Assembly: GCA_036630325.1 (NCBI GenBank)
Contig: CP142733.1
Coordinates: 372,001 to 436,000, forward strand
Reading direction: 5' to 3'
Length of the DNA stretch: 64,000 bases
Source: Vairimorpha necatrix
Taxonomy: Eukaryota
Notes under the pieces: generated by a model
What the model saw: only the letters and a program-made list of their open reading frames with translations
Told to the model about the DNA's origin: nothing
The model's database searches: none
In this document: positions 1-64,000 of the stretch, one piece after another
Numbering within the stretch: position 1 is the stretch's first letter
Layout: every line of letters starts with the position of its first letter
Made by a program: the position numbers and the translations under genes

Positions 1-2307
1 CTCCAGACTTTTTCCTATTGTAAATTTGACACTCCTCGCACCTTTTTATCATTTTCACTATATCTTTTTTATTCCTGGCCAATAATAATCAAACTTTATG
101 GCATAATACATGCTTCCTAGTCCTCTGTGTCCATGCTCTTTATGATAACGTCTCATAAGCTCATGCTTTCTTCTATTTTAGGAATCAATGCTTTCCTCCG
201 TGAATCAAATTCTCAGAATTCTTTACCGTTTATGTCTCGACGTGCTTCAACCATTTACTTTCAGTTTGGCGCTCAATTCTTTTTTTACCATTTCTTTTCT
301 CGTATCAACCTTTTCGCGTATCCTACTCAAAACATCCGCCACAATCATATGTTCTGGTTTCCTGTAATCTATTTCAAAGTCAAACTCTTGGATCTTTTCA
401 ATCCATCGATTAAATCTATTATTATTAAAACACGGCTTTTTTCTTATTTTCGCCAATGCTTTGTGATCCGTTTCTACTTTAATTTTTCGTCCTCTTAACT
501 CATACTCAAATTTCTTTTTTCCTTAATATATGGCATACATTTCCTTTTCACTTATACCATATCTAGTTTCCGTCGGGATGAATTTCTTCGATGCCCATTG
601 TACTGGTACCCACTCTTCTTTATCATTCTTCTGTATGAGTACTACGCCCATTCCTATATTGCTCGCGTCAGTTCTTTATAAAAATCCCTTGTCATAGTTT
701 ACAATTTTCAATTTACTTATACTTCTCAACGTTTCCTTCAAATTTTCGAACTCTTTATTCAGGTCATCAGTCCACTTCCATACTTTACTTTTACCTTTCA
801 AACTTTCAGTCATATATAATGTCTTCTCCGCATAATTCTTAATAAATCCTCGAAACCATCCACTCAGTCCTAAAAATCTTCTTATGTCAGACACATTCTG
901 CGGCGTTGGAAACTCCAGTGCTTCGTTTTTCTTGATTTCAGACGGCATCATATCATCTCCGTTTAGTGTAACTCTTAATAACTATACTTCCTTTTGGCAA
1001 TACTGAATTTTCTTTGAATTTAATCGCATATTATTCCGTTCTAACAATTCCATCGCTTCTACAAAACATTTATCATTTTCTTTTCTAGTCTTCGCATGAA
1101 TCACTACATCATCCATGTATACTTCTATTTTACAACCCAAATGGTTTTCAAAAATCTTATTCATAATTCTCTGCATGATATGAGGCGAGTTTTTAAACAC
1201 ATGGCCATACTATTCCACTCATATACTATCTTATCATACACAAATGGAGTCTTATGCTTATCTTGCTCTTCTATTTCGATTTCATAAAAAGCCTCCTTAA
1301 GGTCTATAACACTGAAAAACCTCGACCCTTGCGTGTTCCTTATGATATCCCCAATGTTAACTAAATCATAAGGGTCTTTCTCCACTAAATCATTTAATGC
1401 CATGAGATTGCTAACCAGTCTTATATTTCTATCTGGCTTAACTAGAGCTTTAATCGGATTTCTCCATTCCGACTTCGATCTTCTTTTGACATTCCTTGTC
1501 TCTAACTTCTGAATATATTTTCTCAGCTCTTCTTTATGCGCTTGTGGCACCTGTTGACCTTTCCTAACAACTTTCTTACCTTCTTCAGCTCTGAATCTGC
1601 ATTTTTCGATTTTACAATATCTTATTTTCTCTTCTTCGTTGTCTACAACGTTCCTGAACCTCTTTCTCATGTCTTCTAATGTTAGACCGTTTTTTTCTAC
1701 CTCATCATAACATCTTTTATTTCTTGTCTTCCATTCTTGTTTTTTTTGTCTTTTAACATCCCGTGTGTTCCTATAAGTCCTTTCATTACAGCTACTGCTA
1801 CCTTCTTTTTTAATCTTCTCACATTCGTCTTTATGGCTTTCATTTCTACATCTATAATAACACATCTGACTCTTATGTCTCATTCTTGAACGTTTATAAC
1901 ATCTCATTGTTCCTCTCTTTTAAATATTTTTTCCTCTCTACTAATATTTCTAATCTCCTCTGCCTCCATCTTTGTGACCTCCTCAATCATCCGTAATCTC
2001 ATATCCCTTTCCTCCTGTACTTTAACCAGTTCCTCTAATTTGGTTTCCATAACTTTCCTATGATCTCCAATCTTAATATTCTTAACTATAAATTCTTTCA
2101 ACTCATCAGTTTTAAGATCAAAAATCTCCTTCTTTACATTCTTCTCAAAATCATAATCAGACAATACTAAACCATAAACAATCCTTTTAAACTCTTCTAA
2201 TAACCTTCTGGCCTCTTGACCACAGCCAACACTTGTTAACTCACGATTTGGTATCGCCCCATGTATTTATTTATCATAATTGAGCTCAAAAATATAAGAA
2301 TATATAA
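1..2307 (-). mobile_element. Ty3/Gypsy LTR retrotransposon, family A copy 1, degenerate; continues past the window start. Its 5' LTR is split, with the remainder at 9969-9978
   Basis: Broken ORFs with RT motifs (IDLKEAF, YMDD) and RNase H. PBS-like TGGGGCGATACC at 2261-2250 follows the LTR end at 2262. Colinear with the copy at 38251-41366. Confidence 0.9.
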
Positions 2308-2390
2308 TGTTGAAGGAGTTAACAAGCATAAGGGGTTTATTTAATAATTATTATAAGGACACCAACATCCCCTCTGAAGTACCTTATCGG

Positions 2391-2906
2391 TTAACTTCTT
2401 TCATTTTTATTTTCTTTAAAGGATTCCTCTTTCCTTTTACTTTTCCTATTCACTTTCTTGCTCATGTTATTGTTACTAATAAGATTACAATGTACCTTAA
2501 GTTCATCCAATGAAGTATTTCCAGATAGTTCCAAAGCCCTGAAATCGTTACCTGGCCATAATTTTGTCGCCAGATGTTTAATAATGAGATTTTCCGAGCA
2601 TCCTAAGTCCTCTAATTTGGTTGCTATTCGGTCTATAAATTCGTCTCTTGTTTCTGAGTATACTTTATTTTCGAGACAAATTTTTAATACTTCATCTGAT
2701 GCAGTGGATTTGGTGGGGTAAAGTGCTGAGATATCCTCCCACTTTTTGATTTTCTTTTCGATTATTAACTTTCCTAATTCCATATCACAATTTCTAATTA
2801 AATAACTTGATTTTTTTTCTGGTGTAAGTTCTTTATCTAAATTCAAAAGTTCAGCTATGAACTGCAGATCTTTTTTTGTTATTTTTTGTCCCATCGCTGC
2901 TTCCAT
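2391..2906 (-). CDS. Extra ORF3 (171 aa) downstream of pol, possibly Gag/capsid-like
   Basis: Open ORF between the pol stop (2909) and the PPT. Start context CCCTAAAAATG overlaps the pol stop. No obvious signal peptide or TM segment. Confidence 0.6.
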   Translation of the reverse strand: MEAAMGQKITKKDLQFIAELLNLDKELTPEKKSSYLIRNCDMELGKLIIEKKIKKWEDISALYPTKSTASDEVLKICLENKVYSETRDEFIDRIATKLEDLGCSENLIIKHLATKLWPGNDFRALELSGNTSLDELKVHCNLISNNNMSKKVNRKSKRKEESFKENKNERS

Positions 2907-3454
2907 TTTTAGGGTTTAGAATTTTGAAATTTTTTAAGCTGAGCGTGATTACGCTTAGTTTTCTTTCCATTTATCATAACATAATAAGAATCACCTTCTA
3001 AAATTTCTACGATCTTTCTTTCAAATACATATTTGCTATCTGCTTTGGCAGATGATGTATTAGTATTTATGTCCTGTGTAAATACATTTTCTCCAATGTC
3101 AAATTTTTCTCTTTTTAATAATTTAAATTCCTTTTCGTATTTCACTCGTTGTGTTTCTTTTACTTCTGGGGGAATTCTGAATTCCATCTCATTTGGTGTA
3201 CATTTAATACCTCTGTGATAGGTATTATTGAATCGTGTAACTATATCTGGTAAATTATTTTTTAAATTATAATTGGGATCTTCAAAAACTTTTTCCTTAT
3301 TATCTGCCATACATTTCTATTTAGTGTTTCGACTCTTCCGTTAAATTGATGATTTCCGAGGATTGTATTGTGAACTGTAATCGAGTTTTTCTCGCACTAC
3401 GTTGATAACTCTTTCGATATGAATTCTCTACTATTATCTATTATAATTTGTTTC

Positions 3455-4598
3455 GGTTAAATTGCGATGTTACCCCCCCCCCCCCCCACCCCTAAAAAAA
3501 TAAAAAAAAAGGGGAAAAAATAAAAAAAAGGGGAAAAAATAAAAAAAATACAAAACTAAAATTTATTCAACTAATTTAAAATCAAATTCAGGGGCCAAAT
3601 CGTAATTTAAAAACCATATATTCTGAACTTCAAAAAAGCACAACATTCTTTCAAGTAGTGATTCTCTATAAATTAACCTAAAACGAGCTATATAAAGTTT
3701 TCGAATTAAATTCATTATAGAACCATGGCTTGTTCCTTCTTTGCGCAATTCCCTTTTAATTACAGACCACATTCCCTCAATTGTTTGGGTGTGGGCGCCT
3801 GTTGTTGGATTTACAAAATTTTGGCTATGATTTACAGTTAAATGTAAATAGTTATATTCCGGACATAGTTCCGAAAACCCTTCATAACCCCGCCAACAAT
3901 CAGTAATAATTGTAGATCCAGGTGCGATTTTTCGTTTTATTAATTCGACAAGAGTATTTCTTGATCGATTTTCAACAATTTCGAAAAAAAAGAATTGCTG
4001 TCTCCTCTTACAACTCCACAACGGCCCAAACTTGGTATTGAAGGATTCTACCGTTATGGTTTTTACTTTTAGCAAGCAATGTCTCGTCTATTTCAACTAC
4101 GCAGTTTAAACCTCCTATGGTTTTGTTTTTTATGTAGTCGAAATAGGATAAGAATACAGCGTTATTAAAACGCGTAAACCAGCGAGATACGGTACTACTA
4201 TCTATATCCAATTCGATAGTAGCCAAAACATTGCTTACACCTTTAACCCATTCACACAGCAAAATTAAAAGATCTTCGATATCTAATCTAGAACTTTTAA
4301 AAATGCTTTCTTTGTAAATGTTACCTTCGTTTGAGCATTTTCTCCCATTTCGTCGTAAGTAACAACGATATTTGTCCAAATTATTTCTAATTTTGGTCAT
4401 GGGAGTCATGCACTTATTGCACATTGGCACCTTTAATATATTTTTTTCAAGAAGAAATAAAAATAATTCCTCTTTTTTATATATTAGTTTTCTAAAATTT
4501 TAGTTCTCCCCTTTTTTTTATTTTTTCCCTTTTTTTATTTTTTCCCCTTTTTTTTATTTTTTTAGGGGTGGGGGGGGGGGTAACATCGCAATTTAACC
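3455..4598 (-). mobile_element. Merlin (IS1595/ISXO2-like) DNA transposon with frameshifted transposase
   Basis: ~105-bp TIRs starting GGTTAAATTGCGATGTTACCC. 8-bp TSD TTTGTTTC at 3447-3454 and 4599-4606. Motifs VEIDET, ITDCW, VNHS and HTQTIEG in ORFs 4008-4430 and 3563-4075. Confidence 0.95.
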
Positions 4599-7500
4599 TT
4601 TGTTTCGGTAGTCCCCACTCCTCAAATATTTCTTTCATTTTTTTAAAATGTTCCCTTGTTAGTTTTATTCTTTAGATATTTTATACTAACTTTTCTTGTG
4701 TGCAGATCGATACATGTAAGTAAGGGCATAGCCTGCTCCAGGAATAAGAGATCGATGTTAACCTTACCAGTTTATAATCTGCTTCCACTAACTTTTCTCC
4801 TCCTTGTGTCTTTTGTTGATTGCATTGACAAGGTTTACAGCGTTTTAGATATTGAGCAATTGATTCGTTCAGTTTAGGCCAATAATATTTTCGTTTAATT
4901 GCATAAATCATTGCATCTCTTCCACCGTGGTTTGTAAGTCTTTCGTGTGCTTCTTCGAGGAGCGCTGGTCTTTCTTCGACTGGCGGGAAGAGCTTTGTTT
5001 CTGTATCGTTTACTTTATAGTACCACGTATCTTTAGAATCGATGAGCACATTTTTGGGCAGCTTTAAATCGTTCATATGATCTGACGTTTCATAAATTCT
5101 ACTTAACACATCAGCCTCAATAATTTCCGTGCCTTTTGTAATGTATTGTATAATCATAACTTTGTGGTTTCTCCTTCATTCGTTCTAATTTCATATTTCC
5201 AAATATATGTTTTGTTTTAACATACGTAAGAGCGGTGTGATCGGTTATTACTTTAAATTTATAGCCTTTTAGATATAGTTCATAATGTTGTATTCCCCAA
5301 GCCATAGCTAGAAATTCTTTCTCTGTTATTGTGTATTTTTTCTCTGCTTCCGACAGTTTTTTAGATGCCCAATCTATAACTATAAGTTCACCATCCTTCT
5401 CTTGTTGAAGGCAAGCTCCTATTCCAGTATTTGAAGCATCCGTTGTTATGACAAATGGTTTTGTGAAGTCTGCTACATTTATCGCTATGTTGGAATTTAT
5501 CTTATGTTTTATGTTGCAAAAGGAGTCCTCGCATTCTTTAGTCCATTTTAATTGATCATTGTCTGTAAGACCTTTAAGTGCATCATATAATGGTTGCGAA
5601 ATTGTTGCTAGATGTGCAATATATTTTCTATAGTAGTTGGCAAATCCAAGAAATTTTTGTAAGTCTTTTTTAGTTTTTGCTGTTTTGAAATCCAATATCT
5701 TTCTCTGATGTTCTCCTATTGGTCTTTGAGTTGACTCATTTATCATAGATCCTAAAAGCTATACCGTTTTGCATTTATATTGCTTTTTATCTGCATTTAC
5801 TTTAAAATTATTATCTGCGAGCCTTTGTAAAGCTTCTAATAAGTTCTGATCAAATTCTTTTTCAGTTTTTCCATATATACCATACATTTAGTTTCCATGA
5901 TATCACATAAGATGTTGTCAATTATCATTTAAAAGATTGCTGGTGAATTTTTGAAGCCTTGAGGCATTCTGGTATATTGATATAGATTGTTTCTAAAATA
6001 AAATGCTGTTTTATATTTATCTTTAGGATCAATTTTTATTTAAAAGAATCCATCTGATAAGTCTAATACCGTAAAAATCTTTTTACCCTGTGTCATATTA
6101 ATGATGTCGTTTATCTTTGGGATCAAGTAATTGTTGTCCACTACAATTTTGTTTAACCATTGCAATATTACAGGTTTTTCGATACTCTCCATTTGGTTTT
6201 TTTACTGGGCGCATAGGATTGCACTATGACGAAGTTGATCTTTCTATATAACCTAAATCCAAGAAAAATGTAATGGTTTTTTTGTGTACCCTCTATGTCA
6301 CATTGTGGTATTATTCTTTTTTTAATATTAACTTTTGCATTTTCTTTTGTATCTATTGTGCACATTATTTTATTATATCCTTCTGATGGTTCATCATTAA
6401 AAACTTTATTGAACTTTTTCTTAAGTTCTCCTATCTCATGTCTTAATTTTTGAACATTTATTATAGTTGGGTTACCGATCAAGAGGGAAATCGATACATT
6501 GTTCATAATATAAAAAGTTGTTATTATCTGTATAATATTTATTTTCACAGTCAATTCTACGTCTTCAGTTAGGGTGTTTTCTTGTCCAAAAATGTTCGTT
6601 ACTGTAATCTCCTTCGTCTCTATGTTTAGAAATTCTTTTTCTTCAACAAGCGTCCTACTAATTAAGTTTAAATTGCTACCTGAGTTTACCACTGCATTTA
6701 TTTTATCTTCAGCAATAAATACTTTCATAGTCTTGACTTCCCCTAGTGGTGTTTGTAGATTGTTAATCGAAAATATTTTTGAATTCTTTTTTTGTTCTTC
6801 TTTTGGAGGTTGTTTATGGGTTCTTACCTGTTCAATGTTCTGAGTTTGATGTTTTCTTATTTTATGGTTTTCTCTATTAATATTAAAAATTCTTTTCTCC
6901 TTAATAATTCTATCTTGTTCTGATAATCCTCGTATACTGACTGGTTAGAAAAGTAGTCTCTAAAAGTTAAGAATCCTTCTAAAGTTAAAAATGTTCTTGA
7001 GATAATTTGTTTAGCAAATTCTTCATCCATACCAGAATCATAAGCAACAGTTATAATTCTATCTAACCATTCACTCACTGGTTCATCTAACCTTTGTCTA
7101 GCTTCCAATAGTTTCAAAAGAGTTATTTCCTCAGTCATTTTTTTAATCGACCCTTTAGTTGCCTCCATGTAACATTTGTAAATTTTTGTTTGTTTTTGAT
7201 CATTAGAATTTGAGCCTCCCTATCAAGAATCCTAAGGAAGATTGATATTTTTCCTTGTCATGAATAATGTTATGAGCTTTAAATTGGAGCTCCAAATATT
7301 CCATGTCTGCTTTGGCTTTAGTAATTCTGAATGTTAGTCCTTCTATTTTTTGTTTCGTATCGGGTGCAATGTTGAAAGAATATACAAGCATAAGGGGGTT
7401 ATTTAATAATTGTCGCGCGCCCGGCGCGCGACCGGAAGAATATGTGAAGAAATTTTACATAAACATATTGTATGTTCAATCTAACTTCAGATTTGAGGTT

Positions 7501-8404
7501 TAAAAGTGTATTATTAACAAGGTTATATACAAAATGATCTTATTTTTGTAGTAACATTTTACTAACGCCCACTTACATCATGAACATAAACAAAATAAAA
7601 GATTTTTTAATTAAAGGTTGATTTTTGTCAAATTGGGTTAAGCTTTTTTTAATTTTTTAAGCGCATTAAGATTATAACAAAGATCTCTAACGGATAACTC
7701 ATTAAGCTATTTATTTATATGCATATACATAAAAAAAATTACAAATTTAAGGGTACATTGTATTCCATTATTTCTTTTCATAATGCTTAATTAGCTCTAT
7801 TTTTATAGATCAGCTTAGAAGATTCTTAGAATTTAATTAAACTTCAATTTATAAGAATTTTTATAAACAATAAAAATAAATTAAAAGGAACATTTATATA
7901 TAAACTAGAGAAATTTTTTTATTACATTAAAAACTCTTAACTCAAGTATTGATTATCTTGGAAAAATAAATTAAAAAAATAAAAATATGATGCTGTGCTC
8001 AAATATAAAGTTTTAGAAAAAATACCTAAATTTGAGTTCACAAAAATTCATTTTAGTTAATTAGGTACCCATGGCTGTGTAAAGATTACATTTTAGACGC
8101 CCGTTTAATAAATAGTCTACGAAGGTCATTTGAATATTATATTTCTAGTACGTTGGTATTTGCATTTTTACACTTTATTCTTTAAAATAACGCACATCAT
8201 ATATATATATATATATTATAAAATAAATTATGTTAAAAAAACGGGCTTAGTGATATCTTGTTAAACAGATAACTTTTTTAATTCAAAAACATACAATTTT
8301 CATGAATAAAACATTAATTGTAGTTTTCAATATATAAATTATAGGAAAAGATCGTAAACAACTAAAATTTATAGTAAAACAAATAGTAAAATTTATCTAA
8401 AGGA

Positions 8405-9629
8405 TCATTTATTTAATTTTTTAACCAGATTCATTGACATAATTTCCTCCTTACCTTCGTATTTTAACCTTAATCGGTTATTCGATAAAATTTCTATTAC
8501 TTCCCGTGGTTCACTATAAAAAGAACTCACCTTTAGTTTTTTTGTTTTCGTATTAGTGTCGAAATCTTTTTTTACAACCACTAAATTTTCAATAGAAAAA
8601 TCGTTGATGGAATTATGAACACATTTTCTGTCCATTCGAGCCAAATATTTTTCATTACTCACTGCATCACTTCCTGGAATCGTGTTTACAGTTGTTTCAT
8701 CAATATCAGTACAATCATCGTCATTCTCCCTTAGACATGTATTGTATCCAAGGCTTCCGTACCATAACTTATAGGGAGACTTCTTTGTAGCAGAATGTAC
8801 AGCGGTATTATAGTCATAAACAACTTTATTAATGACCGCTAGCCAGTTCTTATTGTTAAAACCTTTTTCGCACAGATGTTTTTGCAGGTAGCGAGTAAGG
8901 GTTTGATTAAACCTCTCGACTTGTCCTTGACTCTGGGGATGACGAGGTCTGCCATGAATAAGAATTATTTTATTTTGTTTACAAAATTCAACTAATGTTT
9001 CATTTTTAAACTCTTTGCCGTTGTCGTATTGAAGTATAGCAGGAAAGCCTAACGTTTGAAATTTGTATTCTAACCGTGATACGACTTCAGCGGCGGTTTT
9101 AGTTTTCAAAGCAGAATTAAAAGCATATTTAGAAAATACATCTATTGCTGTGAGTATCCAACTAAAACCATCATTTTCATCACTATAAGTCCTCATATCA
9201 ACAAGATCAATAATAAATCTTTCAAAGGGTCTTTTAGCGACGATGTGCTTGAACTTTTCTTTTGTTTTAAGAGGTTGTGCTGTCATGCATATATTGCATT
9301 CACTGCAAACCTCCCCTACAATACACCTAGGTATACTATAGTATTGTTCCTTACACTTATCATAGAGACGGTTCGCGACATAATGATGCTGCCGATGAAG
9401 TTCTTGGACCTCTTTTTCATAGCTTGGACCATAGTACTTACAAATACTCTTTTGTGCCAGCCCCCCCCCCCACATCCTTCAAGAAAAGAATGTTATCCAC
9501 AAGAATAAAACTTTGGGATTTCTTCTTTAGCCTATATTTTAAATGTTTATCACATTCTAGGCTAACCTCGTCCCCTTTGAGTATTTGGACAAGCCGATCA
9601 TACTCAACTTGGTCTTTTACTTCTTTCAT
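8405..9629 (-). pseudogene. rve-type integrase/transposase (HHCC zinc finger + DDE), frameshifted at homopolymer runs near 9415-9470
   Basis: ATG at 9629 with CCC motif. H-x3-H...CxxC, IDLVD, QYDNGKEF and HPQSQGQVERFN motifs. The frameshift may be a sequencing error. Confidence 0.85.
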
Positions 9630-9696
9630 AGAGGGTAAAAAAAAAATTTTTTTAAAATGATGAATCTTTACTATAAGTATTTGCAAAATATTTTAG

Positions 9697-9780
9697 TCAA
9701 CCAGCTTGGCACAGTGGTTGTTATGGTCATCCGTCACATTGAAGGTCGTAGTTCGAATCCCAACGTGTTGAATATTTTTT
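9697..9780 (+). promoter_or_regulatory. tRNA-type Pol III internal promoter (A box + B box + T6) inside the Ginger-like element
   Basis: A box TGGCACAGTGG at 9707-9717, B box GTTCGAATCC at 9751-9760, TTTTTT at 9775-9780. tRNA-like spacing but no convincing cloverleaf. Confidence 0.6.
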
Positions 9781-10975
9781 AGGGGTCATAAAAAAGATAG
9801 TTGAATAATCATAAACAGTTAACATACAGAAATTCATAGCTTGTATAATTACAAATTTCAAATGTTAAAAATTCTGTTAGGTTTAGTAAATTAGGAAAAA
9901 ATCCGGTCGCGCACTGGGCGCGGTCGCTCGTTGGGCGCGCGACAATAATTATTATAAGGACACCAACATATAACGTCATATATTCTTTAAAAACTTTATC
10001 TTTTGTTTGCGTTTGCACTTACAATGATCAGGCTCTTAAATATTGGCAAAAACTATTGTAAATAAACTTAATTCACTTTGTACAATTAATCTTTTTGAAT
10101 CCGTTGAGTTCAGGATAGAATATATCGACTCTAATTAAAAAATGCAAGTTTGTTTTCTAAAGTATCATAATAATTTCAATAAAGCTTTTAACTTACTTAT
10201 CAAAACTAGATATATAAATTACAAAAAAGCGAATTTAAAGTTGTAAGATCACACAACAGAGTATTTAACGCAGCACTCATCATATAACGTTTATAATTTT
10301 TGATTTAAACGAACTTCTTAATATTATTGTCGTAGTTTCTTACGCTCCAAGAGAGCATTTATAATGCTTAATTATTTCTATATGTTTTAATAATATATTA
10401 ACCATACCTTAAGAAAAGAGAAGAGGACGAAAATAAAATAAAGCGTTAAAAAAACAATTAAATTTTTCACTGTAATTGTGATGACTTTATTGATGGATGT
10501 GAAACATCATCACAAAGACATTTAGTTTATAATACTTTCTTAAACTAAATGTCTTTCATTTGTTTGTTTACAAACAATCAAATATTTAAAAAATTATAAA
10601 ATAGCCCCCAAAAAGAAAGGAGGATGGTTCTAAAATATAATAATAAAACCCATATAGTAAAAATCATATTTACATACATAAAACTAATAATCTTATTGGG
10701 ACGTACCTCCGCTTGGGGTATGTCAGTAATATATAATTATTTTTCATTACTATTCGCTAAGTTTATTATACAAACACATTAAAATGAGTAAACAAAATTT
10801 AAAAAAATTGTTGCTAAATTATAAATATAAAAATAAATATAAGGTAAATAAACAATGAATAAAACTTTTTGCACTTTGATGAACTTCTGGAGAAATAGAG
10901 AAGTATCACTAATTAGCTAGCAATCCAATGAAATGATGTTTATAAAAAAAATTGAAAAATATCAGAAGAAATAGT

Positions 10976-11575
10976 CGCACATGACAGTTTGGAACCCATT
11001 ATGAAAAAATGAACCAGCTTTGAATATTTAAAAAATAAAAAAAAAAGGTAAAAAAGACTTGGCAAGTAATTTTAGATGATAAATATGATGATTTATAGGT
11101 CGATTTTTAAATATTTGATAAGAATAGAGGAATAGAAAAGGTACTCATTGTGTTGTCTGTGTTTGTTTCATGTCTAGATCGCATATTTTCTTAAGAAAAA
11201 AAAATCTTTCAATGTGTACGGCATTGTGTCGCAGGATCGGGTAATTTTACGAAATTGATGACGCTATTCACAATCATGTGCTCCATTCCAGTGATTTGTC
11301 CAATGCGGCATCATATGCTATTGCTGATAATGATCACAATAGAACTGGTAATACATATTGTATCCCCCCATGGAGAATAGCCCCATTTCTATAAGACACA
11401 GGACATATAAGGCCCACGCTGGTCATGTATTATTAAATTATTTTTTAAAAAACTTTAATTTATTTCTATATTCAAAAACAATCTATTTTTAGTAATATTT
11501 GTTCCTACTAATTTTGTCATTTTTTTACAGGGATCATTTCAAATTTTCAAAGCGGGTTCCAAACGGTCATGTACC
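10976..11575 (-). mobile_element. Internally deleted Merlin element
   Basis: Imperfect ~22-bp TIRs (ACATGACxGTTTGGAACCC). TSD GAAATAGT/GAAATAGA. Transposase remnant (MEHMIVN...INFV-like). Confidence 0.7.
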
Positions 11576-11789
11576 GAAATAGATTTGACAGCAAAATAAA
11601 CGGCAAAAATTTTTATCCAGAAAGAACCGAATTGATTAAATATAAATAAGGTATTTTGAGAAACGCCTGAAATTACGTATAAGTACTCTTTACAAAATGG
11701 TAATCCAAAAATCAATGATTACCACAGAATTCGTAAAGCAAATATAAAGTCGAAAGAGCCAGATGGTTTCAATCAAAAATACCTACACA

Positions 11790-11950
11790 GTAAAAAAAAC
11801 ATTTGTCTCTATGAAAAAAATGAAATAAGTTTGTACTAAAAGAAACAAATTTGTATGTATGAAAAGAAACAAATTTGTCTGTATAAAAAGCCACAAATTT
11901 GTAGTTATAAACAGAATCAAATTTGTTTTTATGAAAAGAAGAAAAGTTTA
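11790..11950. repeat. Degenerate ~24-bp minisatellite, about 6 copies
   Basis: Repeated AAAAGAAACAAATTTGTxTGTATG-like units. Confidence 0.75.
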
Positions 11951-12025
11951 ACAAGATCTCTATTAACTCATTTTATTGCGATGATACTAAATTTGATTTT
12001 ATGGTGCTAAAATTATTAAAAGTAA

Positions 12026-12240
12026 GGTCGTGCACAGGAATGTGTCCTGTCCTGAGGTAGTTCTCTAGGATGCTGTGGCACTTGGATACATCGATCCCTG
12101 TAGTATAATCCTTAATTGTAAAAGATTTATTTATTTTCTCTCGATTGCTCTTGAAATGCATGGGGTTAAAAAATTATTTCTTTTTATATTTTTGAGGAAC
12201 AAAATATTTGAAAGATAATTTTACGTGTAATAATACCACA
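12026..12240 (-). mobile_element. Degenerate solo LTR of the gag-in-LTR clan
   Basis: Starts TGTGGTAT on the minus strand. CCCC-ATG at 12161 encodes HSILENYLRTGHIPVHD, matching the Gag N-terminal motif of the clan. TSD not clear. Confidence 0.55.
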
Positions 12241-15200
12241 AAAAAATATAGTATTTAAATTTTAAAGTTTTTTTTTCTATTAATATTTAATAATTACTTA
12301 TTGTGTAATCCACTACTGAGAAAAGCATTTAAATGGTTTTTATTATTAATTTTATTTTTCCTTTTATTACTCCGTACCCTTCTCTGGGTAAAATATTGAT
12401 ATAAACGTTGAAAGAAAAACTGGACGAATTTTATGGAAAGATTGTAGAAATATATTGAATGATATTTCGAATATAATGTTTTACATTTATTTAATAGGGG
12501 CTGGTCAGCCCTCACACCCCAGGCGGGTTGTTACGTTACAAGGTTCTAGATTTTCATTTTTATATTCTTTTAAGTCATAATTTCCTTTCTTAATGTATCT
12601 TCTGCTATCAGTCCTTACAATATCGGTAACATTCATACGGGTTCCCAGTATTTTACCAACACCTGTGAATATTCTTTTATACTTTTCATATTCTTGCCAA
12701 AGTTTTCTCTTCTTGCGATTCTTACAACATGATTCAATTTAGATTTTTCTCTATGTCTTTGTTTAAACTTGCTTCCATACACTCCGTTTTCATCGTTTTT
12801 CATGAAGACTTCTTCTCCCTGGTCCTTCCATGATCCCATTATTGATACAACTTTTCCTTGTGTGAAGTGTGTTATTACAAGTTTGTAAGCTTGTTCTAGT
12901 TTTTCTTTTTGTTTTATCACTGTTCCGCTTATTGTTCTATACATCATTCTATTATTCCATTGCTTCATTGATCTTCTAAACCTTTTTTTCCGTTACACAA
13001 TTCCGTTTTATTTACACCAAGCTATTAATTTCTCACTGACAAATTTCTTACCATTATCTGCAATATATGCATCATGGCATTCATCTTCCTTTATATATTT
13101 TTTTAAATTATCGTAATGTCATCACTTCCCTTTTCCATCTTTTCGCCTATACTTGTTTCGTAAAGTAATCGATCCCTAATAGCACATATCTTCCTATTTC
13201 ACTAGTATCAGTTACGTCTAACGCTACTTTTTCTATTTCTTATATGCTGTTACGAAAATGCATCCTCCAGTCGTTTTTCTGTTATTAATATTACATATTT
13301 CGCACATTTTTAGCGTTGTCGTTATCTGCTCCTTCGTACCTTGTCAGTACTATCTTTGTTTAATCTTATATGTGTTCCCAAAGCTTCTCGATGATTTAGT
13401 TCCTCATGGACTCATCGAATTTCTATTTTTCTTGGTTCTTTGTGTATTATTTTTGTAACTTTCCCTGTTTAAAACTTTCAATAGTTTCCCCTTCTCCATT
13501 AAACTTGGGGGGTTCTCTCCCTTGATTTATTTTTGCATAAGTTTCTCTCTTTCGATTTTTTCTTTCATTTGTTGTTTTTATTTGTCTACTGAGAGCATTT
13601 GCATCCGTCTTCATTTTTCCTTTTTAAATATTCAATTGGCAGTCGAGAAATTAAAAAAATATCCATCTTCTAATTCTGTTATTGTTAAAAACGTGTTGTT
13701 TGTTATTTCGGCCAGTGACTATGATCTGTCATTAAATGAAATTTTCTTACCAAATCTGACACGAATTTATTATTCTAAACAATACTGCCAACATCTCCTT
13801 TTCACTAAAGGTGTACCTTTTTTCTGTTGGTGTTAACATTTGTGATGCCCATTGTATCGGTATCAATCTTCTTTCCTTGTCTTCTTGAAATAATATGGCT
13901 TTAATTTCCACATCACGTGCGTCCGTTCTCCCTTAAATATTTAATTACCGTATACTATTTTTAATTTTTTTATATCCGTAACTCTCTTTGATATCCATAA
14001 AAACTCTCTCCATATCTTCAACCATTCCCATTTTACCATCTTCTTAGTGCTTTTGTAAGTCGTGCTGTCCGATAACCATAATGGTGAATAAAATCTCTAA
14101 CCAAGTCTGCCAACTCCAAATTTTTTTTAAGCTCTTTTATGTGCTTAGATCTTCTGTATTCTAATGTAGCTTGCATTTTAATTTCGTATAATTTAATGTC
14201 TTCTTTGTTAATCGTTGCTACAAGTACCTTAACTTCTTCTAATTTGTATTGTATCTTCTTTTAGTTTGCTTTTAAACTGCGTTCTTTAATTTGCCGAATT
14301 ACTTATTCCAATAAATTATCCTGTATATTACTATCTCTTGCATGAATATAATATCATCCATGTAGACCTGTACACCTATAACTCTAAACTTATCTAAAAC
14401 TCCCTTCATCACTCTTTGGATAATATGTGGATTTTTAAATCATATTACCATATAAGAGCAATCGGTCAAAGTCCACTCCAGCACGCAAAATTCGATATAG
14501 GGTTTTTTGCCCCTTTTTTAAAAAAAATGGAGGAGAGAATTTTAACGAGAGAAGAATTAGAAATCATAGATCAATGAATTTAATAATGCATCAAAAACAG
14601 AATTGGAATTATTTTACTGGAGCATTTTTCTAAATAAATAAAGTTTTGCACTATTAACTGATCTATTTCTTTAGGTGTAGAATTTTAAGGGAACGCCAAT
14701 TACCTTCTATGGTATTAGTATGAACTCCCATATTTTAGTCCCTGTAATACAATGAATGATTAATCATATTATGTTGGTTAAATATAGTACCCAAAGAATT
14801 GTAGGCTCTTCACATATCGCTATATATATTGCTATCTCTACTTACATATTTCACCAAAAGATCAGTAAGTGTTTCTTTATCCCTTTTTTAATATGTAGCA
14901 TTATGATTCTACGTTCTATGGTTCGTTCGACCATGCCAAAACACCTGGAGCCTTTTACTAATTTACCTCTATCGTATTTATTTTTTCCAAATTTTGATTC
15001 GTCGATTTCTACTATTATCCCTTCTCCACCCAGCATGTTCAGAGAAGATAAGTATTTATCGTAAATGCATATTTCCTTTAGTTTTTTTTTCAATAATGAA
15101 GATTTTGATTTTTTCGTACAACACAAAATTTGACAAATATGCTTCCGAGAATAACCGAGAACCCACATGTTAAGTATCTGGTAACATGTTATATGGTTGT

Positions 15201-15341
15201 TTTACATTATAAAAAAATGTATCATGACAAATGAAAATTGACTTTTTATAATATTTCCATGTACACTTTAAGATACTACTGTCTTTTCTTTCTTTCCTCA
15301 TTCTTCCATAACATATATCACAAAATTTAGTTTGAAATTTC

Positions 15342-16438
15342 GGATCAGGTAAAAAATACGACATATAGACACCCAATGTTAATTATACGACATTATTAAA
15401 AAATAAAGATTCGGCGGATTAAGAAACAAAAATAACAGATAAAATAAAGATATTTATTCAAAGCACAGACAGTAACCCAGTAAAACAGATATAGCGCGTT
15501 TTCTATATCTATTTTTAAACATAATTTCATCGAGATAATATTGCAGCAAGTCATGTTTTCTACCTTTCATTTTTTTTTATTATATTTTTGTTTCGACCAG
15601 TATGATTCTACATGTTGAGTATGAACTTCTGTATTTGGATTAACAAAATTAAGTGAATGAATACTGTGAGATGTTCAAAGCCTAACATTTCCTGGATTTT
15701 TTTGTAGGCAGCCCATTCATCGCTGTAAATAATACTTCCCTCTTTACAAACTGTTTAAATGATAGGTAAATAAGTTGCAGTAGATCTATTAGTTACGACT
15801 TTCATATATCCTTTTGCCGGTTTGAAGCTTGTATCGACAATACCGAATAATTACACTTGATTATTTGAAATACTACCAACATGACTTTTCTGCTTGTGGC
15901 AAAATAAAGATTCGTCCAATTGGCATACAATTCCCTTTCCTCCTAACAAAATAGGGTCCAACAATAGGTGTTCTGAAACTAAAAACGCAATTTGGAGTAT
16001 ATTTTAGAAACTGTCTGTCGAGTGATTCCATAACTATTAGCAACTGATTTTATATTTGTATTTTCTAACCACAAAACTATAACGGTCCACACGTCCGATA
16101 AACTCAATTTAAAATCATAAAAAAAGGAATTTGTGCGTATGCTATAAGTCGAAAATGCTTTAACACACTTTGAATTATAACACACAAAAGCTCTTCCATC
16201 AATTACATCATTCTTAACTCTTTCAGACATATATTCATCACAATTCTTACACTTTAAGCAAGAAAGTAATAAGTTTTTTCTTCTTAAGATATCGATCACA
16301 CAATCGACTTCAAAGGTTCTAATGCTTAAAATTTGTTCCAATCTTAAAGTTCTGTTTCTCATTTTGACGTTAAAAAATTAAAAATATTTTTAATGGGTAA
16401 AAAATACGACATATTATGTCGTATTTTTTACCTGATCC
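15342..16438 (-). mobile_element. Nested Merlin element with pseudogenised transposase
   Basis: TIRs GGATCAGGTAAAAAATACGACAT. Perfect 8-bp TSD GAAATTTC. N-terminal zinc-ribbon ORF at 15979-16362. Confidence 0.92.
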
Positions 16439-16474
16439 GAAATTTCACTATTAAATCATTATATATGATTTCTA

Positions 16475-16887
16475 GATCAGAATAATTGAAATAGGTGTCA
16501 CATCACAAGAGAATCTACAGCAAGTATAAAACGACAAGCTAAAAAAGTATGGTGTCCTTGCGAACGAACTTGGCTTAATTTTTGTTTAAAACAGAAATAA
16601 TTCCCTACGTAATCACTTGAGACGTTATAGTGACTCAGTTCCACAAATCATATACCACAAGACTTGGAATCCCTAAGAAGGTAGAAGCGTACATCCAGAT
16701 GATCACGCCAAAGAAGACGCTAGAAAGCATTTCTCTGGACTACCGAAGAAGAGGAGACGAAGCCGATGTGTAAAGGGCTATGGAGCCACAAAGCTACCTA
16801 CAAGCAGATGACGCCAACGCGGAACCTACCCTTGTTAAACTATAAATATAAACTACAATAAGCATACCCTAATTAAATTCATTAATC
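16475..16887 (+). mobile_element. 5'-truncated RLE-type non-LTR retrotransposon (R4/Dong-like)
   Basis: C-terminal endonuclease remnant (IEIGVTSQENLQQ..K..KY..LANEL). TSD TATGATTTCTA at 16464-16474 and 16888-16898. Homologous to 31958-32292 and 33999-35348. Confidence 0.85.
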
Positions 16888-18369
16888 TATGATTTCTAAT
16901 TCTTCTCCCGTTAAAATTCTCTCCTTCATTTTTTTTAAAAAAGAAGCAAAAAAACACAAAAAGCCCTATATCGAATTTTGCGTGCTAAAGTGGACTTTGG
17001 CCGAGCATTTTTATTTTAACATTTATCTCGAATTGTCTTTTATGTTTGTAACATTCTTCAATTTCTATATAATAGAATCCATCTTTTAGGTCTATGCCCG
17101 TAAATTCTTTAGAGCCTCGCGTTGCTCTAATAATGTCTTAATCTAAAGCAAATCATACAGATCTCTTCAACAAATTCGTCAAACCCCTTCAAAATTCTTG
17201 TTGTGATATTACAACCACATAAACACCTCTATTCTCATGGAATGTATTTTACAATTTTTAATCATTTTCCCTCCTTCTTATTTTTGAAATATTTTATTTT
17301 AAACCAATAAACTCAAATAAAAACATTTACACTGAAACTTAAAAGGCCCATCGGGGACAGGCTCATAACATTTAGTTCTTTGGAGTATTGCTTTGAAACG
17401 AGACGTATCTCTGTGTAGCACGCAACTTACCATTCTCACTATTTCATTTAAGGGTTCAATAGCCCTTATTAGGCTTCACCACTCACTCTTTGTCCTTCTG
17501 ATAATACCACTACTTTCTAATGAATTAATATACTTTCTAACTTTTCACGTAGATTATAAAAAATATTTTGTCTTTTTTAACTACTTTTACTCCTTGTTTT
17601 GTATCAATAAAAATTTCCCCCTGTTATGTATTTTATGTTCTTCCCATCTCTTCCTTATACTTCTGACAAAATTCCTTTTAATTTTTCTAATTTATTTATA
17701 TTTTTCTCCTTTATCTTGTTTTATATTTCACACATACAAACTGTTCCTTTAAATTTCTCCTTTTATCTCTACTGGTAGCCTTAATTTAGAGTCATTATTA
17801 CAAATACCAAAATAATTAAACTTTACTTTCATTATTCTACTCTTGTCTTCCCTTACGCTACATATAACTTCTATCTACATGTCCAATTCTTCCACATATG
17901 AAACAATGTTTTTGTTTTCGTCTCTTATATTATAAATTGCCTCCTTTTACTGCCACTTTCCTGGTCAGTTCTCCTCAAATCTCTCTTCTTATTTTTTCTT
18001 TCATCATCTCTACCATATCTTTCAGTTTTCACTTCCTTATCTTTTTTTTTCCTTCTCTTCCTCTATAACAACTAATTTTCCAATTTCAGCAAAAATTCAT
18101 TCCAATTTTCTATATTCACTAAATTTTTATTAATAAAAAGATCCTGAACTTCAATACTTACTTGTTTAATCGTCTGCTTCTGTGTCACTTATTTTACTTC
18201 ATCCTGAATTCTAATGATCGCTTATACACTCATAGCTTCTTTAAAGTTTTTATGCTCTCCTGGACACGGGGTTCAGTTGTTACCCTTTCTTCTTTTGTGT
18301 TTGCCATAAATTATAAATTTTAAAGGGGGTTCAACCCACACATTTTATTTCATAAAACACAGATTGACC

Positions 18370-21300
18370 TGTTTTATTATTTAAAAATTTATATATTCAC
18401 CCTTTAATTTTATCATTAAAGATCTTAAAAATAAAATAATGGAGAATATCAAATTTGTGCCCATGACAAGGAAAATAACGGTGGGAAATGCCGCTCTAGA
18501 GCTAAAAAGACTGGAAAAGACGTCTTTTTTTAAAAGCATGAGCGAAGATGAAAAGATAGAATTCATTATTAGCAGAGCATGCCATCGAATCATTGAATGA
18601 TTTTGCAGTTCAACGTCAAAGAAAACTGCTATGAACTGGATTCGTTTTAAAAGAGGAGTTAAAGGGGGTTTGCAGCCCAAGTATGTTGGAGATAGGCGAC
18701 GTGTTTCGTTTAAAGCAGGAACATAATTAAACAATTTGTGAATACATCAAATTGGTGGAGGGATCGGCAAAGCCCCACAAATTAAAAAATGAAGAAAAGA
18801 TAAAAATAATTTTTGCTGGACTGAAAGAGGATGTTCCAGGTGTGAAAAGATTAATAATTAGGAGTAAAGTGTTAGATGAGAATTTAATTAATGATATTTA
18901 TTTGTTAAAAGATATTAACCAGGAAGAAAAAATAAAAAAGGAAGAGAAGAAAAAGAAGAAAAAGGAAAAAAGGAACTTAAATCTAAAAAAGAAAGAATCA
19001 ATGAATTAGAAGGAATATTGTCGCAGCTACAAAGTTTGTGGGTTCAGGAACCAAAACAGTTCTCTTGTTACAACTGTGGAAGGTCAGGCCATACTTCTAA
19101 ATTCTGTAGGGCCCGCGAGACAATAACAGATCATACAAAAAGATCAATGAAGTAGTAGGGGACGCTGAGAAACTGTTCAGGACTAAATTAATAAAAATAA
19201 TTCAGTTTATATCAATGGAATATTATTCGAGGCTACACTGGACACCGGGTCCCATTATAATTTCATATCAGATGCTGCTAGGAGAGTATTGAAAGTTAAA
19301 ACAAAGAGTAACCATCAAAAAATTGACCTGTAATACTTGTTTAGATGAGACTTTTTGTATTAAAGAACATGTTTTTTTGGAAATTGAGCATAAAGGAAAA
19401 AGATTAAGAAAGAAATTCTACATTTTACCTAAAGTCAGAGCAGAGAAGATTCTTGTTGGAAGGGAAACAATCAAAATGTTACTGGAAGGTGAGGAAATAG
19501 TGTATCAGGGCAGAAATTAAAACAACCGAAGGTGTTAAAGTCGTTGAGAGAGTTTATGATTTGTCCAAGAAAATTGAATCAGGAATTGATGAGGCAGTAA
19601 CTGAGTTGCTACAAAAAGGCTACATTTCAGAATCATAGTCCACGTGGTTAAACAATATAAGACCTGCAATTAAACCGAATGGAAGCATCCGAGTCCCAAC
19701 CAACCTTGTAGCAGTAAACAAATTAGTAGAACAAGACCGATACTCCTTACCTAATATAAATACTATCTTAGTTAATTTAATAGATATGAAATATTTTAGT
19801 AAGATTGATTTAAAGGATGGTTTCTTTCAAATTCTGTTGGCCAAAGAAGACCGACATAAAACAGCTTTTCGAGTAGAACATAGATTGTACGAGTGGAATG
19901 TAATGCCTATGGGCTTTAGAAATGCCCCAGCATTTTTTTAAGGCATATGTATAGAGTTTTGGCTGAAGAAATAGGCAAATCATGTTTTGTTTATGTAGAT
20001 TACATATTAATTTTTAGTAAAAGTGAAGAAGAACATGAGGCTGTGTGGTATCCCACAAGTAATTCATTTTTTTTTGTTTCTTTGTTTGTTTGATCTGAAC
20101 GAATTGTTTACAAACAAACAAAGAAAACTATAAATATAAATTTTGCCCTCACCCATACCTAAAATACGAACTAACGATGAATATGAGAAAACAGAGGAAC
20201 GAGAAACAAAACATTGTAAATAAAAAATTTAATATAAACGACCACGACAACATGCTGGAGCATTTTTACCAGCATGGCTACGTCAGGCTGTCTTTAGAAA
20301 TATTGTTAACATTTTGAAAAGGAATCATTTGGAGATAAATACTGTAAAAACAATTTTTAATTAGAAAAAGTGGAATTTTTAGGCCATATAATCACTCATA
20401 ATAAGGTATATCCATAGAACTCTGTTACACAAGGTATTGATGATGCGAAGATGCCCTAGATCGAAAACAACTACAAGAATTTTTGGGGGCTATTAATTAT
20501 TATAAGAAATTTGTTAAAGGATGTGCAATTCTTGGAGCACATTTGTATGATTTATTACAGGAAAAGAAAAAATTTATGTGGGATGAGGCAGCAATGAATG
20601 CATTTGAAGCATTAAAGGCGGAACTTAAAAAGAAAATCGAATTAAACCAGCAGGATTTAGATAAGCCATTCCAATTAGAACCAGATGCTTCCAATCATGG
20701 TATAGGAGCGATTTTTTCTCAAACGAATGAAAAGGAAAGATATTCAATAGCATTTGCTCCTAGAAGATTAAAAGAACACGTGAAAAGTATAGTATTTTAG
20801 AAAAAGAATTTCTAGCAATCCTATGGGGACTTGAACATTTTAAATATTTTGTGTATGGGACACCGGTAGATGTTATTACAGACCATAAAGCTTTAGAGGT
20901 TATTAATAAAGGAGACATAGCATGTCCTAGAATTCAGCGATGGTTAGATAGATTGAGTATGTTTGACTTCAATATTAAATTCAGAAAAGGAAATGAGATG
21001 GTTCATGTAGATTGTCTTAGTAGAAACACTACGAGTACAGAGTTGGAGAAAACGGATAATAATGTCCTAATGAAAATAAATTACATAGAATGTGACGAAA
21101 GTGAACAAAGAAAATTTAAAACAAAAGTTCATGAAGAGTGTATACACAGAATTGAAAAGACAATAAAACATAAACTGCTTCTACAAGATATATGCTTTAA
21201 TGATATGGACAGAATAATAAAAGAGGAGATTTCAAAATGTGTAGTATGCAAACCTACAATCTAAAAAGAAATAAACGATTTGTATTTGTGACCGATCAAG

Positions 21301-22119
21301 AAGTAGGAGAAAAGGTGACCGTGAATATAATAGGACTAATAGAAAATTGTTACATAATATCTGGGATTGATTATTTTTGAGAAAGGAATTTGCAAAGATA
21401 ATCAAGTCAAGACAAGATAGGAATGTTTCAAGTTTGTAGAGGAAATCCATAAAGAATTAAAAATTCAGATGTTAGTTTGCGATCAATCTGAGGAAAATTT
21501 GAGTAATAAAAATAAAGATTTTGCAAGAGAAGAAAATTTTGAACTGCATTACACCTCTCCGTTCCATCATCAATCAAATGGAGGGTTGAGAGATTCAACA
21601 GAACTCTACAAGACCTAATATATAAGAATAAACAGGATAAACTTCTACCAAATAAGCTAGCAAGAGCAATAAAAATATATAATAAATCATATCACACTGG
21701 CATAGAGATAACGCTTGAAGAGGCCTTGAATGAAAAAATCATCATTGTTTAAGGGAAATACAATTTAAGAAAAGAATTAAGTTCAGTAAAGAAAACTACA
21801 ACAAAGAGAGGGAAGAAATATTAAAAAAAGATGATATAGTTTTAATTAAGGAGGAAGTAGGTCGATCTAAGGACAATCCAGATTCAAGGCCAGAGGAATA
21901 ATTCTTAACAAGGCTGGAGAGAATTCATATAACATTAAAGTAAAAAATAAAATAATCAAAAGGCATGCGTCACAACTTAAAGTAATTGTAGACGAGCTTT
22001 CCTCTTGAACGGTGGGATGTTGTATTATTATAAAATTTATATATTCCCCCCTTAATTTTATCATATTTAAAGATCTTAAAAATAAAAAGAACAAAATATT
22101 ATAAATACATAATATAACA
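18370..22119 (+). mobile_element. Degenerate Ty3/Gypsy element (CCHC gag, protease, RT, RNase H, integrase)
   Basis: CYNCGRSGHTSKFC, LDTGS and IDLKDGF motifs. 3' LTR at 22018-22119 after GGTGGGA. Partial 5' LTR at 18370-18440. Confidence 0.88.
20044..20285 (+). mobile_element. Solo LTR of family B (242 bp)
   Basis: Near-identical to 46471-46712 and 54617-54858. Perfect TSD GGCTG. Confidence 0.95.
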
Positions 22120-23332
22120 GGAATAGGAGTCCATATCTGTAGATACAAGCGCTCTTATATATTTATTTTTGATATAAAAGAAACCTTATAAGCCGCTACT
22201 AAACAATCTAGAACTTGATTATATGATTATTAAAATTTACGGGATTTTTTATATTTTATGCTTTGTCTGCAGTTTAAATTTATGTGTTTAATTAAATTTT
22301 TTTTCTATAAAATATAACCAACATATCTCATTCTGAATTAACTGTACAATATAAAAATTATTTTATTTGCCAGAATGATTTACAAATATCATAATTGACA
22401 ATGTTCTCTAAAACAAAAAAAATATCCTAATTTTTCTTAAATTCAATTTCTTCAATTTGTTGGTTAGAGAGGACGTATTGTGTGTTATTAGTGCATTTAA
22501 TTTTCGTATATGTTTTGTACACAGAGATTCCTTTTTTGATGTACTTGTACTATAAATATATTTTCCTAAGTTGTATCGTGAGGTCAATAAATAAATAGTT
22601 TATCTATCTTTACTTCCCAGTATCTATGGCCATCTCACCTTTTAGTACTTCTTGGTTGTTGTCGCAAATATTTGTCAAACAAATATTACACAAACTACAC
22701 ATATTATGCAACAAAAATACTGATATGAATGTTAAATATCTTGTGATCTATCTCATACAAAGACAGAAATTCATAGACACGTTTTGACTAAAAAAACAGT
22801 TTATACTATCGTCATTTCCCTTTTTACAATAACCTATAAAAGTTTGTGTAAGTATTTGGTATTGAAGGTTGTTGATAAGTCAAAGAAGATTTGATCATTT
22901 TTTAGTTTTGTTCTTTTAAACAAGAAAATTAGCAGAAAGATACATTCAATAATTCCATATATTTATCTTTCGTAAATCTCAAGATCAATTGGAAAACATT
23001 GTTTGACTACATTTAAATTGAAAGACACAACATAGTTTTTATATAAAAAATAATATATCTTTTAATTTTTAATTATTTAACATTTTTTAAAAATTATTTT
23101 ATTTTTGTTAAAAGACATGTATACGTTGTCGACTATTTCTATTAACATTTCCAGTCTACTCATTTTTAAAAAAACTATCAATTATTCTCAAAATCAAACA
23201 CATAAGAAAAAAAAGAGGCAAGAAACTTTGAAAATTAAAGAAAATTTATTTTAACATTGAATTGCAATATATAGTAAAAATATTATATTATTTATTCCCG
23301 AAATAATTTTCCGGTCTACAATAAGTCTATAG

Positions 23333-23647
23333 TTAAAGGAGTAAATCTGAAAATAATTTGCAAGAAATGTAATCTGATGAATCTTTTGGAAGAATAAACA
23401 AAGCGTCGATATGCTCAATATCAGCGCCATTGTTTACATTTGGACTGTTCAAATAAACTTCTGCAAAACATCTTATTTTTGTTTTAAAATCCCACTGTTG
23501 ATTTTTATTTTTTAATTGTTCCAAAACTAAATGTTTAAATCTAAGTGATAGTCTTTGAATGTAACAATCAAGTCTGTTTTGGCTTCTCTTCAAATAATAT
23601 TTGAGTATTGAAGCTACATAAACATCTTTTAATGATAGTTGTTTCAT
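23333..23647 (-). CDS. Hypothetical protein (104 aa)
   Basis: ATG at 23647 preceded by CCCCAAA. Open frame outside recognisable TEs. No recognised homology. Confidence 0.45.
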   Translation of the reverse strand: MKQLSLKDVYVASILKYYLKRSQNRLDCYIQRLSLRFKHLVLEQLKNKNQQWDFKTKIRCFAEVYLNSPNVNNGADIEHIDALFILPKDSSDYISCKLFSDLLL

Positions 23648-23663
23648 TTTGGGGTAGAAAGAT

Positions 23664-23879
23664 TTAATTAAATAAAAATGACACAAAAACAAAATTCTTT
23701 GCAAGAAAAAAACAATCAATACATTGAGATTTTATAGCCTTATTGTATAAAGATTTTAGCAGGTTCAATTCAAAATCAGATATAAAAATATTTTTTTGAT
23801 TTATAAAGCACGCATAAGCCATTCGTCGAATACGGGGGGGGGGTTTGTGCGATGATATATACGATGGGCAATAATTCAT
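23664..23879 (-). CDS. Possible small hypothetical protein (71 aa)
   Basis: ATG-initiated ORF ending 16 bp before the next ORF, consistent with compact gene spacing. No recognised homology. Confidence 0.3.
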   Translation of the reverse strand: MNYCPSYISSHKPPPRIRRMAYACFINQKNIFISDFELNLLKSLYNKAIKSQCIDCFFLAKNFVFVSFLFN

Positions 23880-24427
23880 TTATTTAGTAAATTATACAAG
23901 GAAGTTTGACGTATATATAACGCTAAAAATTATTTAATGCATCACAAAACTTAAATCATTTTTAAAATTCTACATCTTGGACGTGAAGCAAGTAAAATGC
24001 TTTCTGAGTAAACTTATAAATAATTTTTATGCTAACTAGTCAATGGTTGATATTTGGAACTGTATAATTTCATATATTTGTTATTTTACGCCAAGTCTTG
24101 TTGTTAAGCGATCAATTAAAGCGTTTTGTAACGTGATTTATTGTATAAAATTGTTGTTAAACGGAAAGATGCATGAAATATGCAACAATATCTGGACAAA
24201 TATAATCAACAAGTAGTATTTGATAAGCCATGAAATTATTTTTAAAATTTAGATGAAGAATATTCAATGCTCTTAAAACGTCCATCGTTTGATAATAATA
24301 CAATGAATTATGGGGATATGGAAATTATAAGAGATACGAAAGATACAGTTAAAAACGTGTCGTCGGTGAAAAATGTCTCTATTTAGCGGACAGCTATAGG
24401 GATATTTTATATATGTTGAAAAGAATA

Positions 24428-24760
24428 TGTCATGTATTAGTGGGACATGGCCATTTTTATAATAATATTCAAAAATAGTTTTTATCTTAATTATATTTAT
24501 TGATGGTTTTGTTCTTTCTCATATATTCCATACCCTTCAAAGACAGACTTTCTTTTATGTTTTATTTTTAATTAATTATTCTTGGTCAACAATAAACACA
24601 AACATTGGCGTACTTACGAATGTAGTAACGACCATGCAACTTTTGTTTGTTTGTGTGACTCATCTTTTGGGGGTACTCTTGAAGCTCGACATACACTTTG
24701 ACATATATGACAGATGATGTTTATGACATCTGCCCATGTGATGTTGTAATGTACATCACA
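24428..24760 (-). mobile_element. Solo LTR, family E (hairpin / gag-in-LTR clan)
   Basis: Homologous to 32794-33104. TG...CA ends, TSD GAATA/GTATA, terminal hairpin TGTGATGT...ACATCACA. Encodes IFEYYYKNGHVPLIHD at the LTR end. Confidence 0.8.
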
Positions 24761-25989
24761 GTATATATATATTCACTGGTCAATGGGATATCGAAAAAAA
24801 AGTCACCACCGTTTTTGAAATTGTGCAAAAGTAACATGGGTGTTGATAAAAAGAACATTCTTTGCGCTAGTATGTGTGTTATTAGCTGGGTTAGTTATAT
24901 TAATTGATTTAGATTTTTGTGAATATCATTTTAGATATCTCATGAATATTAACCGCCAATTGGAGGCCTTAGATTATCATACAGAGGCAATGCTGGTTAT
25001 TTGGCATGACTGGATTCGAATATAGAGTGATATAAATTTTCTACATTCTATAATGCAGTTGGAGCATTCAGACAATATGTACGTTTATAAAATCATTAAT
25101 TTGATTTAAAAAATCAGTGGGCGTATCACTCTAATGGGATTAACATCTAGTGTAGAAACGCTCTTTAAAGACAAAAAAAACAGTATTGCCCTCGTAGTGA
25201 CTTATAGCACACACTATTATCTATGGGCTAACCCCAGTATGGGCCATTGTTGGTGCACTCTGGGAGGACTTACAGATTTAATTAGTGTCCTAGGAGGGTT
25301 AGGTATAAAGAAGATCTCCTATGCCCCAACCTACAAGATCCTTAAACACGATAGCCAAAACTAGTGAAATACAAGTGTAATTTAGTCCAATAGATGCCAG
25401 CTATAAATGAGTTAGTGTAAAACCTCTACGGGTGAGATGTCGATTATTTGAGAGACTGCTGAGCTAGCATGATGATGCCTCTCCCCATGCTATTAAACCA
25501 TGTCGATATAGTATATTTGCTTGTTGTAATTAGCGCGATTTTGGGAAACGAAAAAAATTCTATTGGTGCCTAACTCCACTGGATAGGCTGAGCTTGATGA
25601 TACTGTAGATTGTTTGCTTTAATTTTTGTGACTAATAACTTAACGATGCATTGGATAAGAAGACTGACTAAATGTTGAATCCTATGTAAGATTTCTCTCT
25701 TCCTCTTAAGTGCAAAGAAAAAATAAGCGCGATGAAAAATCGCAAAAAGACCTTGTTGTATTGGTTATGTATATTTAGCTTGGACTTTGGACTAATCGGC
25801 AATAAATATAGAGTAAAAAATGTATTAATTATAAGGGTTGAATGTCAGTGTAATTTATCCAAATAATATGCGTTATTTAGATATTTTTCGAATGATTGAG
25901 ACATTTGTCATAAAGTTTAAGGCTTTTGTATATTGATTTTTGAAATATCTTTTAGTTAGATAATATTTTATGTATTGTTTAAATGTAAA

Positions 25990-26270
25990 ATTATTTCTTA
26001 TGCATTAACATGGGGCGGCATGGTTACCAAATACCATATCATGCATCGAAGAAGGCTTGATATACAAAAATTCCTCGAGCCGCGTATCCAATCTCTTGTT
26101 CTAAAGGAACTCTTAAAAGTATTTCTTCAACGATAGCCGATCAAAAGATCTCGGACGTGATGAGAAAGACGAAAGACGGTATGTAAATCATTTCTACTCA
26201 CAAAGAAAAACATATGAAGATAGAAATAGAGCCATAGTATGTACAAGATGCATAATTAAATAAAAATCTA
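25990..26270 (+). mobile_element. 3' remnant of a diverged RLE-type LINE
   Basis: Translates to LTWGGMVTKYH...IQSLVLK, similar to the C-terminus of the other LINE copies. Boundaries approximate. Confidence 0.6.
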
Positions 26271-26347
26271 TCATTTATGATTTCAATTTTATAGTATACG
26301 TAAAAGAATACATAAAACTAAGATTAAAAACTAAACAAACATACTAT

Positions 26348-27589
26348 TTATTTTTTGAGATGTTCATTGATCCTAATGAGTTCATTGTATTTTGAAACCC
26401 GCTCCCCTCTGCACGGAGCACCGGATTTTATATAATCTGCTCCGATACCTACTGCTAAATGACTGATAAAAGTGTCTTCTGTTTCCCCGCTTCTATGAGA
26501 TACCATAATTTTCATCCCAAATTTTCTAGCGATATTAACAGCATTTAACGTTTCCAAGACGGAACCTATCTGGTTTGGCTTTACTAACAACACATTGCAC
26601 AATTTTTTTTCGCCGGCTTGCTTTACTAGATTGATGTTTGTAACAGTAAGATCATCCCCTACAATATTCAAGCCTGAGGGAGCTGCTTTCGAAAAAATTT
26701 CCCAGCCTGTTGTATCATCCTCGCTGAAAGGATCTTCAATACTATATATATTTGGATGTTTTTGTATCAAATGCAAATAATATTCACATAATTCATTAGA
26801 AGTCATTTTGATTCCGTTTAAATCATATTTTCCATCTTTATAAAAACTATTTGCTGCTACATCCATAGCTATTTTATAATCAGTAATACCACACAAAGTT
26901 CCAGTTTCTTTTAAAAGATCCATAGCTTCGTCCACATTTTTTAAGGGTGGCGCAAATCCTCCTTCATCTCCTACACTTGTATATGTACTACCATATCTTC
27001 TTATAATGACATTTTTTAATTCTTGATAGAACACACTGCCATATTCAATATTTTTTTCAATATCCCCAGCATTAAATTTTATCATTATTTCTTGAATTGA
27101 AAAATTATTACCCGAATGCATTCCTCCATTCAAAATATTAAAATGAGGTACTGCCATATTTGCTACGTTTCCGTTGATTTGTGCAATATACTCAAACAAT
27201 TGAAGATTATTAAGGTGTGCTGCTAATTTACACAAACTTAGAGATAAGGGCAAAATACTATTTACCCCGATATTCTGTTTATTATTGCTTTTATCTATTT
27301 CCAACATTATTTCATCATTTTTTAATGAGTCTAAGAGATTTACAGTAGTCTCCATAAGTTTTGGAACTATTACATTTTTTATAATCTGATGTATATCGTC
27401 AATCGACTTTCCCCTATATTTAATTCTATTGTCTTTTAAAACAATGCATTCATTTGATCCCACTGAAGCTCCAGCTGGGCAAGATGATCTAAAAATATTA
27501 TTTTTATATATTATATCCACTTCTGAAGTTGGATTTCCCCTACTATCTAAAATTGTTCTACTTTTAAATTTTAAATCTTTAATATCCAT
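26348..27589 (-). CDS. ENO: Enolase (2-phosphoglycerate dehydratase), 413 aa
   Basis: ILDSRGNPT, NGGMH, VGDEGGFAP, IEDPF, VGDDL, LVKPNQIG, SHRSGETED and KYNELIRI motifs. Intact and intronless. Confidence 0.98.
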   Translation of the reverse strand: MDIKDLKFKSRTILDSRGNPTSEVDIIYKNNIFRSSCPAGASVGSNECIVLKDNRIKYRGKSIDDIHQIIKNVIVPKLMETTVNLLDSLKNDEIMLEIDKSNNKQNIGVNSILPLSLSLCKLAAHLNNLQLFEYIAQINGNVANMAVPHFNILNGGMHSGNNFSIQEIMIKFNAGDIEKNIEYGSVFYQELKNVIIRRYGSTYTSVGDEGGFAPPLKNVDEAMDLLKETGTLCGITDYKIAMDVAANSFYKDGKYDLNGIKMTSNELCEYYLHLIQKHPNIYSIEDPFSEDDTTGWEIFSKAAPSGLNIVGDDLTVTNINLVKQAGEKKLCNVLLVKPNQIGSVLETLNAVNIARKFGMKIMVSHRSGETEDTFISHLAVGIGADYIKSGAPCRGERVSKYNELIRINEHLKK

Positions 27590-28165
27590 AGAAATTACCT
27601 TCTTCTTTTTTTTTTATAAGATAACTGACAAATAGATTTTGCTTGTTATATTTTGATTTTGACAAATAAGAACAGTTTTGTTGTATTTTAGTTTAGACAA
27701 ATAAAATTTTTACATTTTACATATTTTTAATTTGTTTTATTTCAACCGTATAAAATACGGTACATTTTAAAACATATACAATAGAATTTTTTTTTATAAA
27801 AAAAATAAATTTAAATCTTTAAGTAAATTCTAGATATAGGAACAAACCCTTTTGAATTTTACTGTAAATATCAACTCTAAGCACTATGCATTACAAATGT
27901 TTAATATAAAAGATAGGCTATTAATAAAAACAAAATCACATTCTCATAAATGACCATACATGAATAATAGTGAATATTTTCCATGTACAAACTATTATTC
28001 GATAATTTATAAGAATTAAAACTGACTTGAAATGATTTGTAGATGTATGTTTCATGTTAGATAATTTATAGCCAATTATAAAATAAAAAAAAGACCAATA
28101 TCATTATATAAATTAACAAAAATTTGTAAAATGACAGTTAAATGCAAACTAGTACTTTGTACAAA

Positions 28166-28353
28166 TGATAAATCATTATATGATATATCTGATGCCATAA
28201 AATATATTCTAAAAGGTTCCCTTTATATTCGTCCAGTTCCCCCTTCAACATTAGTTTAAATATTTTACCCAAAGAGGGGTAAGAAGTAATAGAAGAAAGA
28301 ATAAAATCGCTTAAAAAATATTTTAAATGTTCTCCCTAGTGGTGGATACCACA
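28166..28353 (-). mobile_element. Probable solo LTR, family D
   Basis: Starts with a TGTGGTATCCACCAC hairpin on the minus strand. Homologous to 41362-41525. Candidate TSD ACAAA/ACAAG. Confidence 0.6.
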
Positions 28354-30339
28354 ACAAGTATTTTAAAGATGTTAAGCTATTGTTTTTCTTTTTCGATCGT
28401 GTATGACATATTTAGATTTGTAATATGATGACTACGTACAATCCTTCAGATAGATTATTTATTCACGTAAGTGCACTTTTCCCAAATCAGTTAAAGACTT
28501 TGGTAACGTGGTTATATATTTAGTATTTAATAGTTTGGGGTTGTTTGTTTTTAGAACAAATATGCTTTCTACATAGTATTTTTTTATTCATTACATACCC
28601 ATTATATCTATTATATGATCGATTATGTGACTTATGTTTAAAAGACGACGAGGCCTCTAATTGTTATCTGGTAATGATGTATATGAGAAGCATAAGAAAA
28701 AGCAGAGATGAAAGAACTTAATGTTAATTTTTCTATCTTATGTTCTTAAAGGCATCACAATAGGTATAAATAACTACATAAAAAAATATTTAATTCTTTA
28801 AAATTATTAAAAAAGAATTAAAATGAAGCCCTAATTTCTGTTCATCATTAAAAAAACACACTTAATGATCGAATAATTATTTTAAAATGTACTTAATATA
28901 ATTTTTATTCCGGTGTATGAAATTGGAAGTAAACCAATAAGTATTTGAAAATCAAAACAATGAACAAATTAAATTGTATACTTAAAGATTGGTCAGGTTT
29001 AAATAATGTTATCTGTTAAGAATATATATATTGAATACCAAGAAGGTTACTATGGAGTATAGAAAATACTTTACAGAAGTACTTTTATGTTTTAGCAGTT
29101 TTATTTTTATATAAAAAGAATGACCATTTTACTCCTACAAATATGAACGAATATCATGTCTTGAAGGTCTATAGAAATTATAATATATTGAAAGAAAAAA
29201 GGGTTTCCCATTAAAAACTATCAGGTCACATTTATATCGATATAATTTTAGTCTAATAAATTGATTGGGCATTCCCCGTTTCATAGATTTTTTGATGTCC
29301 TATCTGATTTTTATAATCCTTTAATTTTTGGAAAGTAATGTAAAAAAACAATACTTAATAAAATATTACATGCCTTCCTTTTTTATGTAAAAGATTATTT
29401 GTTTCGGTTACGACTACATATGTAATTAGTGCGTATGTTATTATAAGCTATACATTTCCAACAAATTATATCCCTGTGGCTATTTCATTAATTGCTCTCC
29501 CTTGTAAAATTTCCATTTTTATACTAATTTATCAACGTTTTGATAGAAAACTAGTATTTTGGGCATTTTATTGTAACGTCTAAAGTGTCTATATACATGT
29601 TTAATACTAATAATAATATTTTTCAATCCCTTATTATTTTTTTTTATTTATATTGTTAGTATTTTACGTTATAAATATTATATCAAAGATTACACTTACG
29701 ATTGATATCTTTATGTTCAGGTTTCTTTTATTTTAGATGTTACAATACATAAGATTTGAATTACTTGACAAAAGAAAAATTAGGGACGTTTACAGCAAAC
29801 TTTTCTCTAGTGTAGAATAAATACGGAATTTCAAAGCAAATTAAAAAAAATTCATTAAACCTATAACATGAAATAATAAAATTACATTTCTGACAATAAT
29901 ATGATACTTAAATTGAAAAACACATTAACTTTAGCATATATGTATGTGACAAAAATATAAAATAAAATTGGGTTAAATCAAATAGTGGTGGTTGGCGGTC
30001 AAATCATATGGGTATCAAATGAAATAGGTTTTCATGGCTAAAAGATTTTTATTTTAGATAATGATTGAAAACAAACGACCCTTTGTATATTAACTTATTT
30101 GAATAATATCGGTGAATTTTTGCCCATATCAATAATTCTAAATTTGAAATTGTTTTCTTTGTATAAGCGTAACAGATAAAAAACGTAGCATAAAGTATAT
30201 CGAATGAAAAAACGATTTATAAATATACAAACAACGATTAAATTAAAGTCTAAAGAGTTGTTTACTACAATAATAGTCTTGCCCCGATGCGTAGCAATAA
30301 TAATTGAACAATTGAATAGAAATATAATTATTTTATTAA

Positions 30340-30560
30340 AACCATTATTGTTCTTAACTTATTCTTCAATTTACATTCACTACCGCGCTCTATATCGGAT
30401 CACACCACTTTCTAGCTACCTCTACTATATTCTTGGTTCCAAATCCTCCCTTAGAAAGCCCCTGCCGGTGCTCAAAGGAGATGCTCTCTAATGCCTTCTT
30501 TATAACTCTAATTTCAGCGTAAGCTTCGGTACTAGTCGATAGGCCGATGGCAAACAAATT
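30340..30560 (-). mobile_element. 3' remnant of an RLE-type LINE
   Basis: EAYAEIRVIKKALESISFEHR resembles EAYIQMIT.KKTLESISLDYR of the other copies. Boundaries approximate. Confidence 0.6.
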
Positions 30561-31957
30561 CAATTTAACATAAAAATATAATACGTGCAAACCTTCCTGT
30601 TACTCTTTATGTCTAATTTTAAAAATAAACTTACTTATTAATGTATTTACTCCAAGGTCTATATGTTGAAAAATGCTATAAAAATAAAACATTTTATTTA
30701 CATTTTCAATGAACAAGCACGGAATTATATTTGATTTTTAGCACTTGTTCGTGATTAGTTAAACATTCAACTTTGACACTATCTAATTAAATTATATTCA
30801 CATTACTTTGGGCTTTCACAATAAAAAAAGTATTTTCTATAATATAAAATTTCTTGTGACAAAATATAAATAAAATCTCATTTGTAACTTTTATCGCAGA
30901 CATATTATTTTCATGACAGAGATGAAAATAGACATCTTTTGCAAAAACTTCGTTGTTTGCATGTTTTATTTTTATTTTCTGCGACGAATATTCTTAAAAT
31001 GAGCTTATAAATGGGCTTTCTTACGAATAATGTTTTACTTAAGTGATAATGCTTTTTGGCATTAAGTACGATATTAAGACAATTGCTACTAAAGAATTGA
31101 TTAAAATCATTACTCGGGGCCGTATAAGGATATAACCCCGCAAAGAACTTTACGTGTTATATAAACATAAATCGACAAATTTAAATTCTTGAAACGGCAA
31201 GAGAAAAAAAAAATAATTTAATGTGTAGGTATTGAAGAGGGATTTAAATTATATTTTTAACTGAGGCCATCAATAATTAAGCAGAAAGATTGAACTATTT
31301 TAATAACGTTTATGTAGTTTTTATATAATTGACTTTAATCTTTGTGGAGAATAGTAATGTAAGCATCAAAATTGGTAGATGGCTAAAACTAAGTGCTTCT
31401 GACATTATAAAAGAAAGAAATGTCTGGATAGAAGATTTAATGCAAAAAAAATGATAAAATACTTCATAAAAACATATTTTGTTATTAATTAAAAAGTCTT
31501 ATGCATAAAATTTTCATGATGAACAAGAAAACAAGAATATTTTTTTACTAGATATTGGAAATACAGTAAGAAAAAGCGAAGATTTTAAAAACAAAAAAAA
31601 TGTATCTTTTACTATTTATTAATATTAGCTTGTCTAAATTATATAGTAATTTGCTGAAAGCAAGAAGTGTGCAGTAGGACAATCTTAAATTGTATTATAT
31701 AAACAAAGAATAACGAAGAATTTTGTTTACACTATAACTCGTTGAATATCAAATATTTTACTTCTGCACGCGGCTTTTGAAAACTAACTCAAATTTAATC
31801 AATTGGGATAGAATATTTCATTTAAAAAGTGCGTTTTTTTAACGGGAACGTACGACCCCTTTTTATAGTTTTTTTTGATTGTTGTCGTTACGATAATTAA
31901 TTACATGTTAAGCTTTAAAAGAATGTTCTTCCCCCACGAATTTTTTTTAAATATATA

Positions 31958-32292
31958 GAAATGAATTTAATTAGGGCATGCTTTATGTAGTTTATATTTA
32001 TAGTTTCGCAAGAAAAGGTTGCGCGTTAGCGTATCCTGCTTGTAGGAAGTCTCTAGTCTTCAGAGTCCTATCACATCGGCTTTGTTTTCTCTCTTTCGGT
32101 AGTTAAAAAATGCTTTCTAGCATCTTCTTTGCGTGATCATCTGTATGTACGCTTCTACCTTCTGCGGGAGTACAAGTCTTATAATGCATGATTTGTGTAA
32201 CCTAACACACTACCGTCACAAGTGATTACTTAGAGAATCATATCTGTTTTAAAACCATATATTAAGCCTTTTAGTTCGCAAGAACATCATAA
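31958..32292 (-). mobile_element. 5'-truncated RLE-type LINE
   Basis: Reverse-complement homology to 16550-16885. Imperfect TSD TTAAATATATA/TCAAGTATATA next to a (TA)n tract. Confidence 0.85.
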
Positions 32293-32793
32293 TCAAGTAT
32301 ATATATATATATATTTAATAGCACAAAACAGTTTATTTTAATAAACGCCCATAGATAATGACCAAATTTAAGATGATAAACTTTGTGAGAATTATATTTA
32401 CGTATAAATAAAAACATTTATTTTATAATTCGCCTAACATCAAAGACGATGAAAAAATCTACATATTGAGAACTCTTTTACACAATGATTATTTTTAACA
32501 AATAACGAATAGACTAAGTTACAAAGGCGTAACACAAGAGGTTTAAGATTCTGAAAGTAGTATCAATAGATCCAATAATTAAAAATTTCTATTGTTTCAT
32601 CAAAAGTTTTGATGTCTGACAACAAAAACATCTATAAAATATCTAAGCTCGTATCTATTAAATAATTTTTTAACTATTTTATGATATATTATAGTCGGTG
32701 TTATAATTTATAACCAAAAAAAACAATAGAAGTATAGCCAATTTATATTTTATTTATACCGAATCCCCATTATAAAAAAATAAAATTTAAAAC

Positions 32794-33104
32794 TGTCATG
32801 TTTCCGTTTGACATGAATTTTTTATCATAGTTTTTAGTAGAATTATATTTATTGGGTGTTTTACTCTTTCTATTGGATTCCATGCCCTTCAACTAACACT
32901 TTCTTTTATATTTTAATTTATAAGTTCTTGTCGACACAAAAAACAAACATTGGCGTACTCACGAATTTAGATACAAGAAAACAACAAATATTTGTTTGTG
33001 TGGCTCATCTTTTGGGGCAACTTGAAATGCTTGACATATACTTTGACATATGTGACAGATGTTGTTTATGACATCTAAACATGTGATGTACATTAGACGT
33101 CACA
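32794..33104 (-). mobile_element. Solo LTR, family E
   Basis: TG...CA ends, perfect TSD AAAAC, terminal hairpin TGTGACGT...ACATCACA. Homologous to 24428-24760. Confidence 0.85.
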
Positions 33105-33998
33105 AAAACAATTATTATTGTTCAAAAAACTCAAATATTTTTACTCTATATACTATTTATTTTTTATACCAACATCTTGTATAAAAATAACAGCACAAAA
33201 ACTAAGATATCACCTACAATAAAACATTAAAAAGAACAATTTCTATGCCTTAATTGTATAATGATAAATTTACGAGCGGGATGGTTTAATCTAGTTTATT
33301 TTCTTGACATTTAATAAGAAGATACATTTTTTTAATACATTCATAAAGTTTACAAAAAAGTGAATAGATTATGGACCTTCATATACTCGAATATTAATCT
33401 TTAATTCAACATCATTTCTTTTCTACATATATCTTACGCTCAACTTTTTAGACACTTTCCCGAATTTTTTGTCAACCCCCTGTAGTATATATTCGTTTAC
33501 ATAAACCTACTATCAATTTATAACCATATACATTTAATAATGAATTTTAAAATGGTATTTGGTATTTCATTATAGCGCAAAGAATAAGCTTTATGTATCA
33601 ATTTGTTATTGCTACTAAATAATATGAAAGTTTGATACATTTTTAATCATGGAAAACCAGAACAAACTAAAATATATTTTTATTGACTGTAAGCTCTCTT
33701 TGGTATTTCGGCCGCTTATTTAGCATTTATACTATCTATATCCCCGAACCTTTTTTGATAAAAATTGTTGTTATATTGAACAAATTTTTATTTAGAATTG
33801 TATATTTGCCTTTTTTTGTTAAAATAACATTAAATTGACCTAAATGCTATTTTTTTTGTTTTGTTTACATAATATAGCAATTGTAGCATAAAAAAATCAC
33901 AAAAAATACTATTATATGGGAAATAATGCTCTTATCATTATAAATTATTCTGAAATTTATTAAATCAACTTATATATATATATATATAATATGTCGTA

Positions 33999-35348
33999 TG
34001 ATAGTACAATTGAACTCATTAAGGAAAAAAGAAAGTCACAAGTAAGAAATATTTGCAATACAAAACTTAACGCGAAGAACACAAAAAAATCAATTAATGA
34101 GTTTGCTATTTCACTTATAAATTATTATGTCGGTGTACTAGATTCAGAACCTGAGATATTTGAGGAGATAGAATCTTTATTAGAATATCATTGAACATAC
34201 ATAGAAGCTACTCATGGCCGGCATGCAAAGAAAGGTTATACCGCCCCTCGTAATGCGCTGGAAAGAGGACTTTCTAGTGCAGTATTTAAAAGGGAAAGCA
34301 TGCTACTCAACCCAAGGGCGGTCTTGAATAATCGGCCAATACCTACCCTAGAAGACAAGCTATTATATTAAATTGGGAAAAAAAGGAAACCATACTTTTT
34401 CCTAATTAAATCATACGTTAGAAAAATATAGGCTAATAGATGTGGAACAAAAATTATTAGCGGAGGCCTAGCTAACTACATTATTCAAAAACATAAAAAA
34501 TAAAACAGAAAATAAAAAGTTGTTTAGACCAAATAAAATCTAATAGTTGACATTAAAAATTCATCACTATGGCTTAAGGTAGGTAGCACTAATGTCAGGA
34601 AAGAAAGTAAGTTATGTGCACTTTAAGACTATAATATATCTAATGGATTGATTGGAAACTGCTCTCATTGAAATTGATCAGCAAAGACCTTGGATCATCT
34701 AACGACAAGGTGCGAAAAATCCCAGGACACGATTTTATGAGAAGGCATAATTTAATTGCTAAACGCATCCACCACTACAAAGTGAAACATACAAAGTGCA
34801 GCCCAAGAAGAGATTGAGAAACCACTCAGTACAAAAGATATTGCCAGCAAATATGTGGAAATAAGAATAGACACAACGGCAAAACAGATATAAAGATGAA
34901 ATACAATAAACCGGACATAGTAGTAGATAAAAAGATTGAATAAATCAGAATATTCGAATAGGTGTCGCATCACAAGAAAATCTACAGCAAGTAGAAAACG
35001 ATAAGTTAAGATAATATGATGTCCCTGCAAACTAACTGGGCAATGTATAATTTTAAAACAGCAATAATCTCCAACGTAATCACTTGGGGACTGTATAGTG
35101 ACTAAGTTTCACAAATCTTATACCACAAGACTCAAAATCCCTAAAAGGAGAGGCGTACATCTAGATGATCAAGCCAAATAAGACGCCAGAGAGCATTTCT
35201 TTAAACTGTCAAATTAGAGGAGACAAAGCTGATGTGGAAAGAACTATGGAGACGAGAAGTTACCTACAAGCAGGAAACGCTAACGCGGAACCTATCATTG
35301 TTTAATTAGAAGTTTTACTACACTAAGCATACCAAAATAAAATTTACT
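33999..35348 (+). mobile_element. 5'-truncated RLE-type LINE (end of RT, zinc knuckle, endonuclease), degenerate
   Basis: Perfect 12-bp TSD TAATATGTCGTA at 33987-33998 and 35349-35360. KLNAKN..KSINEFAISLINYY and KYNKPDI motifs. Confidence 0.9.
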
Positions 35349-36734
35349 TAATATGTCGTAAATTACGATGGTTTCTTCTACGAGGAGAAATTAATACATC
35401 CCGATATAGTCCACCGCCTAATAGATTAAAAAGTGTGCAAAAACATGCATTATACATCTTTCGAATTAATATTGTTTTAAAAAACTCAAAGGTGGGTATA
35501 TTTATGATTTTTTAAGAAAAGTGTTAATAATCGTAAAACCCCAATGTTTACTACAATTTCACGACATAGAATAAGTGTTTCGCTTTGGGGCATTTTTTAA
35601 TTAAATAGACCGAGCTACTCGTGCAATAGTTTTAATTTTATGCAATAAACGTTGAAATGATTGTCTATTTCAAAAAAAATTAACAGAAATTTCGAGAAGC
35701 TTGATGAAATTTTTTAATAATATAAAACAATAAACATAATATTTATCCCTTATAAAAAACATCGGCTTGATGTATGAACTTAATTAAAATCAATAAATTT
35801 ATTTATTCGTTTGCTTTCTATAACATCGGTCGTCCTTCTAAATATGTATTATTAAAACGCTAATCATCACATGTTAGTTAAAATGCAAGAATAAATGGAA
35901 CTTCAAGAATTTAATGTTACAGTATTATAATTATATATAACAAACACCCGCCACTATTAGGGCAATAGTAATAATATTTAAACATCTGTAATTACAACAT
36001 ATAATATATGGATTGCTAGTGAAATTGTAATAGAGGGGTTTTATTCATAATATGTGTTTAATTTATGATTGTAAATTATATGAAATTTCAATTGCTAGTT
36101 TACACAGTACGTTTTCCTTTTTTCTTACTAATTCTTGGCTTTATATTATTAAGTGTCATTATAGGTTTATGTGTAATATGCAATAATTTGATTTTTAGGC
36201 ATTAAAATTAGTTCGAATTTACATTTTGACCCATATTTAATATAACTTTTTAAAACTGTGAATCAGTAATACATTAGTCATAGAATTTATCTCTGAACAC
36301 TTCAATTATAATATTTTAATCTATCCAATTGGAGTAACTTTTATACGAATATACAAGTAGTATAAACTGTATTGTCTTATCAATTACACGATTTAAGTTT
36401 TCGCTCATATTTCATAAAAAATGTTAAATATATAAGTAGCCATTAAATTATTTTTTTTGATATATAAAAAGATCCACTCTGGTTTACATATTAATTCCAA
36501 ACAAACCGTATTCATCATATAAATATGCCAAAGAAATTTGTCTGAGAAGATGCATGGCTCAAATATTTAGGTTTAAAATTAAATTAAATAGCTTATCATA
36601 ATCTACCATGAATTCTTACTACTGAAACGAAGCATGAGGTGTAAATAAACAACTGTGTAAAACTATATAACTTAATGTTAAAACAGCATACAAGAAGGTC
36701 ATTACATTTTAATTACATGTTTAGAACAGAATAT

Positions 36735-36925
36735 AAATAATCTAGTTTTTTTTACCATCATTTATGTGCTCAACTTTGCTTCATGTTTAAGATGAGAAAT
36801 CTAAACTAGAGTTTATTTTACCATCATATATGTGCCCAACTTTGCCACAATCTTAAGATAAGATAAATCTAATCTAGAGTTTATTTTTACTATCATATAT
36901 GAGCCTTAACTTGCTACATGTTTAG
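36735..36925. repeat. Three tandem ~62-bp repeats
   Basis: Unit close to ATCTAGAGTTTATTTTACCATCATATATGTGCxCAACTTTGC...TTAAGAT. Confidence 0.8.
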
Positions 36926-38250
36926 CAACGTACATTCTATACAACTTTATTTTTAAATTTTTCATTTAATGTTTAGAACCCTTTAAGAGTTTATTAGCAA
37001 AAAAAATTATTTTACAATAAAGTCAAATGGCGTACAAATAAATCATAAATATTCTTTATGATTTGAGTCTTTTGACTAATAGTTTCAGTTTTATAATTTT
37101 ATGTCTAATGGTCTATAGTATTTCGGAATAAATCATTTCTAAACATATTAGTATGTTATAGTAAAAACACATCTCTTTATTCTAGAATCCTGTTCAAGAA
37201 TACATTTTAAAAAAAAGGTATTTAGTTGTTTATATTTATTTTTGTATTGTATTATCTTGTAGTTTGATACTACCCCATACGTAATTACAAAAGGAATAAC
37301 AATTGTTTTATACTTGTACATTTAAAACAGTTAATTTAAATTATGTAACCTTCATATAACACACAGCTCATTTTAGTATTTATAATAATTTAATGTTATT
37401 GTGATTTTGTAACCACAATTTTAATTCTTTTCTTAATTGCAATGCCAGCTACATGTATATTTACATATCAGCTTTAACACAATTATCTACTTCGAGTTTA
37501 TGACAATTAAATCTAAATATGACTTATGATATAAGATTGTATTTAGCAGTTATTGTTTGTTAGTTTTACATTTTTGTTATAATGATTTATTTTTGCGTTT
37601 CTTCCTTTTTATAACATGCCCTTCTTCTCGGCCTTGTACAAATATCCCATAAAAAAACACAATACCATGTTTAGGTTTGTATGATATGAATGAATAGATC
37701 GAACAATACAAGATAACTAAGTCTATGTTGTAAACTATGCTATAAACGCTTATATCTTCCATAATCTTTATAACTTTCAATAAAGTTATTAAAAGTTAAT
37801 ATCTTTTATTATTGTACCTGCGAAGAATTTTACGAGTATACATCGTTTGTATATTTAGTATGTAACTATATCCCAATTATGACTAAATTTTTAGCCTCTA
37901 AGAATTTGTAATAATTAAATTTATACTCATCGGATCAAAATACTAATAAATATTATAGAATCCATAAATTAACTTTCATATACATTATACAATAAAGTTT
38001 AAGGGGGGTTTAAAGAAAGCGGTTATGAAATATGTTAACCCAAACCTATCGTTTAGTATATAATTGTGCGCTGTTTTTTTACTTCAAATCAAATATTTAA
38101 GATAAATTATCTTTAATAGAAATGCCCCGCTACAACTGCTTATATTAGTTCGAAAACATTTTTCACGTTAGTTAAGCATTTTTCGGTCTATATAACTTTT
38201 ATAAAGGCCTTACTTTTTTGCCCAATGAGGCTTGTTATAAGTAGTTAGTA

Positions 38251-41200
38251 TGACGTACCAGGTATCATAAAACCTATGTATTCTTATATTTTTAATTCTT
38301 AATTTTGTTAAATAAAGACATTGGGGCGATACCGAACCGTGAGCTAACAAGTATTGGCCGTGGCCAAGGAGCCAGAAGGTTACTACAAGAGTTTAAGAGG
38401 ATTGTTTATGACAAGTATTGTCTAATTATGGTTTTGAGAAGAATGTAAAGAAGGAGACATTTGATCTTGGAACTGATGAGTTGAAAAAAACTTATGGTTA
38501 AGAATATTAAGATTGAAGATCATCAGAAGGTTATAAAACCAAATTAGAGTGCTGGTTAAAGTACAGGATGAAAGGGATAGGAGATTAAGGATGGTTGAGG
38601 AGGTCAAAAAGATGATGGCAGATGAGATTAGAGATATTTGTATAGAGAAAAGAATATTTGAAAATAGAAGAAGAATAAGATTTTAATTGTTATAGAATTG
38701 GACATAAGAGTCAGATGTGGGTATATAGATGTAGAAACGTTAAAAATAAAGACGAATTATGAAGATTAGAGAAGAAGGTAGCAGTAGCTGCGATGAAAGG
38801 CGCATAGGAACACATTGGACGCGAAAAAGCAAAAGAAGCAAGAATGGAAGACAAGAAAGAAAAGATCGGACTAACGTCAGAAGACATAAGAAAGAGGTTT
38901 AGGAATGTTTTTACAACGAAGAAGAGAAAATCAGCCATTGTTAAATCGAAAAGTGCAGAATCAGAACTGAGGAAGGTAAGAAAGTTGTAAGGAAAGGTCA
39001 GCAGGTGCCACAAGCATTTAAAGAAGAGCTGAGAAATTTTTTTTAGAAGTTAGAGACAAGGAATGTCTAACAAAGAATGACGTTGGAATGGAGAAATGGG
39101 ATTAAAGCTTTAGTTAAGCCAGATGAAAGTATAAGAGTAGTAAGCAAACTCATGGCATTAAATGATTTTGTATTGGAAGACCTATATATATTTGTGAACA
39201 TTAGGGATATCATACGGAAAATGCGAGGATCGAGGTTTTTTTAATGTTATAGACCCTAAGTAGGTTTTTTACGGAATCGAAATAAAAGAGCAAGATAAGC
39301 ATAAGACTGCTTTTAGAAAATGATAAGATAGTATATGAGTGGAATAGTATGGTCATGGATGTTAAAATTTCGCCCCAGATCATGCGGAGAATTATGAATA
39401 AGATTTTTGAAAACCATATGGGTGATAAAATAGAAGTGTACATGGACGATATATTGATTTATGCGAAGACTAAAAAGAACATGATAAATTATTTGTAGAA
39501 GCAATGGAATTAAAGAACGAAATAAACCGCGGATAAATTACAGAAAATTCAGTATTTCCAAATGAAGTAAAGTTATTGGAAGTTACACTAAACGGATATG
39601 ATATGATGCCGTCTTAAATCAAGGAAAATGAAGCATTAGAGTTTCTAACGTTGCAGAATGTGTCTGACATAAGAAGATTTTTAGGACTGAGTGGATGGTT
39701 ATGAGGATTTACTAAGAATTATGCGGAGAAGACATTATATATGACTGAAAGTTTAAAGGTAAAAGTAAAGTATGGAATTGGACTGATGATTTGAATAAAG
39801 AGTTCGAAAATATAAAAACGTTAAGAAGTATGAGTAAGTGAAAAATTGTAAACTATAACAACGAATTTTATTAAGAGTTGACGCGAGCAATATAAGAATG
39901 AGCACACCACCTATGCAGGAGAATGATAAAGAAGAGTGGGTGCCAGTACAATGGGCATCAAAGAAATTCACCCCGGCGGAAACTAGATATGGTCTAAGTG
40001 AAAAGGAAGTGTAAGCTATATATTTGGAAATAAAGAAATTTGAGTATGAGTTAAGAGAACGAAAATTTAAAAAAGAAACGGATCACAAAGTATTGGCGAG
40101 AATAAGAACCCCCCCCCCCGTGTTAAAATAATAATAAGATTAATCTATGGATTAAAAAGATCCAAGAGTTTGACTTTAGAATGAATTACAGGAAACCAGA
40201 GCATATGATTGTAGCGGATTTTTGAGTAGGATAGACGAAAAAGTTGATACGAGAAAAGAAATGATTAAAAAGAAGTGACCTCTAAACTGAAGGTAAACGG
40301 TTGAATGCGTTGAGATAATAGATGATTAAGAATATTGGAATATTGTTTCGGAGGAAAACATTGATTTCCAGAATAGAAGAAAGAGATGAGCTTATAAGAC
40401 GGTATCATGAAGAGCATAGACACAGGGGACGAGAAAGCATGTATTATGCCATGAGATTTGATTATTATTGGCCAGGAACAAAAGAAGATATAGGGAAAAT
40501 GATAAAAAGATGCGAGAAGTGTCAAATTTACAATAATAAAAAGTCTGGAGGATGCGATTTTGTTGCTACAGGCAGGTATTTAGAAAAAGTAGCGTTAGAT
40601 TTGATTATTTTAGAGATAAGGGCAAATATGTATTAGTTGCGATAGATTACTATACGAGGATAGCGTGGGGATGTGTATTATACGATAAGAAGAGATCCTC
40701 TGTGGCTCAATATATTGAGAACTTATGTAGAAATGGCAGAATGCCGGAGGAAATAATAACGGATAATGGGAAGGAATTTGATAATGTTAATGTAAGAATT
40801 TGTGTAGAAAATTGGATATTCCCATAATAAGGTGAGTGTCGAGTCTCATAGAAGCAATGGTAGAGTTGAAAGAGTTATAGGAACGCTGAAAGAGCTACTT
40901 TTGAAAATGAGTAAAGAGACGGCGAGTTTTGAAGATATAGTGTTGAAAAGTTTTAAAATCTATGATAATAGTTACCACGAAGGTATTTGAAGTACTCCCA
41001 ATAAGGCGTCAGAAGACAATACGGGGAAAATGATAATATTTAATGGACAAAAGGAGACTACAGTAAAAGATTTATTAGAAGATACAGAGAGCGATTTCTT
41101 GAAGGACAACGAGTAAGGATAGTTATGAAAGAAAACATTAAAGAATGTAATAATTATGAAAAGGGAAGGTTATTAGACGAAGGAATTATACTAATGGTAT

Positions 41201-41366
41201 GCCCTGGCGACCCATATGTTGTGAAGATATCTAATAAGATATGCTATAAAGAAACATCATGACTTGAAAAATCTGCTTAGGGTTATGGTAATGTAGGAGA
41301 CTGATCGTCTTGGGGGATCTTATATATTTTTATATTTTCTAACCTTAATTATATTAAATAGTGACA
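38251..41366 (+). mobile_element. Ty3/Gypsy family A copy 2, near full length and heavily degenerate
   Basis: Colinear with 1-2307. 5' LTR about 38251-38320, PBS-like TGGGGCGATACC at 38322-38333, YMDD and integrase TDNGKEF motifs, GGGGGA PPT near 41312. Confidence 0.9.
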
Positions 41367-41525
41367 TAAAATATATTATTTAAATCTTTACCTCTATTTC
41401 CGTTCAAATTTCCCTCCAACATTTATTTTAAGATTTTACTTGGAGGGGGGCACGGAAGGAGGAAAGGAAGATTTACAACAACAATAAAAATCTTTTAAAT
41501 ACTTTCCTCAGTGGTGGATACCACA
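41362..41525 (-). repeat. Family D LTR-like repeat, second copy
   Basis: Homologous to 28193-28353 and ends GTGGTGGATACCACA. Left boundary and TSD unclear. Confidence 0.6.
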
Positions 41526-41619
41526 GATTTGATGAGAAGTGAAGAATGAAATGAAGTGGATTATTATCTGACTTTTGCTGGGCATATAGGCATCTATCTA
41601 TTTTATGAGGTCAATACAC

Positions 41620-43050
41620 TATAATTTTATAGTTTGTAAGCTTCTAGCTCGATTTTTACATGATTATTTTAATAATGTGGTAAATTACATGTACATGACC
41701 ATAATATGACTAACATGAATTCTTTTGTTTTTGTTAATTATCATGATTATTGTAAATATGGTTTTAAAAATATATTTTTTGTAAAGCACAATTGTAAAGT
41801 AAGTAAAAGAATGTTTTTATGAATTTTTAAACCGTAACAAAAATTGAATAAACATTTAACCAACGAAAAATGCAAAAATGTATTGATGAAACCATAAAGT
41901 TTTAATTTTCGTTTGGAAATAAATTTTTTTTTGTTTTTAAATATATTTGACTACGATGTGATATGTCACTAAGAAGTGTTTTTAAATATCACATTTGCTT
42001 AAGAGTTTGTTGGTGATAATGCGTATATGTGTAAAATAAGAAGAATGATACCATAAAAAGACCCTTATATCTATATATCAGAATTTCCCTAGTTTTATAT
42101 CTATAAATTCCCATTGAACATCTATCTAATCTCATGCATTTAAAAAAAAATTTCCATTATCCATTCTTATATATCTATAATCTTTTTTATATATTAATAG
42201 AATCATTAATTTTTTCTTATGTATCCATAATTATATCATTCATCATTCCTTATGTATATATTACTATAATCTTTTCGTATAAAGCTATATCAATAATCTT
42301 TTTTCTATATATATATATATATATACATTATAAATTATAATATCTGTGTTTATTTCTTAATAACGATTATCTTTTCTATTTATTATATGGCGTATATAAT
42401 CATCATTAATTATATTTTTAAGTATCATCATCCTAAAAAAAGATAATTGATAATGGTTATATACACCATATTAAAATAGAAAAGATAATCGATCTACATT
42501 ATAAAAAACAGAAAATATAACTTATATAGATGTAGTTTAGAACATGAGAATATTTTTGGCATCACATTTTACTACGCATACACACACGCATTATCATTAA
42601 TAAACCCCTCAACACAAGATTGTTTTTACAAATACATGATATTTAAAATACTTCTAAGCAACATACATTGATAGTCAATTAAAATTAAAATCGCAAAAAA
42701 AATAAAATACGAACATTTCTAAACAATCAATTAAAAATTCATATATACTTAACGATTTTGCGTTTCCATTTTTCGATGGTTATAACGTTCTTTACAATTT
42801 TTAAAAGGTTTAAAAAATTCTCAAAAACGATTCTAATACTTATCTTGAAACTGTGTTTTATAGTAATAATGTATAAACGCATTTACAATAACACATATGA
42901 GTAAACACAACACAACCTAAAGAAACATCTAATTGTTTCAACGTGTTCATATTCACAACCATACTACTAAAAAAGGCCAAAAACAAATACATTACATATA
43001 GAGACAAAAGTACAAATCATAGAAAAATGTGAGTAGTAAAAATTAAACAA
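41620..43050. repeat. Long diverged inverted repeat (foldback/MITE-like) with a nested inner inverted repeat
   Basis: ~41620-42060 aligns to the reverse complement of ~42545-43050. The inner arms are ~42345-42415 and ~42440-42510. No ORF. Confidence 0.65.
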
Positions 43051-43717
43051 TTTTTTTATGTATAAAATTCTTTCTAATATAAATCAATATCAATAAGTAA
43101 ATAATTTTATATGAACATATATAAATGACAACCATTAGGCGTTTTTAAGCAAAATAATATGAACGAGTAACAAGTATTTATTATTATATAGTGCCTTGCA
43201 CCAAAATTTACAAAAATAACCTTCCTTTGATGGATGTAATCATTCAAATAACTGAAAAGTCTATATAAAGATAGAGTATTTTTTGATTAATTATAATTGT
43301 TTGATTTAAAATTTATGTTTGGCGTAATATACTTGAAAATGTAGCAATATCAAATTGGATGAATACTTTTTTATAATGGTAAAAAGTTATTTATTTAAAG
43401 TAGACATTATTATCAATCACTGCCTTACAGTGTAAAAGTATTATAAAAGATTGTTAACATTTATAATTGAGTTAATTTTATTGACTGAAATTCTACGACA
43501 TGTAAATTGAAATGTCTATTAAATTATCTTTAAAACAAACATTCCAGAAAGAAAGGAACATAAGGAACTAAATGAGAGAATCAGATTTGAGCATACCTAA
43601 AAAATATAATACTGATGAAAGTTTATATAATTGTATCACAACATTTAGGCGCGGTGTTTACTAACCTTGAAGGTCCTAGGGGTACCCTCGCATTAAAATT
43701 ATAACATAATGAAAACG

Positions 43718-44051
43718 TCAATATATTATTTCATACTACATGTTATATATATATATCAATAATTTATGAATCGCCTATTTTATCTCATACGCTCCCAGCT
43801 GTCTTCTCAGTTAGTGTATAAGTCTGTAGCACTAACTTCTATTGGTTAATTACGAATATAAATACGATATTCTTCGCTAAACACGATGCCTAAGGATTAC
43901 GGGAGATGCTTTCCACCTCAGACCTATGACACCATCAACAAATAAGATATAAAAGTACATTTACACCCCCACTCTAGAATTTAACAGTTCTCATAACCGT
44001 ACATTGTCGATCGCTTTCTTGCCACTGGCACAATCCGGGGTAAATACACCA
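43718..44051 (+). mobile_element. Diverged solo LTR related to family C
   Basis: GCTTTCTTGCCACTGGCACAAT..GGTAAATACACCA matches the 3' end of the 59402 LTR. 5' hairpin partly lost. Confidence 0.8.
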
Positions 44052-44228
44052 ATGCTATATAGAAAATTAGAGGGTTATTATAATAACGGGTTCATTTTTT
44101 TAAACTAAGTGGAGTATTTCTATTTTACTCCCCCCCCCTTTCACAAATATAAATATCAATTTTTATAAAATATCATTTTTGGAAATCAAAAATGGAAAAA
44201 AAGAGGAGAAAAAACTAAAAAAAGTACT

Positions 44229-44429
44229 TGTTACCTGAAGGCGAAGATGGGGTAGTCTGAGGCTTGGGATTCGAAAAAGAATTCTTTTTAAGAGCCATAT
44301 TATTTATTTATGTAATTTCTTTATATAGTTTTATTCTCGGCCTGAAACAATCATATTTTAGGCCGAGATGAAACATTTAAAAAATCTTGTTTCAGTCCTT
44401 TATTGGTGCCGCAAGTGATGGCGGTAACA
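44229..44429 (-). mobile_element. Solo LTR, family G (201 bp)
   Basis: TGTTACC...GGTAACA termini, perfect TSD GTACT. Internal ATG gives MALKKNSF...SSPSGN. Confidence 0.8.
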
Positions 44430-45653
44430 GTACTGTTTAAATTATCTTATATACAAATATAAATATATAATTCATGTTAATTTTACATATAAACACAAAT
44501 ATTATACCTTAAGTCACTTTTTTCTACATTTCATTTAGAAAAAATTTTATTTTTTTATTATAATAAATAAATAAACAATACAAACAAATAATATATTTAT
44601 TTTTACTTATTACTGTGGTGGAAGGAGTTAGATTTACATTTTTTTAATAAATTTCTAACATACTTTTGTGCAATTTCTTTTTATTTTTATATTGTTTTCT
44701 TTTTGTTGGTTATTCTTCTTATTCATTTTTTGTACCCTTCTTTATTAAATAAATAAACAAATAAATAGACAAACTAATAAAATACAAATCATACAGTAGA
44801 CTGAAGGTCGTACAATTACAAAGATTTAAATGTAAAAATTATTTCTTGGTTTTTTTTAGTAGCACCGATTATAACTTTAATTTCAGTTCCCTATTTTATG
44901 CTTACCAAGGAGGAAATTAACAAAGCATACGAAGAAATTAAAGAAAAACTTCTTCAAGTAAAATGCGTGAAATGTGGTAAGGAAGTTAAGAAAAGGCAGC
45001 AAAAGGGGTACGCTGTCAGATGCATTGGGAAAAAATGCATAAAAGAGAGAAGTCTTTTTGAAAAAAACAATATTTGCAACCCCCCCCTTGGATCATATAC
45101 TTAAGTTAAAGATCCGAACCTCTGGCTTACAAAGATTTCGCTTCTTTATATTGCCAAGTTGCTATCTATCCCCCAGTGTTGTAACGAGGTGCATTAAACA
45201 GTTTTACCTAAATAAAGCTTGCCATAAATACCTAGAAAATGCAAGAGAAACATTGGGCGGCAAGGAGACAATGGTCGAACATGAAGAAAGCAAATTTGGG
45301 AAACGTAAATATCATATTAGACATGAAGTAGGGGGTGTATGGGTATTTGAGATGGCCGAACGGACTGTAGAAAGAAAAATAATATGGATATTCCTGTTCC
45401 AAACTGAACTAAAGATACTTTTTAAATCTCATTTCCACATATATTGATAAACAATCCAAAGTATATTTAGATATATGGAAAGGATATGCAAAAATGAGTC
45501 AGACAGTAGCTAACCATAATACAATAACCACAGTAGATGATTTAAAGATCCTGTTACTGGTGTGCATACTAACATCATAGAAGGGCATTAGATTGGGTTA
45601 ATTTCAAACACTGATTATACGTAGAACAAGAAGATTAATTTACCCATACTTAT

Positions 45654-45864
45654 TGTCAGGCTGCAGACCTGCACTGACGATGCGGCTTCCAATTAAACAA
45701 TGATCATTAATGCTGACAAACATCTCAAAGTATTGTAAACAAATATTGGACATATTTGACATGCACAAACTAAAAGTAAGAAAAGTGCATGTCACATGAA
45801 GTACTACTAATTTAGTAGAACTTTGATTTCTTGTTTGTTTGTTTACATCTCAAAGAGTTTGACA
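45654..45864. mobile_element. Possible solo LTR inserted in the Merlin remnant
   Basis: TGTCA...TGACA ends and internal 10-bp stem TGACATGCAC/GTGCATGTCA. TSD poor. Confidence 0.4.
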
Positions 45865-46175
45865 GTTAATCTAATTAACTATTTAAACGGAATTTGCCCC
45901 TTACACACAATTCCGATGTGCAGAAAACAAGAGAACAATATAAATAAATATGTTAGTTTAGACTCTCCCTCCTCTACTTCGAATCAGGCTACATGCCGGA
46001 TCACACTTATTAAGATTTATGTTAACTGGAAATTCAAAAGACAATTATTTCGATGTTTTAATAAATTTATTATTTTAAATTTTTTCCCTTCTTTTTTCCA
46101 GTTTGATTTTCTAAAAAGGGGATATTTTTAAAAATTTGTATTTATATATGTAGGGGGCGTAAAGTAGAAATTGCC

Positions 46176-46361
46176 TCTTTATCAGTTACGGAGTAATTCA
46201 GCTAGGCCTTATCCAGTTCTTTGCTGAATGCAGAGATCTTTTTTTTTCTTTCCGTATGCATCTGTTTGTTAGAGGACTGCACCGATGGCAATATCCCGCG
46301 CGTTTGTCGTGAGTATAAATTTTTTTTTTCATGTCCGGCCGTTACCGCTCACAATAGAAAG
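46176..46361 (-). mobile_element. RNase H fragment of Gypsy element H (continuation of 52013-54514 before the inversion)
   Basis: Minus strand reads FILTTNARDIAIGAVL, an FILTTDAS..IGAVL-type RNase H start. Confidence 0.7.
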
Positions 46362-46366
46362 ACATG

Positions 46367-46470
46367 TGTTACCAGAAGGAGAGCTGGTTATTGAAGAAGG
46401 CTTTTTATTAGAAGAAGAACTATATTTATTTGGCATATCTTGTCTATTTAAGATTCTTAAATAGTTTTAG
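46367..46470 (-). mobile_element. 3' part of a split family G solo LTR (5' part at 54515-54616)
   Basis: Ends GGTAACA followed by CATGT on the minus strand. The joined sequence is ~201 bp and aligns with 44229-44429. Confidence 0.8.
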
Positions 46471-49400
46471 TGACGTAGCCATGCTGGTAAAAATGCTCCA
46501 GCATGTTGTCGTGGTCGTTTATATTAAATTTTTTATTTACAATGTTTTGTTTCTCGTTCCTCTGTTTTCTCATATTCATCGTTAGTTCGTATTTTAGGTA
46601 TGGGTAAGGGCAAAATTTATATTTATAGTTTTCTTTGGTTGTTTGTAAACAATTCGTTCAGATCAAACAAACAAAGAAACAAAAAAAAATGAATTACTTG
46701 TGGGATACCACAGTCTACCCTCCCCGAAAAAAAAAACTTATTATATCACTTTCTTAAAGCCTTAATGTCATTTACATGAATCCACTCGCTTCTTCCTTCT
46801 ATTTTACACCATAGTTTTTTATCACCTAATTTCTCAATTGTGTAAGGCCCTATATATCTGTCTTCTGATTTATTAGCATTAAAATTTCTTATGTAGACTA
46901 CATCATTAATATTTATTTCTGTTCGTTCCGATTTTGACAAATGTTTGGGTTCTTTCAATGATTTTAAATCATATTTAACCTCCTTTTTATCCAAATCAAA
47001 ATAGGAGTAAGACTTTATAACCGTTATCGGTGCGATTCCAATTCCTCTATGAAAGTTGATGTTTAATCTTCTGTTTATCATTTGTGTTACGTTATCGATT
47101 TGTTCTCCTTTGTATATTCTCAAAACTTCAGCTATCGTTTGATTTAATCGTTCACTAATTCCATTCGATGATGGGTTTTACATTGGCGTATTCGTTATTT
47201 TGATTTTTTGTACATTGCAAAATTTTTCAAATTCCTTACTCGTATATTGTTTACCATTGTCACAAATAATTGTATCAGGTGCTTCGAACTCTTAAATCCA
47301 AGCCTTTATGGTATTTATCAATTCTTGATTAGTTACTTTCGTATAAAATTTTACTAACGTATATCTACTATATACATCGGCCAGTGTCAAAAATATCCCT
47401 TGCTATCAAGCTCATCATGCTGATATTTATTTAAATTGAAGGGTCCAAATATGTCACTGGATAATACCTTAAATATCCTCTCTGAAAATATTCTATATTT
47501 TATCTTCGACTTCTTTTTATTCTCCTTACATTTAATGCATACTTCACAGCTTTCTACTACCTTTCTAATTGTTGTTCTTATATTTTTGACTTTGTATATA
47601 CCTTTTAAGTTTTGGTATAAAGAACTCATTCCTGCATGTACAGATAAAACATGCATGTCTTCTATAAATTGTTCTCTTCTTTCATCATCGACTTTGATTC
47701 TATCTTTTTCATCTTTTTGTAAAGTATTGTTCTCATATATTGCACTTTCCTTTAAAATTCTTTGTAATTCGGTCATTCTTGTCCCCGATATTATGCAACA
47801 TCTTGAAAGTCGGTCCGCTATATTATTATTATTTCCTTCTATATTTTTTATTGTAATGTTAAATTCGTTCAGAAGTAATTTCCATCTTTCTATTCGTTTC
47901 GAAATTTCCTTGTTCGCAAAAATGCAGTTTCTGCTATCCGTTTCTATTACCGTATGAAATCCCTGTAATAGTCCACGGTAAAATTCTAGGCTTTTAACAA
48001 TAGCATACATTTCCTTTTCCACTATTGAATAATTCCGTTCAATATCGTTAAATTTTTTGCTGTAATAATTTATTGTTCCATGTTCTTGAAACAATACTGC
48101 TCCCATTCCTTCAAGAGAGGCATCTGTTTGCAAGTAAAATGTTTTCTTAAAATCTGGCATTTTTAAGTGTGCTCTCGTTAATATATCTTCTTTAATTTTT
48201 TCTAACGCCTTTGGCTGTTCTAAGTTCCAACGCTCTTTAGAACCTTTTTGTAAAAGTCTTGTAATGCAAGTTATTTTCCTGCTTACGTCCGGTATGAAAT
48301 TTCGATACCACGTGATTATACCTACAATTTTCTGTATATCTTTTTTCGATGTTATGGGCTCCTTAACTTCTAGTATTTTGTTTACACTTTTTAAATCAAT
48401 CTTTATTTCTCCATTTTCTATGATACTTCCTAATAAATTTAGCGCTTCGGTAAGAAATGTCGTCTTTTCAAAGTTTATTTTAACAGTAAATTTTCTTAAA
48501 TTATCTAATACTTGATTAACGGTTTCATTATGTTTTTTAAAAGTATCGGCAAAAATTACAATATCGTCAATATAAACAGCACAATTTTCTATATTACCAA
48601 TTATATTATTTATAGTCATTTGAAATAACTTCGGTCCACATTTCAATCCAAATGGTATACGCTTGTATCTAAATTGTTGGCCAAACATGGTAAAGGTGGT
48701 TAAATCTCTACTCTCATTATCGATTACCATCTGATTAAATCCATTTTTTAGATCTATTATTGAAAAATACTTTGATTGCCCTATTTTCATTATCATATTA
48801 AAAATCTTCGGGATGCTAGACACTTCGTCCCTTATGAACTTATTAACCCATCTATAATCTACTACCAGTCTCAGTTCTTTGTTTTTCTTTTCAATTAAAA
48901 ACGATGGGCTTGCATAGCAATTTCTTGTTATTTCTATCATATCCAATTCCATCAATCGTTTAAGTTCTTTTTTGGCCCTTTGTTCATATTTGATTGGCAC
49001 CATATAATTGCGTATTTTCATTGTTTCGTTTTTAATATTTTCATCAAAAAATAATTTCACGGGCGCAATTTTTATTCTTTGAAAATTTTCATTTTCTTTA
49101 ATATAATTTTTTATATTTCTTTCTAAGTTTGTTCCTTTTAGAATTTCTTTATTCTTAATTAATCCTATACGTTCAAATAGAATGTTGTCGATCTCATCTT
49201 TAGTTAAGTCATCAGTCTCGTTCATCCTTAGAACTCTACCATTGATAATCAAGGATTTGTTTTTAAAATCCAAAACCATTTCATTGTCTAACATAAATTG
49301 GCTTCCAATTATCACGTCTTCGGGAAGTTCTTTTAATAAATAAAATTCAGCTTTTACCGGTCTACTCATTCCATGAATAAATACTTCTGTTTCAGTAAAC

Positions 49401-49653
49401 TTGCAAATAGTTTCCATTTCTCCGTTTGCGAAAATATTTGTCACTGGTTGTCCTTCTAAAATCTCTAGATTTAACTTATCTGCCACCCTTTGACTAATAA
49501 AATTTCTTTCAGCACCAGTATCTAATAATATTTTTGTGTCTATCTTATTTATTGCCACATTCAACTCAATCCTTTTTAATTTGGTCTTACTTTCCCTTAT
49601 TAAATTGAATTTCTCTTTCTTTTCTTGATTATTTCTATGTTGATAATATTTTG
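46471..49653 (-). mobile_element. 3' half (pol + 3' LTR) of Gypsy family B element
   Basis: 3' LTR at 46471-46712 preceded by a GGGGAGGG PPT. Long pol frame with LDTGA, YIDD, TDAS and HHCC motifs; frameshifts in integrase. Followed by TSD CTAAA on the minus strand. Confidence 0.95.
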
Positions 49654-50768
49654 GGTGCATCTTTAGTAACGTGCCGGAAGGTAACACCCCCCCCCTTACA
49701 GACAAAAATTTAACAAAATTTTGAAAAAAATATAAGAAAACGATATAAAAATGCTTATTTAATTCAGTAGTTTAGATAAAAGATCAACAAAACCCTTATA
49801 GAAGTCTCCCATATCATCTTCTCGAAGCATAAATTTCCTATACATAAATTCATCGAGCCATGTATCTATCTCCGACCGTTTTACTCCATGTTCTTTGGTC
49901 ATTTCAGACTTAAGTTGAGACCATACGTTCTCAATATTATTTGTATGAATACCATCAGGAGATAAAAAACCTATAGAATGATTAACAACTTGATGACTTA
50001 GACATAAATTTTCTGCCACCCCAGGATAACTAGGATGACCATCGCTATGTAAAACCGAACCTACACAAATTCTTCCCTCTAGAGCAGCAGTAAGGCACTC
50101 AATGGTTCTATTCTCTACCCTCGTAATGTAGAAGTTTGAAGGATTTTGAGCATCTATTATGCCAAAAATCCAAACGGTGTCCCTTATAAAGTCGTCCGAA
50201 GAGGTAGGAGATCTTATTTTACCCCTTCTGCATATAACAGACTCATCTACTTGAACGACTTGCCCGGGTCCTCCGATTATAATTCTATTCTTTAGCAAAT
50301 CTTTATAGATCTTTCTGAGGCTGCTTTTTACGGCAGAGATTGTAGCTGTTGAAACGCCCAATCTTGCCATCAACTGAAAGTAAGAATATCTGCATAATAT
50401 TCCAAATACAAGGTCACAGAATGTATGAAGAGGAACCTTGCAGCCTTTATTCACAGCCAACCGCGCACTGCATTTGTAGTTCGAACAGCGATATGCTACT
50501 CTTGTAACGATTTCTTCCTTGACAGGACCCAATCTCATGTTACATCCACATTTGGAACATGATTTTTGCTCCTTCAGCACTTCTAAGTCAATTAAAGCTT
50601 CTAAACAAGTGTCAACGTTATAAAAAAGCCTTTGTATATTCACAAGTTTAATTTTTGTGCTTTTCTTTAGTAACGTGCCGGAGTTTTCTAAATCGATGTT
50701 GTCCATTTTAGGGGTAAAAAAATATTTTTTAAAAAAACAAAATCCCGGCACGTTACTAAAGATGCACC
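49654..50768 (-). mobile_element. Merlin element A, potentially autonomous
   Basis: Perfect 24-bp TIRs GGTGCATCTTTAGTAACGTGCCGG and an intact transposase. The flanks do not match in the present arrangement. Confidence 0.95.
49759..50706 (-). CDS. Merlin/ISXO2-like DDE transposase, 315 aa
   Basis: CCCCTAAAATG start. CxxC...CxxxxC ribbon, VQVDES, LHSDG, VNHS and HTNNIEN motifs. Confidence 0.92.
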   Translation of the reverse strand: MDNIDLENSGTLLKKSTKIKLVNIQRLFYNVDTCLEALIDLEVLKEQKSCSKCGCNMRLGPVKEEIVTRVAYRCSNYKCSARLAVNKGCKVPLHTFCDLVFGILCRYSYFQLMARLGVSTATISAVKSSLRKIYKDLLKNRIIIGGPGQVVQVDESVICRRGKIRSPTSSDDFIRDTVWIFGIIDAQNPSNFYITRVENRTIECLTAALEGRICVGSVLHSDGHPSYPGVAENLCLSHQVVNHSIGFLSPDGIHTNNIENVWSQLKSEMTKEHGVKRSEIDTWLDEFMYRKFMLREDDMGDFYKGFVDLLSKLLN

Positions 50769-52010
50769 CGCTATTGAATTCAAAATATATTCCCAGCTCG
50801 GTCTACGCCTATAACCTTTATTTGTATATTCCTTTGGCCCGTTTGCAAGCCATTCCTGCCATTTTCTTTTTAATTCGGCCTTAAATGAAGAATTTATCAA
50901 AACATCCAATGATTGTAAATAAGACGTAGTTTTGGGGGGAATTAAAACGGTTTCAATGTTATTATTAGCAAAACTTTACATAACTTTTTCAGTATAGTGA
51001 GATTTATAGGTGTCAAGAATAAGAAGTTTTTTTTTTCTATTTTCAAATGGCCCATATTTGTTTAAACATGCACGAATCAATAATAACATCAGATTTTGAT
51101 TCATGTTCCCTGTTTCAGATGTAACTACAAAAAGATTATTTGGCACAAAGCATTTTGGCGGTTTTTTAAGGCCTTTTAAAATGGCCATTCCCCTTAAAAC
51201 AGTACCTTCTGAAGAAATAGTAATAACGACGGAAATTTTAGTCTTAAGATTTCCAGTTGTATATGCCTCAGTGTTTTTTTTCGCCGGTAAATGATAATGT
51301 TCGCGATTGCATCATATCAATGTAAACAGGAGTTTCATCCATATTATACACCACTGTTTGGCTGTCCATACAGTTAAATTTATGATTAAAAGCTTCAAAA
51401 TAATTCAACACGGTTTCTTTAATCTCCTGAGGCCTTCTGTTGTCTTCCTGTCCAAAAGATGTTATTTTTCTAAATGAAAAATGATTTCTTCTTTTGAACC
51501 CCATCAACTAACTCATACTTGCCTTAAAATCTGTAATGGACAACCTCTCTGCTATTTCAAAAGCCTTATCTCTAATATTATAAGTTGAGATAATTCGCTT
51601 CTTTTCACCTCGCTCTACCTTCACCCAATCCACCAACATTTTTTCAAGAGGAGGCCATTTGGCAGAAGTACCGGCACGCATTCTTTTGATATTTTTAATG
51701 TTGCTTTGGCCTAACATTTTAACTTCGGCCTTTTTCCAATCACGAAGCATTTTCCTAGTAATCTGCAACTCTAGAGCAGTCATACTTAAATTTCCATTGT
51801 TTTCCCGCAATCTTTGTAATCCTGCTAATTTTTCTTTTAGAGTGTAAGATTTCTTTTTCATGGGGTAAATTTAGAAAAAAAATTTAAAAGATATTTCAAA
51901 TATTTTATATCCTTATAAGAGATCCACCCATATAGAAATCCATGGTCTCTTATATGGGTGGATCTCTTAACCCGGAAAACCCGGTAAGAACCTATGGGAA
52001 TATATCTTAT
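50769..52010 (-). mobile_element. pogo/Tigger (CENP-B HTH + DDE_1) transposon, frameshifted, termini lost
   Basis: MKKKSYTLKEKL HTH, WPPLEKMLVDWV, YNMDETP, LILDTYKSH and MDVLINSSFK motifs in consecutive ORF fragments. Confidence 0.9.
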
Positions 52011-52012
52011 GT

Positions 52013-54514
52013 TGTAAGGACTGATAGCAGAAGATGCATTAAGAAACGACATTATGACTCAAAAGATTTTCAAAAATGGGATATGAGAAGCTTCTAGCTT
52101 GAGACTATCCATATTTAGGGCGAATTCGAGAATTGAACCTCTATTTTTTTGTGTATAACATTTAAAAAAACAGGATATAGTCGACGTATCAATTAATAAT
52201 AATTATCTCTATTTTTTAAGCAAGATTTTTGATGAAAAATATGTAGATACTTTTGTAATTCTAAGTATAAATCATTGCTCTTAATCTGACATTGGACTGT
52301 CCTATCACAGGTGGATCAATCACATCAGGTAATCACAAATTGGTAGTTTAGATATAAAAAAAAAGTTTTAATAAATATGCAATTTCATTCAGGCTTGTCC
52401 TCTATTTCCAAAATGGCGACAACGACAATAAAAGGATTCAAACAATACGGGGGCGACCCAGAAGAAGACATCTACTTATAAATGCAAGAAGCGCTATTCA
52501 TCGCAAGAATTACGAAAAAGACGGAGGCGGAAACAATTAAACTCATCTACTGCAGCTCGAAGGTAAAGCCCTGAGTTGGGCGGCAGAAACTATAGGGGAT
52601 CTTTAAACAAATTCAGCTGAGCGAGTTGATTGACGAATTAAAAGCACGGTTTGGGGACAACAAAATACAGATATATCCCCAAGGAGATTGTTTACAAGCA
52701 ACCCCCGGTCACCAGAATTAAATTCACAAAGTTATTAAAAGAGGCTACAATCCTCTATAAAAAGAACTACATGAATATAATCTTTTTGACGCAGGTGGTA
52801 ACTAACAAATTTTTGAGTGAAATCAAAGCCCTGCTATTATAAGCAGCAGAGGTGGTCCAGTCATGGGACCAATTGTGAAAAGGGCCGAAAACATCGCGTG
52901 GATATAATTCCCGGATAAAATTTTACAATGTATATGGAAAAAATAAGGCCGATGGGGGGGGGGGATTTGTGAAGAACCAATACTGCGGACTCCCGAGACA
53001 TTAGCCACCACACGTAAGATTACATCGTACTAAAAAAATTTGAAAACTAAGGGAACTAAACCAAAAAAAATCCGAACAATTAGAACCTACAGATCAAACT
53101 TCTTAACGAACAACGAACACTTCCAAATCACGAAAGAACGGGATGAACACAAATCAAACTTTATTCCTTATTTAACCTTTGCAACGTGACTAATCTTTTT
53201 TTCGAGACCATGGTACTGAACTTATGGCCTATTTTGTGCCAGAAAACCACCGGCGCGGACGTGTCAATCATAAACGAATCTTGCCTGAAAAATCTCAACT
53301 ATGCTATTGACAGCAACAAAGGAAATCCAAAGATAAGATCAGCATGCGAGACACAAATGAATATATCAAACAAAGCGAAACATATCATTTTACATAAAAA
53401 ACTGGGGAACTACTCGAAATTAGCCCCTATGTAGTAACAAACGGCCCTTCATATGTAATCCTAGGGATATATGACATTAAAATATATCCCGATCTCCCCA
53501 TCAAAACATCGAAAAAACTGAAAGATAAAAAACAGTAGGTGCTCAGGGTTGCACGTCTATATACATCGGAACGAGAGAAGATGGTTGCAAAATACCAAGA
53601 CTTGTTTTGGACCGAGATTTTAGAATTGAACGTATGCACAAAAGGCAAACACAAAATCAAAACAACTTTAAACGCACCTATATGTTCGAATGGGGGCAGA
53701 ATTTATGCATTTGAGCGGCAAATCGATAAAAAATAGAAAATACCCAAGGCTTGAAATTATAAAGAAGAGATAAAGCCTCTGGTGTATTCGAATTGTAGCG
53801 GTTCAAAAACTAGATGGCATTTAAGAATGTGCATAGATTACCAGCCACTGAATAGAACCACAGTGAAAGACGGATATTCGATACTGCGGATAGACGAAAT
53901 AGTAGACCATTTATCGTAAGCACTAATTTTTATATTTAGATACCACTTCAGGTTACTATCAAGTGGTAGTGAAGAAAAGAGACAAAGGAAAATCGCCTTT
54001 TCTTGGAGAGGAAGGCTTTACGAATTAACGAGAATGCCCTTCAGTCTATGTAACGGCCAGCAACGTCTCAAAGGATGAAAGATATATTTTTTAAGAGTAG
54101 CTTTAAATTTATCATTTCTTATCTCGATGACATCATAATCTATTCAAGAAACATCGAGGAACATAAGGGGCACGCTGAGAAGGCCATGAATATATTTTAG
54201 ATGGCATGAATATCTCTAAACAAAGCCAAGTGCGAATTCTTTAAATCAAGATCAAAATTTTAGGGGTAATCATCGGGCACAACAAGGTGGGCCAGACCCG
54301 ACAAAGTTAGATGCAATTCCTTGTTTCCGCTGCCAGGAACTGTTACACAACTGCGCTCATTTTGAGAATTGTGAACTATTGCAGAGGGTTTATTCGAGAC
54401 ACGCAACAGTAGCCCGTACTTTATTTATACTCGTCGGAGGAGGAAAGAAACTCGCAAAAGAAGGTTGTATACACCGAAAAAGAACTGCTAACATAAAGAA
54501 ATTATATAACATGT
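52013..54514 (+). mobile_element. Degenerate Gypsy element H (putative LTR, gag, protease, RT)
   Basis: Gag-like start at ~52413. RT motifs RMCIDY, RMPFSL and YLDDIIIYS with many stops. LTR boundary tentative. Confidence 0.8.
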
Positions 54515-54616
54515 TGTTACCGGCTGTGTTGCACACGCCAATAATCAGACCAAAACTGAAAGATGAAACAGTTGATAATGATCTGAAACCATCTTTGTTT
54601 CAGATCCGAAACTAAA
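54515..54616 (+). mobile_element. 5' part of the split family G solo LTR
   Basis: CATGT then TGTTACCGG. Contains hairpin GATCTGAAAC-7nt-GTTTCAGATC. Confidence 0.8.
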
Positions 54617-55622
54617 TGTGGTATCCCACAAGTAATTCATTTTTTTTTGTTTCTTTGTTTGTTTGATTTGAACGAATTGTTTACAAACAAACAAAGAAAA
54701 CTATAAATATAAATTTTGCCCTTACCCATACCTAAAATACGAACTAACGATGAATATGAGAAAACAGAGTAACGAGAAACAAAACATTGTAAAAAAAAAA
54801 TTTAATATAAACGACCACGACAACATGCTGGAGCATTTTTACCAGCATGGCTACGTCAGATTGAATTCAATAGACACAAAAGTAGCAATAGAAATGACAA
54901 ACAAAAACAACGAAATATACAAAACAATGACATTCGAAATTCATATCAAAGGACTAAACGAACGACTCAAACAGGAAATTGTAATTATAGAAGACATTGA
55001 AAAGATAGATATTATTAGGTGGTGTAAAGATTTTGAAGAACTGATAACTAGTAACAAATGGAGTAAAGTGATAGTATCTAAAGTCCTAAAAACACTCATA
55101 AAAGATGAAAGAGTCGAAAGGGAAGAATTGGAGAATTCTTGGAAGTACATTAAAACATATCTGTTTTCCATACTTTATCCCAAGGAAGAGGAGAGACTAT
55201 ATGCTAAGAAACTGGAAAGTATTTATCAAATTAAATTTAGATCGATAGTTCAATATAACAAAGAGATAAAAAAATTAATGAACATTTATAAAATAATTTC
55301 GGATATGAATGAAAAAGAATATGACAAAAAAATAGCGACCGTATTTTTTAACGGCTTAAGCAAATATACCTATGGAAAAATCTTAGAACTACAAATAACA
55401 AATTATGAAGAGTGTTATGCATATTTACTGGATATCGAGAAAAAATTAACTACGAAATGCAAAGAAATGAACGAAGGAAAAAGAAAGAATGAGAAGATAG
55501 TTCCAACGAATTCTCAACAAGATGAAAATATTAAGAAGAATTATGAGGAGAGAAATTTTTGCAAATTACATCGCTGGTGTAACCACACGACCGAGGAATG
55601 CACCAAGTACGATCCAAAATAT
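54617..55622 (+). mobile_element. 5' half (5' LTR + gag) of Gypsy family B element
   Basis: LTR at 54617-54858 preceded by CTAAA. Gag ORF starts at 54750 inside the LTR and has the CHHC knuckle CKLHRWCNHTTEEC. Ends at CAAAATAT before Merlin B. Confidence 0.95.
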
Positions 55623-56730
55623 GGTGCTCCTTTGGTATGCGATCAGAATTTTTTTTTAAAAAAAAAATTCTGACCCCCCTAAAAATGGAAAATAGTGACT
55701 TTAAAATTTCTGATCGCATACCAAAGAAAAGCACAAAAATTAAAATAAAGGTTATTCAAAGGCTTTTCTAAGGCATCGACGACTGTTTAAACTTATTACT
55801 TGAGTTAGAAGTCTTGAAAGAGCAAAAGACGTGCTTTAAATGCAATGAGATTTCAAATGTTGTATTATATAAGGAGAGAGAGGTTAAAAGAGTGGTATAC
55901 AGGTGTTCTAATTATACAATGCTAAAATAACAGTTAACAAAGGAAGCAAGTTACCTTTATATAATTTTTGTGAATTAATATTTTTAATTTTGTGTAGGAG
56001 TAGTTATTTTACTTTAGAGGCAAAACTAGGAGTTTCTTCATCGACAGTTTCCGATGCAAAAAAAAGAATTAGAGAAATTTTATAAACAAAATTTCTAAGA
56101 GGCTTATTATTGATGGACCAAGAAAAATTGTCCAAGTTGATGAGTCTGTAATTTGTAGAAGAGGTAAAATAAGAAATCCAACAAGTTGTGATGATATAAT
56201 CCCTGATACTGTTTGGATACTAGGTATAGTAGAAGCATCTAATCCTACGAACTTTTACATTACAGTGGTGGATAATAGAAAAGTCGAGTGTTTAACAGTT
56301 GCTCAAGAAGGTAAAACAGGGGTTGGTTCGATTTTACATAGTGATGGTTATCCGATTTATCCAAGTGTAGCACGAAATTTTTGTCTTGAACATAAGGTAG
56401 TAAACCACTCTATCGGGTTTAAATCTGCAGATGGTACTCATACCAATAACATTGAGAATGTATGGTCGCAGCTAAAATCTGAAATGACCAAAGAACATAG
56501 AGTTAAGCGTAATGAAATTGATTCATGGCTGCAATGATTTTATATATAAGAAAGATTTTTGTAAAGAGGACAATTTAGAGGAGTTTTACGACTGTTATGT
56601 TGATTTATTGTATAATTTACTCAATTAAATCAAATTTATAGTATTTTTTAACGTTTTTTCATATTTTTTTCATTTTTTTTCCTTTACAAGGGGGGGGTCT
56701 TGGTGTCCGATCGCATACCAAAGAAGCACC
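55623..56730 (+). mobile_element. Merlin element B with pseudogenised transposase, homologous to Merlin A
   Basis: TIRs GGTGCT(C/T)CTTTGGTATGCGATC. ATG at 55685. HTNNIENVWSQLKSEMTKEH shared with Merlin A. Confidence 0.93.
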
Positions 56731-57351
56731 TATCGTTCTATTCTTTTATTGCTCCTATGATCTTCTAATCCTACTTTCCGTTGCATAATTCCGTTTTCTT
56801 TACACCAAGTTACTAATTCCTTGCCGTTTTCATATATATTTTTTTGAGCATCTATCTTCTTTACTTATTTTTTTAAAAATTCCGTATTAACATCATTTCC
56901 CCTTTTGCGCCCATATTCTTCTCATAAAGTAGTCAATCCCTAATAGCACGTATCTTCCTTTTTCTTGAATATTTATGACGTATCCCAGGCGGATATACGC
57001 CTCAATGAAATTACAGGTACTTTCAAAAGTAAAGTTTTTATTGTTTTTAGATTTTGTATTATCATTCCTGCTCATCATATCCTTTTAAGCTTTTCGCTAT
57101 TTATAGTTTTAAATGTTTGTTTGTAAACAAACAATAACAAAAAGTTTCAAAAAGTTTTTTGAGAACGGAGTATAGTGCCGCATTGCAGGAACTTTGAGTA
57201 TTTGTTAAGGGCAGTATGCAAATAATGTGATGAGATATGTTGCGTTTGATCAAGTCCTCATAATTCATTACGTCTAAAGCTATTTTCTCTAATTAAACAA
57301 ATGTCGTTACAAAATGCATCCTCCGGTCGTTTTTCAGTTATTTATATTATA
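56731..57351 (-). mobile_element. Gypsy integrase fragment related to 12443-18340
   Basis: GRYVLLGIDYF motif and DNA similarity to ~13000-13300. Confidence 0.7.
56976..57262 (-). mobile_element. Solo LTR of the gag-in-LTR clan
   Basis: Ends ...TACGTCA like family B. TSD ATTTA/ATTCA. Internal ORF ends FIEAYIRLGYV at the LTR boundary. Confidence 0.75.
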
Positions 57352-59080
57352 TGTCGCGAGCCCAGCTGGTTACCGTAATTTTTCTTATTTTTTTAGACTA
57401 TTTTTTTTTTTAATTCTATGAATTATATTTTCATAATTTTATACCGTATTAATCAGTAACTATTTTACAGGAAACTTTTTCTTTGACACTTTTTTCTACG
57501 CATATACGGCTCGAACCAGATGCTTGCAGGACAAAAGCACAAGCAAACCACTGAGCTAAACTAAACTGTTTAGTAATAAAAAATACAAGAATATTAAAAC
57601 AATGTATAATTCATTTTCCCCTAATGAAAGGAATCAAAACTCAAGATAAGTATAATCTTCTTGTTAATTTACTGCAAGGAGATGATTGGAGTGCAATTGT
57701 CGACAAAAAAGTAAGGTATAAGTGTTAAAAATTGCCGAAAACTCTTCTCTTGCAGATAATATACTCTTTTTGTGAGATATTTCTGACTTGCGCAAAATGT
57801 AGTTGTGAGAGTTTAATACAGTCCATGGTATTCGAAATACGAACTCTACATAGATGTATCACTATGGACACAATCGTTTATATGAGTTGTGCCAGCAATT
57901 TTAATTCAATACTCCCAGAAGCCTCGTGCGAGAGGTTTGCAAAGAGTGCAATATTGTTCACAAACACACCTTTTAAAAAATAAAACCTACAAGCACATAT
58001 TTGCTAAAGGCCCTTTGAGGGTGTCATCATCGACCTAGAGACATTAGGTGGTATGCTGACGAAAAACGAAATATTGTTGATACTAACAGCTTTAGATGTA
58101 TAGTCTAAGTATGTATTTACCAATTTTATAAAGTATAAAACGGCCTCAAAAGTTTTACTACATTTAAAATATAATTTAAATCGATATGGACTTCCTTGTA
58201 AACTCCAGTGTGATAATGGTAAAAGATTTAAAAAATCACTTTTATTTGAATTCTGCGAGCAGAATAAAATTTTACTAGTCCATGGCAGACCCAGGCATCA
58301 TCAGAATCAAGGTCAAGTTGAGAGATTTAATCAAACTCTTTCTCGATAATTGCAAACATCGATATGCAGAATTTGGTCCAATATAAAAAACTGGGTCTAT
58401 TTAATTGACACAGTTCTTTTTCGTACAACATCGTCGCACATTTTGCAACAAAAAAAATCTCCATTTGATTCTTTTTATGGAAGAAAGGGATATAATACTT
58501 GTAAATGCAGCAACAACGACGAAGAAATCATCGAAGAAGACTTAGATTTTATGTTTAAGCGAGAAAATAGATCTATGGTAGATGAAAAATATCTCTTAAG
58601 AATGACAAAAAATGTGTCTACAATTCTATCAATGATTTTATTATAGGCGATAATGTGATGTTAAAAAGGATTTTGATGCTAACTTTAAACCAAAAAAGTT
58701 AAAACTAAGTTCGTTTCATTCCGAACCAAGAGAAGTAATAGCAATTTTGTCTTATAATCGATTAAAAGTTAAGTTTAATGATTCTATAGAAATTGTGTTA
58801 ATGAATTTGTTAAAAAATTAAATAAATAGTTAAGCTTTGATTATTAAAATATCATTCGCAAATTTTATTTTTAAATTTTTAACATGAATTTTTTCAATAC
58901 ATTTTATTATTCTATACTAATGTTACTTTAATTCAACATAAACGTAGATGTGTCATAAGTATATTGAATTAGATTTTAACTTTTGAATGCATAAAATACT
59001 TGTTCTATTTTCTAATAGTACAAACAATTTTGTTGAAGCCTTCCAGATTATAACTAGCGTGCTGCACAGGGATGCGGCTT
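57352..59080 (+). mobile_element. Second, diverged Ginger-like element; integrase pseudogene at 57624-58830; right end not found
   Basis: Left TIR TGTCGCGAGCCC. CCCCTAATG start MKGIKTQDKYNLLV aligns to MKEVKDQVEYDRLV. HGRPRHHQNQGQVERFNQTL motif. Confidence 0.85.
57508..57558 (-). promoter_or_regulatory. Pol III A box + B box in the second Ginger-like element
   Basis: TAGCTCAGTGG (57558-57548) and GGTTCGAGCC (57517-57508) on the minus strand, in the same position and orientation as in copy 1. Confidence 0.6.
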
Positions 59081-59401
59081 GTTATAAAATAATACTATAA
59101 GGAACTATACGTTTGTGCGTCTGTCCTTGGCAGGCTTTTATAATATTTATTGTTAAAGCGGAGGAGGGATCCGAATCCCCCTCAGAGGGTGTTCACTTTA
59201 TTTTTTCGAACCCCAAAATTGAAGTTCAAAAAAAGGAGACAAAAATTCCTAACAACTTTAAATATTAAAAATATAAAATATATATATATTTGAATTCATA
59301 ATTTAATTTTAGTCCAGAAGGTATATCTTATCTTTATTAATACTTGATTTTTAAGCCCATAAAATTTTCACAGTTTACTTTATAATTTGGGCTAAAGTTA
59401 G

Positions 59402-62400
59402 TGTGGTATAATATCTCATACCACATGTTTATGGTGACCAATAGACGATGAAACGCTAATGTGCTTTGATACACGTCAAGCATCTCTAATTGTTAGTGGA
59501 CAGTTCTGAAACACTAATTTCTAATTGGTTACACACAAATATAAATAACGAAATTCATCACTTAAAAAGAATGAGGATGCCTAAGAACAACAACAGCCGC
59601 ACTCCAGCTCAGGCCCATGACGGCAATAACAATAAACACTATTCAAATACATTTACACCTACCTTGGGAATTCATGGTACACATAACCGTAGCATTATTG
59701 AATGCTTTCTTGCCACTGGCACAATTCCAGGTAAATACGCCAATTTGAGCTCAAATGGCAATAAAGGTACAAAGTCATTTACATCTGGAGATAAACATCA
59801 TTACGCGGAATTTAAAAGAACTGTTGAAGGTACAGACGTACCAATCCAAGACTATATACTCAAGATATTTAATATCAAATCAGATCTCACTACAGCAGGT
59901 CTCAAAGAGTTTGAAACTCTTTCTGAGTATAATAAGTGGAATGACACACAAAGCGGTCAAATTTACCATAGTCTAATCTATGATTCTACTTATAAGGATA
60001 AACTTACTAGGAACAGTTACAAGGCACTGAGAAAAGAACTTCTAGACATACTGTATCCAAAGACCCAACACAGAATTCTCTCGCAAAAAATTGACAATAT
60101 CAGGCAAACTGATCATTTTTCCATTAACGAGTATATGGAAACAATTTCTAAAGGATTAGAAGGCTACATTCATGTCAACGATCTTTCAAGAAAGGAAGTG
60201 GAAAGAAAACAAGAAGAAATATTTTTCAAAGGTTTGGGAAGATATACCACTATCAAGATTACCGATCAAAGACTCAAAACGGCTCCATTTCAAGAAATTA
60301 TTCAATTTTTAATAGAACTGGAAGAAAGCATATTATCCCAGTCCGCAGAGACCAAACAAGGCTTAATAACCCAGACAACGGGTGCGAACAAGACTAAATA
60401 CGCCTTTACTAATAAGAAGTGGTGTAAATACCATCACTCGAAGTTTCACAACACTAAAGATTGTTCCCTTCATAAAACCTCACAATCAGAAGATGTCAAA
60501 AGCATGATTATCACTGAACTTAAAGTCGACAATCATGAAGGGATAAAAATTCAAGGAGAATTAAATGGAACTAACCTACAGTTATTTGTTGACACGGGTG
60601 CATCTTGCAATTATATTCACGAAAAACTGTTAAAGTCCTTAAAGCTGAACACAATTGAAACTAAACCTCTAACTATGATATTTGGATGTGGTACTAAAGA
60701 AACCACTAGTCGAGCCGTCGAAACTAAAATACGTATTAAGGATAAAGACTATGATATCACATTTTATGTTTTACAGCGTATACCAGAAGATATTATCTTG
60801 GGATATGAATTTTTATATGCTAACGAAGCAGTAGTAAACTTAAGAAAGAAAATTATTACCTTAGGAAATGGACATACTATCCCATTTATTGGGGCTGAAG
60901 TTACATCTGAGGAAATTCTTGATGAAATATTAGCTGAAAGCACTTGCTTACCCATACTCATGGAAGATAAAAAACTATTAAAAATCTTTAAGCAGTATTT
61001 TAAATTTAATGACCAATTTAGCCACATCAAAAATTTCTCAATATCGTTCCAACTTAAATCAGATATTCCAAGTTCGAAGACAAGGCACTACTCTGTCCCA
61101 GGAAAGTTTTTACCAGCAGCAAAAGAGGAAATTAAAAGACTGGTTGAAAACGACATTATTGAACCGTGCACCTCCAACATATCAAGCCCTGCATTTTTTA
61201 TCAAAAAGAAGAACGGCGAGTTACGTCTTGTGGTAGATTATAGAACGGTTAACACATACGTTGAAGATGATTTATATGTTATACCCTTGATAGATGAAAG
61301 CTTCCGATTGATGCAAGGTTGCAAGATTTTCAGCCAAATCGACTTACGCAATGGTTTTAACCAATTGCTCTTGGATAAAAATAGCAGAAACATAACGTCT
61401 TTCACTCTTCTCGGTCGACAATGGCGATATAAAAGAGTCCCTTTTGGGATCAAGCCAGGTCCAAAAATATTTCAAAGACACATTTCAGAAATTTTAAGCC
61501 ATATAGACAATTGCTTTGTCTATATAGATGACATAATTCTGTACTCCAAAAGCAGGGAAGAGCACGTAATCCTACTCAATAGAGTACTTGAGACACTGTA
61601 CCAATATACAGTCAAGATCAATTTCGATAAGTCGAAATTCTGCACCACTGAACTCGTTATATTAGGTGCCAGAATCAACAAAAATGGTATATCACCAGTC
61701 ATCGATAACCTCGCGGCTAAAATTCTACAAATAGATCTGAAATCAAAACGAAGCGTTCAACAGCTTATAGGAACATTAAACTGGTATCGGAAATTTGTTC
61801 CTCGTATATCAACACGTATTTCGGAATTAACAGAATTGCTAAAAAAAGGAGAAAAACATTATAAATTACCAGAAGCTACAAAAACAGAGATTAACGCTAT
61901 TATTGAAGAGCTTAAAGTAGTCAAGCTAGGATTCCCAGATTATAGAAAGAAATTTACACTTCAAACAGACGCTTCAGAAAAAGGAATAGGTAGCGTACTT
62001 CTACAAGAAGACATAATCATAGGTTATTATAGCAAGAAACTGGCAGGCTCTGAACTTAATTACACTATAGTCGAAAAAGAGTATCTAGCCATTCTTCTCT
62101 CCGCAATTCATTTTGAAAGCATCATTCAGGGATGTTATGTAGAAATACATACTGACAGTAACAACTGTTCGTTTGAAAATAAAAGCCTAACCACGAGGAT
62201 TAACAGATGGAAACTGATCATGAATAAATTTAATCATAAGATCTTCCATATCAAAGGAAAGGATAACACAGTAGCAGACACATTATCGCGTTGTCTACTT
62301 TTACAGATCATGCCTCTCAAGATACAATACGACAATGTCGTTAAAACTTCATGCACGTCAAACAACGGCGTATTACTCAGGAACGATAGAGGCCAACTGG

Positions 62401-63679
62401 TTATCAGGAATGACAAAATCAAATCTTTCCTAAAAAGCATACATGACATATCAGGTCACCGAGGAGTTTCTACACTCTACAACAACATTAAAAAATACAT
62501 TTACGTAAAAAACGCCCTACAAAGGATATCTTGGGTAGTAAAAAGTTGTTCTGTATGCAGAAAATTCAAGATAATTAACAATAGTCATCAAAATACGGTG
62601 AAGATGGATTCATCTAGATTATACGAGCGCATATCATCAGATATCTTCGGACCATTCAAGTATCATACTCCTTCCCCGAACTCTGAGGAGAAGATAGGAT
62701 ATATACTTACGATATCAGATATATATTCTAGAGAAGTGATGTTAATATTCTTTAAGACGATTAAAACTCAAGAATTAATCGATTCTATAGAAGCATGGAT
62801 TAAGACAAGAGACAGGCCTAAGCATTTAATATCGGATAACGGACGACAATACATCTCCGCAGGTTTCAAAGAGTATCTAGCTACTACAGGAATAAATCAC
62901 ATTCTAATACCGACATACACACCCAAATCAAATGGGATATCCGAACGCCTAAACCAAACTATTGCCTTCACGCTTTCCATAAACAAATTCCGAGACATCT
63001 ACGAGACTGTTAAAGAAGCAGAAAATATATTAAATATCAACTTTAATCGAGGGATTAAAGCCTCGCCTTATCTTATAGCATATGGCAGGGACTTCTACGA
63101 TTTAGACACCAAACAGCAAACAATAACAAAAAAACCAAACGCTGTAGCGTATACTTCTAAGTTCAACGTGGGAGACATTGTCTACAAAAGAAATTTAAAA
63201 GCAGGAAAACTCGATCGGAAATATGGAACAAGACAAATAGTTGAAGAAGTGGGAAGCAAAGGTAAATGGGTTCGCTTAAAAGATGACGAATCATGGACGC
63301 ATGTCCGAAACTTGAAATTTTAGTTGGAGTTGGCAGTATGTGGTATAATATCTCATACCACATGTTTATGGTGACCAATAGACGATGAAACGCTAATGTG
63401 CTTTGATACACGTCAAGCATCTCTAATTGTTAGTGGACAGTTCTGAAACACTAATTTCTAATTGGTTACACACAAATATAAATAACGAAATTCATCACTT
63501 AAAAAGAATGAGGATGCCTAAGAACAACAACAGCCGCACTCCAGCTCAGGCCCATGACGGCAATAACAATAAACACTATTCAAATACATTTACACCTACC
63601 TTGGGAATTCATGGTACACATAACCGTAGCATTATTGAATGCTTTCTTGCCACTGGCACAATTCCAGGTAAATACGCCA
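59402..63679 (+). mobile_element. Intact, recent Ty3/Gypsy LTR retrotransposon (family C)
   Basis: 341-bp LTRs at 59402-59742 and 63339-63679, identical by eye. Perfect TSD GTTAG. Single open gag-pol frame. Inserted in a Merlin TIR. Confidence 0.98.
59571..63323 (+). CDS. Gag-Pol polyprotein (Gag, CHHC knuckle, protease, RT, RNase H, integrase)
   Basis: First ATG at 59571 (or 59577) lies inside the 5' LTR. CKYHHSKFHNTKDC, VDTGA, YIDD, QTDAS, HHCC, SDNG and NGISER motifs. Confidence 0.95.
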   Translation: MRMPKNNNSRTPAQAHDGNNNKHYSNTFTPTLGIHGTHNRSIIECFLATGTIPGKYANLSSNGNKGTKSFTSGDKHHYAEFKRTVEGTDVPIQDYILKIFNIKSDLTTAGLKEFETLSEYNKWNDTQSGQIYHSLIYDSTYKDKLTRNSYKALRKELLDILYPKTQHRILSQKIDNIRQTDHFSINEYMETISKGLEGYIHVNDLSRKEVERKQEEIFFKGLGRYTTIKITDQRLKTAPFQEIIQFLIELEESILSQSAETKQGLITQTTGANKTKYAFTNKKWCKYHHSKFHNTKDCSLHKTSQSEDVKSMIITELKVDNHEGIKIQGELNGTNLQLFVDTGASCNYIHEKLLKSLKLNTIETKPLTMIFGCGTKETTSRAVETKIRIKDKDYDITFYVLQRIPEDIILGYEFLYANEAVVNLRKKIITLGNGHTIPFIGAEVTSEEILDEILAESTCLPILMEDKKLLKIFKQYFKFNDQFSHIKNFSISFQLKSDIPSSKTRHYSVPGKFLPAAKEEIKRLVENDIIEPCTSNISSPAFFIKKKNGELRLVVDYRTVNTYVEDDLYVIPLIDESFRLMQGCKIFSQIDLRNGFNQLLLDKNSRNITSFTLLGRQWRYKRVPFGIKPGPKIFQRHISEILSHIDNCFVYIDDIILYSKSREEHVILLNRVLETLYQYTVKINFDKSKFCTTELVILGARINKNGISPVIDNLAAKILQIDLKSKRSVQQLIGTLNWYRKFVPRISTRISELTELLKKGEKHYKLPEATKTEINAIIEELKVVKLGFPDYRKKFTLQTDASEKGIGSVLLQEDIIIGYYSKKLAGSELNYTIVEKEYLAILLSAIHFESIIQGCYVEIHTDSNNCSFENKSLTTRINRWKLIMNKFNHKIFHIKGKDNTVADTLSRCLLLQIMPLKIQYDNVVKTSCTSNNGVLLRNDRGQLVIRNDKIKSFLKSIHDISGHRGVSTLYNNIKKYIYVKNALQRISWVVKSCSVCRKFKIINNSHQNTVKMDSSRLYERISSDIFGPFKYHTPSPNSEEKIGYILTISDIYSREVMLIFFKTIKTQELIDSIEAWIKTRDRPKHLISDNGRQYISAGFKEYLATTGINHILIPTYTPKSNGISERLNQTIAFTLSINKFRDIYETVKEAENILNINFNRGIKASPYLIAYGRDFYDLDTKQQTITKKPNAVAYTSKFNVGDIVYKRNLKAGKLDRKYGTRQIVEEVGSKGKWVRLKDDESWTHVRNLKF

Positions 63680-63684
63680 GTTAG

Positions 63685-64000
63685 CTTTAGGACGCAAATT
63701 TCGATATAGGGTTTTTTTGTTTTTTTTGCCCTTTTTTTTAAAAAATGGAAGAAAGAAAATGTGGAGGAAGGAACAAAAATTAAAATTAGAACAATAAATT
63801 TAATAATGCATCGAAAACAGAATTAGAGGAATTTCTCTGGAGCATATACCTAAGTAAATAAAGTTTGGCGCTGTTTTTTGACCTATTTCTGTTAAGTATG
63901 GAATTTTTGAGTGAACGCCAATTACCTTCAATGGTATCGGTGTGTACTCCAATATTTTGATCTCGAAAGTTTAATGAGTGGTTTACCATATAATGTTTTT
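63685..64000 (-). mobile_element. Merlin element related to 14464-17002; its TIR starts at 59390 and is split by the family C element; runs off the window
   Basis: GGCTAAAGTTAG + CTTTAGGACGCAAATTTCGATATAGGG rebuilds the TIR. VNHSLNF..GVHTDTIEGNW motif. Confidence 0.88.

What the first reader, a model, noticed from the sequence alone, without database searches (positions are those of the whole stretch)
9697..9780. Pol III (tRNA-type) A/B-box cassette conserved in Ginger-like transposons
Seen: copy 1 has TGGCACAGTGG...GTTCGAATCC followed by T6. The diverged copy 2 has TAGCTCAGTGG...GGTTCGAGCC (57558-57508, minus). In both, the boxes are 42-44 nt apart (about 45 in tRNAs), lie 66-78 bp upstream of the integrase ATG, and point away from it toward the GC-rich TIR. 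The sequence between the boxes is not conserved and no cloverleaf forms. Established: A/B boxes recruit TFIIIC and can act as promoters or chromatin barriers. Inference: a DNA transposon family that carries its own Pol III unit, either a small RNA partner of the integrase or an insulator or nucleosome-free region that protects the transposase promoter. I do not know of this being described.
Basis: partly seen in the sequence, partly recalled or inferred. Interest (0 to 1): 0.8.

Follow-up and report, generated by a model that had tools for sequence, protein, structure and literature searches.

The report
tRNA-like cassette inside Ginger2 transposons
A lineage of cut-and-paste transposons, seen here in a probably microsporidian genome and also in coral and sea-anemone type DNA, carries next to its integrase gene a decayed tRNA copy that keeps only the two RNA polymerase III promoter boxes, which suggests the transposon recruits the cell's tRNA transcription machinery.

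Summary
Copy 1 has a perfect A box (9707-9717), a B box with one mismatch (9750-9760) and T6 (9775-9780). Copy 2 has the same pair on the minus strand (57558-57507). These are the only two A/B pairs in the 64-kb window. Neither is a tRNA by ARAGORN, Rfam or folding.

Both units lie inside Ginger2/Tdd-type transposons. Copy 1 spans 7411-9944, with TGTCG termini, a 5-bp ATAAT target duplication and an rve integrase. Each unit sits 66-78 nt upstream of the integrase ATG, on the opposite strand, and points toward the TIR.

A sequence model of the unit was run over 171 related loci (769 kb). It found the same arrangement in six loci forming three subfamilies of a cnidarian-type Ginger2 clade. Its only other hits were true bacterial tRNAs. 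Another 46 integrase-only loci with upstream DNA lack the unit. A single origin is not rejected.

In the cnidarian units the boxes are followed by a purine-rich stretch free of T4 and a T-run at about +215.

Best reading: a tRNA-derived Pol III (TFIIIC) promoter module kept by selection. Expression and function are untested. I found no published description.

The parts
7406..7410 (.). Left copy of the 5-bp target-site duplication ATAAT of copy 1
   Evidence: ATAAT stands at 7406-7410 and at 9945-9949. table 7: an X1 contig runs from the left flank up to 7411 and continues with 13 letters identical to 9951-9963. This is an empty site holding one ATAAT.
7411..7436 (+). Left terminal inverted repeat of copy 1, terminus TGTCG (TGTNR type)
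   Evidence: I1 7404-7434/9921-9951, 31 nt, 87%; I3 7416-7436/9902-9922, 90%. (TGTCGCG 4 matches against 0.77 expected; 3 of them are element termini).
8405..9629 (-). Ginger2-type integrase gene of copy 1 (H2C2 zinc finger plus rve DDE core). The reading frame is broken twice, in homopolymer runs near 9412-9421 and 9461-9473.
   Evidence: ORF 8405-9475. Pfam rve 1.6e-13. The N-terminal 55 aa of homologues continue in the frame from ATG 9629 and then in a third frame. Other copies in runs X1/X2 differ in length exactly at 9412 and 9461 (table 4).
9630..9696 (-). AT-rich 67-nt spacer between the integrase ATG and the tRNA-like unit. It is presumably the integrase promoter, with GGG (CCC on the sense strand) next to the ATG and TATAAG at 9672-9677.
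   Evidence: CTTTCAT..GGG is conserved in both copies. The promoter role is inferred.
9697..9780 (+). tRNA-derived unit of copy 1, the stretch reported in the finding
   Evidence: R1 hit 9704-9762, 36.4 bits.
9707..9717 (+). A box TGGCACAGTGG (0 mismatches to TRGCNNAGTGG)
9750..9760 (+). B box AGTTCGAATCC (1 mismatch to GGTTCGANNCC), preceded by AAGGTCGT as in the variable-loop/T-stem region of tRNAs
9775..9780 (+). T6 run, a possible Pol III terminator in this copy only
   Evidence: offset +68. Interrupted in other copies.
9902..9944 (-). Right terminal inverted repeat of copy 1 (GC-rich, ends ...CGCGACA)
9945..9949 (.). Right copy of the target-site duplication ATAAT
57352..57376 (+). Terminus and TIR of copy 2 (TGTCGCGAGCCCAGCTGG...), flanked by TATA. 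The other end of copy 2 was not found.
   Evidence: No inverted partner.
57507..57558 (-). tRNA-derived unit of copy 2: A box TAGCTCAGTGG (57558-57548) and B box GGTTCGAGCCG (57517-57507), with a T4 between the boxes
   Evidence: (R1 hit 57505-57561, 32.8 bits).
57624..58821 (+). Degraded integrase of copy 2 (several frameshifts and stops)
   Evidence: fragmentary frames. (tblastn 40% over 277 aa and 67% over 52 aa; blastn 67.3% over 924 nt).

Best explanation
The stretch is a tRNA-derived RNA polymerase III type-2 promoter module: an A box and a B box at tRNA spacing, with the tRNA fold lost. It is a built-in, inherited component of one lineage of Ginger2/Tdd-type cut-and-paste DNA transposons. 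It sits between the integrase promoter and the nearer TIR and reads outward, divergently from the integrase.

Shown: the boxes exist. They are tRNA-like. They lie inside a mobile element with TIRs and a target-site duplication. The same arrangement recurs in the diverged window copy and in three subfamilies of a cnidarian-type Ginger2 clade, while the surrounding non-coding sequence has diverged.

Inferred: the boxes are kept by selection because they bind TFIIIC, which would place TFIIIB on the AT-rich spacer next to the integrase start. The module would then work mainly at the DNA level. It would act as a position-independent Pol III-factor platform that keeps the adjacent integrase promoter open or shields it from the insertion site. 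It would also give a short non-coding Pol III transcript: about 80 nt in copy 1, and about 225 nt, purine-rich and T-run terminated, in the cnidarian elements.
For: - Exact boxes and spacing, far above chance.
- tRNA ancestry. The sequence-only model R1, built from five units, otherwise hits only ARAGORN-confirmed bacterial tRNA genes in 769 kb. AGGTCG-N-GGTTCGA is shared between lineages.
- The unit is inside the element, not beside it: TIRs at 7411-7436 and 9902-9944, TSD ATAAT, and an empty-site contig in run X1.
- 8 of 8 units (2 window copies, L010, L011, L023, L030, L037, L043) lie upstream of the integrase on the opposite strand. L037 and L043 were not in the model's training set (E 2e-4).
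- The integrases of the two groups are only about 28-37% identical, and the flanks of the units do not align, yet the boxes stay at consensus.
- A tree holding all 8 cassette rows as one clade against the 83 cassette-less loci is not rejected (delta lnL 0.17, p-AU 0.48).
- In the cnidarian units the first T4+ run comes at +212 to +224 in L011, L023, L030 and L037, against a background mean gap of 85-105 nt. It is T5 to T12 long. This is what a Pol III gene with a terminator looks like.
- No conserved fold or body sequence. This points to the DNA boxes rather than an RNA as the conserved object.
Against: - No expression or binding data of any kind. No RNA run was available and no genome is held.
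- The terminator is not conserved in the window family: T6 in copy 1, T3-A-T3 in near-identical copies, and a T4 inside the unit of copy 2.
- 46 of 52 integrase-only relatives with upstream DNA have no cassette, so it is dispensable for Ginger2 transposition in general.
- Copy 2 is a dead copy, and copy 1 has two frame breaks.
- Homology of the microsporidian-type and cnidarian-type cassettes is not proven. On the free tree they sit in two places.
- DNA of the closest relatives (proteins P0001-P0006, 47-54% identical to the query by BLASTP) could not be fetched.
- Whether the host keeps a TFIIIC that reads these boxes was not tested.
- The T4-free body could be a by-product of purine-rich composition.
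Confidence: 0.55

Rival explanations
1. The unit is a gene for a functional non-coding RNA made by Pol III. The RNA serves the transposon directly, for example as a partner, scaffold or regulator of the integrase. The RNA is the selected product.
For: Full A plus B box promoter rather than a B box alone. T6 behind copy 1. A consistent unit of about 215-225 nt ending in T5-T12 in four cnidarian loci. The L023 minimum-energy fold is cloverleaf-like.
Against: No sequence conservation outside the boxes, either between the two lineages or among cnidarian subfamilies. The predicted length differs: about 80 nt against about 225 nt, and 426 nt in L010. Fold z-scores run from -1.15 to +0.74, none significant. 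T4 inside copy 2 and a broken T-run in near-identical copies. No known DDE integrase needs an RNA (recalled).
Confidence: 0.15
2. Neutral relic. A tRNA pseudogene or SINE head landed in an ancestral element, or independently in two ancestors. It is carried along without function, and the boxes look conserved only because they are the most recognisable part.
For: The cassette is absent from most relatives. The window copies are defective. An imperfect direct repeat, ATATTTTAG (9689-9697) and ATATTTTTTAG (9772-9782), brackets the copy 1 unit and could be an old target duplication. The terminator is decaying.
Against: Integrases at 28-37% identity imply saturated neutral sites, yet the A box is 11 of 11 in w1, w2, L023 and L030, and the B core GGTTC(G/A)A is kept in all. 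Position and orientation are the same in 8 of 8 units. Flanks and between-box sequence have diverged.
Confidence: 0.15
3. The motifs work as ordinary Pol II promoter or upstream elements of the integrase gene, bound by some other factor. Their likeness to A/B boxes is historical or coincidental.
For: They lie 66-200 nt upstream of the ATG, where promoter elements are expected. The cnidarian upstream regions hold other conserved blocks as well (TGCGCATG, AATAAATTAAAATTT, AAACAT).
Against: Both boxes, their order, their strand and their tRNA spacing are kept together with the AGGTCG..GGTTCGA context. The model of the unit cross-hits real tRNAs. A non-Pol III factor would not need all of this.
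Confidence: 0.1
4. An independent tRNA-derived SINE with its own copies elsewhere inserted by chance into both window copies. It is not part of the transposon.
For: The genome outside the 64-kb window could not be searched.
Against: There are no solo A/B pairs in the window (2 of 2 pairs are in the elements). The position relative to ATG and TIR is the same in two copies that are 67% identical, and in six loci from elsewhere. The unit has no SINE body or tail in the window copies.
Confidence: 0.05

Closest known systems
Ginger2/Tdd DNA transposons (Bao, Kapitonov and Jurka 2010, PMC2836005; abstract and the Ginger2 section read, plus term searches of the main text)
   Same: Integrase-only element of about 2.5 kb. 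H2C2 plus rve DDE core. No RT nearby. TIRs of tens of bp with TGTNR termini. AT-rich target. A 5-bp duplication as in TDD-4/5. Relatives named KRBA2-like or SCAND3-like in cnidarians.
   Different: The paper's main text has 0 occurrences of tRNA, polymerase III or promoter. A tRNA-like A/B-box unit upstream of the integrase is not part of the published description. A microsporidian host is not listed there. Its additional files and Repbase consensus sequences could not be seen.
tRNA-derived SINE heads and other Pol III type-2 promoters (recalled textbook knowledge)
   Same: A box and B box at tRNA spacing without a working tRNA. In the cnidarian units, a head followed by an unrelated body of about 170 nt.
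   Different: The unit is embedded at a fixed place inside an autonomous DNA transposon. It is not a free retroposed unit. The window copies have no LINE-derived or A-rich tail. The unit ends in a T-run (terminator) rather than poly(A).
tRNA genes and TFIIIC-only sites (ETC/COC sites) acting as chromatin barriers or insulators in yeasts and mammals (recalled)
   Same: The proposed mode of action is TFIIIC bound to a B box next to a Pol II promoter, independent of the RNA made.
   Different: Those are host loci. ETC sites usually keep only the B box, whereas here the A box is the better conserved motif. Nothing of this was tested here.
Integrase-bearing elements that target Pol III genes (Ty3, Ty1, Dictyostelium TRE and DGLT-A; recalled)
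   Same: A link between a retroviral-type integrase element and the Pol III machinery.
   Different: Those elements insert next to host tRNA genes. Here the tRNA-like unit lies inside the TIRs and travels with the element. No tRNA gene lies near either window copy.

Membership tests
tRNA gene | Cloverleaf with acceptor, D, anticodon and T arms, detectable by ARAGORN or Rfam RF00005 | tested here: not met
   ARAGORN: 0 in the window and 0 in 13 loci including all six cassette loci. Rfam: no tRNA hit at E<=10. Fold z-scores are not significant.
Pol III type-2 (tRNA-type) promoter | A box TRGCNNAGTGG (consensus recalled) | tested here: met
   0 mismatches in w1, w2, L023 and L030; 1 in L010/L011; 2 in L037/L043 (read).
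Pol III type-2 (tRNA-type) promoter | B box GGTTCGANNCC, 30-60 nt behind the A box on the same strand | tested here: met
   1 mismatch in w1, w2, L010/L011 and L037/L043; 2 in L023 and L030. Start-to-start spacing is 41-45 nt.
Pol III type-2 (tRNA-type) promoter | Run of at least 4 T behind the unit and none inside it | tested here: inconclusive
   Met in w1 (T6 at +68) and in L011, L023, L030 and L037 (+212 to +224). Not met in w2 (T4 at +22). T6 is interrupted in near-identical copies.
Pol III type-2 (tRNA-type) promoter | Transcription by Pol III and binding of TFIIIC | not testable with these tools
   No RNA holder was listed, and only DNA contigs could be laid.
Ginger2/Tdd DNA transposon | Gypsy-like integrase (H2C2 zinc finger plus DDE rve core) as the only gene, with no RT or RNase H | tested here: met
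   Pfam rve 1.6e-13. Invariant H27, H31, C60, C63 and D/D/E columns. No RT match on W1/W2. The integrase-only clade is separate from RT-linked integrases at 99% support.
Ginger2/Tdd DNA transposon | Terminal inverted repeats with TGTNR termini | tested here: met
   TGTCG at 7411 and, inverted, at 9944. TIR 87-90% complementary. Copy 2 has the terminus TGTCG at 57352. L030 has termini TGCAG and TGTGG.
Ginger2/Tdd DNA transposon | Short AT-rich target-site duplication (4 bp in metazoan Ginger2, 5 bp in TDD-4/5) | tested here: met
   ATAAT on both sides of copy 1, and an empty-site contig in run X1. Copy 2 is flanked by TATA on the one end found.
tRNA-derived SINE | Dispersed solo copies with their own target duplications, independent of the integrase element | tested here: inconclusive
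   0 solo units in the 64-kb window and 0 outside the upstream position in 171 loci. The loci were chosen for the integrase, and the host genome is not held.

The most novel reading that the evidence does not exclude
One Ginger2 subclade, spanning cnidarians and microsporidia, is a DNA transposon with two divergent transcription units: a Pol II integrase gene and its own Pol III gene. The Pol III unit would be needed for the element's success. TFIIIC/TFIIIB occupancy would keep the integrase promoter open and shielded wherever the element lands. In cnidarians, transcription through the G-rich body, possibly forming R-loops, would add to this effect. That would be the first autonomous cut-and-paste transposon known to carry a Pol III promoter as a self-insulating or anti-silencing device.
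Probability: 0.3. Interest if true: 0.8.

Novelty: new variant of a known kind. Interest (0 to 1): 0.64.

Why it matters
DNA transposons are thought to rely on a Pol II promoter and on their TIRs. An autonomous element that keeps a tRNA-type Pol III promoter next to its transposase gene, across hosts as far apart as cnidarians and a microsporidian-type genome, would be a new way for a transposon to secure expression or escape position effects and silencing. It would also be a new link between retroviral-type integrases and the Pol III machinery. In the known cases the integrase targets host tRNA genes; here the element carries the tRNA-like unit itself. The idea is directly testable in Nematostella or corals with ChIP and RNA data. 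It may also matter for annotation, because such units would be missed by tRNA and SINE finders. The shared cassette could also serve as a marker for tracing horizontal transfer of Ginger2 elements between animals and their microsporidian parasites.

Tried and rejected
- tRNA and RNA-family identification failed. ARAGORN and Rfam at gathering and at E<=10 gave only weak unrelated matches.
- RNA folding of six units gave no significant z-score.
- The window's own genome is not held, so genome-wide copy counts and solo-unit searches could not be done.
- Sequencing runs: no RNA holder was listed. All four runs laid were DNA-type contigs, so nothing can be said on expression. Parts without cover mean nothing. 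231 difference rows were not shown, so box conservation among near copies could not be counted.
It did not return the contigs of the closest protein relatives (P0001-P0006, 47-54% identical by BLASTP). The tool that fetches encoding contigs is closed. Upstream DNA of the nearest family members was therefore not seen.
- TIR search in L037, L023 and L010 at seed 11 and length 20 found nothing. Those contigs may lack one end. Only L030 showed both ends.
- The other end of copy 2 was not found.
The two boxes were then searched separately, and the pairing was done by script.
- Earlier findings of this scan: three look-ups, nothing returned.
- Literature: six searches and term searches in six papers gave no report of tRNA-like or Pol III elements in Ginger transposons.
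- Considered and dropped: a primer-binding-site relic of an LTR retrotransposon. The unit is a whole antisense tRNA-like stretch 125 nt from the TIR, it does not abut a repeat, and the element has no RT.
- Considered and dropped: insertion next to a host tRNA gene. The unit lies inside the TIRs and the target duplication.

Full report
**Observation.**
- On the + strand, copy 1 reads TGGCACAGTGG at 9707-9717, AGTTCGAATCC at 9750-9760 and T6 at 9775-9780.
- On the - strand, copy 2 reads TAGCTCAGTGG from 57558 and GGTTCGAGCCG ending at 57507.
- The A-box consensus (recalled: TRGCNNAGTGG) matches exactly twice in the 64 kb on both strands, against 0.22 expected from shuffles. Both matches are these sites.
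- The B core GTTCGANNC matches three times against 2.54 expected. Two of the three lie 33-34 nt behind the two A boxes on the same strand.
- A paired scan allowing two mismatches in total finds only these two pairs in the window.
- Start-to-start spacing is 43 and 41 nt.

This is not chance.

**Not a tRNA.** ARAGORN calls no tRNA in the window. Rfam gives nothing at gathering scores and no tRNA match at E<=10 on either unit. Folding energies are no better than shuffles, with z-scores of +0.74 and +0.55.

**The elements.**
- Copy 1 is a complete small DNA transposon. Inverted repeats stand at 7404-7436 and 9902-9951. The termini are TGTCG...CGACA at 7411 and 9944 (TGTCGCG has 4 matches against 0.77 expected, and 3 of them are element ends).
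- ATAAT stands on both sides, at 7406-7410 and 9945-9949.
- In public run X1 one contig runs through the left flank to 7411 and continues with 13 letters identical to 9951-9963. This is an empty site with a single ATAAT (table 7).
- Other contigs leave the element at 7405 or 9951 into different flanks. The family is therefore multi-copy and this insertion is polymorphic.
- The only gene is an integrase on the minus strand: ORF 8405-9475, Pfam rve 1.6e-13.
- Homologues carry about 55 more N-terminal residues. These are encoded from ATG 9629, but through two frame changes in homopolymer runs. Other copies in X1/X2 differ in length at exactly those runs, 9412 and 9461 (table 4).
- Copy 2 (57352 to about 58821, integrase on the + strand) is degraded. 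It is 67% identical in DNA over 924 nt of coding sequence and 40-67% identical in protein. Only one terminus was found (TGTCGCG at 57352, flank TATA).
- An integrase with H2C2 and DDE, no RT, TGTNR termini and a short AT-rich duplication are the defining features of Ginger2/Tdd elements (abstract and the Ginger2 section of PMC2836005 read).
- The best named protein relatives come from microsporidia: Nosema granulosis, Pseudoloma, Enteropsectra, Nematocida and Dictyocoela. The window is 30.5% G+C. The host is therefore probably a microsporidian. This is an inference.

**Place of the unit.** In both copies the unit lies inside the element. It is 78 and 66 nt upstream of the integrase ATG, on the opposite strand, and reads toward the TIR, which starts about 125 nt further on. 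An alignment of the two upstream regions shows islands of identity in otherwise diverged AT-rich sequence:
- the start codon with its flanking GGG;
- a TTTAGT block;
- the A box with its GTGGTT extension;
- AAG and GTTCGA of the B box;
- the TIR end.

Blastn does not align these upstream regions at all.

**Relatives from elsewhere.**
- The integrase alignment was used to fetch 171 loci from metagenome, viral and prokaryote-assembly collections.
- The A/B pair scan found pairs in L010, L011, L023 and L030, all upstream of the integrase match on the opposite strand. It also hit bacterial tRNA genes and two loose matches (L141, L168).
- A sequence-only covariance model R1 was built from w1, w2, L010, L023 and L030. 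It was run over the window and all 171 loci, 769 kb in total.
- R1 hit only the two window units, the training loci (and L011, whose unit is identical to L010's), two loci not used for training (L037 2429-2488 and L043 65-124, 20 bits, E 2e-4, again upstream and on the opposite strand), and sites in L131 and L138.
- Five of the seven L131/L138 hits lie within tRNA genes called by ARAGORN. The two weakest, at E 3.7 and 4.5, lie beside or across them.
- The model thus measures likeness to tRNA, and the cassette occurs nowhere else in this sample.
- With the filters off, 26 other integrase-only relatives (81.8 kb) gave nothing better than E 1.7.
- Of 76 loci without RT among L001-L099, 52 have at least 300 nt upstream of the estimated start. 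Six of the 52 carry the cassette.

**Phylogeny.**
- The tree used 113 integrase rows: the best single HSP per locus of at least 150 aa among L001-L099, W1, W2 and 22 database proteins. Loci with shorter HSPs and L100-L171 were left out. The method was quick IQ-TREE, LG+G4.
- RT-linked integrases separate from an integrase-only clade (99% support).
- The cassette rows fall in two places. W1 and W2 sit within the microsporidian group, nearest P0002. The six loci form a clade at 99% support with three subfamilies: L010/L011, L023/L030 and L037/L043. This clade sits next to KRBA2-like animal proteins.
- The intact 502-aa integrase of L037 has named relatives in Nematostella, Porites, Montipora and Acropora. 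This second group is cnidarian-type Ginger2.
- Cassette-less loci (L001, L002, L092, L096, L003, L008, L095) lie between the two groups on the free tree. An AU test does not reject a tree that holds all eight cassette rows together against the 83 cassette-less loci (delta lnL 0.17, p-AU 0.48).
- One origin with later spread between hosts, one origin with losses, and two gains all remain possible.

**Anatomy of the cnidarian units.** Going outward from the integrase ATG, the order is:
1. A promoter region of 90-190 nt with conserved blocks (TGCGCATG, an AT-rich block, AAACAT).
2. The A box, then AGGTCG-N-GGTTC(G/A)A (the B box), then GGTAAGT or GATGAGT.
3. A purine-rich, C-poor stretch (4-12% C) that is not conserved in sequence.
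4. The first run of four or more T. It comes at +212 to +224 from the A box in L011, L023, L030 and L037, and is T5 to T12 long. In L010 the G-rich stretch is expanded and the run comes at +426.
5. Subterminal repeats and the terminus. L030 has arms at 496-569 and 2764-2837 and ends TGCAG/TGTGG.

The background spacing of T4+ runs in these loci is 85-105 nt. A T4-free stretch of about 215 nt ending in a strong T-run, seen in three subfamilies, is what a Pol III gene looks like. The purine bias may contribute to this pattern.

ARAGORN and Rfam see no tRNA in these units either. Only L023 gives a cloverleaf-like minimum-energy fold, and its z-score of -1.15 is not significant.

**How it most likely works.**
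- Shown: a tRNA-derived A/B-box pair at tRNA spacing is a fixed internal part of a mobile Ginger2 lineage in two very different host groups. The boxes stay at consensus while everything around them, including the transcribed body and any fold, has changed.
- Inferred from established Pol III biology (recalled): such boxes bind TFIIIC. TFIIIC places TFIIIB about 30 nt upstream of the start site. In copy 1 that is the AT-rich 67-nt spacer (with TATAAG at 9672-9677) that separates the unit from the integrase ATG.
- I therefore favour a DNA-level role. The module would be a Pol III-factor platform that travels with the element. It would keep the adjacent divergent integrase promoter accessible or shielded from the insertion site. 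An outward non-coding transcript would be a by-product or accessory.
- The poor conservation of the terminator in the window family argues against the RNA itself being the selected product. The evidence is T3-A-T3 in near-identical copies and a T4 inside the unit of dead copy 2.
- The regular length and strong terminator in cnidarians keep the RNA reading alive.
- Nothing on binding or expression could be tested. No RNA run was listed and the genome is not held.

**Comparison with what is known.**
- The carrier is a Ginger2/Tdd element by every feature I could test.
- The unit works like a SINE head or a tRNA-type promoter, but it is not a tRNA. It could not be shown to be a SINE, and it could not be excluded genome-wide.
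- Host tRNA genes and TFIIIC-only sites act as barriers in yeasts and mammals (recalled). Ty3, Ty1 and the Dictyostelium TRE and DGLT-A elements target host tRNA genes (recalled). Here the tRNA-like unit is inside the transposon.
- In print I found no mention of tRNA, Pol III or A/B boxes in Ginger elements. I ran six full-text searches.
- Term searches gave 0 occurrences in the main text of PMC2836005, PMC6839031, PMC3575427 and PMC12863088. PMC5751038 also has 0 for tRNA. PMC3845634 names tRNA four times; the one of the four occurrences shown is in a list of downloaded data.
- Supplements and Repbase consensus sequences could not be seen and might show the unit without comment.

**Verdict.** The cassette is real, tRNA-derived, inherited and recurrent in a Ginger2 sublineage. 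It is not universal in Ginger-like elements, and its activity is unproven. I rate it a new variant of known kinds (a Ginger2 transposon plus a Pol III type-2 promoter module), of good interest.

Noticed in passing
window 7405-7411 and 9944-9963 (table 7): Run X1 holds a contig with the empty target site of copy 1 (left flank joined to right flank with one ATAAT). Other contigs leave the element ends into different flanks. The insertion is polymorphic and the family is multi-copy, which suggests recent mobility.
   Followed up: partly
window 9412-9421 and 9461-9473: Copy 1's integrase frame is broken in an A/T run and in an 11-nt C run. Contigs of X1 and X2 differ in length at exactly these places (+1 at 9412, -5 at 9461). 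The breaks may be private to this copy or assembly errors in homopolymers.
   Followed up: partly
window 8406 and 9922 (table 5c, run X2): One X2 record joins 9922 to 8406 with three extra letters. It may be an internally deleted, non-autonomous derivative lacking both the integrase and the tRNA-like unit, or a rearranged copy.
   Followed up: no
window 59571-63323 (+): An intact 1250-aa Gypsy-type gag-pol ORF (protease, RT, RNase H, integrase) lies directly downstream of the truncated copy 2. Its insertion may have removed copy 2's far end.
   Followed up: no
window 4008-7168 (-) and 54672-55673 (+): Further retrotransposon remains: fragmented pol ORFs on the minus strand (4681-6728), a gag-like ORF (6857-7168), and a 333-aa gag-like open frame at 54672-55673.
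   Followed up: no
window 4008-4424 (-) and 55772-56537 (+): Two related ORFs with a C-rich N-terminus followed by an ...VEIDETLL.../...VQVDESVI... block look like another DDE transposase family (ISXO2-like by recall). They were not searched.
   Followed up: no
L010 77-487 (+) and L010/L011, L023, L030, L037 downstream of the B box: The purine-rich stretch behind the cnidarian units is very variable in length: 212-224 nt in most, 426 nt in L010. On the opposite strand it opens a spurious proline-rich ORF. A 5' splice-site-like GGTAAGT directly follows the B box in three subfamilies. In the L023 fold it pairs with the 5' end like an acceptor stem.
   Followed up: partly
L010, L023, L030, L037 between ATG and A box: A conserved TGCGCATG palindrome-like motif (NRF1-site-like by recall) and an AT-rich block AATAAATTAAAATTT lie in the presumed integrase promoter of the cnidarian elements.
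   Followed up: no
L037 490-1663 (-): Two host ORFs (234 and 166 aa) that look like parts of a glycosyltransferase gene lie next to the element. This shows L037 is a piece of an animal genome within a metagenome assembly.
   Followed up: no
window 9699-9710 vs 57361-57372: The 12 nt just before and into copy 1's A box (AACCAGCTTGGC) resemble a stretch of copy 2's TIR (AACCAGCTGGGC). This is probably chance.
   Followed up: no

What the first reader, a model, noticed from the sequence alone, without database searches (positions are those of the whole stretch)
59743..59756. LTR retrotransposons with a covarying perfect palindrome in place of the tRNA primer-binding site
Seen: the intact family C element has no TGG-type PBS. 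Its 5' LTR is followed directly by ATTTGAGCTCAAAT, a perfect 14-bp palindrome. The diverged family B has ATTGAATTCAAT (54860-54871, perfect 12-bp) after its 5' LTR. Both palindromes are centred 7.5 nt from the LTR end and share TTGA-xx-TCAA. Their differences are compensatory pairs (central GC vs AT, flanking T/A vs A/T) even though the overlapping Gag codons change (NLSSN vs RLNSI), so selection appears to act on self-complementarity. Established: Ty3/Gypsy elements normally prime minus-strand synthesis from a tRNA 3' end, and Tf1-type elements self-prime from the transcript 5' end. Inference: a third mode, such as two genomic RNAs pairing through the palindrome (or a fold-back) with cleavage to give the primer. 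I do not know of this being described.
Basis: partly seen in the sequence, partly recalled or inferred. Interest (0 to 1): 0.9.

Follow-up and report, generated by a model that had tools for sequence, protein, structure and literature searches.

The report
Palindrome replaces primer site in retrotransposons
A group of jumping genes in microsporidian parasites carries a short self-complementary sequence exactly where such elements normally bind a host tRNA to start copying themselves, which points to an unusual and still unproven way of starting reverse transcription.

Summary
Family C is an intact Ty3/gypsy element. Its two 341-bp LTRs are identical and it has a 5-bp target duplication. The 14-nt palindrome ATTTGAGCTCAAAT starts at the first base after the 5' LTR. 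Family B has ATTGAATTCAAT one base after its LTR end, and a solo LTR fixes that end independently. Neither has a TGG-type PBS at the junction, and neither has a Tf1-type complement in its own LTR. The palindrome lies inside Gag, whose start codon is in the LTR. Codon choice shows selection on the nucleotides. In 39 Gag N-termini (B, C and 37 database relatives), the aligned pentapeptide allows a palindrome of at least 12 nt in 37. The background rate is 3.5% of positions. Residues 1, 2 and 5 covary as base pairing predicts. No DNA of relatives could be fetched, so this wider evidence is inferred from proteins. The host tRNA test could not be run. The best reading is a self-complementary stand-in for the PBS that starts minus-strand synthesis without a tRNA (confidence about 0.5). 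The claim that this is undescribed is wrong in part. Fungal GalEa Copia elements have a published palindromic "Conserved Hairpin Site" at the same position, and its mechanism is also unknown.

The parts
59397..59401 (+). Target-site duplication GTTAG, left copy (family C)
   Evidence: Same 5 bases at 63680-63684
59402..59742 (+). Family C 5' LTR (341 bp, TG..CA). It holds a TATAAATA box near 59541 and the Gag start codon at 59571
   Evidence: 341 of 341 bases identical to 63339-63679; sequence read
59571..63323 (+). Gag-Pol ORF of 1250 aa. It starts inside the LTR and runs through the palindrome
   Evidence: ORF list and translation. Pfam gives protease, RT, RNase H and integrase in Ty3/gypsy order
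59743..59756 (.). Perfect 14-nt palindrome ATTTGAGCTCAAAT at the PBS position. It encodes N-L-S-S-N
   Evidence: Self-duplex energy -17.3 kcal/mol
59739..59759 (.). Extended imperfect inverted repeat GCC[A]ATTTGAG/CTCAAATGGC that spans the U5 end
   Evidence: Pair counts. Predicted homodimer gains -16.5 kcal/mol over two monomers, against -6.8 +/- 2.8 for shuffles
63322..63338 (+). Purine-rich tract (polypurine-tract candidate) just before the 3' LTR
   Evidence: Sequence read. The role is inferred from position
63339..63679 (+). Family C 3' LTR
63680..63684 (+). Target-site duplication GTTAG, right copy
54617..54858 (+). Family B 5' LTR (242 bp). It holds a TATA box and the Gag start codon at 54750
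   Evidence: The end is fixed by the solo LTR
54860..54871 (.). Perfect 12-nt palindrome ATTGAATTCAAT, one base after the B LTR. It lies within the codons for R-L-N-S-I
54855..54875 (.). Extended inverted repeat GTC[AG]ATTGAA/TTCAAT[A]GAC that spans the U5 end of B
54750..55622 (+). Family B Gag part, ending at the insertion of a Merlin/IS1595-like transposon
46761..49653 (-). Family B Pol part on the opposite strand
   Evidence: tblastn at 38% identity to C; translation; junction
46471..46712 (-). Family B 3' LTR on the minus strand. The GGGGAGGGTAGAC tract at 46725-46713 lies just upstream of it
   Evidence: 238 of 242 bases identical to the 5' LTR, and the same outer flank CTAAA
20044..20285 (+). 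Solo family B LTR with duplication GGCTG. It defines the LTR ends independently

Best explanation
The palindrome is a conserved, self-complementary cis-acting element. In a clade of microsporidian Ty3/gypsy retrotransposons it stands where the tRNA primer-binding site normally is.

Shown:
- It abuts U5 (offset 0 or 1 nt).
- It is embedded in the Gag reading frame.
- It is kept by selection on the nucleotides.
- It has no partner elsewhere in the LTR.

Inferred:
- The U5 boundary marks where minus-strand DNA synthesis begins, so the primer's 3' end must pair with this sequence.
- The only conserved property of the sequence is that it pairs with itself. The primer is therefore most likely the element's own RNA.
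- This could work in two ways. Two packaged genomic RNAs could form a 12-20 bp duplex through the palindrome. Alternatively one RNA could fold back on itself.
- In either case an RNase H-type cut beside the palindrome would free a paired 3'-OH that reverse transcriptase extends into U5-R, much as Tf1 cuts its own 5' end.
- The same duplex would also serve as a dimer linkage.
For: 1. Position. LTR ends are fixed by target-site duplications and by a solo LTR. The palindrome begins at +1 in C and +2 in B.
2. No TGG within 13 nt in C or within 100 nt in B.
3. No complement of 7 nt or more of the post-LTR 30 nt in either LTR.
4. B against C: 3 pairs changed on both sides, 0 changed on one side only, and 19 of 20 cells paired.
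5. Codon choice: P = 0.0011 and 0.0072 given the peptides.
6. Relatives. A Gag profile found 301 proteins at E <= 0.001, of which 150 were listed. Of 155 candidates, 49 had the N-terminal anchor motif within 70 aa. I dropped 11 because the regex had hit a downstream motif and added 1 by hand, which leaves 39.
7. At the aligned pentapeptide, 37 of 39 sequences (27 of 29 distinct peptides) can encode a palindrome of at least 12 nt, and 23 of 39 a 14-nt one. The background is 3.45% of single positions in the same proteins.
8. Shuffling residue 5 among the sequences gives means of 18.4 and 10.5, and 0 of 5000 shuffles reach the observed counts.
9. Covariation fits base pairing. The middle residue is S, N or I in most. 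These are three of the four residues whose A-NN' codons (AGC, AAT, ATA) keep the centre paired (ACG, Thr, was not seen).
10. Residue 4 is Ser or Leu (TCA or TTA). The other two choices would give stop codons.
11. With Leu at residue 2, residue 5 has an A-initial codon. With Met at residue 2, residue 5 has a T-initial codon.
12. With Asn at residue 1, the second base of residue 5 is a purine (10 of 10 unambiguous cases). With Lys or Met at residue 1 it is a pyrimidine (5 of 5). Fisher p = 3.3e-4.
13. The carriers are named as Nosema granulosis, Vairimorpha necatrix, Vairimorpha apis and Dictyocoela muelleri.
14. The identical LTRs of C suggest a recent, working element.
15. A published analogue exists at the same position in fungal GalEa elements.
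Against: - There is no direct evidence of priming, cleavage or dimerisation.
- No RNA data were available.
- DNA is in hand for only two junctions (B and C). The other 37 cases are back-translation feasibility, not observed nucleotides, and their LTR ends are unknown.
- The anchor regex may miss relatives that lack the site, so 37 of 39 may overstate its prevalence.
- Two aligned relatives (P0142 and P0145) do not allow the palindrome at that register.
- Host tRNAs and their fragments could not be compared.
- A long self-derived primer raises a problem. Plus-strand strong-stop synthesis would need a defined stop or a second cut on the 5' side of the palindrome, and nothing in the data addresses this.
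- The spacing differs by one base between B and C.
- An LTR-like remnant at 12240-12030 (minus strand) has the Gag N-terminal motif but no palindrome after it. It may be a solo or broken LTR.
Confidence: 0.5

Rival explanations
1. The palindrome is only a dimerisation or packaging signal, like the dimer-linkage palindromes of retroviruses and Ty1. Minus-strand priming uses some other primer that I did not recognise.
For: Perfect palindromes near the PBS are known dimer contacts in retroviruses and Ty1. I saw this only in the search listing and abstracts, and the rest is recalled. The predicted homodimer is strong: -31.3 kcal/mol for C and -29.2 for B.
Against: There is no room for a separate PBS. 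The palindrome starts 0-1 nt after U5 in both families. B has no TGG within 100 nt. Known dimer sites lie beside a PBS and do not replace it, a point the GalEa authors also make.
Confidence: 0.25
2. The site binds a host small RNA, such as an internal tRNA segment or a tRNA half as used by copia and Ty5 (recalled). Its palindromic look would be incidental to that RNA.
For: Priming from internal tRNA segments exists. FunCo1 Copia elements are reported with a PBS complementary to an internal tRNA-Lys region. I could not test host tRNAs.
Against: At least 27 distinct peptide variants keep self-complementarity through paired changes. A host RNA would fix one sequence per family and gives no reason for symmetry. 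B and C differ at 3 pairs, always on both sides. No Rfam family, tRNA included, matched 54400-64000 at its gathering score. The four weak hits were miRNA models far below threshold.
Confidence: 0.08
3. The palindrome works as double-stranded DNA. It would be a binding site for a dimeric protein, either a host factor or integrase, just downstream of the LTR promoter.
For: Palindromes of 12-14 bp are typical sites for dimeric DNA-binding proteins (general knowledge). The site lies about 170 nt (C) or 110 nt (B) downstream of the Gag start codon in the LTR.
Against: A protein site would conserve a sequence. Here the centre varies freely (GC or AT observed in DNA; TA and others inferred) and only the symmetry is kept. 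Exact adjacency to the U5 end is not explained.
Confidence: 0.07
4. A conserved Gag peptide (x-L-x-S-x) happens to be encoded by a palindrome, with no role for the nucleic acid.
For: Leu and Ser at positions 2 and 4 are conserved, and the site follows a conserved Gag motif (L-E-x-Y-F..G).
Against: The middle residue switches among Ser, Asn and Ile, which are chemically unlike but are the pairing-compatible codons. Residues 1 and 5 covary by codon base and not by chemistry (Fisher p = 3.3e-4). 0 of 5000 shuffles reach the observed counts. Codon choice in B and C has P = 0.0011 and 0.0072.
Confidence: 0.02

Closest known systems
[quoted passage not shown]
   Same: No tRNA-type PBS. A short palindrome sits directly at the 5' LTR junction. 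The variants differ by paired substitutions (CTGATCAGT against CTAATTAGT). No Tf1-type complement was found. The authors propose that it replaces the PBS and say no known model fits.
   Different: GalEa belongs to another superfamily (Copia) and another host group. Its palindrome is 10 bp and includes the last A of the LTR. It is always followed 12-41 bp later by a second inverse-complementary copy (CHSeq2) that forms a hairpin. B and C have no second copy of 7 nt or more within 100 nt on either side. Here the palindrome is 12-14 nt, lies inside the Gag ORF, and extends imperfectly into U5.
Tf1/Tf2-type self-priming Ty3/gypsy elements
   Same: Ty3/gypsy order of domains. No tRNA primer. The primer is proposed to come from the element's own RNA by RNase H cleavage. 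The Tf1 mechanism is recalled and is also described in the passages read.
   Different: Tf1 needs its PBS to be complementary to the first bases of its own transcript. Here no complement of 7 nt or more exists anywhere in the LTR, and the site pairs with itself.
Dimer-linkage palindromes of retroviruses and Ty1 (DIS, PAL sequences)
   Same: Self-complementary sequence near the 5' end of the genomic RNA that can join two genomes. In Ty1 the cis signals also lie inside the Gag ORF, which starts in the LTR (recalled; only the listing and abstracts were seen).
   Different: Those elements keep a separate tRNA PBS. Their palindromes are usually in a hairpin loop and are not flush with U5.
Internal-tRNA or half-tRNA priming (copia, Ty5, FunCo1)
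   Same: The PBS does not begin with TGG (recalled; the FunCo1 example is).
   Different: Those sites match a fixed host tRNA segment and are not palindromic. Here symmetry, not sequence, is conserved.

Membership tests
Ty3/gypsy (Metaviridae) LTR retrotransposon | Pol domain order protease, RT, RNase H, integrase | tested here: met
   Pfam hits in that order on P0001
Ty3/gypsy (Metaviridae) LTR retrotransposon | Direct LTRs with TG..CA ends and a short target-site duplication | tested here: met
   LTRs identical at 341 of 341 bases; 5-bp duplications GTTAG (C), GGCTG (solo B) and CTAAA (B)
Ty3/gypsy (Metaviridae) LTR retrotransposon | tRNA 3'-end primer-binding site (TGG...) within a few bases of the 5' LTR | tested here: not met
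   First TGG at offset 13 in C, and none within 100 nt in B
Tf1-type self-priming elements | PBS complementary to the 5' end of the element's own transcript (within the LTR) | tested here: not met
   No complement of 7 nt or more of the post-LTR 30 nt in either LTR. The best RNAduplex hit in C is the junction itself
Tf1-type self-priming elements | RNase H cut that frees the self-primer | not testable with these tools
   Needs biochemistry or cDNA end mapping
GalEa-type Conserved Hairpin Site | Palindrome directly at the 5' LTR junction in place of a PBS | tested here: met
   Offsets 0 (C) and 1 (B). Unlike GalEa, the LTR's last A is not part of the perfect palindrome
GalEa-type Conserved Hairpin Site | Second inverse-complementary copy (CHSeq2) 12-41 bp downstream | tested here: not met
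   Only 6-mers were found within 100 nt
GalEa-type Conserved Hairpin Site | Member of the GalEa clade of Ty1/Copia | tested here: not met
   Domain order is Ty3/gypsy, and the nearest relatives are microsporidian gypsy elements
Retroviral or Ty1 dimer initiation site | Palindrome that joins two genomic RNAs | tested here: inconclusive
   Only predicted energies are available. There is no experiment
Retroviral or Ty1 dimer initiation site | Present in addition to a separate PBS | tested here: not met
   No separate PBS between U5 and the palindrome

The most novel reading that the evidence does not exclude
Palindrome-based self-priming is a real third way to start minus-strand synthesis. The primer-binding site and the primer would be the same self-complementary sequence, cut out of a genomic RNA duplex or fold-back. 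It would have arisen independently in microsporidian Ty3/gypsy elements and in fungal GalEa Copia elements, freeing these elements from host tRNAs.
Probability: 0.4. Interest if true: 0.85.

Novelty: new variant of a known kind. Interest (0 to 1): 0.66.

Why it matters
LTR retroelements are taught as being primed by tRNA, with Tf1 self-priming as the one studied exception. The palindromic site of fungal GalEa elements has stood since 2017 without a mechanism.

A second, unrelated lineage now shows the same solution. It comes with many natural compensatory variants and a young element (family C, identical LTRs) that looks active. Together these make the question open to experiment. They also suggest the mechanism is general and not a curiosity of one clade.

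There is a practical point too. LTR-finding software that demands a tRNA PBS will reject these elements, so they are likely to be under-annotated in microsporidian genomes.

Tried and rejected
- No whole genome is held for this window, and the window has no tRNA gene. The host tRNA test could not be run.
- A word-based protein search with Gag residues 1-300 found nothing in the near length class.
- Sequencing runs: no RNA holder was listed. The laid runs were contigs only. Both families are multi-copy in X1 and X2, but no variant rows were displayed at either palindrome, and 659 rows were not shown, so nothing can be concluded.
- DNA of relatives: three scans of viral contigs found none. Two scans of genome contigs found none.
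- One scan of metagenome contigs gave 17 distant loci at 22-40% identity (best segment). Only L001 matches the N-terminal half of Gag, and it is cut at its start. L003-L005 match only a later part of Gag (query residues 151-300). L017 is an unrelated GC-rich element.
- Rfam: nothing at gathering score in 54400-64000.
- Other G/C-containing palindromes in the window (7284-7295 and 18515-18528) and TTGAGCTCAA at 2280-2289 were read. I could not tie any of them to an LTR junction.
- My first statistic was the best feasible palindrome within 19 residues after the anchor. It was too permissive and I dropped it in favour of the fixed aligned site with a background.
- The shuffle control on the two-sequence DNA alignment has no power (74 of 500 shuffles).
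- Supplementary files of PMC5445492 (the element list and CHS alignments) could not be seen and may hold closer parallels.
- Searches for earlier descriptions in microsporidia found none. This covers only the open-access library that was searched.
Full report
**What is at the coordinates**

Family C is a complete LTR retrotransposon.
- Its LTRs are 59402-59742 and 63339-63679. They are identical at 341 of 341 bases and run TG..CA.
- The element is flanked by the 5-bp duplication GTTAG.
- A single ORF of 1250 aa (59571-63323) carries protease, reverse transcriptase, RNase H and integrase in Ty3/gypsy order.
- The start codon lies inside the 5' LTR, about 25 nt after a TATAAATA box. R-U5 is therefore coding, and the ORF runs straight through the LTR end.
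- The first base after the LTR opens the perfect 14-nt palindrome ATTTGAGCTCAAAT (59743-59756), read as N-L-S-S-N.

Family B has the same layout.
- Its 5' LTR is 54617-54858, with the Gag start codon at 54750 inside it.
- One base (G) follows the LTR, then ATTGAATTCAAT at 54860-54871, within the codons for R-L-N-S-I.
- The 3' end of the B LTR is fixed independently by a solo LTR at 20044-20285. That solo LTR has its own duplication, GGCTG, and is inserted in the RT of another element.

**Is it more than chance?**

- Palindromes of at least 12 nt with at least one G-C pair occur at about 2.7e-4 per position in this AT-rich window. That is 17 centres, against 22.7 expected from a first-order Markov model. 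One at offset 0-1 from an LTR end is therefore unlikely.
- Codon choice is stronger evidence. Given the peptides and each element's own codon usage, the palindromic codon sets have probability 0.0011 in C and 0.0072 in B. TTG makes up only 9% (C) and 13% (B) of Leu codons.
- I aligned 27 nt of B and C across the junction and scored a 10-pair helix. The helix also includes three pairs reaching into U5, GCC/GGC in C and GTC/GAC in B, across a one- or two-base bulge.
- In that helix 19 of 20 cells pair. Three pairs change on both sides, none changes on one side only, and one cell (G/A in B) is unpaired. Sliding the partners by 1-3 columns drops pairing to 6-50%.
- With two sequences the shuffle control has no power (74 of 500 shuffles).

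**Relatives**

No whole genome is held, and I could not obtain DNA of close relatives. The scans are listed under Tried and rejected. Proteins could be used instead, because the site is coding.
- The Pol part finds microsporidian elements at 38-45% identity. They are named Vairimorpha necatrix, Nosema granulosis, Hamiltosporidium magnivora and, more distantly, Dictyocoela muelleri. Some records are labelled as bacterial MAGs.
- A profile of the B and C Gag parts, run against 1.84 billion cluster representatives, found 301 proteins at E <= 0.001, and 150 were listed.
- Of 155 candidates, 49 had the conserved N-terminal anchor motif (like L-E-x-Y-F) within the first 70 residues.
- I dropped 11 whose regex match was a downstream motif and that lack the N-terminus. 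I added P0004 by hand because the regex missed it. This leaves 39 sequences including B and C.
- All 39 align a pentapeptide right after the anchor region: NLSSN, RLNSI, NLISK, ILNSI, ILSSN, MLNST, KLNSM, IMISL, SMISC, MLSLT, AMNSL and others. There are 29 distinct peptides.

I then asked whether synonymous codons can make a perfect palindrome centred between bases 2 and 3 of the middle codon, as in B and C.
- With the register fixed, 37 of 39 sequences allow at least 12 nt and 23 of 39 allow 14 nt. For three rows I set the register by hand.
- The exceptions are P0142 (ALNAE) and P0145 (TFKSI).
- With an automatic choice of register within +/-2 residues, 39 of 39 allow at least 12 nt.
- The background in the first 330 residues of the same proteins is 3.45% for single positions and 14.9% for the best of five registers.
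- Shuffling residue 5 among the sequences gives means of 18.4 and 10.5. None of 5000 shuffles reaches the observed 37 and 23. The same holds for distinct peptides only, where 27 and 17 are observed against means of 12.2 and 7.1.

The pattern of substitutions is what base pairing predicts, not what protein chemistry predicts.
- The middle residue is Ser, Asn or Ile in most. Their codons AGC, AAT and ATA are three of the four A-NN' codons with a paired centre.
- Residue 4 is Ser (TCA) or Leu (TTA). The other two complements would be stop codons.
- With Leu at residue 2, residue 5 has an A-initial codon. In the four sequences with Met at residue 2, residue 5 is Ser, Leu, Cys or Leu, all with T-initial codons.
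- With Asn (AAY) at residue 1, the second base of residue 5 is a purine in 10 of 10 unambiguous cases. With Lys (AAR) or Met at residue 1 it is a pyrimidine in 5 of 5. Fisher p = 3.3e-4.
- Both sequences with Met at residue 1 have Thr at residue 5, as a G-C pair requires.

Caveats apply to this part.
- These are feasibilities, not observed nucleotides.
- The LTR ends of the relatives are unknown.
- The sequences are related to each other, although each represents a cluster at 50% identity.
- The anchor filter may miss relatives that lack the site.

**What it is not**

- It is not a tRNA 3'-end PBS. The first TGG is at offset 13 in C, and B has none within 100 nt.
- It is not a Tf1-type site. 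No complement of 7 nt or more of the 30 nt after the LTR exists in either LTR.
- It is not a known RNA family.
- It is not the two-part GalEa hairpin. There is no second copy of 7 nt or more within 100 nt.
- I could not test whether a host tRNA fragment matches. Conserved symmetry across at least 27 sequence variants argues against any fixed host RNA as the partner.

**How it most likely works**

Shown: a self-complementary element under nucleotide-level selection sits flush with U5, where the primer must anneal.

Inferred: the primer is the element's own RNA.
- The predicted homodimer of a 54-nt segment is -31.3 kcal/mol in C and -29.2 in B.
- The gain over two monomers is -16.5 in C and -11.8 in B, against about -6.7 +/- 2.7 for shuffled sequences.
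- The monomer can also form a small hairpin.
- A cut just 3' of the palindrome would leave a paired 3'-OH that reverse transcriptase could extend into U5-R. The cut could be in one strand of a dimer or in a fold-back. This is analogous to the RNase H cut of Tf1 (recalled, and described in the passages read).
- The same duplex would link the two genomes.

Open problems:
- How the primer is trimmed on its 5' side, so that plus-strand strong-stop synthesis ends correctly.
- Why the spacing differs by one base between B and C.

I give about 0.95 that the palindrome is a selected nucleic-acid element, and about 0.5 that it is the tRNA-independent priming site.

**Comparison with what is known**

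The closest published case is the Conserved Hairpin Site of fungal GalEa Copia elements (PMC5445492). I read the abstract passages, section 10 in full and the discussion passages.
- Those elements have no PBS.
- A 9-bp sequence becomes palindromic when the LTR's last A is included.
- 85% of families carry CTGATCAGT or CTAATTAGT, which differ by a paired change.
- A second inverse-complementary copy lies 12-41 bp downstream.
- The authors state that no described model fits.

A later paper on bivalve TRIMs repeats that the mechanism is unknown. A search for the phrase finds only these two papers.

Searches for microsporidian retrotransposon primer sites found no description. This holds only for the open-access library searched, and the older Nosema bombycis retrotransposon papers I recall were not in it.

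The feature is therefore a new variant of a known but unexplained kind. It occurs in another superfamily and another host group, has a single longer palindrome, and lies inside Gag.

**Verdict**

The novelty claim is reduced by the GalEa precedent. The finding remains interesting because it gives a second, independent lineage with rich natural covariation and a young element with which to test the mechanism.

Noticed in passing
window 46471-49653 (-) and 54617-55622 (+): The family B element is split into two parts on opposite strands. Both outer ends carry the same flank CTAAA, and the two LTRs are identical at 238 of 242 bases. It is therefore one insertion that was later inverted.
   Followed up: partly
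window 55623-56700 (+) and 49668-50770 (-): Two diverged copies of a transposon with terminal inverted repeats and an ISXO2/IS1595-like (Merlin-type) transposase lie in inverted orientation. The arms 49856-50289 and 56097-56530 are 73% complementary. One end abuts B gag and the other abuts B pol, each next to the 8-bp duplication CAAAATAT (55615-55622 and 49653-49646). Recombination between the two copies probably caused the inversion.
   Followed up: partly
window 20044-20285: A solo family B LTR with duplication GGCTG is inserted in the reverse transcriptase of another, decayed gypsy element at 19672-21024.
   Followed up: yes
window 12240-11990 (-): An LTR-like remnant starts TGTGGTAT and has a TATA box and a Gag N-terminus with the conserved motif (SILENYLRTGHIPVHD). 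No palindrome follows and the frame stops after 17 more codons. I could not place its end or a target duplication. A 24-nt tandem repeat follows at 11792-11935.
   Followed up: partly
window 50771-50783: The 13-mer TTGAATTCAATAG, identical to the B palindrome region, also occurs beside the inverted repeat of the Merlin-like copy, at the end of a decayed pogo/Tc5-like ORF. I have no explanation for it.
   Followed up: no
proteins P0005, P0019, P0150: Records labelled as bacterial MAGs (Lactobacillaceae and Aeromonas) and a transcript labelled Mikrocytos mackini encode this microsporidian-type element. P0019 and P0150 include the palindrome-compatible site. Contamination by a microsporidian is the simplest reading.
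   Followed up: no
window 2280-2400 and 7370-7400 (-): A further repeat family shares the motif AACCCCTTATGCTTGT...TTCAACATT at both places. It may be the LTR of another retroelement family. TTGAGCTCAA lies 20 nt after one copy only.
   Followed up: no
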